Below, in pieces: positions 1 through 32,000 of a stretch of DNA of 32,000 nucleotides. The notes below the pieces were generated by a model. That model did no database searches. It was not told the origin of the DNA and saw nothing but the letters and a program-made list of their open reading frames with translations. The first letter of the stretch is position 1; the number at the start of each line of letters is the position of its first letter. The DNA is from Candidatus Electronema halotolerans. Its GTDB lineage: Bacteria; Desulfobacterota; Desulfobulbia; Desulfobulbales; Desulfobulbaceae. Location: positions 3,150,001 through 3,182,000 of the forward strand of contig OW818675.1 in assembly GCA_942493095.1 (NCBI GenBank), written 5' to 3'. The position numbers and the translations under genes are program-made.

Positions 1-11
1 AATTTTCTGAG

Positions 12-278
12 TCAAGCAATCTCAAAATTTCCATGCTTGACCTCTTCGATTTTTCCGCAAAGCTCGTTGAATATTTTCATCTGCGCTTTCCATTCAATGT
101 AATCATCCCACTGTGAAAAATCATCTTGCGCGGCATGTTCAACCTGCTGTTTGAACTCGCTCCACGGCTGGTTGTATTTTTGCTCAAAAAGACGTATTTT
201 TTCGCGCACCGTGTGCAGGGCAGCATGATATTCCATCAGGAGCCATTCTGCAATTTCCTGCTTATACACTGTAATCAT
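12..278 (-). CDS. hypothetical small protein (88 aa), family not recognised
   Basis: Intact ORF in an AT-rich segment. The sequence is W/D/E/K-rich and looks helical (WDDYIEWKAQMK). Its downstream neighbour lies off-window, so any partner gene is unseen. Confidence 0.45.
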   Translation of the reverse strand: MITVYKQEIAEWLLMEYHAALHTVREKIRLFEQKYNQPWSEFKQQVEHAAQDDFSQWDDYIEWKAQMKIFNELCGKIEEVKHGNFEIA

Positions 279-361
279 GTCTCTTCACCTCCAATGAATG
301 CGTGATCGCAACAAGCCATCCCCATGCTGGAAGTAAAAAAAATACAGCTAAAATGGGATGC

Positions 362-1867
362 TGTCAAACCAAAACAGCCCGAACTGCTTCTGCAATCCGG
401 GCTGATCACTCTCCGCATCACAACGAAACCGCCAGCGTTACACCGTCGCAGGCTCCTTCACTTCCTCACCAAAGGCGTGAATCTGAGCCATGATGCCGTT
501 CATAGTGAAGCGGCCCATGTCAATGGCCATAGTCGGACAGCGGGCCGCGCACACGCCGCAGCCCTTGCAGGAGGCGGTGATGGTGCGGGCCTTGCGCTTG
601 CCGTTGTCATCCTTATAGATATCAATGGCCTTGTACGGACAGAAGCTCTCGCAGGCTCCGCAGCCGATGCACTGCTCCGCGTCGATCTGAGAGACAATCG
701 GGGCCGGAGTCACCGAGCCTTTGGCTAACGGATGACTGGCCCGGCCTGCTGCCGCCTGGGCCTGAGCCACAGTCTCGTCCATCGAGCGCGGCGAATGGGC
801 CAGACCGCAGACAAAAGTCCCGTCCACCGGCAGGTCAACCGGCTGGAGCTTGACATGCGCTTCCAAGAAGAATTTTTCCGCCGTGACCGGCACTTTCAGC
901 ATCTTGGCCAGCGCGGTCGGGTCTTCCGGGACTATGCCGGTTGACAGAGCGAGCAGATCGGTATCCGCTTCCAACTCCTCGCCGAGCAGCGGGTCAAAGT
1001 AGCGCACCTTAACCGCATCGCCATCGACACTGACTTCCGGCTTGCGCTCCAAGCTGTAGCGGGTGAAAATCACGCCGAGTTGGCGCGCTTTGCGGTAATC
1101 ATCTTCCATAAAGCCGTAGGAACGCATGTCTCGGTAAAGAATCACAATCTGCATTTCCGGCTGAAGAGCCTTGAGGCGCAGGGCGTTCTTCAGAGCTTGG
1201 CCGCAGCAGACCCGGCTGCAATAGGTCAAATCCTCGTCCCGCGAGCCGACGCACTGAATCATCACCGCCCGTTTGGCCGCCTTGAGGCCGTCCTGCTCCG
1301 CAACCAGCCGCTGCTCCAGCTCAAGCTGGGTGACGATCTTCGGTGACTGGCCGTAGCAATATTGCGTCGGCTGATAAGGATTGCCGCCTGTCGCTAAAAC
1401 CGTCACTCCGTGGTGAATCAGCTCGCTCGCGCCCTTGCTTTCTACCGTGGTGGTGAAGTTGCCGACATAGCCGGAACAGGCCGTCACCTGCGCCTCGGTA
1501 TGCACAGTGATGCGCGCATGACTGTTGACCCGATCAATCACCGACTGCACGGCCTGCTTGGGATCATTGCCGCGCCGGTCAGCCGTGAGCAGCAGGGCCT
1601 TGCCGCCGAGCTGAGTTCCGCGCTCGATCAAGGCGACATCAAAGCCCTGATCAGCAATGGCCAAGGCTGCTGTCATGCCTGCCAAGCCGCCGCCGACCAC
1701 CAGTGCCGAGGGCGTGACCGGGAGCTGCATCTCTTGCAACGCGGTCAGATGACAGGCTTTGGCCACGGCCATGCGCACAGCATCTTTAGCTTTCGCAGTC
1801 GCCCGCTCCGGCTCGTGTATATGCACCCAAGAACATTGGTCGCGGATATTGGCCATCTCAAAGAGCG
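362..1867. repeat. left copy of a ~1.5-kb direct repeat (3' half of the hdrA-like gene plus its terminator)
   Basis: Hand alignment with 6057-7563 is collinear at an offset of 5695/5696 nt. Homology starts near TGTCAA downstream of the stop codon. It ends abruptly after CTCAAAGAGCG at 1867. Confidence 0.9.
365..403 (-). terminator. rho-independent terminator, duplicated copy
   Basis: The minus strand reads AGCCCGGATTGC-AGAA-GCAGTTCGGGCT, a 12-bp stem with 2 G-U pairs and a 4-nt loop, followed by GTTTTGGTTT. It is the same hairpin as at 6070-6097. Confidence 0.6.
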
Positions 1868-1925
1868 GAATCCGTTGTTCTTGATAGATAGAGAATATCG
1901 ATCTATAATAAACAGGTAAGCACAT
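438..1925 (-). pseudogene. 5'-truncated duplicate of the hdrA-like gene; the last ~474 codons are intact, with a 21-codon unrelated N-terminal extension
   Basis: From LFEMANIRDQCSWVH onward the ORF aligns with the C-terminal half of the 6134-9202 product, with 17 substitutions by my count. The first 21 codons (MCLPVYYRSIFSIYQEQRIP) come from AT-rich non-homologous DNA. I see no convincing SD before the ATG at 1925. Confidence 0.8.
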
Positions 1926-1960
1926 CAGCCATATCCAAAATATTTGCCAAGGAAAGCATC

Positions 1961-2164
1961 ATGGAACAAATAGATAAAATATCTGACAACGAATTGGTCC
2001 GCCGCTGCATGGAGCGAACAGGAATCAAAACACAAGCGGCCTTAATTGATTACGCATTGCGCGAGCTGCTCAGGCGTGAGAATCAAATGGAAATTCTGCA
2101 ATTGAAGGGGCGTGTTCATTGGCAGGGTAGCTTGGAGGAATGGCGGCAGGGACGTGACGCATGA
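1961..2164 (+). CDS. vapB: type II antitoxin, VapB family
   Basis: 67-aa product containing ALIDYALRELLRRENQMEIL...G...W.G.LEEWR, typical of VapB-type antitoxins. An AAGGAAAG SD lies upstream. The stop overlaps the vapC start (ATGA). Confidence 0.8.
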   Translation: MEQIDKISDNELVRRCMERTGIKTQAALIDYALRELLRRENQMEILQLKGRVHWQGSLEEWRQGRDA

Positions 2165-2574
2165 TGGTTTTGGTTGACACCAGCGTCTGGATAAATTTCT
2201 TTGCAGCCCGCGCCTGCCCGCATGTTGCGGCCCTTGAGCAGCTTATTGTCAACCGGGAAGATGTTTGTCTTTGCGGTGTTATTCTGACAGAGATTCTTCA
2301 GGGAATCAGAAATGACGCGGAGTTTGAGCGCACACGGGAAATGCTGGAAAATTTAATTTTTCTGCCGATGCGTCAGTCTGTTTTTCTGCGGGCAGCCGAG
2401 ATATATCGTTCTCTGCGGAAGAAAGGCATCACTGTCAGAAAGCCGGTGGACTGCATGATTGCATCCACAGCCATCGAATACAATCTGCCTCTGCTTCACA
2501 ATGACAGAGATTTCATTCCGATTGAGCAGCATTGTGGGTTGAAAAATTTTTTGTCGTCTGAGAGCTTTCAGTGA
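2161..2574 (+). CDS. vapC: PIN-domain ribonuclease toxin VapC
   Basis: 137 aa. The N-terminal VLVDTSVWINFF carries the first PIN acidic residue. TEILQG, VDCMIAST and LHNDRDF supply the remaining acidic positions. There is a 4-nt overlap with vapB. Confidence 0.9.
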   Translation: MMVLVDTSVWINFFAARACPHVAALEQLIVNREDVCLCGVILTEILQGIRNDAEFERTREMLENLIFLPMRQSVFLRAAEIYRSLRKKGITVRKPVDCMIASTAIEYNLPLLHNDRDFIPIEQHCGLKNFLSSESFQ

Positions 2575-2700
2575 GATTTGGCAGTTTGCTTGCGAGGAAA
2601 AAATATGAAGCCGATTCTGCAATGGGAGAACACTTCTCCACATGTCCTGCATCAGGTGCTGGAAGAAACGTTACCGGCTTCGGCTTGAACGAGCTAACAC

Positions 2701-5700
2701 TCAATCCTTGATGCAGCGAACAGATGCTCCCCCCGCACGAAGAATTATATCATTTAAGTATGCTTCACTGGTGGTGAAATTCAAGGCGTAAGAATAGGAG
2801 ATATTATAACCAAGACAATCATAACCGATGCTGGTCCAGTAAAAACCATAGACACCTTGACCGGTTATTTCTCCATCTGTGTGTGAACGACTGCCTGATG
2901 CAACGATCTTTAAAGGAGACGCGAACGCGCCAGCAGCATCTTTTGAACTCCAAGAATTTATCTCAACTTGCCATTCATCTTTAGTCGGCAGTCTGAATCC
3001 GTCAGGACAAGGATTATTTACGCCGTTTACGCCTTGCCACAGGTTATTATTTTGCGGACTTCTCCAATCATAAGGACTGACATCTGATGTTATAAATTTA
3101 TCATGTCCCGGATGATCGGTAGAAATGAGCGTTGAAGTTGTTCCGCTTGTTCGTTTTTCATGCCCGTCAGAAAGTCTGCCCCACTGATAAAGATCGCCAA
3201 ACGCCTCTGTATCCGTCATACTCGTTGCCACTCGCGAAGCACCGAGATTGCGGTCCATCCAGATTCTTCCTGTCGGAGAAGTTACCGTTGGGATTGTAGG
3301 TTTCTGTATTGTTATGGTGAGCTTTTCTTCTGTCCAAGGAACGCTTTCAGAGGAACCAATAGTTGATGTTACGACAGCAAAATACGTTTTTCCCGCTATA
3401 CCTTGGAAACTCGCATTTGTTGCTGTTGTTTTTATTGTAAAACCATTTGGATGTGAATCGAAATCTTCAGGGTCTATTCCTCTTTTATCGGAAATATAGA
3501 CTGTATATCCATCTGCAAAAGGTGATGCATCCCAGCTTAGATAAACAACCGCTGAATCGTTCGCGGTAAGAGCTAAATTCTTTGGGGGCTGGGGCGTTAC
3601 TATTTCTTTTGAAACGACACTTACAAAAAATTGATCTTTTTCAGATTCTCCGCTTGGGGTGGTGACTTTTACTCTTCCTCGGATAAGTACATGATTTGTT
3701 CCTAGTGGAATTTCTGGTGCAACAAAAGAAGCTGTTGTCCCATTATTTGAAATTGAAATTCCCTCAGGAGAAGTAATTCTCCAGTCGTATTCAGTTCCTG
3801 ATGGTGGTGTGTAGGGTACTGTATTAAAGCTAAGATCACCATCTTCTAATTCCAATAAAACCTGTTCCCCAGGTTCTGCTGTCTGGAATTTTTTAACCAG
3901 ATTTAGCGACAGTTCTTTCTGTAAAATTTCCTGATCAAGAGTCAATCCATATTCATAGGTATTACTCAGCGAACTTGTATGGAGTATTCCGAGTGGATCG
4001 TTTTTATATTTTTTATATCGAACCCATGTGGATATCTCCAAAAAATCGTTAGTTACATCTGGGTTATCCATTTTTTCTGCAAGGCAGCCGTTATACGTGT
4101 CTCCGTAGTTATATAGGTTGAATTTACTCCCGCCAATTCCTTTAGGGATGCCTGAATAAATTGTGTTATTAAAAACGCCGTTCTCTCCCAGAGAACGAAA
4201 TTGTATTTGACCTGTATCTATCATCAGTCCATCGGTCGATAAATTTTCAAATTCTACGCAGACAACGATGAAGTTATTGATGGTCGAAACCTTTTTTATA
4301 CGGATATTCATCATATCTGTAGATGAATTCTGTTGAGAAGGTAAAAGAATAATCGCTTTGTCTTTCAAATCCTTCACCTTACTATCTACTAACCCAGTAG
4401 CATCAGCAACTATTTTATTAAACAACGCCTCGTCAATATTTCTATTGTTCATGAAATGTTTTTTCAGTTCCCACCAATTTGATGGATACCCATATTCAGC
4501 CTGCTGTTTTACAAACGCAAGTTTTCCAGCCGCATTATAATACGCATTAAGATAATCCAAAGCGGCACTATATGTGTCGATCTCGTCTTGCTTGCTATAG
4601 AGCATCCATGCTGCTATTCCATTTAAGTAAACTTGGTAAACCTCTTGCGAGAATTGACTGACACAGCCCAAAGCACTTAATTTAGAAATATCGCGTTCCC
4701 AACGGCAAGCATCATACACCCTGCCTCCTTTCATGAGTCCATCAACAGCACCGGCAGTCCACAGGTGGCCTTCTCCTATGAGTTCTTCTTTAATTTCATC
4801 CTCGGTCATCGAAAGCAATTCGCTCTTTACTTTATCTTTACCACCTTCTAACAATCCTGCTTTTACACTGTCAGGACTTGCATTAACTGCTGAAATAGCA
4901 GCAAAAGCATCTGCTACAGCCTTTGCATCTTTCTCTGCTTCCTTTTTTCTTTCTAAAACATCGAGAGAGTCCCATATCATGGCACTATGTTGAAGATTCA
5001 TTAACGGTCCTACGTGAAAATGCCAGAAATAATGTTTTAATCTATACCAAGCACTCATGGGTGCATCACCTTCAAGTATAGCTGTATTGCATGGAAAATC
5101 TGTCAAACAGCCAGCCAAGGGAGAATTGCCATGATAATAGTCATAAATACCAAGATTTTTTAGCAGTTCAGCCTTGGGGGCATTGATAGAATGCTGGATA
5201 CTGCCTGTCTTATCCGCATTAAACTCCTTGCCGACTAACGTTTTAAATTGGTTTTTAAAATCTTGGTCGTTTGGATCAACTTCATAGATGGAATAGCTGA
5301 GGTTTTTAAGAGCTTCATCATCATCTGTTTTGATCTGTATTCCGTTATCAGGCAGGCCGTCAGAATCTAAGCTTTGCATGATCATGGCTACTTGTTCATA
5401 GCTGCTCATATCATTAACAAAAGCGTATTTATCTGCTCGTACTACCCCTATTGGTTGTCCGCCAATAAAAAATTTTATTGTATCTCCTTTCTTGTAGCGA
5501 TATTCGCAGTTTTCTGTTGTTCTTCCGCTGATACCAGAGCTGGTCTCATATTGCATATTCGATACACAACTATCGATAAATTTACCTGTCTTGACTTTTG
5601 ATCTTATGATAGGAACTATTTTTAATAGTAAGCTTGATGCAGCAAATCCAACCCTGAATGAACAGGTTATAAGCAACAATAAGATAAGTACCCAGAATTT

Positions 5701-5718
5701 TTTATTCATGTTCTTCAT
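2701..5718 (-). CDS. large secreted/surface mosaic protein with Ig/PKD-like and FN3-like modules and a C-terminal FISUMP domain (Fibrobacter succinogenes major paralogous domain, TIGR02145-type)
   Basis: N-terminal signal peptide MKNMNKKFWVLILLLLITCSFRVGFA. FN3-like segment PPKNLALTANDSAVVYLSWDASPFADGYTVYIS. C-terminal motifs are GRIWMDRNLGA...FGDLYQWGR...NPCPDGFRLPTKDEW...GFYWTS. GC content is much lower than the flanks, and no SD is visible before the ATG. Confidence 0.85.
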   Translation of the reverse strand: MKNMNKKFWVLILLLLITCSFRVGFAASSLLLKIVPIIRSKVKTGKFIDSCVSNMQYETSSGISGRTTENCEYRYKKGDTIKFFIGGQPIGVVRADKYAFVNDMSSYEQVAMIMQSLDSDGLPDNGIQIKTDDDEALKNLSYSIYEVDPNDQDFKNQFKTLVGKEFNADKTGSIQHSINAPKAELLKNLGIYDYYHGNSPLAGCLTDFPCNTAILEGDAPMSAWYRLKHYFWHFHVGPLMNLQHSAMIWDSLDVLERKKEAEKDAKAVADAFAAISAVNASPDSVKAGLLEGGKDKVKSELLSMTEDEIKEELIGEGHLWTAGAVDGLMKGGRVYDACRWERDISKLSALGCVSQFSQEVYQVYLNGIAAWMLYSKQDEIDTYSAALDYLNAYYNAAGKLAFVKQQAEYGYPSNWWELKKHFMNNRNIDEALFNKIVADATGLVDSKVKDLKDKAIILLPSQQNSSTDMMNIRIKKVSTINNFIVVCVEFENLSTDGLMIDTGQIQFRSLGENGVFNNTIYSGIPKGIGGSKFNLYNYGDTYNGCLAEKMDNPDVTNDFLEISTWVRYKKYKNDPLGILHTSSLSNTYEYGLTLDQEILQKELSLNLVKKFQTAEPGEQVLLELEDGDLSFNTVPYTPPSGTEYDWRITSPEGISISNNGTTASFVAPEIPLGTNHVLIRGRVKVTTPSGESEKDQFFVSVVSKEIVTPQPPKNLALTANDSAVVYLSWDASPFADGYTVYISDKRGIDPEDFDSHPNGFTIKTTATNASFQGIAGKTYFAVVTSTIGSSESVPWTEEKLTITIQKPTIPTVTSPTGRIWMDRNLGASRVATSMTDTEAFGDLYQWGRLSDGHEKRTSGTTSTLISTDHPGHDKFITSDVSPYDWRSPQNNNLWQGVNGVNNPCPDGFRLPTKDEWQVEINSWSSKDAAGAFASPLKIVASGSRSHTDGEITGQGVYGFYWTSIGYDCLGYNISYSYALNFTTSEAYLNDIILRAGGASVRCIKD

Positions 5719-6056
5719 TTTTTTGAAAAATGCTATATGTTAAAGCAAAGATGGAACGTTTTAATGGGCTATGCCCTGTGCGAGACCATGTCTCGGACCT
5801 TCTGCCGGGTTTTGTCTGTGAAGCAGGCGAGGGATTCAGCCAGATAAAGTAACCGTAAGCACCCCGTCGTCGGTGGCTCACGGACAGGTTGATGCCGTGG
5901 ATTTGAAAGAGCCTGCCCGTGTCGCAGAACAGGAAAAAATCTATAAACCAATCCTGTCTATAGATGAATTATAGTAATTTCATACTCTTTGCAGCATGTT
6001 CATTAGTCTCATGAGATGCAAGTAATTTGATCAGTATCTCCGCTGCCACTTATTTT

Positions 6057-7563
6057 GTCAAGAAAAAAGAGCCCGAACTGCTTCTGCAATCCGGGCTGAT
6101 CTATATTACTGCATCACAACAAAACCGCCAGCTTTACGCTGCCACAGGCTCCTTGACCTTCTCACCAAAGGCGTGAATCTGGGCCATGATGCCGTTCATG
6201 GTGAAGCGGCCCATGTCGATAGCCATAGTCGGACAGCGGGCCGCGCACACGCCGCAGCCCTTGCAGGAGGCGGTGATGGTGCGGGCCTTGCGCTTGCCGT
6301 TGTCATCCTTATAAATATCAATGGCCTTGTACGGGCAAAAGCTCTCGCAGGCTCCGCAGCCGATGCACTGCTCCGCGTCGATCTGAGAGACAATCGGAGC
6401 CGGAGTCACCGAGCCTTTGGCTAACGGATGACTGGCCCGGCCTGCTGCCGCCTGGGCCTGAGCCACAGTCTCATCCATCGAGCGCGGCGAATGGGCCAGA
6501 CCGCAGACAAAGGTCCCGTCCACCGGCAGATCCACCGGCTGGAGCTTGACATGCGCCTCCAAGAAGAACTTCTCCGCTGTGACCGGCACCTTGAGCATTT
6601 TGGCCAGCGTGGTCGGGTCTTCCGGGACGATGCCGGTTGAGAGCGCGAGCAGGTCGGCATCCGCCTCCAGTTCCTCACCGAGCAGCGGATCAAAATAGCG
6701 CACTTTGACCGCATCGCCTTCAACGCTGACCTCCGGCTTGCGCTCCAAGCTGTAGCGGGTGAAGATCACGCCGAGCTGGCGCGCCTTGCGGTAGTCGTCC
6801 TCCATGAAGCCGTAGGAGCGCATGTCGCGGTAGAGGACAACAATCTGCATCTCCGGCTGCAATGCCTTGAGGCGGAGGGCGTTCTTCAGAGCTTGGCCGC
6901 AGCAGACGCGGCTGCAATAGGTCAAATCCTCGTCCCGCGAGCCGACGCACTGAATCATCACCGCCCGCTTGGCCGCCTTGAGGCCGTCCTGATCAGCAAC
7001 CAGCCGCTGTTCCAATTCAAGCTGGGTGACGATCTTGGGCGACTGGCCGTAGCAATATTGCGTGGGCTGATAAGGATTGCCGCCAGTGGCAAGCACAGTC
7101 ACACCGTGATGAATCAGCTCGCTCGCGCCCTTGCTTTCCACTGTGGTGGTGAAATTGCCGACATAGCCGGAGCAGGCCGTCACCTGCGCCTCGGTATGCA
7201 CAGTGATGCGCGCATGACTGTTCACCCGATCAATCACCGCCTGCACGGCCTGCCGGGGATCATTGCCGCGCCGGTCAGCGGTGAGCAGCAGAGCCTTGCC
7301 GCCGAGGCTCTGCCCCCGCTCAACCAAGGCCACATCAAAACCCTGATCAGCAATGGCCAGCGCAGCAGTCATGCCTGCCAGACCGCCTCCGATCACCAGA
7401 GCTGAGGGCGTGACTGGGAGCTGCATCTCCTCCAGCGCGGTCAGATGACAGGCTTTGGCAACCGCCATGCGCACCGCATCCTTGGCTTTTTCCGTAGCCC
7501 GTTCCGGCTCATGGATATGCACCCAAGAACATTGGTCGCGGATATTGGCCATCTCAAAGAGCG
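6057..7563. repeat. right copy of the ~1.5-kb direct repeat (inside the intact hdrA-like gene and its terminator)
   Basis: Collinear with 362-1867. Beyond 7563 the sequence continues as the genuine 5' half of the gene. Confidence 0.9.
6060..6097 (-). terminator. rho-independent terminator of the hdrA-like gene
   Basis: The minus strand forms a 12-bp stem AGCCCGGATTGC/GCAGTTCGGGCT with an AGAA loop, followed by CTTTTTTCTT. It lies 37 nt after the stop codon. Confidence 0.8.
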
Positions 7564-9202
7564 AACGGTTCAGTCCGGCCTCGCGCAAGGTGGCCTGAAA
7601 GAGCGGCTCATGAGTACGCGGCGTGCAGGCCGCCACCACCAGCCGATTGAGCTTGTGTTCCTGAATAGTCTCGGTCAGCACCCGCTGCGCGTCCTGCGAG
7701 CAGGAATACATATTGGCCGAGGCGTAGGCAACATGAGGCAGAGTCTTGGCATATTCAGCCACTTCCGGCACATTAACCACGCCGCCGATGTTGATGCCGC
7801 AGTGGCAGACAAACACGCCCACTCGCGGCTCTTCCTGACTGATGTCGCGCTCGTCCGGGAAGACTGCCTTGACCGTTTCGCTGCCACGAGCTGCGGCAAG
7901 CTGGCCTGCGCAAAGAGCCGCCGCCCCGCCGCCTTGGGTGACAGAATCAGGAATATCTTTCGGCCCTTGGAACGCACCGATCACATAGACACCCGGCCTG
8001 CTGGTCGCCAGCGGGGTGTACGTGTTTGTTTCAGCAAAAAGGTACTCGTTCAGGTCAATGCCAGCGGCCTGAGCCAGCTTGTCCGCTTCATCCGGTGCCT
8101 CCAGTCCCTGCGAGAGCACGACCAGATCAAACTTTTCGCAATGATGCTTGCTGTCCTCAGTTGCCCACGTCAGCATCAGGCCGCCGCCGAAGACATCCTC
8201 GACCTTGGGCGGACGGGCATAGATCACTCGGAACTTGCCTTCTTCAATCGCCCGCTTGCGGGCCGCATCAAAGCCCTTGCCGTGGGTGCGCACGTCCATG
8301 TAAAAGAGGGTGATCTCGCAGTTCGGATCGTGCTCGCGGGCCAAGGTGGCCTGTTTGATCGCGTACATGCAGCAGACCGAGGAGCAGTAGTTGTTGCCGC
8401 AGGTCTCGTCGCGGGAGCCGATGCACTGGAGGAAGGCGATCTTCTTAGGATGCTTGTGATCGGAAATGCGGAGAATCTCACCGCCAGTCGGGCCAGAGGC
8501 GCACATCAGCCGCTCATGCTCAAAGGCCGTGACCACGTCTTGGAATTTGCCCAGACCGTACTTGGCCATGACCTCGTCGCTGATCCGGCCAAAGCCCGGA
8601 GCAAGAATCACTGCGCCGACTGGAATCTCCAGCGTTTTCTCTGTGTCATCAAAGCGGATCGCATTGGCTTGGCAGGCCACGGCGCAAAGGCCGCAGGTGT
8701 CAAAGTTCAGCTTCAGGCAGGCTTTGGCATCAATATAATACGAGGTCGGCACGGCCTGCGAATAGTCAATATGCGCGGCATGGTTGACCTCCATGTTCTC
8801 GTTGAAATCGTTGCCAATCTGCTTGAGACAGTAGAGCGTGCATTGGCCGCAGCCTGTGCAGACTTCTTCGTCAATATAGCGCGGCTGCTTTTTGATCGTG
8901 GCCGTGAAATTGCCCGGCTCGCCTTTCAGCTCAACCAGCTCGGACAGGGTGAGAATCTCAATGTTGGGATCACGGCCCGCCTCGACCAGCTTGGGCGCGA
9001 GGATGCAGAGCGAGCAGTCATTGGTGGGAAAGGTCTTGTCCAAGCGGGCCATGACCCCGCCGATAGCCCCGGACTTCTCAATCAGATACACCTTGTAGCC
9101 TAATTCTGTCAGGTCAAGGGCGGTCTGGACACCGGCCACGCCGCCGCCGATCACCATCACTGCGCCGCTGATCTTGCCGGGCTGTTCTGCAATTGCGTTC
9201 AT
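6134..9202 (-). CDS. hdrA: two-module HdrA-like FAD/FeS oxidoreductase (heterodisulfide reductase subunit A family), 1022 aa
   Basis: Two dinucleotide-binding motifs: GGGVAGVQTALDL and GGGLAGMTAAL. HdrA core VFVCHCGINIGG...LFEMANIRDQCSWVH. Four ferredoxin-type clusters: CTGCGQC, CGLCAVAC, CIGCGACESFCP, CKGCGVCAARCP. I trimmed the start to MNAIAEQ at 9202 because AAGGAGA lies 8 nt upstream; the ORF-track extension to 9397 looks non-coding. Confidence 0.9.
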   Translation of the reverse strand: MNAIAEQPGKISGAVMVIGGGVAGVQTALDLTELGYKVYLIEKSGAIGGVMARLDKTFPTNDCSLCILAPKLVEAGRDPNIEILTLSELVELKGEPGNFTATIKKQPRYIDEEVCTGCGQCTLYCLKQIGNDFNENMEVNHAAHIDYSQAVPTSYYIDAKACLKLNFDTCGLCAVACQANAIRFDDTEKTLEIPVGAVILAPGFGRISDEVMAKYGLGKFQDVVTAFEHERLMCASGPTGGEILRISDHKHPKKIAFLQCIGSRDETCGNNYCSSVCCMYAIKQATLAREHDPNCEITLFYMDVRTHGKGFDAARKRAIEEGKFRVIYARPPKVEDVFGGGLMLTWATEDSKHHCEKFDLVVLSQGLEAPDEADKLAQAAGIDLNEYLFAETNTYTPLATSRPGVYVIGAFQGPKDIPDSVTQGGGAAALCAGQLAAARGSETVKAVFPDERDISQEEPRVGVFVCHCGINIGGVVNVPEVAEYAKTLPHVAYASANMYSCSQDAQRVLTETIQEHKLNRLVVAACTPRTHEPLFQATLREAGLNRSLFEMANIRDQCSWVHIHEPERATEKAKDAVRMAVAKACHLTALEEMQLPVTPSALVIGGGLAGMTAALAIADQGFDVALVERGQSLGGKALLLTADRRGNDPRQAVQAVIDRVNSHARITVHTEAQVTACSGYVGNFTTTVESKGASELIHHGVTVLATGGNPYQPTQYCYGQSPKIVTQLELEQRLVADQDGLKAAKRAVMIQCVGSRDEDLTYCSRVCCGQALKNALRLKALQPEMQIVVLYRDMRSYGFMEDDYRKARQLGVIFTRYSLERKPEVSVEGDAVKVRYFDPLLGEELEADADLLALSTGIVPEDPTTLAKMLKVPVTAEKFFLEAHVKLQPVDLPVDGTFVCGLAHSPRSMDETVAQAQAAAGRASHPLAKGSVTPAPIVSQIDAEQCIGCGACESFCPYKAIDIYKDDNGKRKARTITASCKGCGVCAARCPTMAIDMGRFTMNGIMAQIHAFGEKVKEPVAA

Positions 9203-9521
9203 GTAGTCAATCTCCTTGGTGCGTCCGCCGCAGCGGCAAGGCCGCGCTGCCAGCGGAAGAATGAAATTGGTGCTGACGGCTCTCTGTGATGCGTCGGCCT
9301 GAGCAGCCGGAGAAATCAGGAGAAGAGAAAAGCCGCCGACAGTTTGTCCCAGCCTGAATCGGGCCGGATGCCGTGACGGCAATTTCAGATGATACAACGA
9401 ATCTTCAGCATCTCTGCCATGTTCCTGATGGGCAACGGATTGAAAAACTGCGCAAAAGGATAGCCCAATATGGACGGAATTGCAAGCGGAAAAGGCGGCG
9501 CAGGCCGCTGGAACAGCTGAC

Positions 9522-10076
9522 TCAGGCGGGCTTCGGCAAGGTGATCAGGAAACTTGCCCGCTGATGGAAATCAGGTTGGCTGCCGCAGTGGGCAAGCGCA
9601 TGGAAGCTCTGCTGGCCGTTGCGGTCGTGCAGGACTGCGCTCACGGCCAGTTCCGCAGGCTGTTCCGGGCGGATCAGTTCGGCCAAGGGAAAGTCCAGCG
9701 CAAGACGGCAGCAGTCCGCCTGCTGCTGCACGGTGAAGGGCAAGGCGGACAGAGCAGGTTCTTGCCGCATTCCGGCCCGATAGTCGGCAAACGCATAGAC
9801 ATTCCAATCCCCGGACGGCGACAGATTGACTTCCCAATACCGGGGCAGTCCTTGCGGCGCGATGAACAATTCAAAGCAGGTGCTCTGCCAGAGGCCGTCC
9901 CTGCGCCTCGGAGTAGTGCTTGGCGCAGGCAGGAGCAGTTCCGCCACCTTGCCGCGCAGCTCATAGCAGAGATGCAGGCCGGTGCGGCTGCGGACGATGT
10001 GACCGCTGATCTGGAAACGGGCGGCGGCGTTGCCCCAAGGCTGGAGAATAAATTCTGCAATACTCGCAAGCTGCAT
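9522..10076 (-). CDS. DOMON-like / CBM9-like domain protein (184 aa)
   Basis: Intact ORF with host-like GC. The pattern W.STCFELFI.P....YWE.NLSP.G.WN.Y.F..YR matches my memory of DOMON-like domain proteins. No signal peptide is evident. Confidence 0.5.
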   Translation of the reverse strand: MQLASIAEFILQPWGNAAARFQISGHIVRSRTGLHLCYELRGKVAELLLPAPSTTPRRRDGLWQSTCFELFIAPQGLPRYWEVNLSPSGDWNVYAFADYRAGMRQEPALSALPFTVQQQADCCRLALDFPLAELIRPEQPAELAVSAVLHDRNGQQSFHALAHCGSQPDFHQRASFLITLPKPA

Positions 10077-10526
10077 GACAAAAGCTGGGCAGGTTCAAGG
10101 GCAAAGTGATGTTCAAGGGGCAATATGCCGTGTTCCTGCGTGTTCGTCAAGCCATTGCCCTGACTTCGCAAGGGATGGAGTCAGCAGCATCTTGTCTTTT
10201 CTCCAGCCTTGGGCTATAGTCCGCTGTTCCCGCAGCGCATCTTGTTCACAGGAGGGCCGCCATGCCCGGTCCATTCACACCGTAGGAGCAGAAGCATGAA
10301 CCTTGCTTGGTTTAAAGATATTGCCCCGCATCTGAGCAGTCCACTGGTGCTGGTGGGCTTTACCTATATCAGAAACGCGGTGACTTGGACCAAGCGGAAA
10401 TTTGGTGGAAGCAAAGTCTGAGTCTGTTTCTGCCAATGTGCCATCCTTGTGCCAAGAAGATGCAACAATTGCTAAATGAATTAGCCCGGCACCGCGCCAG
10501 CCAGCAGGCACCCACTGCGGCCAATT

Positions 10527-10634
10527 CCCGATAGCAGTATCGGAACAAACTCGACAGTGCTTTCGGGCTGGCCCGATAGTGGTGTCGAGCTGGCCCGAAA
10601 GCAGTGTCGGGGAGAACCCGATACCGGTGTCGGG
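10527..10634. repeat. array of five 22-23-bp-spaced mini-palindromes (CCGAYA-N4-TRTCGG type)
   Basis: Units start at 10527, 10550, 10572, 10594 and 10617. Examples are CCCGATAGCAGTATCGG, CCCGATAGTGGTGTCGA, CCCGAAAGCAGTGTCGG and CCCGATACCGGTGTCGG. Positions 10527-10590 align 54/64 with 11301-11364. Confidence 0.85.
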
Positions 10635-10710
10635 GAACAACCATAGGTCTTGCAGTGAAGGGGCGCAGATCACTCTTGACAAACTGTCTCTTTCATGCGA
10701 CAGTCAGAGG

Positions 10711-11019
10711 ATGAAGTATGAGATAGAGACAAGCAATGTCTTTGACAAATGGCTGGCTGGCATCAAAGACCTCACCTTCAGAGCACGCATCATCAGCCGC
10801 TTTGACCGGATTCAGCTTGGCAGCTTTGGCGATCACAAAAGTCTGGGCGAGGGGCTGTTTGAGCTGCGTTTCTTCTTCGGCCCCGGCTTCCGCGCCTATT
10901 ACACCATCAAGGAATGCAAGGTTGTCTTCCTGCTTTGCGGGGGTGACAAGTCCAGCCAAAGCAAAGACATTGAACGAGCCAAGTCCATCATGGCCAGCTT
11001 GGAGCAGGAGTATGAATAA
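10711..11019 (+). CDS. higB: addiction-module killer protein (RelE/HigB superfamily, TIGR02683-like), 102 aa
   Basis: Motifs FDKWLAGIKD...RARIISRFDRIQLGSFGDHKSLGEGLFELRFFFGPGFRAYY...VFLLCGGDKSSQSKDIERAK. Gene order is toxin first. The start is trimmed to MKYEIET. There is an 8-nt overlap with the antidote gene. Confidence 0.85.
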   Translation: MKYEIETSNVFDKWLAGIKDLTFRARIISRFDRIQLGSFGDHKSLGEGLFELRFFFGPGFRAYYTIKECKVVFLLCGGDKSSQSKDIERAKSIMASLEQEYE

Positions 11020-11293
11020 GATCAGTACGAGAAAATGGGACGCGGTTGAATACCTTGACAGCCCGGAGATGATCCGTGAGTATCTCAGGGTTTCCTTTGA
11101 GGAAGGCGACACTGAGCAGCTCCTGATGGCCATCGGCCAAGTGGCCAAGGCGCAGGGCATCAGCGAGATTGCCCGGAAAGCCAATCTCAGCCGCCAGAAT
11201 CTCTACAAAGCCTTGGCGCAGGGCAGCTCGCCCAAGTTCGAGACCATCAGAAAGGTGGTGGAGGCTCTGGGCTGCAAACTGAGCATCGCCTGA
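11012..11293 (+). CDS. higA: addiction-module antidote protein, HigA family (HTH, TIGR02684-like), 93 aa
   Basis: Motifs WDAVEYLDSPEMIREYL...EGD...AIGQVAKAQGISEIARKANLSRQNLYKALAQGSSPKFETIRKVVEALGCKL. The start is trimmed to MNKISTRK at 11012. Confidence 0.85.
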   Translation: MNKISTRKWDAVEYLDSPEMIREYLRVSFEEGDTEQLLMAIGQVAKAQGISEIARKANLSRQNLYKALAQGSSPKFETIRKVVEALGCKLSIA

Positions 11294-11299
11294 GCCAAT

Positions 11300-11388
11300 C
11301 CCCGACAGCAGTATCAGAATAAACTCGACAGTGCTTTCGGGCTGGCTCAATAACGCTGTCGGGGAAGAACCGACTCAGCCCTGCGGGG
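11300..11388. repeat. second array of 3-4 of the same mini-palindrome units, in direct orientation
   Basis: Units start at 11300, 11324 and 11346, with a degenerate one at 11370. The 26-nt core AAACTCGACAGTGCTTTCGGGCTGGC (11321-11346) is identical to 10547-10572. Confidence 0.85.
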
Positions 11389-11569
11389 CTGGCTTTCTCA
11401 ATATGCCGCATCGTTCTTGCAGGATTCAGCACCTTCCTGTTTCCGCCTGCTCCGCACCAGCCGCGCTGCTCCCTCATATTGCCAAATCCCTCCAGACCGA
11501 GTATTGTTTCCTCCCATTGCAGACAGCCGAATCAGGCGGCTCCTTCCGAACCGACAGCTATGGACAGCA

Positions 11570-13225
11570 ATGGACATCCAACCAAGCAAAAAGACTAAGT
11601 TTATCTTCATCACCGGCGGCGTGCTTTCGTCTCTTGGCAAGGGGCTGGCCGCCGCCTCCATTGGCGCCCTGCTGGAGAGCCGGGGCATGACCGTCACCTT
11701 CCAGAAGCTGGATCCCTACATCAACGTGGATCCGGGCACCATGAATCCCTTCCAGCACGGCGAGGTCTATGTCACTGACGACGGAGCCGAGACCGACCTC
11801 GACATGGGCCATTATGAACGCTACACCAAGGCGGTCATGGGCCGGAAGAACAACTACACCTCCGGGCGGATTTACTACTCGGTGATCATGAAGGAGCGGC
11901 GCGGCGAGTATCTTGGCGGCACCGTGCAGATGATCCCGCACATCACCGACGAGATCAAGCGGGCCGTGATGCAGCTCGACGGCACGGCGGACGTGGCCAT
12001 CATCGAGATCGGCGGCACAGTCGGCGATATTGAGGGCCTGCCTTTTATCGAGGCCATCCGCCAATTGCGCGGCGACTTGGGCCGGGAGTATTCGCTGTAC
12101 ATCCACCTGACCTTGGTGCCCTTCATCAAGACCGCAGGCGAAATCAAGACCAAGCCGACCCAGCATTCGGTCAAGGAGCTGCTCGCCTCCGGTATCCAGC
12201 CGGACATCCTCATCTGCCGCACTGAGGTGCCGCTGGAAGCCTCGTTGAAAAAGAAAATTGCTTTGTTCTGCAATATTGAGGCGGAATCAGTGATCACCGC
12301 CGCTGACGTGGCCAACATTTACGAACTGCCCCTGCGTTTGCACGAGGAGGGCGCAGACCACCGCATCCTCCAGAAGCTGGGAATATGGACTGGCGCGCCC
12401 CACATCAAGGCGTGGCAGGAATTGGTGGAGAAGATCAGCAGTCCGGCCCACAGCGTCACCATCGGCATCACTGGCAAATATGTGGAATTGAAGGAAGCCT
12501 ACAAGAGCCTGCACGAGGCCTTGGTGCATGGCGGCTTGGCCAACGATGCCAAGGTGGAGCTGCGCTACATTGCTGCTGACGAGCTGGAAGGCCGTGATTC
12601 GTTAGACGAGCTGCAAGAATGCGACGGCATTCTGGTGCCGGGCGGCTTTGGCAGCCGGGGTATGGAAGGCAAAATCCGGGCCATCCGCCATGCGCGTGAG
12701 AACAGAATACCCTTCTTTGGCATCTGCCTGGGCATGCAGCTGGCCGTGGTCGAATTCTCCCGCAACGTGGCCGAGCTGAACGGTGCTGATTCGGTCGAGC
12801 TGAATCCGGCCACCGCTCATCCGGTCATCTATCTGCTGAAGGAGTGGTTTGATTTCCGCAGCGGCAGGACAGAGAAGCGGGACGAGAACTCGAACATGGG
12901 CGGCACCCTGCGCCTTGGAGCCTATCCCTGCGTGCTCAAGGAAGGCAGCTTCGCCCATGCCGCTTACGGCCAAGCTGAGATCAGCGAGCGGCACCGGCAC
13001 CGCTATGAGTTCAACAACGCCTACCGTGAACGGCTGGAGCAGGCCGGGCTGACTGTCAGCGGCACTTCGCCGGACAGCAGCTTGGTGGAAATTGTCGAGC
13101 TGGCCGAGCATCCGTGGTTCCTTGGCTGCCAGTTCCACCCGGAATTCAAGTCCAAGCCCATGCAGCCGCATCCCCTCTTCCGGGCCTTTATCGCTGCGGC
13201 CCTGCGGCACAAGGAGCAGGCATGA
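11570..13225 (+). CDS. pyrG: CTP synthase
   Basis: Motifs [16 protein letters not shown] and [38 protein letters not shown]. GATase motifs GICLGMQ and HRHRYEFN. The start is trimmed to [11 protein letters not shown]. Confidence 0.97.
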
Positions 13226-13923
13226 GCGGTCAGAAAAAGCTGCGGGTGGTCACGATTGACGGGCCGTCCGGGGTGGGCAAATCCACGGTCAGCCGCAAGG
13301 TGGCCGCCGGTCTGGGCTGGACCTATCTGGACACTGGGGCGATGTATCGGGCCGTGGGCTTGCAGTGCCAGCGGGCAGGCATCAGCTTGGACGATGCCGA
13401 TGCGCTCGCCGCCCTGCTCGCCCGGCTTGACATTCAGATACTCCCGCCGCTGCATGAGAGCGATGATGTCCGCGTCCTGCTGCACGGCGAAGAAGTCAGC
13501 GAGGCCATCCGCAGCCCGAAAATGGGCATGATGGCTTCGCAGGTCTCAGCAATTCCGGCAGTGCGGACCAAGCTGACCACCTTGCAGCAGGCAATGGGCC
13601 GAGCTGGAGAGCTTGTTGCTGAGGGCCGCGACACTGGCACCGTGGTTTTCCCCAATGCAGCCTGGAAGTTCTATTTGGATGCGCCGCCGGAGGAACGCTG
13701 CCGCCGCCGGGCCGGGCAGCTCCGGGCCAAAGGCCAGCAGGTGGATGAGCAGGAGCTGCTGGCGCAGATCATCGAACGGGACCGGAACGACCGCGAGCGC
13801 ACAGTTGCCCCGCTGCAAATCGCTGAGGACGCGCTGCTGATTGACTCCTCCTGCCTGAGCGCGGACGAGGCGGCGGAAAAGATGCTGGCGCGGGTCAGGC
13901 AGGATGCCTCTGACAGTAAGTGA
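13222..13923 (+). CDS. cmk: cytidylate kinase
   Basis: P-loop [11 protein letters not shown], plus DTGAMYRA and [14 protein letters not shown] overlap with the pyrG stop. Confidence 0.95.
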
Positions 13924-14023
13924 CCACCTTGCAGATTCTGCCCCTTTGCTTCTGGAGCGGATTGCCAGCATTTGCCGCTTGACCAATCGCCAGCCGCCCT
14001 ATAAAGTGGCTTTCACCATCATA

Positions 14024-14260
14024 GCCGTTGGTGCGCTTCATGGGAAGCGCGGCAGGCTGTCCTGCGGAAGAAGAACTCTTCCAGCAGGCAGCCGACAGGG
14101 AATCCGGTGCAAAACCGGAACTGTCCCGCAGCGGTAAGCGGAAACGAACACCGTCTCCTTTGCAAAAGGAAAAGCACTGCGCCTTGGCGCGGGAAGCGGC
14201 GGTCAGTAGGCCGCAGGCATAAGCCTGCCTTGTCCGCAAGTCCGAAAACCTGCCAATGGC
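14024..14260 (+). promoter_or_regulatory. cobalamin (B12) riboswitch aptamer
   Basis: Core AGGGAATCCGGTGCAAAACCGGAACTGTCCCGCAGCGGTAA. GCACTG...GGGAAGCGGC segment. B12-box-like AGTCCGAAAACCTGCC, 14/16 to my remembered consensus AGYCMGGAGACCKGCC. P1 can form between GCCGTTGG (14024-31) and CCAATGGC (14253-60). Confidence 0.85.
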
Positions 14261-14300
14261 GCACTTTTCAGCTTTTGCCCTTCGAGGAAAGGAGAAAGTC

Positions 14301-14459
14301 ATGCCGCACTGCGCCCCTTGCGCCGTGCCTGCGGTCTGCATTCCCTGCATCCGCAGCCCGGCCAGCATCCTTGTTTTCAAACCGCTCTGTTTATCGGCAG
14401 GCTCAACAACACCTGAGCGTGTCACATGGCATCCCCTGAAAACAAGGAGAACATCATAA
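14301..14459 (+). CDS. candidate 52-aa Cys-rich micro-protein or leader ORF
   Basis: GGAAAGGAGAAAG SD lies 5-6 nt before the ATG and ~30 nt after the riboswitch P1. Product is MPHCAPCAVPAVCIPC... (CxxC-x5-CxxC). Its TAA overlaps the next ATG (TAATG). No homology support is available to me. Confidence 0.35.
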   Translation: MPHCAPCAVPAVCIPCIRSPASILVFKPLCLSAGSTTPERVTWHPLKTRRTS

Positions 14460-15283
14460 TGCAGTTTAACGAGGAAAATTCCCGCTTGAACAGCGGTAGT
14501 GAGAAAAAATGCCTGCGCTTTGTCGGGCAGGACATGCAGATACTCAACCCCTTATTTTTTCGGGCGATTGAGGAACGCGACAGCCGCGCTGTGGCGGCAA
14601 TGGCGAGACGGCAGGCCGAAGCCGGGGCAGATGCCTTGGACCTGAACCTTGGCCCGGCCAAGAAGAACAGCAGCCTGCTGACTTGGGTGATTGAGACGGT
14701 CCAAACAGCGGTTGACCTGCCCCTCTTTGTCGCTTCGCAGATTCTCTCCATGCCTGATTTGCTGCAACAGCATCAGGACAGCATCACGGTCAATTCCGTG
14801 ACTGCTGATCCAACAACGCTGGCTGCTGCTATGGAAAGAGCTGGAGCGTATGGAGCCGGTCTGGTGGTGCTGCTGACCAAGCCTGGTCAGAGCGTGTTTT
14901 CGGCGGATGACCGCCTGCTGCTCGCGGCGGAAGTGCTGGAGACCGCAGCCTGCACCGGCTTTCCATTAGCCCGGCTCCACCTTGATCCGCTGTTCCGGCC
15001 TGGGCCGCAGGGCCTGCCTGATCTTGAGCCGGTGCTGGCAACCCTTGCCACCCTGCCGCTTTTAAGCCAGGAAAAGGTGCATACGATTGCAGCCTTGTCC
15101 AGCGCATCCGCCTTTTTGCCTGCGGCCAAACGCCCGGCCCTGCATCAGCGGCTGCTGCCCCTGCTTGCTGAGGCCGGCCTGGACACACTCATTCTCAACT
15201 GCAATGACCGCCGCCTGATGGAGATTGGTCGCCATCTGTCTGATCGTCCGGCGCAGCCGCTCTGGCAAGCAGCCACGGCCTGA
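14459..15283 (+). CDS. pterin-binding domain protein (DHPS / methyl-H4folate:corrinoid methyltransferase-like)
   Basis: The AEAGADALDLNLGP...DLPLFV.S...VNSV...GLVVLL...LHLDPL pattern resembles the MeTr/MetH pterin-binding barrel. I chose the start at 14459 because AAGGAGA lies 8 nt upstream; an alternative ATG at 14426 lacks an SD. Confidence 0.75.
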   Translation: MQFNEENSRLNSGSEKKCLRFVGQDMQILNPLFFRAIEERDSRAVAAMARRQAEAGADALDLNLGPAKKNSSLLTWVIETVQTAVDLPLFVASQILSMPDLLQQHQDSITVNSVTADPTTLAAAMERAGAYGAGLVVLLTKPGQSVFSADDRLLLAAEVLETAACTGFPLARLHLDPLFRPGPQGLPDLEPVLATLATLPLLSQEKVHTIAALSSASAFLPAAKRPALHQRLLPLLAEAGLDTLILNCNDRRLMEIGRHLSDRPAQPLWQAATA

Positions 15284-15294
15284 GCCTTTTCTGT

Positions 15295-15321
15295 CAGCAG
15301 GGAGACAGGCTCTCCCTGCTG
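15295..15321. terminator. GC-rich hairpin between convergent genes (possible terminator, no U-tract)
   Basis: Perfect 10-bp stem CAGCAGGGAG/CTCCCTGCTG with a 7-nt loop. Neither side has a T-run. Confidence 0.35.
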
Positions 15322-15327
15322 GCAGTC

Positions 15328-15894
15328 CTACCATCTGCGCACCCGGCCTGTGTCAACATGAACAAAATCTGATTTGGCGTAATAGCCCACCCCGCCTGCT
15401 TCCAAGGCAATGGCGCAGTCCCGCACGGTGCGGGTTTTCTTGCCGGTGAGGCGGATGTCCAAAGCTTTGCCCTGCATGTGCAGGCTGCGTTTGGCCACGC
15501 CGCCGCTGCGATGCCGCAATTTTTCATTGGTTTTTGGCGAACGGTAGCCGGATATGATCTCATACGTGCTGTCACAACTGATGTCCTGCTGGACTTTCCA
15601 AAGAATATCTAAAACTTCCGGGTCAATGGGATGCACCTCGCCGGTGCGGAAATCACGAAGGTAGCGGTTGATTTGATGGAGTGCTTTGGGGTCGTACTTG
15701 CCCTTGCGGCAATAGGTGATCTCAAGGCATTCGCGGGTGTGGGTGTGATAAAAGGCTAAATTTCTGTCGCCCCCCTTGCCTTTGCTGGAACAGGGACGGG
15801 AGGAGGGAATGGAGGCCCAAGCTGGAACTGCCTGCGCAACAAGAATTCCGGCGGCTGCTTTCACACCCAAGGCAAGAAAAGATCTTCTGTCCAT
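15328..15894 (-). CDS. Tat-exported DUF882 / YcbK(MepK)-family M15A peptidase
   Basis: Twin-arginine signal MDRRSFLALG...AWA. Motifs SGYRSPKTNEKL, HMQGKALDI, GGVGYY and VHVDTGRVRRW. Confidence 0.85.
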   Translation of the reverse strand: MDRRSFLALGVKAAAGILVAQAVPAWASIPSSRPCSSKGKGGDRNLAFYHTHTRECLEITYCRKGKYDPKALHQINRYLRDFRTGEVHPIDPEVLDILWKVQQDISCDSTYEIISGYRSPKTNEKLRHRSGGVAKRSLHMQGKALDIRLTGKKTRTVRDCAIALEAGGVGYYAKSDFVHVDTGRVRRW

Positions 15895-16094
15895 AATATC
15901 AACCTTTTATCTGAGAAGTTACGTATGAAAAAACATCGTCTCAGCAGGAAAGTCCTGTCTGTTTGATGAGATAGGCCGAAGCTGAAGCGATGTTGAAAAA
16001 ATAATCCCTGTAAAATTATTTAAACAGAAGACCCTGTCTCCTGTCAATGTCTTCAAGACGCAAATTAAAACTTCGGGTCGTGTGCCACCTCGTG

Positions 16095-17222
16095 CTACAT
16101 GACGGACCACGGCTTGGGCAGAAAAATTTGACTGTACAAATCCAAGGCATAGCGGTCTGTCATGCCTGCGATGAAGTCGCAGACCGTGCGATGGAGCTGT
16201 TTTTCCTCCTCAGCACTGGCAGGGGCCTGCCGCTTCGGGCAGACTGGCTCGGAGCTGTCAGGAAACTCATGCTCCAAAAAAAACAGGTACAAATCGTTGA
16301 TCACATTCTGGGCTTTTTCAAATTCTCTGTGGACCAGGCGGTTGCGATAGACGTTGTCATAGAGGAAACTGCGCATCCCGCAAATCACTTCCTGCATCAT
16401 CGGACTGAGGTGAAGGCGGCCCTCATCAGCCCGCAGGCTCTCGTTGATCAGATCGCGCATCATGGCGGCAATGCGCAGGTCAGGCCGGTCGCCGACCACC
16501 CGGCGGAGATGGTCAGGCAGGTCATGCTCCCGGATCATCTCCGCCCGCAGCGCGTCATCCATGTCATGGTTGAGATAGGCAATAATATCAGCAACCCGCA
16601 CTGCCTGTCCCTCAAGCGTGGCTGGCAGCTGCCTGGGGTCATCGGGCAGGATGTCGCTGTAGCCTTTGGAATGCTTGACAATGCCATTCCGCACCTCCCA
16701 AGTCAGATTTAGTTGCTCTAAAACATCCACCACGCGCAGACTTTGCACATAGTGCCGGAAACCGCCCGGATGGAGCCGGTTGAGGCTGTATTCTCCGGCA
16801 TGGCCAAAAGGCGTGTGGCCAAGGTCATGGCCAAGGGCAATGGCTTCAGTCAGATATTCGTTCAGGTGCAGGCAGACGGCAATGGTGCGGGCAATCTGAG
16901 AAACTTCAAGGACATGGGTGAGGCGGGTTCGGTAGTGGTCGCCGGTCGGGGCAAGAAAGACCTGGGTTTTGTGCTTGAGGCGGCGGAAGGTCTTGCAGTG
17001 GATGATCCGGTCCCGGTCGCGCTGAAACACTGTGCGCAGATCACAGGGCGGCTCATGGCGCAGCCGTCCCCGCGACCTGCTGCTGAAGCAGGCATGAGGG
17101 GAAAGAACGAGCAGTTCCTGTTCTTCAAGCTGGTGACGGATGCTCACGGCGAAACGGCGAATTGTACATGACAGAGAGAAATTCTGCTGGACAGATGTAA
17201 CAGCCTGGGAACGGAAAGTCAA
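16095..17222 (-). CDS. dgt: dGTP triphosphohydrolase-like HD-domain protein
   Basis: Motifs FQRDRDRIIH, RTRLTHVLEVSQIAR, LGHDLGHTPFGHAGE and AGMTDRYA. The start is uncertain: ATG at 17222 or in-frame GTG at 17147, neither with a clear SD. Confidence 0.9.
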   Translation of the reverse strand: MTFRSQAVTSVQQNFSLSCTIRRFAVSIRHQLEEQELLVLSPHACFSSRSRGRLRHEPPCDLRTVFQRDRDRIIHCKTFRRLKHKTQVFLAPTGDHYRTRLTHVLEVSQIARTIAVCLHLNEYLTEAIALGHDLGHTPFGHAGEYSLNRLHPGGFRHYVQSLRVVDVLEQLNLTWEVRNGIVKHSKGYSDILPDDPRQLPATLEGQAVRVADIIAYLNHDMDDALRAEMIREHDLPDHLRRVVGDRPDLRIAAMMRDLINESLRADEGRLHLSPMMQEVICGMRSFLYDNVYRNRLVHREFEKAQNVINDLYLFFLEHEFPDSSEPVCPKRQAPASAEEEKQLHRTVCDFIAGMTDRYALDLYSQIFLPKPWSVM

Positions 17223-17349
17223 ATAATTTTGGCAAATATGCTGGCCCCGGAGCTGTTGGCCCGCACCGCAGAAGCATGTTGTTTTTTCGTCATTCTTATG
17301 GTATGAAATTGTGAAAGAAATTTCTCACTAAACACACAGGAAGAAAAAA

Positions 17350-18165
17350 ATGAACAAAAGCATGAAAAAACAAGGCCACTGCTGGCCCGCCGCAGCCATC
17401 CTGCTGCTTCTGCTTGCCGCCTTGGCCTTGCCAAGTTCTGCGGCGGCTGCAACTGGAAAAATTTCCGGGACGGTGAAGGACAGCAGCGGCAATCTTCTTC
17501 AAGATGTGGAAGTGTATGTATATGATGCGGAGGACACATCTGGGTTTCCGCCAGCACCTGAATTTACAGATGAAAATGGCTGGTACGAGGTAAGTTCTTT
17601 GCCGTTTGGAGAACACAGATACAAGGTGCAATTTATAGGAAACGGCTATATCGAACAGTGGTACAAGGATGCGCCAATGTCAGACTGTGCTGAACCAGTG
17701 ACAATAACGGCAGAAAATACTGTTCAGGATGAGATAGATGCAGTACTGAAGGAAGGGACGAGCAGTGCGGCAAGAAGAAGCCTTGCTCAAGCTCAAGCTG
17801 CACCGGCAGCAGCCGAAACCAGCAGCGTCATCTCTGGCAGTGTCAGCTTGAATGGAGAACCCTTGAAATGCGCCCAAGTTGAAGCATATAATGCCTCTGA
17901 TGATTCTTATGTGAATACAGATTTGATTTTAACTGATTATCAAGGAAACTACACAATCAACGAGCTTCCCTCCGGTTCGTATAAAATTCTCTTTTACGAC
18001 CAAAATGGCGATGCTGGCCAATGGTACAACCGCAAGGCTGAGGCTGTCTGCGCCGATGCAGTTTCAGAAACAGCATCTGGCATTGATGCCGCCTTCCCGG
18101 TTTCGCTTCGGCAGTGCGGCGACAGACCGACGATTCTGCCTGCAATCAAGCTGCTGCTGAACTGA
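17350..18165 (+). CDS. secreted protein with two carboxypeptidase-regulatory-like (prealbumin-fold) repeats
   Basis: Signal peptide ...LLLLLAALALPSSAAAA. Two similar modules (ISGTVKDSSGNLLQDVEV.VYD...TDENGWYEVSSLPFGEHRYKV and ISGSVSLNGEPL..AQVEAYN...TDYQGNYTINELPSGSYKILF), each followed by QWY. An Ala/Gln-rich linker joins them. Confidence 0.65.
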   Translation: MNKSMKKQGHCWPAAAILLLLLAALALPSSAAAATGKISGTVKDSSGNLLQDVEVYVYDAEDTSGFPPAPEFTDENGWYEVSSLPFGEHRYKVQFIGNGYIEQWYKDAPMSDCAEPVTITAENTVQDEIDAVLKEGTSSAARRSLAQAQAAPAAAETSSVISGSVSLNGEPLKCAQVEAYNASDDSYVNTDLILTDYQGNYTINELPSGSYKILFYDQNGDAGQWYNRKAEAVCADAVSETASGIDAAFPVSLRQCGDRPTILPAIKLLLN

Positions 18166-18232
18166 AGGTCTCGCTTCCTGAGCGAAGCCGAAGAGGTGTC
18201 GGCTCCGCTCAACCACCTGACTCAGTGTCAGC

Positions 18233-18931
18233 TCACTCCTCGTAAATGGCCAGATTGGTGTTGAATTCCAGCCGCTCCAGCTCCCCGTCCTGGGTCACAG
18301 CTCTGGCGATTATTTCCCCAAAGCGGCGGGCCTCATTGAGTTGCTGGCGGGTGTGGCCATATTTCGGATAATGCTCTTTCATCCACGACATCCGCTCTGG
18401 CGTTTCTCCGGCCAGCTTGAGAAATACACCGATAGTCCGCCACGGCTCCTTGCTGGTGTGGGTGAAAATGATGCCGTTTGGCACCCGTGCGCCCAGATTT
18501 TTCAGCAGTGACTTGATGCCCCACCAGTGCAGGCGCCAGAAGCCCCGGCAGGAGATGACCGGAATCACGTTCTGCTGGGCGAAAAGCCGCTGGCCGTCCC
18601 GATCCAGCAGGGAAAGCACCGGGCCGCTGGGATTGTAGGACCACGTCGGCCCGGCGAGAATGATCAGATCATACGGCTCAAAGCAGTGTTCCGGCAGCGG
18701 CTCAATTGGGATGCGCTGCCGGAACAGGGTGACGATCATCTTTTTGAACGTCTTGGGAATGGTGCCAATGGGAAAATGCTGGGGAATGGCCGGAACCAAG
18801 TACTCGCAGACCACCTCAGCCTCATACTCGGCCATGCCGTCCAGCAGGGCGTGGACAAGATTTTTGGTCTGGGAGCTGAAGGAATAATAGAGAACAAGAA
18901 TACGCTTCTGCTGCGCCGTGCTGCCGCTCAT
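18233..18931 (-). CDS. flavodoxin-like fold protein (232 aa), function unknown
   Basis: N-terminal KRILVLYYSFSSQTKNL and later YDLIILAGPTW resemble flavodoxin-like beta-alpha starts. The assignment is from memory only. Confidence 0.5.
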   Translation of the reverse strand: MSGSTAQQKRILVLYYSFSSQTKNLVHALLDGMAEYEAEVVCEYLVPAIPQHFPIGTIPKTFKKMIVTLFRQRIPIEPLPEHCFEPYDLIILAGPTWSYNPSGPVLSLLDRDGQRLFAQQNVIPVISCRGFWRLHWWGIKSLLKNLGARVPNGIIFTHTSKEPWRTIGVFLKLAGETPERMSWMKEHYPKYGHTRQQLNEARRFGEIIARAVTQDGELERLEFNTNLAIYEE

Positions 18932-19012
18932 GGGATACCTTTGCTTGATTAAAGCAGATGAAATTGATCATTTTTATTGATAAGCAAAGGAAAGATATTT
19001 TACCACAGAATT

Positions 19013-19052
19013 GGAAAGAAAAAAAGCCTCCTGATCAAAATGATCAGGAGGC
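19013..19052 (-). terminator. strong rho-independent terminator after dsrJ
   Basis: Perfect 12-bp stem GCCTCCTGATCA/TGATCAGGAGGC (19026-19052) with a 3-nt loop. On the minus strand it is followed by TTTTTTTCTTTCC. Confidence 0.88.
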
Positions 19053-19088
19053 CGGGAAGATCATCGCTTCCTGCGGAAGACCGTCCCG

Positions 19089-19502
19089 CTACTTCTTGTG
19101 GTGACAAGTCCAGCAGTCCGGGATCGTCACTGCTGCATGAGCATGACAGCTATCGCAGAACTGCTCCTTAGTGCCGTGGCAAGTCAGACAGCTCATAGTC
19201 GGCTTCTGTCCGGCCTTGGCAGGATCGTAACCTTGGGCGGTAACATGAATATCCTTGATCATATCCATGTGTTTCGCACGCATTTCTTCAGTAGTAAGGG
19301 CATGTTGTGCTCCATTTGGAAAACTTTTCATACCCATGCTTTGAAGCATATTATCAAAAGCCTTGTGGCTTTCGGCTATCTTATTGTTTGTAGCTGGCGG
19401 CACTGCACCAGCATCGCCAATAAGATTGTTGTACCAAAAGGGAAACGTGATCAGCAGAACGAAGATCAACAGTCCCGGTATGATTTTGCCGCTGTCGTAC
19501 AT
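19089..19502 (-). CDS. dsrJ: DsrJ, membrane-anchored periplasmic triheme cytochrome c
   Basis: N-terminal anchor MYDSGKIIPGLLIFVLLITFPFWYN. Three CxxCH motifs: CLTCH, CDSCH, CWTCH. GGAGG SD. The gene is positioned after dsrK. Confidence 0.85.
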   Translation of the reverse strand: MYDSGKIIPGLLIFVLLITFPFWYNNLIGDAGAVPPATNNKIAESHKAFDNMLQSMGMKSFPNGAQHALTTEEMRAKHMDMIKDIHVTAQGYDPAKAGQKPTMSCLTCHGTKEQFCDSCHAHAAVTIPDCWTCHHKK

Positions 19503-19520
19503 ATTATCCTCCGTTCTTGC

Positions 19521-21152
19521 TTAGACCAGCGTCCGCAGACCCTCGGTCAGTTCCTGTCTGTTTTCGCCTTCAATAACCAGCGCATTGCCAACCAGCTCGC
19601 TCACGCCTGCCACCTGCACTTGCGGGACCCAGTATTCCATCAGAGTGGTCAGGGTGGCCCGGTCAATGGCGCAGACGCAGGCCAAGGTGTTGATGGCATG
19701 CTGGTCATAGACATGCTTGACCGCATTGGCGCGGGGCAGGCCGGAGCGCATCCGCAGCTCCATGATCTCCTCGGTGTTCAGGGCCGTGCCGGAACCGCAG
19801 CAGAAGGTTTTCTCGCGGATGGTGTTTTCCGGCATCTCGTGCCATTCGTCGAGCACGTTGTCCAAGATGTAGCGCGGCTCCTCCAGCAGGCCCATCGCTC
19901 TGGCCGGGTTGCAGGAGTCATGGAAGGTGGCCTTGACATGCGCATTGCGGCTCTTGTCCAGCTTGATCTTGCCGTGCTTGATCAGGTCGGCAGTGAACTC
20001 GCTGATATGGACCATCTTGGTTGAGGCGGCATTGTCAAAGACGGTGCCGGTCAGCGGCGACTTGGGCACTTCAAGGAAGTCTGCCGGGCCGTTCATGGTG
20101 TCCATATACTGATGAATGACGCGCCACATGTGGCCGCACTCGCCGCCAAGAATCCACTTCACGCCCAGCCGCTTGGCCTCAGCATACATCTTGGCGTTCA
20201 GCTTCTTCATCATCTCGTTGGAGGTGAAGAGGCCAAAGTTGCCGCCCTCAGAGGCGTAGGTTGACCATGTGTAATCCAAGCCGATGGCTTCAAAAAGCAG
20301 GAGATAGCCCATGCAGGTGAAAATGCCCGGCTCGGCAAACACATCTGCGGACGGGGTGATGAACAGCACTTCCGCGCCCTTGCGGTTGAAGCTGGGATTG
20401 ACCTTGACTCCGGTCAGATTCTCGATGTCCTCGCAGAGAAATTCAACATTGCCCTTGAAGGCCTGCGGGGTCAGTCCCATGTGGTTGCCAGTCCGGTTCG
20501 AGTTGGCAACCGGCTCCATAGCCCAGTTGATGCCGCAGCCGACCAAATGGAGCAGCTCGCGCAGCATCATGGTGATCTCGGCAGTGTCAATGCCGTAAGG
20601 GCAGAAAACTGAGCAACGGCGGCACTCTGTGCATTGATAGGCGTACATGAACCACTCTTTCAGCACGCCAACGGTCATCTCGCGCCCGCCCGCCATTTTG
20701 CCGAGCAGCTTGCCTGCCAAGGTGAATTCTTGGCGATAGACCGAGCGCAGCAGCTCGGCCCGCAGCACCGGCATGTTCTTGGGGTCGCCCGTGCCAAGAA
20801 AGAAATGGCATTTGTCCGCGCAGGCGCCGCAGCGGACGCAGCAGTCCATGAAAATCTTCAGAGAACGGAAGCGGTCAAGGCGGTCTGCCAGCCCCTTGAT
20901 GATAATCTCCTTCCAGTTCTCCGGCAGCTTCCAGTCTTCATCTTCTGGATTCCAAGCGCGGGCGTTGGGAAAGCTCACACCCTGCTGGCTGTTGAGATAT
21001 TCCAGTTTTTCCGGCTTGGTTGGATAGGCATAGTTGCCCGGCTTGAACACTGCCGGGATGTCCATCCACTCTTTTTCCGGCATTGAGCCGGTCATCAGCG
21101 TCGGCTCTTCGACCACGCTCTTTGCCAGCTCATCCTTTTTTATGACGGCCAT
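19521..21152 (-). CDS. dsrK: DsrK, HdrD-like catalytic FeS subunit with CCG domain
   Basis: Cluster motifs CVRCGACADKCH and CTECRRCSVFCP. C-terminal CCG-type motifs FHDSCNPARA and FCCGSG. 543 aa. Confidence 0.92.
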   Translation of the reverse strand: MAVIKKDELAKSVVEEPTLMTGSMPEKEWMDIPAVFKPGNYAYPTKPEKLEYLNSQQGVSFPNARAWNPEDEDWKLPENWKEIIIKGLADRLDRFRSLKIFMDCCVRCGACADKCHFFLGTGDPKNMPVLRAELLRSVYRQEFTLAGKLLGKMAGGREMTVGVLKEWFMYAYQCTECRRCSVFCPYGIDTAEITMMLRELLHLVGCGINWAMEPVANSNRTGNHMGLTPQAFKGNVEFLCEDIENLTGVKVNPSFNRKGAEVLFITPSADVFAEPGIFTCMGYLLLFEAIGLDYTWSTYASEGGNFGLFTSNEMMKKLNAKMYAEAKRLGVKWILGGECGHMWRVIHQYMDTMNGPADFLEVPKSPLTGTVFDNAASTKMVHISEFTADLIKHGKIKLDKSRNAHVKATFHDSCNPARAMGLLEEPRYILDNVLDEWHEMPENTIREKTFCCGSGTALNTEEIMELRMRSGLPRANAVKHVYDQHAINTLACVCAIDRATLTTLMEYWVPQVQVAGVSELVGNALVIEGENRQELTEGLRTLV

Positions 21153-21175
21153 TGTGATTATTCCTTATGCACCTG

Positions 21176-22201
21176 TTATTCGTCAGCCTTTTCAGGCAGT
21201 TCCTTTTCCACCGGGATGCCCTGCTCAACCATGTCCGCCCGGAATTCGTCCTCGTAACCAGCATAAGAATGGGGCTTGATGTCCGGGTTCCACGGATTGA
21301 TGTGCCGCCGCATCCTGCTGTCATTGGCCAAGTTGCGGGTCGGACTGAGAAAAACCCCGCCCATGTGCATCAACTTGGAAAAGGGGAAGTAGGCCAGCAG
21401 GCAGGAAACTAAGAAGAGATGTATGTAGAATATCGAGGCAATCTCAGCAGGGACAACCGGCTTGAAGGTGGTCAGGCCGACCGCCAAGTTCTTAATGGCA
21501 ATGATATCAACACCGCTACGCAGGAAGTAGCGCATCAGGATGCCGGTAAGGGCAATGCCGATCAGGAGGAAAAGCGGGAAATAGTCGTTGGCCAAGGAGA
21601 TGTAATTCACCGGTTTGATCAGGAAACGGCGGAGCAGCAGAGCCAGCAGGCCGATGAGGATCAGCGCGTCCGTGACATAAATGGACAGCTCCGGGGTCAG
21701 ATGGAGGGAAAATCCGTCCAAGGCATCCAGCCCGCTGATCAGGAAGGGCACCGGCTCCACAAAGAGGCGCAGATGACGGAGCAGGATGATCAACATGCTG
21801 TAATGGAAGAGAATGCCGAAAAGCCAGAGCCATCTGGTCGCCTTGTAGCTCAGAACCGGGCCAGGCTTGATGCTGGCCTTGGTGTTGCGCCAGAGGGAGC
21901 GGAAGAGGAAAATCTCCATGAACATCCGGCCCAGCACTTCACCGGTGCTCAACGGCGCTTCCAGCTTGTCCCGCTTCACCCACGGCATGGAATAGCCCTG
22001 CCCGCAGGTGGTCGGGATTCTGAACGGCACTGGCGATCTGGCCCAATAGAGGACCCGCCAGCAGAAGCCGCCGATAAAGAGAAGCAGGGCCGCGTAGGGC
22101 ACCACAACACCGAACAGGTATTGCAGGCCGGGGATCACGGACCCTATCCATGCAATCACCGCCAAGACGATGACCGCAGCCAAGGGGAAGATGTACTTCA
22201 T
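21176..22201 (-). CDS. dsrM: DsrM, NarI-like membrane dihaem cytochrome b
   Basis: Multi-TM protein carrying WARSPVPFRIPTTCGQ, which is typical of DsrM/HdrE/NarI-type subunits. AGGGAG SD. It lies immediately upstream of dsrK. Confidence 0.9.
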   Translation of the reverse strand: MKYIFPLAAVIVLAVIAWIGSVIPGLQYLFGVVVPYAALLLFIGGFCWRVLYWARSPVPFRIPTTCGQGYSMPWVKRDKLEAPLSTGEVLGRMFMEIFLFRSLWRNTKASIKPGPVLSYKATRWLWLFGILFHYSMLIILLRHLRLFVEPVPFLISGLDALDGFSLHLTPELSIYVTDALILIGLLALLLRRFLIKPVNYISLANDYFPLFLLIGIALTGILMRYFLRSGVDIIAIKNLAVGLTTFKPVVPAEIASIFYIHLFLVSCLLAYFPFSKLMHMGGVFLSPTRNLANDSRMRRHINPWNPDIKPHSYAGYEDEFRADMVEQGIPVEKELPEKADE

Positions 22202-22251
22202 TGATCGCTCCCTTTTTTCAGATTGAAAAGGATAGAATATCTAAAGCATAT

Positions 22252-22815
22252 CTATGCTTTGTCCACTGGGCAATGCCTGTCTGGCGCGACCGTTTCCCGC
22301 AGGTTGTCCCGAATCAGGGCCGAGGCGCAGGATGCGTCTGTCAAAATATAGCTGCCGCTTTTCAGCTCCCGGATTCTCGCCTTATGGAGCCGATCCCGGC
22401 AATCCATGTAGATGTCAAAGGCTTGCAAAATCATCTTATCGACCGCGCAGGCAAAAGGCAGCAGCTCGGCCTCGGCAAGCAGTTCCCGGCAGTCTTCATC
22501 AGCGGAGAACACCTGCCGCACTGCTGTTTTCAGCTCCAGCAGCGGCCCGACCGCCTGCGACGGCGTGAACTCCTGCACCGCCCGGATGCGGATGATTTGG
22601 TCGAGCGGTGCAGCAAAGGCCTGCGCATCGGCTCCGGCCACAAGCAGCTGGAACAGCTTGGTCAGCCCTTCCCGAATATTGCCGCCAACCGGATTGGCGA
22701 ACCGGTCGAGCGACTTTTTGAAAAAGTCAGAGGAAATGTAGGTGTCCAGCACCCGCTCTGTCCATAAGGCGAGGATTTTCGCCTCGTTATGCCGCAATGC
22801 CTCTGTTGTGTTCAT
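22252..22815 (-). CDS. RsbRD N-terminal-like domain protein (probable DsrT-like protein)
   Basis: ILALWTERVLDTY....FFKKSLDRFANPVGGNI matches my memory of the RsbRD_N family that precedes dsrMK in Desulfobacterota and green sulfur bacteria. Equating it with DsrT is an inference. Confidence 0.55.
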   Translation of the reverse strand: MNTTEALRHNEAKILALWTERVLDTYISSDFFKKSLDRFANPVGGNIREGLTKLFQLLVAGADAQAFAAPLDQIIRIRAVQEFTPSQAVGPLLELKTAVRQVFSADEDCRELLAEAELLPFACAVDKMILQAFDIYMDCRDRLHKARIRELKSGSYILTDASCASALIRDNLRETVAPDRHCPVDKA

Positions 22816-22867
22816 TATAGTGAAGTCCTTGCTCTATCATGATTGACCGCTGATTGCAAGCAAAATG

Positions 22868-25000
22868 TCATTTTTTGCTCCGAGCGGCTGCCTGCGCCAC
22901 AGCAGCGGAACTGTCCATAAGATGGAGGGATAAATCGGCATACGGATCATCAGCCAGCTCCTCGTCCAGACTTTTTTTCTCAATGCCTGGCTCATCATCC
23001 GCCTCCTCATCAACACCGCCGATTTTCTCAGCCTCTTTCAGCTCCTTCCGCTCCTGCAGCACCCCAGCCAAATACACCGGCACCATGCTGTCCTCTTTGC
23101 GCGCTTTGGCCCGCAGGCTTTCTGTCTGTATTTTTTGGAATTTTTTGCTGGCCGCCAAGTAGCTGGCACTTTTCAGCCGGGCTTCGTTCGAATCGAGCCT
23201 GGCTCCGTGCCAAGGCTTGTATTTGACCGGGGCCACCTGGTCCCAAGGCAGGGAGTTGTCCAAATACTGCTCGCCAGTCTCCAAATAATCCAGAATACTT
23301 GGCAGCACCACATCCGGGATGATGCCCTTGTACTGGGTGGAGCTGCCCGTGATTCGGTAAAATTTCTGAATCGTGATCTTGAGCGCGCCGAGATCGTCGT
23401 ATTTCCTTCTGAAGAGCAGAGGCAGGTTGCGGTTCAGATCAACCAGCGTCTGCACCGTGCCCTTGCCGTGCGTGTGCGCTCCGCCGACAATCAGCGCTCT
23501 GCCATAGTCTTGCAGGGCGCCGGCCAGAATTTCTGAAGCTGAGGCGGCAAACTGATTGACCAGCACCAGCATCGGGCCGTCATAGACAAGCCCGTTGTCC
23601 TCATCCTCCAGCACCAGCATCTGGCCTTCCGAATTTTTGATCTGCACCACTGGTCCGCCAGGCAGGAACAGGCCGGAGACCTCGACCGCATCAGCCAAGG
23701 AGCCGCCGCCATTGTTGCGCAGGTCAAGGATCAGTCCGGCAATGCCCTTCTTTTTCAACTTGCGCAGCTCGCTGCGGGTGTCATCCGTGACATTGCGGGA
23801 CGCATCACCGTGCTGTCCTCCTGAAAAATCCCGATAAAAGGTCGGAATCTTCAGATAGCCTATTTTGTGTCCCTTGTCGTCCTTCAATACTGTTGATTTG
23901 ACGAAGGTTTCCTCCAGCTTGACCACATCCCGGATGATGGGGATCACCAAGCGGCTGCCGTCAGACTGAACAACCGTCAGGCGCACCTCAGTGCCTTTGG
24001 GGCCGCGAATATAGGCAACCGCCTCCCTGATGCTCATTGAGGAAATATCGACTGGCTCGCCGTCCTTTTCCGCCACTGCCAAGATAATATCCTCAGCTTG
24101 GAGCTGGCCCTGCGCCGCTGCCGGACTGCCGGGAATAATGTTCACCACTTTGATATGGCCGTCATCCTCCCGCAGCAAGGCGCCAATGCCTTCGAGCGAG
24201 CCGCTCATGTGGATGTCAAAATCCTCTTTGGACTCAGGGGCCATGTAGTCGGTATGCGGATCAAAGGACTTGGCAATGGCCTCGAAATAGCGGTTGCAAT
24301 GCTCCTGGCGGCTGATTTTCCGCAGTCTGCTCAGATACTGATCATTTTTTTTCCGCACCTTTTCCAGGGCTGCTTTCCACAGCTTCTGATCAACTGTGAT
24401 GCGTTCTTCAGCAGGCGGAGTCAGCTTTTTTTCCGACTTTTTGGCAGCATCTTTTTTCTGTTCGTTGTCACGCTCCTCAAGATAGGTTTCAATGGTCTCC
24501 AGCTTGAGGGAAAGCCGCCAGCGTTCACGCAGCTCTTCCTTGCTGGCCGCCCAAGTGATTTTATCAGGATCACTCTGGAGCGACTCCTCCCGATTGGGAT
24601 CAAAACCAGCCGCCAGTATCTCCTTGATCATTTTGCCGACCTCCTTGGCCCGCCGGTTGAGCAGGCCCCGGCCCGCATCAGGCAGGAGAAGATGGCCCTC
24701 TTTAACTTCATCGTCGATTTTGTCGCCAAATTCATTGAGCTGCTGCACATCGGAAGCAAGCAGGAACTGTTTGCGCGGATCAAGCTGTTTGAGGTACAGA
24801 TCATAGGCCGCCCGTGACATCCGGTCATTGCAGGTCTTATGAGAGAAATGCTGGGCAGGCAGCTGATGGCAGAGCATGGAGGCGATCAGACGGTTCCGGT
24901 CCGCATCAAATTCTGGAGGCGGGGCCGTTTTGCTGTGCGCGAACGAGCTGATGAGCAGGGAAAGCAGAAATCCGCTGATAAGGAAACGATGCAGCCGCAT
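22868..25000 (-). CDS. prc: S41 carboxy-terminal processing (tail-specific, Prc-type) protease
   Basis: Signal peptide MRLHRFLISGFLLSLLISSFA. PDZ segment GIGALLREDDGHIKVVNIIPGSPAA. Catalytic region LDLRNNGGGSL ... ASASEILAGALQD ... THGKGTVQ. The start is trimmed to 25000. Confidence 0.9.
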   Translation of the reverse strand: MRLHRFLISGFLLSLLISSFAHSKTAPPPEFDADRNRLIASMLCHQLPAQHFSHKTCNDRMSRAAYDLYLKQLDPRKQFLLASDVQQLNEFGDKIDDEVKEGHLLLPDAGRGLLNRRAKEVGKMIKEILAAGFDPNREESLQSDPDKITWAASKEELRERWRLSLKLETIETYLEERDNEQKKDAAKKSEKKLTPPAEERITVDQKLWKAALEKVRKKNDQYLSRLRKISRQEHCNRYFEAIAKSFDPHTDYMAPESKEDFDIHMSGSLEGIGALLREDDGHIKVVNIIPGSPAAAQGQLQAEDIILAVAEKDGEPVDISSMSIREAVAYIRGPKGTEVRLTVVQSDGSRLVIPIIRDVVKLEETFVKSTVLKDDKGHKIGYLKIPTFYRDFSGGQHGDASRNVTDDTRSELRKLKKKGIAGLILDLRNNGGGSLADAVEVSGLFLPGGPVVQIKNSEGQMLVLEDEDNGLVYDGPMLVLVNQFAASASEILAGALQDYGRALIVGGAHTHGKGTVQTLVDLNRNLPLLFRRKYDDLGALKITIQKFYRITGSSTQYKGIIPDVVLPSILDYLETGEQYLDNSLPWDQVAPVKYKPWHGARLDSNEARLKSASYLAASKKFQKIQTESLRAKARKEDSMVPVYLAGVLQERKELKEAEKIGGVDEEADDEPGIEKKSLDEELADDPYADLSLHLMDSSAAVAQAAARSKK

Positions 25001-25353
25001 AAGACAGGACTCCAGAATAAATGCGGACAGACCGGGTAAAAATGGTCTGCCGGAACGGGATTGCAGGAAAAACAGGCCAGACTGAGTCATTCAATATGAA
25101 TCGAGAAATAAGTTAAATACCATGCGTTGGCCCAAAAGTAAACAGGGAAAAGGGCAGAGATGCCTCAGCCGCGCTCTTCCGGCCTGACTGTGCTGTCAAG
25201 CGGCTTTTCTGCGCAGCAGGGCCGTTAGGTCAAAAAGCTGCTTGCGTCCCTTCCCGGCAAAATGGTAAACAAGACCGGAGCCTGCCTCAGTCTGTCGCCC
25301 CTGGCATTTTTTTGGCCAGACACGCACTTTTCATTTATCAGGAGAAACTTTTT

Positions 25354-26709
25354 ATGGCTGCTGTTGCCCCGTTCCGCGCCCTGCGCTACAACCCGGAAAA
25401 AATCACCCGGCTGGAAGATGTGATCACCCCGCCTTATGACATTATTTCTGCTGAGGACGGCGAAGAGCTGCGGCAGAAAAATCCCTATTCCATGATCAAC
25501 CTTGACCTGCGCAACACCTCGCAGGATGAGACTGAGGATGATGGCCGCTATCAGCAGGCCCGCGACCGCTTCATGTCGTGGGTGGAGGAGCAAGTTGTTG
25601 TCCGTGACCAACAGCCTGCCATTTACCTTTACGCCATTGATTATCAGCATCCCAACGGCAAAATGCTGACCCGCAAGGGCATCGTCTGTCTGGTCGGGCT
25701 GGCTGAGTTCAGCGAGGGCATCGTCCGTCCGCACGAAAAAACCTTTGCCGGGGTGATCAGCGACCGGCTCAAGCTGCTGGAGACCTGCCAAGCTCAGTTC
25801 AGCAAGGTCTTTTCCATTTATGCCGATCCGCAGCAGGAGGTGATCCGCACCTTGGAGCAGGCGCAGGAGAGCGCGCCCGTGCTGGAGGTCAAGGACAGCA
25901 ACGCCAACAATCACAGCCTCTGGCGGGTCACGGACGCGGCGGCCATTGCCACAGTGCGGCAGTTCTTTGCGAATAAGCCTGTTTATATTGCCGACGGCCA
26001 TCACCGCTACACCACGGCCTTGGAGCTGCGCCGCCGCGCTTTGGCTGCTGATCCTGATCTGCCTGCGGATGATCCGCGCAACTTCATGATGATGTATCTC
26101 TGCGGCTGCGAGGATCCGGGCCTGTCTGTCCTGCCCACCCACCGCCTTGTCCGCTGGCCCGGCACGATGAGCGCGGACCTGCTGGCTGACAAGCTGCGGA
26201 CAGAGCTGACTGTCACCGAAGTCACGCAGAGCAGCCGGGAGAGCCTGATGGCTGAGACTTTCAACCGGATGGACGAGGCGGCAGCCAGCGGCCTGCCCGC
26301 CTTTGGGGTTTATCATGCCGGAGAGAACCGCGCCTTCCTGCTGACCTCGGCCAAGGAGACCCTTGCCAGCTTGGCCGACAAGCCGGAGGTGCTGCGCAGC
26401 TTGGATGTGGTGGTGCTGTCAGAGGTGCTGCTGGGCCGCTGTCTTGGCCTCAGCCATGAGCAGTGCGCCAAGGGCAGGCTGATCAGCTACTTGAGCGACC
26501 CGGATGAGGCCCTCGATGCGGCGGTCAAGGAGAGCGTCAATGACGGCCATACCCCACTGCTCTTCCTGCTCAATCCGACCAAAGTTGAGCAGGTGCTGCG
26601 GGTGGCGGACAGCGGCGAGATCATGCCCCACAAATCCACCTTCTTTTATCCAAAAATCCTCACTGGCCTGCTGATCAGGAAGCTGGATGAGGCCGTGCCG
26701 CTGCCATAG
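25354..26709 (+). CDS. DUF1015 family protein
   Basis: FRALRYNPEK, ITPPYDIIS and IADGHHRY are signatures I associate with DUF1015. AGGAGA SD lies 8 nt upstream of the trimmed start. Confidence 0.85.
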   Translation: MAAVAPFRALRYNPEKITRLEDVITPPYDIISAEDGEELRQKNPYSMINLDLRNTSQDETEDDGRYQQARDRFMSWVEEQVVVRDQQPAIYLYAIDYQHPNGKMLTRKGIVCLVGLAEFSEGIVRPHEKTFAGVISDRLKLLETCQAQFSKVFSIYADPQQEVIRTLEQAQESAPVLEVKDSNANNHSLWRVTDAAAIATVRQFFANKPVYIADGHHRYTTALELRRRALAADPDLPADDPRNFMMMYLCGCEDPGLSVLPTHRLVRWPGTMSADLLADKLRTELTVTEVTQSSRESLMAETFNRMDEAAASGLPAFGVYHAGENRAFLLTSAKETLASLADKPEVLRSLDVVVLSEVLLGRCLGLSHEQCAKGRLISYLSDPDEALDAAVKESVNDGHTPLLFLLNPTKVEQVLRVADSGEIMPHKSTFFYPKILTGLLIRKLDEAVPLP

Positions 26710-26731
26710 CAGCTTCCTGCTGCGGGGCTGA

Positions 26732-26932
26732 CACGGCAATCGCCGCCAGGGAACCTCCCCTGATCTCATTGACAACTGCCCGTACATCTACAACCCGCAG
26801 CAGGAGGACAGCGACAAGGATCATATCGGCGATGTCTGCGACAACTGCCCGCTCGTCGCCAACATAAATCAGAAGGACAGCGACCGGGACGGCGTGGGCG
26901 ATGCCTGCTGCGAGCTGCTGCTGAAACATTAG
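26732..26932 (+). pseudogene. startless relic encoding two thrombospondin type-3 (calcium-binding) repeats
   Basis: The frame opens right after a TGA at 26729-31. It reads ...[47 protein letters not shown]...* with no ATG and no usefully placed GTG or TTG. Confidence 0.6.
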
Positions 26933-26971
26933 CAGTTGAGGCCAGCAGCCCGCCGTTGTGTCGCAAGGAAA

Positions 26972-27012
26972 CAAAAAAGGCACCTCCTTTCCAAGAGATG
27001 CCTTCCTTTTTG
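26972..27012. terminator. bidirectional rho-independent terminator
   Basis: AAAAAA-AAGGCACCTC-CTTTCCAA-GAGATGCCTT-CCTTTTT: a 10-bp stem with one mismatch, an A-run on one side and a T-run on the other. It sits between convergent transcription units. Confidence 0.7.
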
Positions 27013-27031
27013 CAATGTCGTTTGACCGTCC

Positions 27032-28114
27032 TTATTCAACCGTATTGCTCTCCTCCTGCGGAACAGGCGGCGCAGCATCTGCCGGTTCTTGCGAAGGAGC
27101 AACGTTGCTTTCCTGTGCTGCCGGAACTGGAGAAGTCTGCTCTGCTTGCTCTGTCTGCCCTGAAGGAGCAGCGGCAGGAACTGATGCAGCCTCCGCCTTC
27201 TTCACCAGCAAACTCTCCCGCTTCACCTTGGTCAGCTCCTCAGCCTGCCACTTGCCGACCTTGAAATACAGCTCGCTGTTCGACATCTTGAGGACATACT
27301 CATCCTTGTCCTTGGCTAAGTTATACGTCACTGTGCTGCCGTCATTCTTAGTAACGACAAACTGCACAGCCGGGGCCTGCTGGAAGAGCGGGGCCGCTTT
27401 CGCCGGATCAAGCACGGCCTCGACACTCAGGCCGGTGATCGTGTTGAGCAGCTTGTCCACCTCATCCTTGGAGGCTTCGCCCTCCGCCGCGCCGTCCAAG
27501 AGCCAGTCCTTGTCCTTGCGGGTCAGGGAAATATCCCCTGTCGTCACCTGCTTCAGCTCCTCCCGGTTCAGGCGGGCAACGGTCTTATCCAACCAGCCGT
27601 CTGCTGTCGCCTCTGCGTCAAAGTCGCTGACCGGAATGGTGAAGACCGCAGCCTGCCCATTGACGCGGGCGTAGCTCTGCCGCAGTCCTGCCGACTTGCC
27701 GAGATAGAAATCAGCAACGATCTTGTCGCCTTCCTTGAAGACGAGATGGCGGTTGAAGTCCTTGTCCGCTGTCTGGAAGCGTTTGGCCGCCCCCTCAGTC
27801 GAGGCCACAGCCAGCCCTTGCTTGGCTGCCGCGATTTTCTTCAGCAGACTTTCAACCTGGCTGCTGTTCGCAGGCGCGGAAAAAGCATCCGGCAGCAGCC
27901 AGCTCTTGTCCTTTTTGCGCAGAGTGACCTTCTTGCCGTCGCCCGCGCTGATCTGCACCGTGCTGATCTTGTCAGGACTGAAGGCAAGGAAAAGGGCGTT
28001 CGGCTGGGCCGCATTCAGGCCGGAGCTGCTGCGCACTTGCAAGAAAAGAGCCGCGCCCAGTTGGAGAACAAGCAGGGCCGCTGCCGCATATATCAGACGT
28101 TGAATCATGGTCAT
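27032..28114 (-). CDS. DUF4340-like membrane-anchored protein, last gene of the GldG-type ABC cluster
   Basis: Single N-terminal TM (IYAAAALLVLQLGAALFL), repetitive beta-rich body, Pro/Ala/Gln/Glu low-complexity tail. GGGAGGG SD. ATGA overlap with the upstream gene. The family call rests mainly on context. Confidence 0.65.
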   Translation of the reverse strand: MTMIQRLIYAAAALLVLQLGAALFLQVRSSSGLNAAQPNALFLAFSPDKISTVQISAGDGKKVTLRKKDKSWLLPDAFSAPANSSQVESLLKKIAAAKQGLAVASTEGAAKRFQTADKDFNRHLVFKEGDKIVADFYLGKSAGLRQSYARVNGQAAVFTIPVSDFDAEATADGWLDKTVARLNREELKQVTTGDISLTRKDKDWLLDGAAEGEASKDEVDKLLNTITGLSVEAVLDPAKAAPLFQQAPAVQFVVTKNDGSTVTYNLAKDKDEYVLKMSNSELYFKVGKWQAEELTKVKRESLLVKKAEAASVPAAAPSGQTEQAEQTSPVPAAQESNVAPSQEPADAAPPVPQEESNTVE

Positions 28115-31020
28115 ACCCTCCCAGAAATCGGTTGCAGAAAGGCGAGTTGCGCCCGCTTGGTCCGCTGCTGGAGCTGCTGCCTGATCAGCCAGATCAGAGC
28201 CAGTCCGAGCAGGGCCAAGGCATAATTGAGATACTCAATGACCATCTGCTTCTGCTTGCTCATCGGCGCAAGGGTGCGGGAGAAATGGCCGCGTCCCCGG
28301 ATGGCGAGCAGACCCCGGTCTTCGAGCGACCAGTCAACCGCATTGGCCGCAAGCTGCACCGGAGCTAAATAACTGCTGCGCATGACGCTGGAGCTGATGC
28401 CAAGAATCGGGTCGCTGAGGAAACTGCTGGAGGCAAAGAGAATGATCCGGGCTGTGTCTGGCGACTTGTCCAACTGGCGGATGATCACCTGTTCTTTTTT
28501 CTCCTTGTCATCCTTTTTATCACCATCTGATTTCGGCTTTTCCTCGGCCTTGTCATCCTGTTGCAGCAAGGGCGAGGGTTTGCCAGCAAAATAGGAAGCA
28601 AAGCTGCCTTCCACTGCCGCTGCCAGCAGATGCTTTTCCTGTTTGCCCTCAATCGCAAAGCCCAAGTCAGGGTAGCGGTCAAAATCCGGCTGAATCTCAG
28701 TGGAAGAGGAAAGCCAGCTCTTGTCCGAGCTTTCCAGGAGGCGGATGACCTTGCGGCCTTTGTTCTTGGCCTGATCAATGCTGATCGGCGAGGCCCAGTT
28801 CAGGGTGATTTGATTCAGGCCGACTGTGAGACCGCTGTCCTCGTTCATGCCATCCGGGCGGATGTCAGCAAAATACGGATACTTGACTAAATGCGTCTCG
28901 CGCACCGTGAAGCCGCCGATCTGCCGCTCCGCAGGCACTGGAAAGGGACTGTTCTGCAGATCAAGCACCAGCTTTTTATCCATACTGATGCCGTAATGGG
29001 CCAGCCAGTCTTCCAGCCCGGTTTTTTCCGGGGCAATGGACAAAGCACCGTCCAAATTGATCTTATAGGGCGAGGCGGCAATGATCACCGTGCCGCCCTG
29101 CATGAGGAACTGATCAACCGCAAAAAGCTGCTGCTCGTCCAGATTTTCCGGCGCAGCCAGAAGCAGCAGGTCAGCCTCGCTCGGCACCTGACCTTTGCGC
29201 AAATCCGTGTCTTTGACGACATGCTCCTGCGAGAGCACATCCTTCAACGCAGTAAAGGGGAGACCATGTCCCGGCATCCCGAACTGGGGCATGGGCGGAC
29301 TGCTCTCCGGCACGTTCAGAGCCACGGTCTTGGCAAAACCGCTGGCAAAACGCTTCAGCCCGGCTTGCAAGGACTGGCGCAGGCTTTCTTTGGCCAAATC
29401 GTCGGGCAGGGGAATTTCCAGCACCTGCTCGCCGCTGGCCAAGGTGATGTAGAACCAGAAGGTGTTCCGGTCAAAAAGACTGGCGGTCATGGGCTGGAAG
29501 CCGAATTCCTCCTTGATTTTCTGAGCTGTCTTGCCGTTGTCCGCATCCGGGTCAGCCACGCTGTAGCTGAAGCGGCCATTGCTTTCTGCTTTCAAATCCT
29601 TGGCCAGATCAAGCAGATCAGCCTTGAGCTTGCGCAGCTCCTCCGGCAGCAGCTCATCAGGTGAGAAATAGCCGGTCAGGGTCACGGGCTTGCTGATCGA
29701 GCTGAACAGGTCGCCGCCGCCTTGGTAACTGTAGAGTACCTTCTTGATGGCCCGCGTGATGTCATACTCAGGGTTGCGCAGGTCAACATCAAGATTGCGC
29801 TCGTCCTGGGCCTTGACTTCGATGAGGTCGCGGAAGCCGAGCGTCTCAAACTGGTCGCCGTAACGAATCAAGATGTCAAAATAGGAGTTAGTGACCGAGG
29901 CCTGATACTTGCTCGCGGTCTGGAAGGGCACAGGCTGGATGCCGTACTTCTGGCCTGCTTCCTTTTCCAAGTCCGGGTGTTCTGCTGGATCAACAAATTC
30001 CACCCGCACCTTGTCGCCGCCTGCGACAGCGTATTCTGCCAGCAGGTCGCGCAGACGCGGCACCAAGGGAGCCAGCAAAGGATGGGTCTGGGCCGAGAAA
30101 TAGCCTCGGATCAGCAGCGGCTCGCGGAGCTGGTGGAGATAGCTGCGCGTGGCCTCAGAAATGGAATAGATATGCCCCTTGGTTATGTCAGCGCGGATGC
30201 TGTTGAGCGGGGCCAGCCAGAAGTTGGCTGCCAAGAAGTTGGCAATCAGCAGGCCGATGGCGATTTGCCAGCTCTTATGATGGCTGCTGGTTGGATTGTC
30301 CGCCCAGCGGATTTTCTCCAAGCCGTAGATGTTGAGGCTGAGAAAAATTGCCGTGATGCAGATATAATAGTAAATATCGCGCAGGTCGATCACCCCGCGT
30401 GTGATGGATTTGAAGCGCGAGCCGGAGCCGAGCAGTTGCAGGAGTTCCGCGCCTTGGTTGCCAAAAAAGGCGGACAGGGTGTCAGAACCTATCATGTAAA
30501 GCAGGCCGCAGATCAGCGACGCAGCGATCAGGCTGACAATCTGGCTCTCTGACTTGATGCTGACAAAAAGACCGATGGCAATGTATGCCGCAGATAGGCA
30601 GAGCGCGGCCACATAACCGCCTATAACCGGCCCCCAGTCCAGCGGCCCCAAAAAACTCACTGTGATGGCGAGCGGCAGGGTCAGGAGCAGGGCCAAGGCA
30701 ATCAGGCCGAGGCAGGCGAGAAATTTTCCCAAGACCAAAGAGAGAGGCCGCACCGGCGCGGTCAGGAGAAATTCCAAGGTTCCGGCCCGCCGTTCCTCCG
30801 CCCAGATCCGCATGGTGATGGCGGCGGAAAGAAAGATCAGCAGCACGGGCATCCACTCGAACAGCGGGCGAATGTCAGCGATATTTCTGGAGAAGAAGGT
30901 CTCAACCCAGAAAAAGACGAACAGGGAGACTGCCAAAAATGCGCCCAGGACAATAAAGGCTGCCGGACTGCTGAAAAATGCGCCAAACTCCTTTTTGGCG
31001 ACACGTAAAATCGTGCTCAT
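28111..31020 (-). CDS. ABC-2 type permease fused to a GldG-like (ABC-type uncharacterised transport system) auxiliary domain, 969 aa
   Basis: The N-terminal ~250 aa has six TM segments, starting MSTILRVAKKEFGAFFSSPAAFIVLGAFL as in ABC-2 permeases. A large extracytoplasmic region follows, ending in a C-terminal TM (YLNYALALLGLALIWLI). AAGGAGG SD. Confidence 0.8.
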   Translation of the reverse strand: MSTILRVAKKEFGAFFSSPAAFIVLGAFLAVSLFVFFWVETFFSRNIADIRPLFEWMPVLLIFLSAAITMRIWAEERRAGTLEFLLTAPVRPLSLVLGKFLACLGLIALALLLTLPLAITVSFLGPLDWGPVIGGYVAALCLSAAYIAIGLFVSIKSESQIVSLIAASLICGLLYMIGSDTLSAFFGNQGAELLQLLGSGSRFKSITRGVIDLRDIYYYICITAIFLSLNIYGLEKIRWADNPTSSHHKSWQIAIGLLIANFLAANFWLAPLNSIRADITKGHIYSISEATRSYLHQLREPLLIRGYFSAQTHPLLAPLVPRLRDLLAEYAVAGGDKVRVEFVDPAEHPDLEKEAGQKYGIQPVPFQTASKYQASVTNSYFDILIRYGDQFETLGFRDLIEVKAQDERNLDVDLRNPEYDITRAIKKVLYSYQGGGDLFSSISKPVTLTGYFSPDELLPEELRKLKADLLDLAKDLKAESNGRFSYSVADPDADNGKTAQKIKEEFGFQPMTASLFDRNTFWFYITLASGEQVLEIPLPDDLAKESLRQSLQAGLKRFASGFAKTVALNVPESSPPMPQFGMPGHGLPFTALKDVLSQEHVVKDTDLRKGQVPSEADLLLLAAPENLDEQQLFAVDQFLMQGGTVIIAASPYKINLDGALSIAPEKTGLEDWLAHYGISMDKKLVLDLQNSPFPVPAERQIGGFTVRETHLVKYPYFADIRPDGMNEDSGLTVGLNQITLNWASPISIDQAKNKGRKVIRLLESSDKSWLSSSTEIQPDFDRYPDLGFAIEGKQEKHLLAAAVEGSFASYFAGKPSPLLQQDDKAEEKPKSDGDKKDDKEKKEQVIIRQLDKSPDTARIILFASSSFLSDPILGISSSVMRSSYLAPVQLAANAVDWSLEDRGLLAIRGRGHFSRTLAPMSKQKQMVIEYLNYALALLGLALIWLIRQQLQQRTKRAQLAFLQPISGRV

Positions 31021-31035
31021 TGCGTTTTCCTCCTT

Positions 31036-31953
31036 TCAGCCGCTGATCTCGGCGAACACTGTTTCCAAGGTTCTGGTCTCAAAATGCAGGGCATAAAGCG
31101 GCCAGTTCTGCTCCTGCACTGCCTTGGCAATGGCAGCGGCAGCCTCTTTGTTGTCGATGCCGTTGTGCAGCTCCAAGGCAAAAGCACTTTTCCCGGCAGC
31201 AGCTGCCTTGGCGACCTGCGGCAGAGAGCTGAACAGCCGCAGAGCCTGCTCCTGCTCTGCCTTGGTGCTGACCAGCAGCCTGCCGCTCTGGCGCAGTTCG
31301 TCAAGACGGGCATCCAGAGCGACGCAGCCGTTTTTAATGATGATCACCCTGCCGCAAATTGCCTGCACCTCTTGGAGAATATGGGTGGAAATGATCACGG
31401 TGGCGGTCTTGGCCAGCTCGGTGATCAGGCTGCGCATCTGAAGAATCTGGGTCGGATCAAGGCCGTTGGTCGGCTCGTCAAGGATGAGGATTTCCGGCTT
31501 GTGGAGGATGGCTTGAGCCACGCCGACCCGCTGCCGGTAGCCGCGTGACAGGGTGGCAATCGGTTCTGCCGCCTTTGCCGCCAAGGCAGTGCGCTCCACT
31601 GCCTCCCGCACCAGAGCGGGCCGTTCTTTCTCGGCGATGCCGTGCAGGGCGGCGCAGTAGTCAAGATAGCCGAGAATGCTCATCTCCGCGTAAGCTGGGC
31701 AGTTTTCCGGCAGGTAGCCAATCTTTTCCTGGATTTTCCGCCGGTCACTGCTGATGCTCAGGCTGTCAATGCGGATGCTGCCTGCGGTGGGTTCCAGATA
31801 GCCAGTCATCATCTTCATGACCGTGGTCTTGCCTGCGCCGTTGTGGCCGAGCAGACCGACAATTTCACCGGGGCTGATCTCGAACGAGACATTGTTGACC
31901 GCTGTGAAGTCCCCGTATTTTCTGGTCAGTTTTTCAACGTTGATCATGGGCAA
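31036..31953 (-). CDS. ABC transporter ATP-binding protein
   Basis: Walker A GLLGHNGAGKTT, signature LSRGYRQRV, Walker B ILILDEPTNGLD. GAGGAG SD. Confidence 0.95.
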   Translation of the reverse strand: MPMINVEKLTRKYGDFTAVNNVSFEISPGEIVGLLGHNGAGKTTVMKMMTGYLEPTAGSIRIDSLSISSDRRKIQEKIGYLPENCPAYAEMSILGYLDYCAALHGIAEKERPALVREAVERTALAAKAAEPIATLSRGYRQRVGVAQAILHKPEILILDEPTNGLDPTQILQMRSLITELAKTATVIISTHILQEVQAICGRVIIIKNGCVALDARLDELRQSGRLLVSTKAEQEQALRLFSSLPQVAKAAAAGKSAFALELHNGIDNKEAAAAIAKAVQEQNWPLYALHFETRTLETVFAEISG

Positions 31954-32000
31954 TCTCCTCAGATCGTTTTGTTGAACGAAAAAGATTCCCGCTGGAAAAA

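What the first reader, a model, noticed from the sequence alone, without database searches (positions are those of the whole stretch)
362..7563. A 1.5-kb direct duplication of the hdrA-like 3' half brackets a low-GC vapBC + FISUMP islet, resembling a Campbell-type integration scar with no recombinase in sight
Seen in the sequence:
- 362-1867 and 6057-7563 align collinearly. They cover the last ~474 codons, the stop codon and the 12-bp-stem terminator of the hdrA-like gene.
- The right copy runs on into the intact gene. The left copy loses homology abruptly after CTCAAAGAGCG and is joined to AT-rich DNA.
- The ~4.2 kb between the copies holds vapBC, a 1005-aa secreted protein and an AT-rich spacer. 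Its GC is clearly lower (lines I counted were ~35-43%) than the flanks.
- I see no integrase, transposase or terminal inverted repeats between or beside the repeats.

Inference:
- A single crossover between the chromosomal gene and a circular element carrying a promoterless 3' fragment of an hdrA homologue would produce exactly this topology: one full gene, one 5'-truncated copy, and foreign DNA in between.
- It resembles the known e14/phage 21 case in E. coli icd, where the element supplies a replacement 3' end. Here, however, the homology is ~1.5 kb.
- Positions 1-300, left of the truncated copy, are AT-rich too. The island may therefore continue off-window or be composite.
Basis: partly seen in the sequence, partly recalled or inferred. 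Interest (0 to 1): 0.7.

Follow-up and report, generated by a model that had tools for sequence, protein, structure and literature searches.

The report
Old partial hdrA duplication around island
In the cable bacterium Candidatus Electronema halotolerans, a complete hdrA/bamE-like redox gene and a silent-looking copy of its last 474 codons bracket a low-GC surface-protein gene and a toxin-antitoxin pair; a sister species has the same layout, so this is an interesting but ordinary piece of genome history, not a fresh insertion by an unknown mobile element.

Summary
Window 362-1867 and 6056-7563 are collinear direct repeats, 90.9% identical over 1509 columns. They cover the last 474 codons, the stop codon, the 3' UTR and the terminator of a 1022-aa HdrA/BamE-like gene. 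The window comes from the circular Nanopore genome of Ca. Electronema halotolerans, so an assembly artefact is unlikely.

The topology (complete gene, low-GC DNA, 5'-truncated copy) is what a single homologous crossover produces, and there is no recombinase or terminal repeat. But the event is not a one-off recent one:
- Ca. Electronema aureum carries the same low-GC FISUMP gene, joined by the same spacer to hdrA-derived sequence.
- There the hdrA remnant reaches about 1 kb further 5', is badly eroded, and lacks vapBC.
- So the homology was once at least 2.5 kb, and vapBC is a separate insertion.

The truncated copy shows no neutral decay: dN/dS is about 0.04, the same on both branches, with no indels in its coding part. 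A 300-nt tract is nearly identical between the copies, which points to gene conversion.

My best reading (about 0.45) is a homology-driven insertion-duplication that is inherited in, or spread within, Electronema. The left copy would be the displaced silent 3' end.

The parts
12..278 (-). 88-aa hypothetical ORF just downstream of the left copy (flank Z). GC3 is 0.48.
   Evidence: ORF list. Exact match to CAK8724128.1 of Ca. Electronema halotolerans. No significant Pfam or NCBIfam family. No similarity to the DNA that follows the right copy.
362..437 (-). 3' UTR, intrinsic terminator (375-404) and TTGACA of the left copy; this is the distal end of the repeat.
   Evidence: The tail TTTTGGTTTGACA resembles the terminator tail of the E. 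aureum remnant (CTTTGGTTTGACA) more than that of the right copy.
438..1925 (-). Left copy: a 495-aa ORF. Its last 474 codons are homologous to the C-terminal HdrA-like module of the full gene; the first 19-21 codons are junction-derived. It is annotated as CAK8724133.1.
   Evidence: - Identity and selection: 96.4% aa identity to the right copy; 128 nt differences (19/6/103 by codon position); dN/dS 0.04-0.05 and dS 0.40-0.46.
- Truncation: the alignment to HdrA structure 5ODC places the breakpoint at about residue 92 of the N-terminal domain. The conserved cysteines of CHCG, YSCS and AACTP are therefore lost.
- Expression: no sigma-70-like promoter was predicted upstream on the minus strand.
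533..833 (-). Near-identical tract shared with 6229-6529; a probable gene-conversion or exchange tract.
   Evidence: Only 6 differences in 300 nt against about 27 expected; permutation p < 2e-4. For codons 343-443, dS is 0.087 between the copies but 0.58-0.73 to orthologues.
1868..1920 (.). Junction spacer 's' between the low-GC block and the truncated copy. It holds a promoter-like site (1881-1909, + strand) facing vapB.
   Evidence: Conserved in Ca. E. aureum (L171 3488-3529 matches window 1920-1874). There it is followed after one base by hdrA sequence equivalent to window 8617. Promoter scan: 11 of 12 matches.
1921..2586 (+). vapBC type II toxin-antitoxin cassette (vapB 1961-2164, vapC 2161-2574, 4-nt overlap); a secondary insertion.
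   Evidence: Pfam PF09957 and PF01850. NCBIfam NF047959 scores 155 bits against a cut-off of 80. The cassette is absent from the E. aureum locus, where 12 nt stand in place of these 666 nt.
2701..5718 (-). Low-GC gene for a 1005-aa protein with a C-terminal FISUMP domain (CAK8724146.1, annotated as a fibronectin type 3 domain protein; I did not test for a signal peptide).
   Evidence: - Domain: weak FISUMP matches, below the curated cut-offs.
- Distribution: only three homologues among 5.8 billion proteins, all cable-bacterium-like; one is from Ca. E. aureum at 75% identity.
- Against E. aureum: dS is 0.26-0.46 in the first 800 codons and 2.0 in the last 200; omega is about 0.33.
5719..6055 (.). 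Spacer x between the terminator of the full gene and the FISUMP gene. 5719-5766 is shared with E. aureum; 5767-6055 is not.
6056..6133 (-). 3' UTR, terminator (6070-6097) and TTGACA of the full gene; this is the distal end of the right repeat.
6134..9202 (-). Intact 1022-aa tandem HdrA-like (BamE-like) FAD / iron-sulfur oxidoreductase gene. The repeat covers 6134-7563.
   Evidence: - Domains: Pfam Pyr_redox_2 twice, plus Fer4.
- NCBIfam HdrA2 scores 945 bits, below its cut-off of 1100.
- Identity: the protein is identical to CAK8724150.1 of Ca. Electronema halotolerans.
- Homologues: about 1020-aa homologues occur across Desulfobulbaceae; one is named bamE-related.

Best explanation
**What it is.** An insertion-duplication at the hdrA/bamE-like gene made by homologous recombination, not by a site-specific recombinase.

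**Proposed origin (inferred).** DNA carrying the low-GC FISUMP block next to a 5'-truncated hdrA fragment recombined with a resident hdrA. This could have been a single crossover of a circle, or the equivalent 'ends-in' integration of a linear piece. The result is:
- a complete gene (right copy, functional);
- the block;
- a displaced, promoterless 3' copy (left copy, most likely silent).

**Why the copies look the way they do.** The two copies descend from two functional alleles, so their 9% divergence looks like divergence between working genes.

**Age.** The architecture is not private to this genome. It is shared with Ca. Electronema aureum, so it was either inherited from an Electronema ancestor or spread within the genus through the same hdrA homology.

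**Later events in this lineage.**
1. A deletion of about 1 kb shortened the truncated copy from the 8617-equivalent to the 7563-equivalent.
2. A vapBC cassette was inserted.
3. A tract of about 300 nt was homogenised between the copies by gene conversion.

**Shown versus inferred.** Shown: the repeat, its selection signature, the shared junction and the conversion tract. Inferred: the recombination mechanism, which copy is native, and that the left copy is silent.
For: **The repeat is real**
- Repeat and boundaries.
- The source is the circular Nanopore/Flye genome BRK-cMAG, with an SNP rate below 0.1% (exact protein matches; PMC10030654).
- Per-run Logan contigs L001 and L002 span island plus junctions, and break where the copies share 30-mers or longer.

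**The left copy has not decayed**
- dN/dS is 0.04-0.05.
- Polarised changes: left branch 53 synonymous / 15 non-synonymous, right branch 39 / 11 (Fisher p = 1).
- Both branches are far from the neutral expectation of 0.73 non-synonymous (p about 1e-18 and 5e-14).
- There are no indels in the 1422 coding nt, against 4 gap openings in the short 3' UTR and terminator part of the repeat.
- Omega by region matches that of true orthologues.

**It is not a simple tandem duplication.** The DNA after the two terminators is unrelated.

**No recombinase-type signals.** There are no terminal repeats, no tRNA gene and no room for a recombinase.

**The related locus in Ca. E. aureum (L171)**
- FISUMP gene, then the same spacer, then hdrA pieces equivalent to window 8617-8535, 8482-8423, 6704-6630, 6295-6155 and the terminator.
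- Intact HdrA (CAK8720947) lies about three genes from the FISUMP gene (CAK8720935).

**The block looks younger than the species split**
- FISUMP dS is 0.26-0.46, against hdrA dS of about 0.8 across genera.
- Genome-wide ANI to all other cable bacteria is below 78% (PMC10030654).
- GC3 is 0.33 against 0.74.

**Conversion tract:**
Against: - The mechanism is inferred from topology alone. No circle, empty site or donor was found. The metagenome scan gave nothing above 88% aa identity, and there were no plasmid, phage or viral matches.
- The same spacer is joined to different hdrA positions in the two species. That needs an extra deletion whose left end lies within about 13 nt of the junction. 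The GGATTC filler is only suggestive.
- The shared synteny is explained more simply by vertical inheritance.
- The upstream position of the intact hdrA in E. aureum rests on accession spacing, not on sequence.
- The FISUMP 'too similar' argument uses a literature ANI and the hdrA clock, not a genome-wide dS baseline.
- The left copy is an intact, annotated ORF, so function cannot be excluded.
Confidence: 0.45

Rival explanations
1. **Functional short paralogue.** The left copy (and its longer ancestor) encodes a working stand-alone HdrA-like flavoprotein kept by selection. The arrangement is an old vertical duplication, with occasional gene conversion between two functional genes. E. aureum has simply lost its copy.
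For: - The 495-aa ORF is intact, with an ATG start, and is annotated as CAK8724133.1.
- The purifying-selection signature on the left branch equals that of the full gene.
- No indels.
- Natural HdrA-like proteins without the N-terminal domain exist: 6TJR, 349 aa, matched residues 134-456 of the query.
- Left and right copies are sisters and closer to each other than orthologues between the species. That fits conversion between paralogues.
Against: - The truncation cuts through the N-terminal cysteine-rich domain rather than at a domain boundary.
- No promoter-like site lies upstream on the minus strand, and no obvious Shine-Dalgarno sequence precedes either the ATG at 1925 or the internal Met.
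- A terminator-like hairpin lies just upstream on the same strand (2005-1986).
- The E. aureum counterpart is wrecked.
- The ancestral copy would have started inside the first FAD module.
Confidence: 0.2
2. **Old vertical pseudogene with concerted evolution.** The truncated copy has been a silent relic since before the Electronema species split. Gene conversion from the functional copy alone keeps it similar.
For: - Shared junction and synteny with E. aureum.
- The 300-nt conversion tract.
- Each species' remnant is slightly closer to its own clade's intact HdrA: 46/48 against 43/47 and 42/47 residues in the 3' piece.
Against: - After each conversion a silent copy should drift neutrally, with about 73% of changes non-synonymous. 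The left branch shows 22% (p about 1e-18) and no indels.
- Outside the tract the copies differ by dS of about 0.4-0.8, so conversion is not frequent.
- This does not explain the low GC3 or the low dS of the FISUMP block.
Confidence: 0.12
3. **First reader's literal version.** A recent, private integration into this genome of a foreign circular element carrying exactly a 1.5-kb promoterless hdrA fragment plus vapBC and the FISUMP gene, analogous to e14 or phage 21 at icd.
For: Topology, low GC and the absence of decay in the left copy.
Against: - The same block and junction occur in Ca. E. aureum, with a longer hdrA remnant and no vapBC.
- FISUMP homologues are confined to cable bacteria.
- There is no integrase and no att core.
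- An e14-type element replaces about 165 bp by site-specific recombination (own knowledge), which is not what is seen here.
Confidence: 0.1
4. **Assembly artefact or strain chimera.**
For: The genome is a metagenome-derived assembly. Short-read (Logan) contigs break at the repeat.
Against: - The copies differ by 9%, while the SNP rate of the MAG is below 0.1%. The genome is circular, assembled with Flye from Nanopore reads and polished with Illumina reads (PMC10030654).
- Both island junctions lie on single Logan contigs.
- An independent species shows the same layout.
Confidence: 0.02

Closest known systems
Campbell-type (single-crossover, 'ends-in') insertion-duplication by homologous recombination, as in integration of non-replicating plasmids or insertion-duplication mutagenesis
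   Same: Direct repeats of the homology flank the inserted DNA. One gene copy is complete and one is 5'-truncated. No recombinase or att site is needed. The repeats remain substrates for pop-out and gene conversion.
   Different: Here it is a natural chromosome feature shared by two species. The homology arms are 9% diverged. The origin of the fragment-bearing DNA and its transfer route are unknown, and no excised form was seen.
e14 / phage 21 integration into E. coli icd (and islands in the 3' ends of tRNA or tmRNA genes)
   Same: The element sits at the 3' end of a gene. The gene stays intact because a second copy of the 3' end is present, and a displaced 3' fragment remains at the far end.
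   Different: Those use a tyrosine integrase and a short att core, with a duplication of about 165 bp or less (own knowledge). Here there is no integrase, 1.5 kb (formerly at least 2.5 kb) of homology, and no identical core.
Partial gene duplicates or pseudogene fragments evolving in concert with the functional gene by gene conversion
   Same: A 5'-truncated, apparently promoterless copy lies close to the expressed gene. A statistically clear tract of near-identity is present.
   Different: Outside the tract the truncated copy shows the substitution pattern of a functional gene rather than neutral drift.
Type II toxin-antitoxin cassettes that stabilise genomic islands (e.g. TA modules in superintegrons and ICEs; own knowledge)
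   Same: vapBC lies inside a segment that recombination between the flanking repeats could delete. E. aureum has a different TA pair (phd/yoeB) in the corresponding segment.
   Different: Stabilisation is speculative here. Cable-bacterium genomes appear rich in TA genes; at least one more addiction-module gene lies in this window.

Membership tests
Integrase-driven integrative element with 3'-end replacement (e14/icd type) | Site-specific recombinase encoded by the element | tested here: not met
   Pfam and NCBIfam scans of every sizeable ORF in 1-6055 found none. vapBC and the FISUMP gene leave only about 450 nt non-coding. DNA left of position 1 is not available.
Integrase-driven integrative element with 3'-end replacement (e14/icd type) | Short identical att core at both ends | tested here: not met
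   The repeats are 1.5 kb long and 91% identical, with no special identical core at their boundaries. No direct or inverted repeats occur at the island ends.
Integrase-driven integrative element with 3'-end replacement (e14/icd type) | Target gene kept intact by an element-borne 3' end | tested here: inconclusive
   The right copy is intact. Which 3' half is native could not be determined, because the left and right copies are sisters in the trees.
Campbell-type homologous insertion-duplication | Direct repeats of a gene segment flanking the insert, one copy complete and one 5'-truncated | tested here: met
Campbell-type homologous insertion-duplication | Flanks beyond the two repeat ends are unrelated (so not a tandem duplication of a larger unit) | tested here: met
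   361->1 against 6055->5719 gives a local alignment z-score of 1.1 against shuffles.
Campbell-type homologous insertion-duplication | Empty site in relatives, or a detectable excised circle or single-copy junction | tested here: not met
   No empty site was found in the genome or metagenome scans. The only close comparator, E. aureum, is occupied. Read-level tests were not possible.
Decaying pseudogene fragment | Relaxed constraint: dN/dS near 1, with frameshifts or stop codons | tested here: not met
   dN/dS is 0.04. The left branch has 15 non-synonymous of 68 changes, against 73% expected under neutrality (p about 1e-18). There are no indels or stop codons.
Decaying pseudogene fragment | Loss of the 5' coding part and of expression signals | tested here: met
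   It lacks 548 codons, including about 90 residues of the N-terminal cysteine-rich domain of the second module. No promoter-like site was found upstream. Expression itself was not tested.
VapBC type II toxin-antitoxin | PIN-domain toxin preceded by a small overlapping antitoxin gene | tested here: met
   PF01850 (1e-20), NF047959 at 155 bits against a cut-off of 80, and PF09957 for the 67-aa upstream ORF, with a 4-nt overlap.
HdrA (heterodisulfide reductase subunit A) proper | Score above the NCBIfam equivalog cut-offs; single-module architecture of about 650 aa | tested here: not met
   HdrA2 model 945 bits against 1100; HdrA 695 against 1400. The protein is a tandem two-module fusion of 1022 aa, named bamE-related in Desulfocapsa. 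It is HdrA-like, not HdrA.

The most novel reading that the evidence does not exclude
The FISUMP block may be a small island without a recombinase that carries a fragment of a conserved redox gene as a 'homology handle'.
- It would enter naive cable-bacterium genomes by RecA-type ends-in recombination at hdrA.
- Each entry would create a fresh displaced 3' copy. This would explain why the truncated copy always looks like a working gene.
- It could pop out again between the repeats, with TA cassettes selecting against loss.

A variant of this reading is that the silent copy serves as a donor cassette that keeps exchanging sequence with the expressed hdrA.
Probability: 0.1. Interest if true: 0.7.

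Novelty: new member of a known kind. Interest (0 to 1): 0.33.

Why it matters
If the homology-driven reading is right, it is a natural example of how accessory genes can be installed next to a conserved gene, and possibly passed between related species, without any dedicated recombinase. The trace left behind is a displaced gene fragment that annotators call a second 'HdrA family protein'.

Practically, CAK8724133.1 should not be counted as a second functional Hdr subunit in metabolic reconstructions of cable bacteria unless it is shown to be expressed.

The 1.5-kb repeats mark a segment that may be unstable, through deletion or gene conversion. Otherwise this is ordinary genome-evolution material.

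Tried and rejected
1. **Recurrent truncated hdrA copies in other taxa.** The search with the left copy returned many 446-548-aa hits. On inspection they were genes cut by contig ends (P0004, P0080) or full genes split by frameshifts (P0003, P0009, P0011). Rejected.
2. **Left copy as the native Electronema-type allele and right copy as an Electrothrix xenologue.** A few N-terminal sites fit this. However, NJ trees and distances make the two copies sisters in the same clade. Not supported.
3. **Simple tandem duplication.** There is no similarity between the DNA after the two terminators, or between spacer x and the region upstream of hdrA.
4. **Transposon-like ends or target-site duplications** at the island or at the vapBC cassette: none.
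5. **Plasmid, phage or viral origin of the island:** no hit.
6. **Empty site or source contig:** nothing closer than 88% aa in JGI metagenomes, and no flank synteny in Electrothrix genomes.
7. **Transposase upstream of FISUMP in E. aureum.** I guessed that the partial ORF there was a transposase; it has no Pfam hit.
8. **A neutral-looking segment of the left copy next to the junction.** Omega there equals that of true orthologues.
9. **Rfam:** the only RNA family match in the window is a cobalamin riboswitch elsewhere.

Full report
**1.

Self-comparison finds one long repeat in the window: 362-1867 against 6056-7563. It is direct, collinear and 90.9% identical over 1509 columns, with four gap openings. 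On the minus strand the right copy is the 3' part of an intact ORF (6134-9397, probable start ATG 9202, 1022 aa). The left copy is an open 495-aa ORF (438-1925). Its last 474 codons match the full gene, and its first 19-21 codons come from the junction DNA. Both copies include the stop codon, a divergent 3' UTR, a 12-13-bp-stem terminator (375-404 and 6070-6097) and a TTGACA, after which homology ends.

Between the copies lie:
- vapB (1961-2164) and vapC (2161-2574);
- a 1005-aa FISUMP-domain protein gene (2701-5718, minus strand);
- two short spacers.

GC is 36-47% between the copies against 58-64% in the repeats. GC3 is 0.33 for the FISUMP gene against 0.74 for hdrA. I found no tRNA gene, no terminal inverted or direct repeats, and no coding room for a recombinase.

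**2. Source, and the artefact question**

Six proteins of the window are exact matches to proteins of Candidatus Electronema halotolerans:
- the full HdrA-like protein (CAK8724150.1);
- the 495-aa copy (CAK8724133.1);
- VapB, VapC, the FISUMP protein and the 88-aa ORF.

All lie on one 3,199,950-nt contig. That genome (BRK-cMAG) is a circular Flye assembly of Nanopore reads polished with Illumina reads. Its SNP rate is below 0.1%, and its ANI to all other cable-bacterium genomes is below 78% (PMC10030654).

Two copies that differ by 9% cannot be collapsed strain variants in such an assembly. Per-run Logan contigs (L001, L002) carry the island with both junctions. They stop where the two copies share at least 30 identical bases, as expected from a real two-copy structure in a k=31 graph. 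I give the artefact reading about 2%.

**3. What the gene is**

The protein is a tandem fusion of two HdrA-like modules. NCBIfam HdrA models match strongly but below their equivalog cut-offs. About 1020-aa homologues occur throughout Desulfobulbaceae and relatives; one is named 'benzoyl-CoA reductase-related protein bamE'.

The second module aligns with HdrA of Methanothermococcus thermolithotrophicus (5ODC) from residue 13. The breakpoint of the left copy falls at about residue 92, inside the N-terminal cysteine-rich domain. The conserved cysteines of CHCG, YSCS and AACTP are therefore lost. No sigma-70-like promoter is predicted upstream of the left copy on its strand. A terminator-like hairpin lies just upstream, and the best promoter-like site at the junction faces vapB.

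**4. How the copies evolved**

Over the 474 shared codons there are 128 differences, 19/6/103 by codon position. dN/dS is 0.04-0.05 and dS is 0.40-0.46.

I polarised the differences with five Electrothrix or related outgroups. The left branch has 53 synonymous and 15 non-synonymous changes; the right branch has 39 and 11 (Fisher p = 1). Neutral drift would give about 73% non-synonymous changes, and both branches reject that (p about 1e-18 and 5e-14). There is no indel in 1422 coding nt, while the short 3' UTR and terminator part of the repeat holds four gap openings. Omega by region equals that between true orthologues, including next to the junction.

So nearly all of the divergence arose while both sequences were parts of working genes.

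One tract is different. L 533-833 = R 6229-6529 has 6 differences in 300 nt (permutation p < 2e-4). Its dS is 0.087, although both copies there are as far from orthologues as elsewhere. This points to gene conversion or another recent exchange between the copies.

**5. The key comparison**

The FISUMP protein has only three homologues among 5.8 billion proteins. One is from Ca. Electronema aureum, at 75% identity. Read in the FISUMP direction, that contig (L171, NQJD01000062) shows:
1. the FISUMP gene;
2. the same 3' flank (matching window 2675-2587);
3. 12 nt where the window has the 666-nt vapBC cassette;
4. the same junction spacer (matching window 1920-1874, ending ...ATCAAGAACAAC);
5. after one base, hdrA sequence equivalent to window 8617-8535, which is the 5' half of the gene;
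6. a phd/yoeB pair;
7. pieces equivalent to 8482-8423, 6704-6630 and 6295-6155, and the terminator.

The differences between these pieces and the right copy are biased to third codon positions (31 of 52, p = 2e-4). The exception is the piece next to the junction.

E. aureum also has an intact 1018-aa HdrA (CAK8720947.1) on the same chromosome as its FISUMP protein (CAK8720935.1). In E. halotolerans adjacent genes differ by 4-5 accession units, so these two are about three genes apart. The genes downstream of FISUMP in L171 are TA and sigma-54 genes, so the intact hdrA must lie upstream, as in the window. This is an inference.

Four conclusions follow:
- The architecture complete hdrA - spacer - FISUMP - truncated hdrA is shared by two species.
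- The truncated copy once began at least 1 kb further 5'. The window's filler GGATTC may be a remnant of GGCGCAGTGATTC, but this is only suggestive.
- vapBC is a later, separate insertion.
- Low GC is a conserved trait of the FISUMP gene: 37-40% in L171.

**6. Age of the block**

Between the two species, dS of the FISUMP gene is 0.26-0.46 over its first 800 codons, and omega is about 0.33. The last 200 codons are at dS 2.0. hdrA, a slow and codon-biased gene, is at dS 0.75-0.8 between the window and Electrothrix. By protein distance it is at least as far from E. aureum. Genome ANI is below 78%.

A fast-evolving surface-protein gene that is this similar looks younger than the species split. That suggests exchange of the block within Electronema. 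This rests on an indirect baseline and is an inference.

**7. Putting it together**

- A silent relic kept similar to the functional gene only by conversion should show neutral changes on its own branch. It does not (section 4).
- A simple tandem duplication is excluded by the unrelated flanks.
- Site-specific integration lacks every defining feature.

Two readings remain.

Reading A is homologous (Campbell or ends-in) integration of FISUMP-bearing DNA with an hdrA fragment. In this reading one 3' half is the displaced native end and the other is the imported functional allele. It explains:
- the topology;
- the symmetric purifying signature;
- the lack of decay;
- the compositional foreignness and low dS of the block;
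- through homology targeting, the same location in two species.

Reading B is that the truncated copy is itself functional and selected, with occasional conversion between paralogues. HdrA-like proteins without the N-terminal domain do exist (6TJR). Against it, the cut is inside a domain, expression signals are missing, and the E. aureum counterpart is wrecked.

I put reading A at about 0.45, reading B at about 0.2, and a purely vertical silent relic at about 0.12.

**8. Leads that went nowhere**

- The many 'short HdrA' database proteins are contig-edge or frameshift products.
- The idea that the left copy is Electronema-type and the right copy Electrothrix-type fails in trees, where the two are sisters.
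- No plasmid, phage or viral relatives exist.
- No empty site was found.

**9. Verdict**

This is a new example of a known kind of event: an insertion-duplication with later conversion and erosion. Two features make it interesting. It is conserved across two cable-bacterium species, and the displaced copy shows no decay. Interest is about 0.33.

The most novel reading still open is a recombinase-less island that spreads by carrying a gene fragment as a homology handle. I give it about 0.1.

Noticed in passing
window 10520-10587 and 11294-11361: Two 68-nt direct repeats, 87% identical. One lies upstream of, and the other overlaps the end of, an addiction-module antidote gene (10736-11293, HI1420-downstream family). 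This looks like another small TA-type cassette just upstream of hdrA.
   Followed up: no
window 14037-14271 (+): Cobalamin riboswitch (RF00174, 76 bits) upstream of an ORF with no Pfam family (14426-15283).
   Followed up: no
L001 (Logan ERR9669565) against window 2701-5718: The short-read contig is 99.95% identical to the window but has two gaps. They split the FISUMP gene into 185-aa and 682-aa ORFs. Either the FISUMP gene varies in the population or one assembly carries an indel error.
   Followed up: partly
L171 3662-4164 (Ca. Electronema aureum): A phd/yoeB toxin-antitoxin pair sits inside the eroded hdrA remnant. E. halotolerans has vapBC at a different point of the same repeat-flanked segment. 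So two different TA cassettes were acquired independently in the corresponding place.
   Followed up: partly
L086 (E. gigas CP147989), L028 (Electrothrix sp. YB6 CP178758), L084 (JBGGHE010000344), L088: In several other genomes the about 1020-aa hdrA-like gene is split into two ORFs near its middle by a frameshift. These may be long-read errors or real pseudogenisation. Annotators then call 'short HdrA' proteins.
   Followed up: partly
L007, L022, L028, L086 (flanks of hdrA in Electrothrix genomes): The genomic context of this hdrA-like gene differs in every cable-bacterium genome examined: flpD/HGD-D/BcrAD, a formate-dehydrogenase-like fusion plus transposase, or feoB. In other Desulfobulbaceae a hdrA-flpD-...-HGD-D-BcrAD cluster is conserved. 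The window has none of these partners nearby.
   Followed up: partly
window about 7524-7563 / 1828-1867 and homologous positions in L083, L085, L087: Three unrelated metagenome contigs begin within about 80 nt of the same very conserved stretch (encoding ..FEMANIRDQCSWVH..) where the left copy's homology starts. This is probably an assembly-graph effect of an ultra-conserved segment, but it coincides with the breakpoint.
   Followed up: partly
window 2701-3300 against L171: The C-terminal 200 codons (the FISUMP domain) of the surface protein are far more diverged between the two Electronema species (dS 2.0, dN 0.53) than the first 800 codons (dS about 0.3). This suggests domain replacement or mosaic recombination within the gene.
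   Followed up: no
window 19521-22201 (-): A DsrMK/HmeCD-like pair (a NarI-type membrane subunit plus a Fer4_8 iron-sulfur protein), followed by an RsbRD_N-domain gene and a tail-specific protease. This is ordinary chromosomal context.
   Followed up: no

Follow-up and report, generated by a model that had tools for sequence, protein, structure and literature searches.

The two palindrome arrays that flank the higBA toxin-antitoxin (TA) genes of Candidatus Electronema halotolerans are, on balance, probably copies of one low-copy, recombination-prone hairpin element resembling REP/BIME sequences, the downstream array being secondary. The window, as we call the whole stretch of 32,000 nt that was analysed, carries array A upstream of higB and array B downstream of higA. 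The element itself has a leader of about 35 nt followed by 3-6 units, in which the heptamers CCCGAYA and TRTCGGG alternate in orientation at a spacing of about 11 nt. Judged from comparison with other loci, a TPR gene, now decayed, natively carries the upstream array as its 3' flank, and the locus looks like a footprint of genome shuffling, not like a new type of gene control. The following features are referred to below.

10296 to 10534, + strand: collapsed TPR-protein pseudogene, recovered as N- and C-terminal fragments when the window was searched with the L128 TPR protein (tblastn)
10493 to 10526, + strand: leader of the repeat element, CGCGCCAGCC...GCGGCCAATTC, which also encodes the last ~11 TPR codons and recurs in the solitary copy L152, where there is no TPR gene
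10527 to 10636, + strand: array A, five 22-23-nt units with cores at 10528, 10551, 10573, 10595 and 10618
10642 to 10655, + strand: tail motif CATAGGTCTTGCAG, right end of the duplicated segment, belonging to the direct-repeat family
10676 to 10704, + strand: -35-like TTGACA (10676-10681) and inverted repeat ACTGTC (10683-10688) / GACAGT (10699-10704), from comparison of the window, L128 and L134/L135
10711 to 11019, + strand: higB, toxin of 102 aa, Gp49/RelE-ParE superfamily (Pfam PF05973, 26.5 bits against a cut-off of 23.9)
11012 to 11293, + strand: higA, antitoxin of 93 aa, HI1420-type HTH (Pfam PF21716, E = 6.7e-33; HTH_3)
11294 to 11371, + strand: array B, three units with cores at 11302, 11325 and 11347
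11376 to 11399, + strand: GC hairpin CAGCCC-TGCG-GGGCTG (11376-11391) followed by GCTTTCTC, terminator-like and appearing in predicted folds
11409 to 11422, + strand: tail motif CATCGTTCTTGCAG, counterpart of 10642-10655
11476 to 11569, + strand: conserved pyrG promoter/leader, from comparison of L138, L139 and L140 with the window

At up to two mismatches, the unit core CCGAYANNNNTRTCGG was matched at all array positions given above. The array cores account for eight of the ten matches in the 32-kb window, where 2.0 ± 1.4 were expected and none of 100 shuffled sequences reached ten. The five units upstream of higB named in the original prediction were confirmed by these matches (10528-10618), and so was the perfect shared 26-mer, AAACTCGACAGTGCTTTCGGGCTGGC, of which exactly two copies exist (10547 and 11321; none expected). 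Three of the three to four units placed downstream of higA held up; the presumed fourth (11370) is the separate GC hairpin, which has no counterpart in copy A, is not a unit of the family and was not flagged by a terminator scan. The similarity seen in a hand alignment of the arrays (54/64 positions) is real and slightly better in our hands, with 87% identity over a direct repeat of 68 nt (10520-10587 and 11294-11361). The reported periodicity of 22-23 nt applies to the units, in which the two heptamers follow one another in alternating orientation at intervals of about 11 nt. Centrally in array A (units 2-4), the palindrome centres lie 11 nt apart because oppositely oriented heptamers alternate, and this is the underlying period there; at the ends of array A, spacers of 6-7 nt separate the units.

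Array B corresponds to units 1, 2 and 5 of array A, two units being missing, and its third unit (11350-11371) is 86% identical to unit 5 of array A (10621-10642). It begins right after the higA stop codon at GCCAAT, which is equivalent to the final four TPR codons of copy A, and weak homology may extend back to 11282-11284, within the last higA codons. On the other side, the homology of the two copies runs beyond the arrays into the tail motifs. Across their first 53 nt, arrays A and B share 92% identity, compared to at most 87% between either of them and any other copy of the element; among all copies, the number of units ranges from 3 to 6. The leader as part of the element is supported by alignment and by nhmmer profile matches, and L152 is 82% identical to window positions 10493-10634 (blastn).

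The likely origin of array A became apparent from other Electronema species (L128-L131), in which the gene order is APH-like kinase, TPR, array, higBA and der, with a single array and none after higA. The TPR stop codon lies inside unit 1 at these loci and at L096. Window positions 10449-11293 are collinear with positions 9763-10583 of L128 (83.7% nucleotide identity over 845 nt); by this alignment, the TPR-array-higBA block is homologous to the conserved locus elsewhere in the genus. In the present genome, the block is found at a different place, upstream of pyrG. Its TPR gene is reduced to codons 1-25 (10296-10370) and, in a different frame, the C-terminal tail (10364-10531; residues ~410-468 of the Electronema sp. 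TJ protein), with a TAG stop codon (10532-10534) within unit 1 of array A. Pfam recognises TPR domains in the intact homologue; the gene consists of near-identical DNA repeats, and the length of its product differs among genomes (360 to 578 aa). The 3' terminus of this gene would be the ancestral site of the element, with the leader providing the last codons and unit 1 the stop codon.

The comparison of the pyrG upstream region among relatives, proposed along with the original prediction, revealed no arrays there in three relatives (L138, L139 and L140). As similarity to these three begins at ~11476-11483, the DNA to the left is specific to this genome. The gene order upstream of pyrG differs in each relative, so that no true empty site exists for comparison. 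An exact look-up of the upstream 184-aa ORF found it not on record, and the ORF at 9522-10076, previously called 'DOMON', gave no Pfam match. The closest named relatives of PyrG and HigB belong to Candidatus Electronema spp.

Sequence comparison thus shows that in this genome the block resides elsewhere, upstream of pyrG, that the TPR gene has collapsed, and that a shortened copy of the element (units 1, 2 and 5) abuts the higA stop codon. Copy B probably arose within this lineage, either from copy A or via gene conversion with copy A; candidate routes are transposition-like copying, local duplication with subsequent deletions, or insertion beside a pre-existing solitary copy. The downstream array would thus be a by-product of duplication or recombination that stands outside TA autoregulation. 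The second array might also be what deletions left of a tandem duplication of the TPR-array-higBA block, in which case the arrays would have no function beyond that of a repetitive 3' flank to a repetitive TPR gene. The repeats and varying length of the TPR gene, its collapse in the window, the position of A and B as closest relatives among all copies and the common gain and loss of units agree with such neutral decay. However, this scenario requires three or more events whose end points are neatly placed, array B starting exactly after the higA stop codon and four codons before the TPR stop codon. Furthermore, solitary copies with kept palindromes persist at unrelated loci and across species, which points to either mobility or selection, and we regard purely neutral remains as unlikely.

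In all, three distinct genomic contexts of the element are known, and it occurs without higBA in three settings. At the higBA-deleted loci L096, L141 and L157, the array is retained with perfect palindromes together with a ~22-nt remnant of the higA 3' end. A solitary intergenic leader and array lies between phosphomannomutase-like and rRNA-methyltransferase-like genes at L042 (functions by eye from translations), and another one adjoins a BglII-type endonuclease gene at L152. In a two-unit degenerate pattern scan of genome contigs, L042 and L096 were real copies among the matches listed, nearly all of which were unrelated, many of them from Flavobacteriaceae; a scan of metagenome contigs anchored on unit 2 yielded real copies in 3 of 24 cases (L141, L152 and L157). 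An nhmmer profile detected no copy in 162 kb of Electronema-related DNA beyond the loci fetched because of the element, which argues against a high-copy REP family. Plasmid and phage collections gave no blastn match to the element, and nothing relevant was found in the literature on cable bacteria and toxin-antitoxin systems. From these searches, the element appears to be a low-copy family that is so far found only in Candidatus Electronema. Of the three original alternatives, that of a REP-like element marking cassette boundaries comes nearest, in view of the repeated extragenic copies and the block boundaries, but not with respect to a genome-wide family. Of the hallmarks of a MITE, neither TIR nor TSD is obvious at the ends of the array B copy, L042 and L152.

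Array A is predicted to fold into one 110-nt hairpin centred on unit 3, with -74.8 kcal/mol as RNA (z = -10.2) and -36.3 kcal/mol as DNA (z = -7.2). In 9 of 11 copies, the predicted whole-array fold is more stable for the + strand. Within the 7+4+7 units, 71% of the stem positions are paired; position 6 is usually mismatched, and the unit sequences are quite variable. The mismatches within units are balanced between G-T (19) and A-C (16), and therefore do not point to RNA hairpins on one particular strand. There are two pure unit types, CGATA..TATCG and CGCAAG..CTTGCG, with changes between them on both sides, which indicates that the dyad symmetry is maintained. Chimeric units (e.g. CCGCAAG...TATCGG) disrupt pairing, which suggests that the individual hairpins are not strictly maintained. 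Rfam 15, searched at a permissive threshold, returned chance-level matches only (at most 21 bits, compared to gathering scores of at least 50 bits).

On the DNA level, the alternating palindromes would favour slippage, formation of cruciforms or hairpins, and ectopic recombination. Such events could account for the varying unit number, for the extra copies and for the loss of higBA in other lineages, where the deletion begins at the edge of the array. A role as transcribed hairpin is likewise compatible with the strong predicted folding. As RNA, the TPR transcript would carry the element as a very stable hairpin at its 3' end, and the higBA transcript would carry copy B in the corresponding position; the hairpins could then act in the manner of REP/BIME sequences, which are hypothesised to function in mRNA stabilisation and transcription termination.

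The higBA genes themselves are ordinary for type II modules of the Gp49/HI1420 type, with the toxin gene first, a gene overlap of 8 nt, the domains PF05973 and PF21716/HTH_3 and a promoter palindrome; the flanks alone are unusual. Both proteins are 91% identical to their Electronema sp. TJ homologues (RelE/ParE family toxin being the NCBI name in the case of HigB). More than 460 homologues were obtained at E ≤ 1e-10, the source-named ones being mostly 'addiction module killer protein' or RelE/ParE family toxin. The inverted repeat at 10683-10704 is, together with the TTGACA, likely the HigA operator; it is conserved in array-bearing loci and present in a diverged form in the array-less locus (L134/L135). 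There, an 82%-identical higBA (L134-L137) without arrays has kept TTGACA and a promoter-overlapping inverted repeat. Autoregulation of higBA probably uses the separate palindrome that overlaps its promoter. The promoter half-site GACAGT resembles unit 2 (CGACAGT), a likeness that is compatible with chance (~0.2 by rough count).

Could the arrays nevertheless serve as a regulatory platform? In that case, a dimeric DNA-binding protein (HigA/HigBA or a host factor) would occupy the phased palindromes, polymerise on one side of the helix and control higBA or adjacent genes. The spacing of half-sites in the central part of array A is ~11 nt, close to one helical turn, and that of whole units is 22-23 nt; two-sided changes keep the dyad symmetry without a strand bias between G-T and A-C, as expected for recognition of double-stranded DNA, and in several Electronema species the array immediately precedes the promoter of higBA. 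There are precedents for operators of several palindromes, since hipBA is preceded by four palindromic HipB operators and mazEF has an 'alternating palindrome'. The shared feature is the presence of several or overlapping palindromes upstream of a type II TA module with an HTH antitoxin. Unlike those operators, the arrays are separable from the TA module both ways and reside 40-150 nt upstream of the -35 element instead of over the promoter, as well as downstream of the operon. We do not take them for TA operators because the element occurs without higBA, including loci where it outlived higBA with perfect palindromes (L096, L141 and L157) or where no TA module is near (L042 and L152), and because the array-less higBA retains its own promoter palindrome. 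The high variability of the units and the usual mismatch at position 6 do not fit a binding platform either. Similarly, no par, rep or regulator gene is adjacent, and the chromosomal housekeeping context, along with the lack of plasmid or phage matches, speaks against iterons or a centromere. Such a platform thus appears distinctly improbable. The earlier idea of an operator or iteron array with the TA module inserted into it is likewise not supported, given that the canonical array is upstream only and that array and higBA each occur without the other; the accompanying statement that autoregulation leaves the downstream array unexplained agrees with our reading.

A copy of a REP/BIME-like element, our preferred reading for both arrays, shares several properties with the known families. 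Both are short, imperfect extragenic palindromes that are often located at gene 3' ends and sometimes enter the end of the ORF, form clusters with alternating orientation, regular spacing and varying unit number, and fold as separate hairpins or as one large stem-loop. Here, the palindromes are capable of forming stem-loops, and their location is extragenic and 3' (after the TPR gene; intergenic at L042 and L152). With regard to the GTAG or CGTC tag that is conserved at one end of REP palindromes, several units of L128, L129 and L130 have GTAG just before TATCGGG; the window has GCAG, GTGC, GTGG, GCAG and CCGG; GTAG or G[CT][AG]G adjoins the stem in several units of L128, L130 and the window. 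For REP/BIME families, sizes between thousands of units and fewer than 20-100 are on record (PMC3733652; PMC2817692). In contrast to the more than 100, or sometimes 20-100, copies usual for REP, the copy number of the element is seemingly very low, as judged from the 162 kb searched. Its cores of 16-18 nt (7-nt arms, 4-nt spacer) are slightly below the 20-40 bp of REP, with the 22-23-nt units within that range. It further differs in that its palindromes overlap, each heptamer participating in two, and in that a conserved leader of ~35 nt accompanies the array. No RAYT (Y1 transposase) gene was present among the window ORFs scanned against Pfam.

The bracketing of higBA by two copies also raises the question of cassette capture. 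Leader and array could be the target of a site- or structure-specific recombinase, the flanking repeats being attL/attR-like with a 26-nt crossover core and higBA an excisable cassette. The direct repeats bracket a compact 638 nt (10656-11293; a 20-nt spacer and the 618-nt cassette from promoter to stop codon), the perfect core lies within diverged flanks, copies adjoin accessory genes (the TA module and the BglII-type endonuclease gene), and an unrelated 179-nt repeat surrounds three TA modules at L165. However, the Pfam-scanned parts of the 32-kb window encode no integrase, transposase or Y1 transposase, the canonical locus has an array on one side only, and homologous cassettes lack such flanks (L134 and L176) or have merely a duplicated promoter piece (L172). 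An identical run of 26 nt is also unremarkable within a 53-nt stretch at 92% identity. We consider capture of this kind quite unlikely.

Chromosomal integrons are known to contain TA cassettes (PMC13108822, PMC4889954), and the present locus resembles them in that a TA module lies between direct copies of a structured, hairpin-forming repeat. It differs in that no R''/R' (AAC...GTT) motifs were recognised at the element ends by eye, no integrase or other recombinase occurs among the scanned window ORFs, and a single cassette with its own promoter is present, single-flanked at the canonical locus. When tried as attC, the element started with GCCAATC/GCCAATT and ended with GGGGAAGAACC, without an AAC...GTT pair on either strand (by eye). 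It is also a rather doubtful possibility that leader and array represent a new non-autonomous mobile or recombination element of cable bacteria, which would copy itself to new sites via hairpin/cruciform structures or some recombinase, and would capture, move and delete small accessory cassettes such as higBA by pairing of copies. If true, it would constitute a cassette system akin to integrons but lacking attC and IntI, and the L165 repeat would be its analogue in another lineage.

If the arrays are indeed copies of a REP/BIME-like element, the significance is mostly descriptive: a small repeat family of unusual structure in Candidatus Electronema, a group with only recently closed genomes, and an example of a TA module that was relocated with a neighbouring TPR gene and then bracketed by a hairpin repeat. 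It would also caution against taking flanking palindrome arrays for TA operators. The finding would gain weight if the element proved to promote cassette gain or loss; with direct repeats of ~130 nt around a TA module of 640 nt, the module should be excisable by simple recombination.

Among the other loci with HigB homologues, L176 and L178 have no flanking repeats, and at L172 only the promoter and a 5' piece are duplicated. A comparable bracket exists solely at L165, where a different, mini-palindrome-rich repeat encloses the three TA modules, one of them with an 80%-identical HigB; a parallel architecture with an unrelated repeat thus surrounds homologous cassettes in another organism.

Both flanks of the higBA cassette carry arrays of mini-palindromes, array A upstream of higB and array B after the higA stop. 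Scanning the 32-kb window and its shuffles with the unit motif CCGAYANNNNTRTCGG (≤2 mismatches) gave ten matches, a number reached by no shuffle (expected 2.0), and eight of the ten fell within the arrays. Array A comprises the five units originally predicted (motif hits at 10528, 10551, 10573, 10595 and 10618). The three to four units predicted downstream reduce to three (hits at 11302, 11325 and 11347), as the fourth (11370) is a distinct GC hairpin. The perfect 26-nt core proposed to be common to both arrays is exact and occurs exactly twice in the window, where none is expected.

10676-10681, -35-like TTGACA between array A and higB
10683-10688 / 10699-10704, inverted repeat ACTGTC/GACAGT between array A and higB
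10711-11019, + strand, higB (Gp49/PF05973 match)
11012-11293, + strand, higA (PF21716 and HTH_3 match)
11376-11391, GC hairpin CAGCCC-TGCG-GGGCTG, then GCTTTCTC, downstream of array B, read from sequence

A direct repeat of 68 nt links 10520-10587 to 11294-11361 (87% identity), the final unit of array A (10621-10642) corresponds to 11350-11371 (86%), and a tail motif at 10642-10655 returns at 11409-11422. Array B is therefore the counterpart of units 1, 2 and 5 of array A, and the duplicated segment measures about 130 nt.

In mid-array A, the heptamers CCCGAYA and TRTCGGG point alternately one way and the other across 4-nt spacers, which sets the palindrome centres 11 nt apart, and every heptamer there is part of two overlapping palindromes; spacers between units are 6-7 nt at the array ends. 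The predicted fold of array A is a single 110-nt hairpin centred on unit 3 (RNA, + strand, -74.8 kcal/mol, z = -10.2; - strand, -61.7; DNA, + strand, -36.3, z = -7.2), and that of array B is weaker (z about -3). No Rfam family matched the arrays. A comparison of 33 distinct units drawn from ten copies shows mostly paired bases at stem positions 1-5 and 7 and, as a rule, a mismatch at position 6. Changes on both sides of the stem separate two pure unit types, CGATA..TATCG and CGCAAG..CTTGCG; chimeric units are present too, and mismatches are even (19 G-T versus 16 A-C). The one-turn phasing and symmetric constraint suggest a protein-binding platform, a reading weakened by the separability of the array from the TA module.

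The nearest named relatives of HigB and PyrG are from Candidatus Electronema spp. The source cluster lies on a 3.2-Mb contig, and the window locus was found in six short metagenome contigs (99-100% identity). Electronema sp. TJ and three other assemblies share the canonical order APH-like kinase / TPR protein / array / higBA / der / cinA / recA, with HigBA proteins 91% identical to those of the window. There, unit 1 holds the TPR stop codon and is followed by four or five units, the same promoter and higBA; no array-like sequence follows higA in these loci. Window positions 10449-11293 are collinear with the canonical locus (83.7% over 845 nt), and two stretches, 10296-10370 and 10364-10531, code for residues 1-25 and about 410-468 of the TPR protein, respectively. 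This collinearity, together with the TPR fragments, shows that the window carries the same TPR-array-higBA block, its TPR gene collapsed to a pseudogene. The TPR gene that precedes the array differs in length among Electronema genomes (360 to 578 aa) and contains near-identical DNA repeats throughout, which probably explains this collapse.

L096:1898-3634, TPR gene upstream of array (Electronema sp. JC)
L128:8442-9851, the same gene, canonical locus
L129:8769-9851, the same gene, canonical locus
L130:8565-9806, the same gene, canonical locus

Over their first 53 nt, copies A and B agree at 92% and have bases in common that are absent from other copies, none of which exceeds 87% identity to either; copy B therefore arose within this lineage or was homogenised with A. 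Copy B starts directly after the higA stop with GCCAAT, equivalent to the last four TPR codons of copy A, and weak similarity extends about 10 nt into higA. It may have been copied in after the block arrived, the block may have landed next to a pre-existing solitary copy, or copy B may be a tandem-duplication remnant. The arrays could be nothing more than what a tandem duplication left behind, but this would require several neat deletions. The proposed comparison of pyrG upstream regions, run in three relatives, revealed no arrays and unrelated neighbours, with similarity to the window starting near 11476-11483.

The pyrG promoter/leader of about 95 nt (window 11476-11569; L138, L139 and L140) is conserved across Electronema genomes and the gene upstream differs in each; this site is a recurrent rearrangement break point. 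A same-species metagenome contig (L003:1556-1768) follows the window as far as 11531 and beyond that point runs into the start of a gene paralogous to the 184-aa ORF (9522-10076), reflecting either strain rearrangement or an assembly chimera. Another contig from that sample, L127, starts at about 11375 within the copy B flank.

Arrays and higBA also occur apart. In Electronema sp. JC (L096) and two metagenome contigs (L141 and L157), higBA is deleted from behind an intact TPR gene and array. The left break point coincides with the array end (L096 3700-3760, also L141 and L157), and a higA remnant of about the last 22 nt (CTGCAAGCTGGGCATCGTCTGG) follows directly; an element edge coincides with the deletion in this JC type. 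E. aureum GS carries a six-unit array with a weak leader trace and no TA module nearby, flanked by phosphomannomutase-like and rRNA-methyltransferase-like genes (functions judged from translations). At L152 (1812-2417), leader and five units, again with no TA module nearby, lie between an unknown gene and a BglII-type restriction endonuclease gene (PF09195, E = 1e-47), which gives the element at least one further accessory or defence setting. Conversely, an array-less higBA (82% identical) is tightly packed between genes for an IF-2B-family protein and a peptidase M23, and keeps TTGACA and, in diverged form, the inverted repeat. This points to the promoter palindrome rather than the arrays as the likely HigA operator. 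The proposed operator or iteron array with an inserted TA cassette was rejected: the array is kept without higBA, arrays occur without TA and TA without arrays, a separation in both directions.

At the array-less loci (L134:425-470 and 1050-1060; L135), the insertion is minimal: the IF-2B-family stop codon lies inside the cassette TTGACA, and the peptidase M23 gene starts 4 nt past the higA stop. These tight junctions indicate that the mobile unit can be only about 620 nt, promoter to stop.

The higBA bracket itself suggests a cassette-capture or recombination site, as do brackets around three TA modules on metagenome contig L165, formed by an unrelated 179-nt repeat. Against this, no recombinase or transposase family was detected among the window ORFs scanned against Pfam, the canonical locus has a single flank, and similar brackets are missing around other homologous cassettes. 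On L165 (HigB 80% identical) the layout resembles that of the window, whereas the repeat sequence is unrelated, with about six GGGTACCC mini-palindromes spaced roughly 24-27 nt apart. The modules, each between repeat copies, are DUF6883/DUF4926, higBA and DUF4160/DUF2442, followed by an IS110 transposase gene.

L165:1684-1862, 3317-3495 and 4053-4231 (and 2660-2696), 179-nt direct repeat

At L172, the higB upstream region and first codons (2885-3021) recur 1.37 kb downstream (4255-4340), enclosing a higBA homologue (76% identity) and a ParE toxin gene; unlike in the window, this bracket is a duplicated promoter and 5' end without a hairpin array.

A search of 162 kb of Electronema-related DNA with an nhmmer profile of leader and array yielded no further copy. 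Zero extra copies in about 150 kb rules out REP-like spacing at one copy every 5-10 kb; each genome may still hold a few to a few tens. Plasmid and phage collections gave no match. The element, a conserved repeat with strong self-complementarity and low copy number, varies in unit number, occurs in at least three unrelated contexts and has so far been seen only in Electronema. REP sequences form clusters of alternating orientation, with dimers folding as one large stem-loop and ORF overlap, and the smallest families hold fewer than 20-100 units (PMC3733652, PMC2817692). The element resembles REP/BIME in clustering, alternating orientation, whole-array fold and ORF overlap, but is low-copy. The proposed REP-like boundary element comes closest, though in a low-copy form restricted so far to Electronema and not genome-wide. 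Acting as a REP/BIME cluster, the element would be prone to recombination at the DNA level. Its RNA may form a stable structure at the 3' end of the TPR transcript and, from copy B, of the higBA transcript, where a terminator-like hairpin follows.

Elsewhere in the window, 2701-5718 forms a low-GC island (GC 0.39-0.42 versus 0.55-0.60 around) that is probably foreign DNA; the sole Pfam match of its 1005-aa ORF is a sub-threshold Fib_succ_major.

Tandem arrays of 21-23-nt mini-palindrome units also occur in MAGs of unrelated phyla (Prevotellaceae, deltaproteobacterial and Acidobacteriota).

L045:6000-6140, mini-palindrome array
L117:6470-6620, mini-palindrome array
L037:3915-4005, mini-palindrome array

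The L045 unit, CCGATAACGCTATCGATGGTGT, is repeated 6-7 times, and its core CGATAACGCTATCG is identical to one unit in Electronema L152, possibly by chance.
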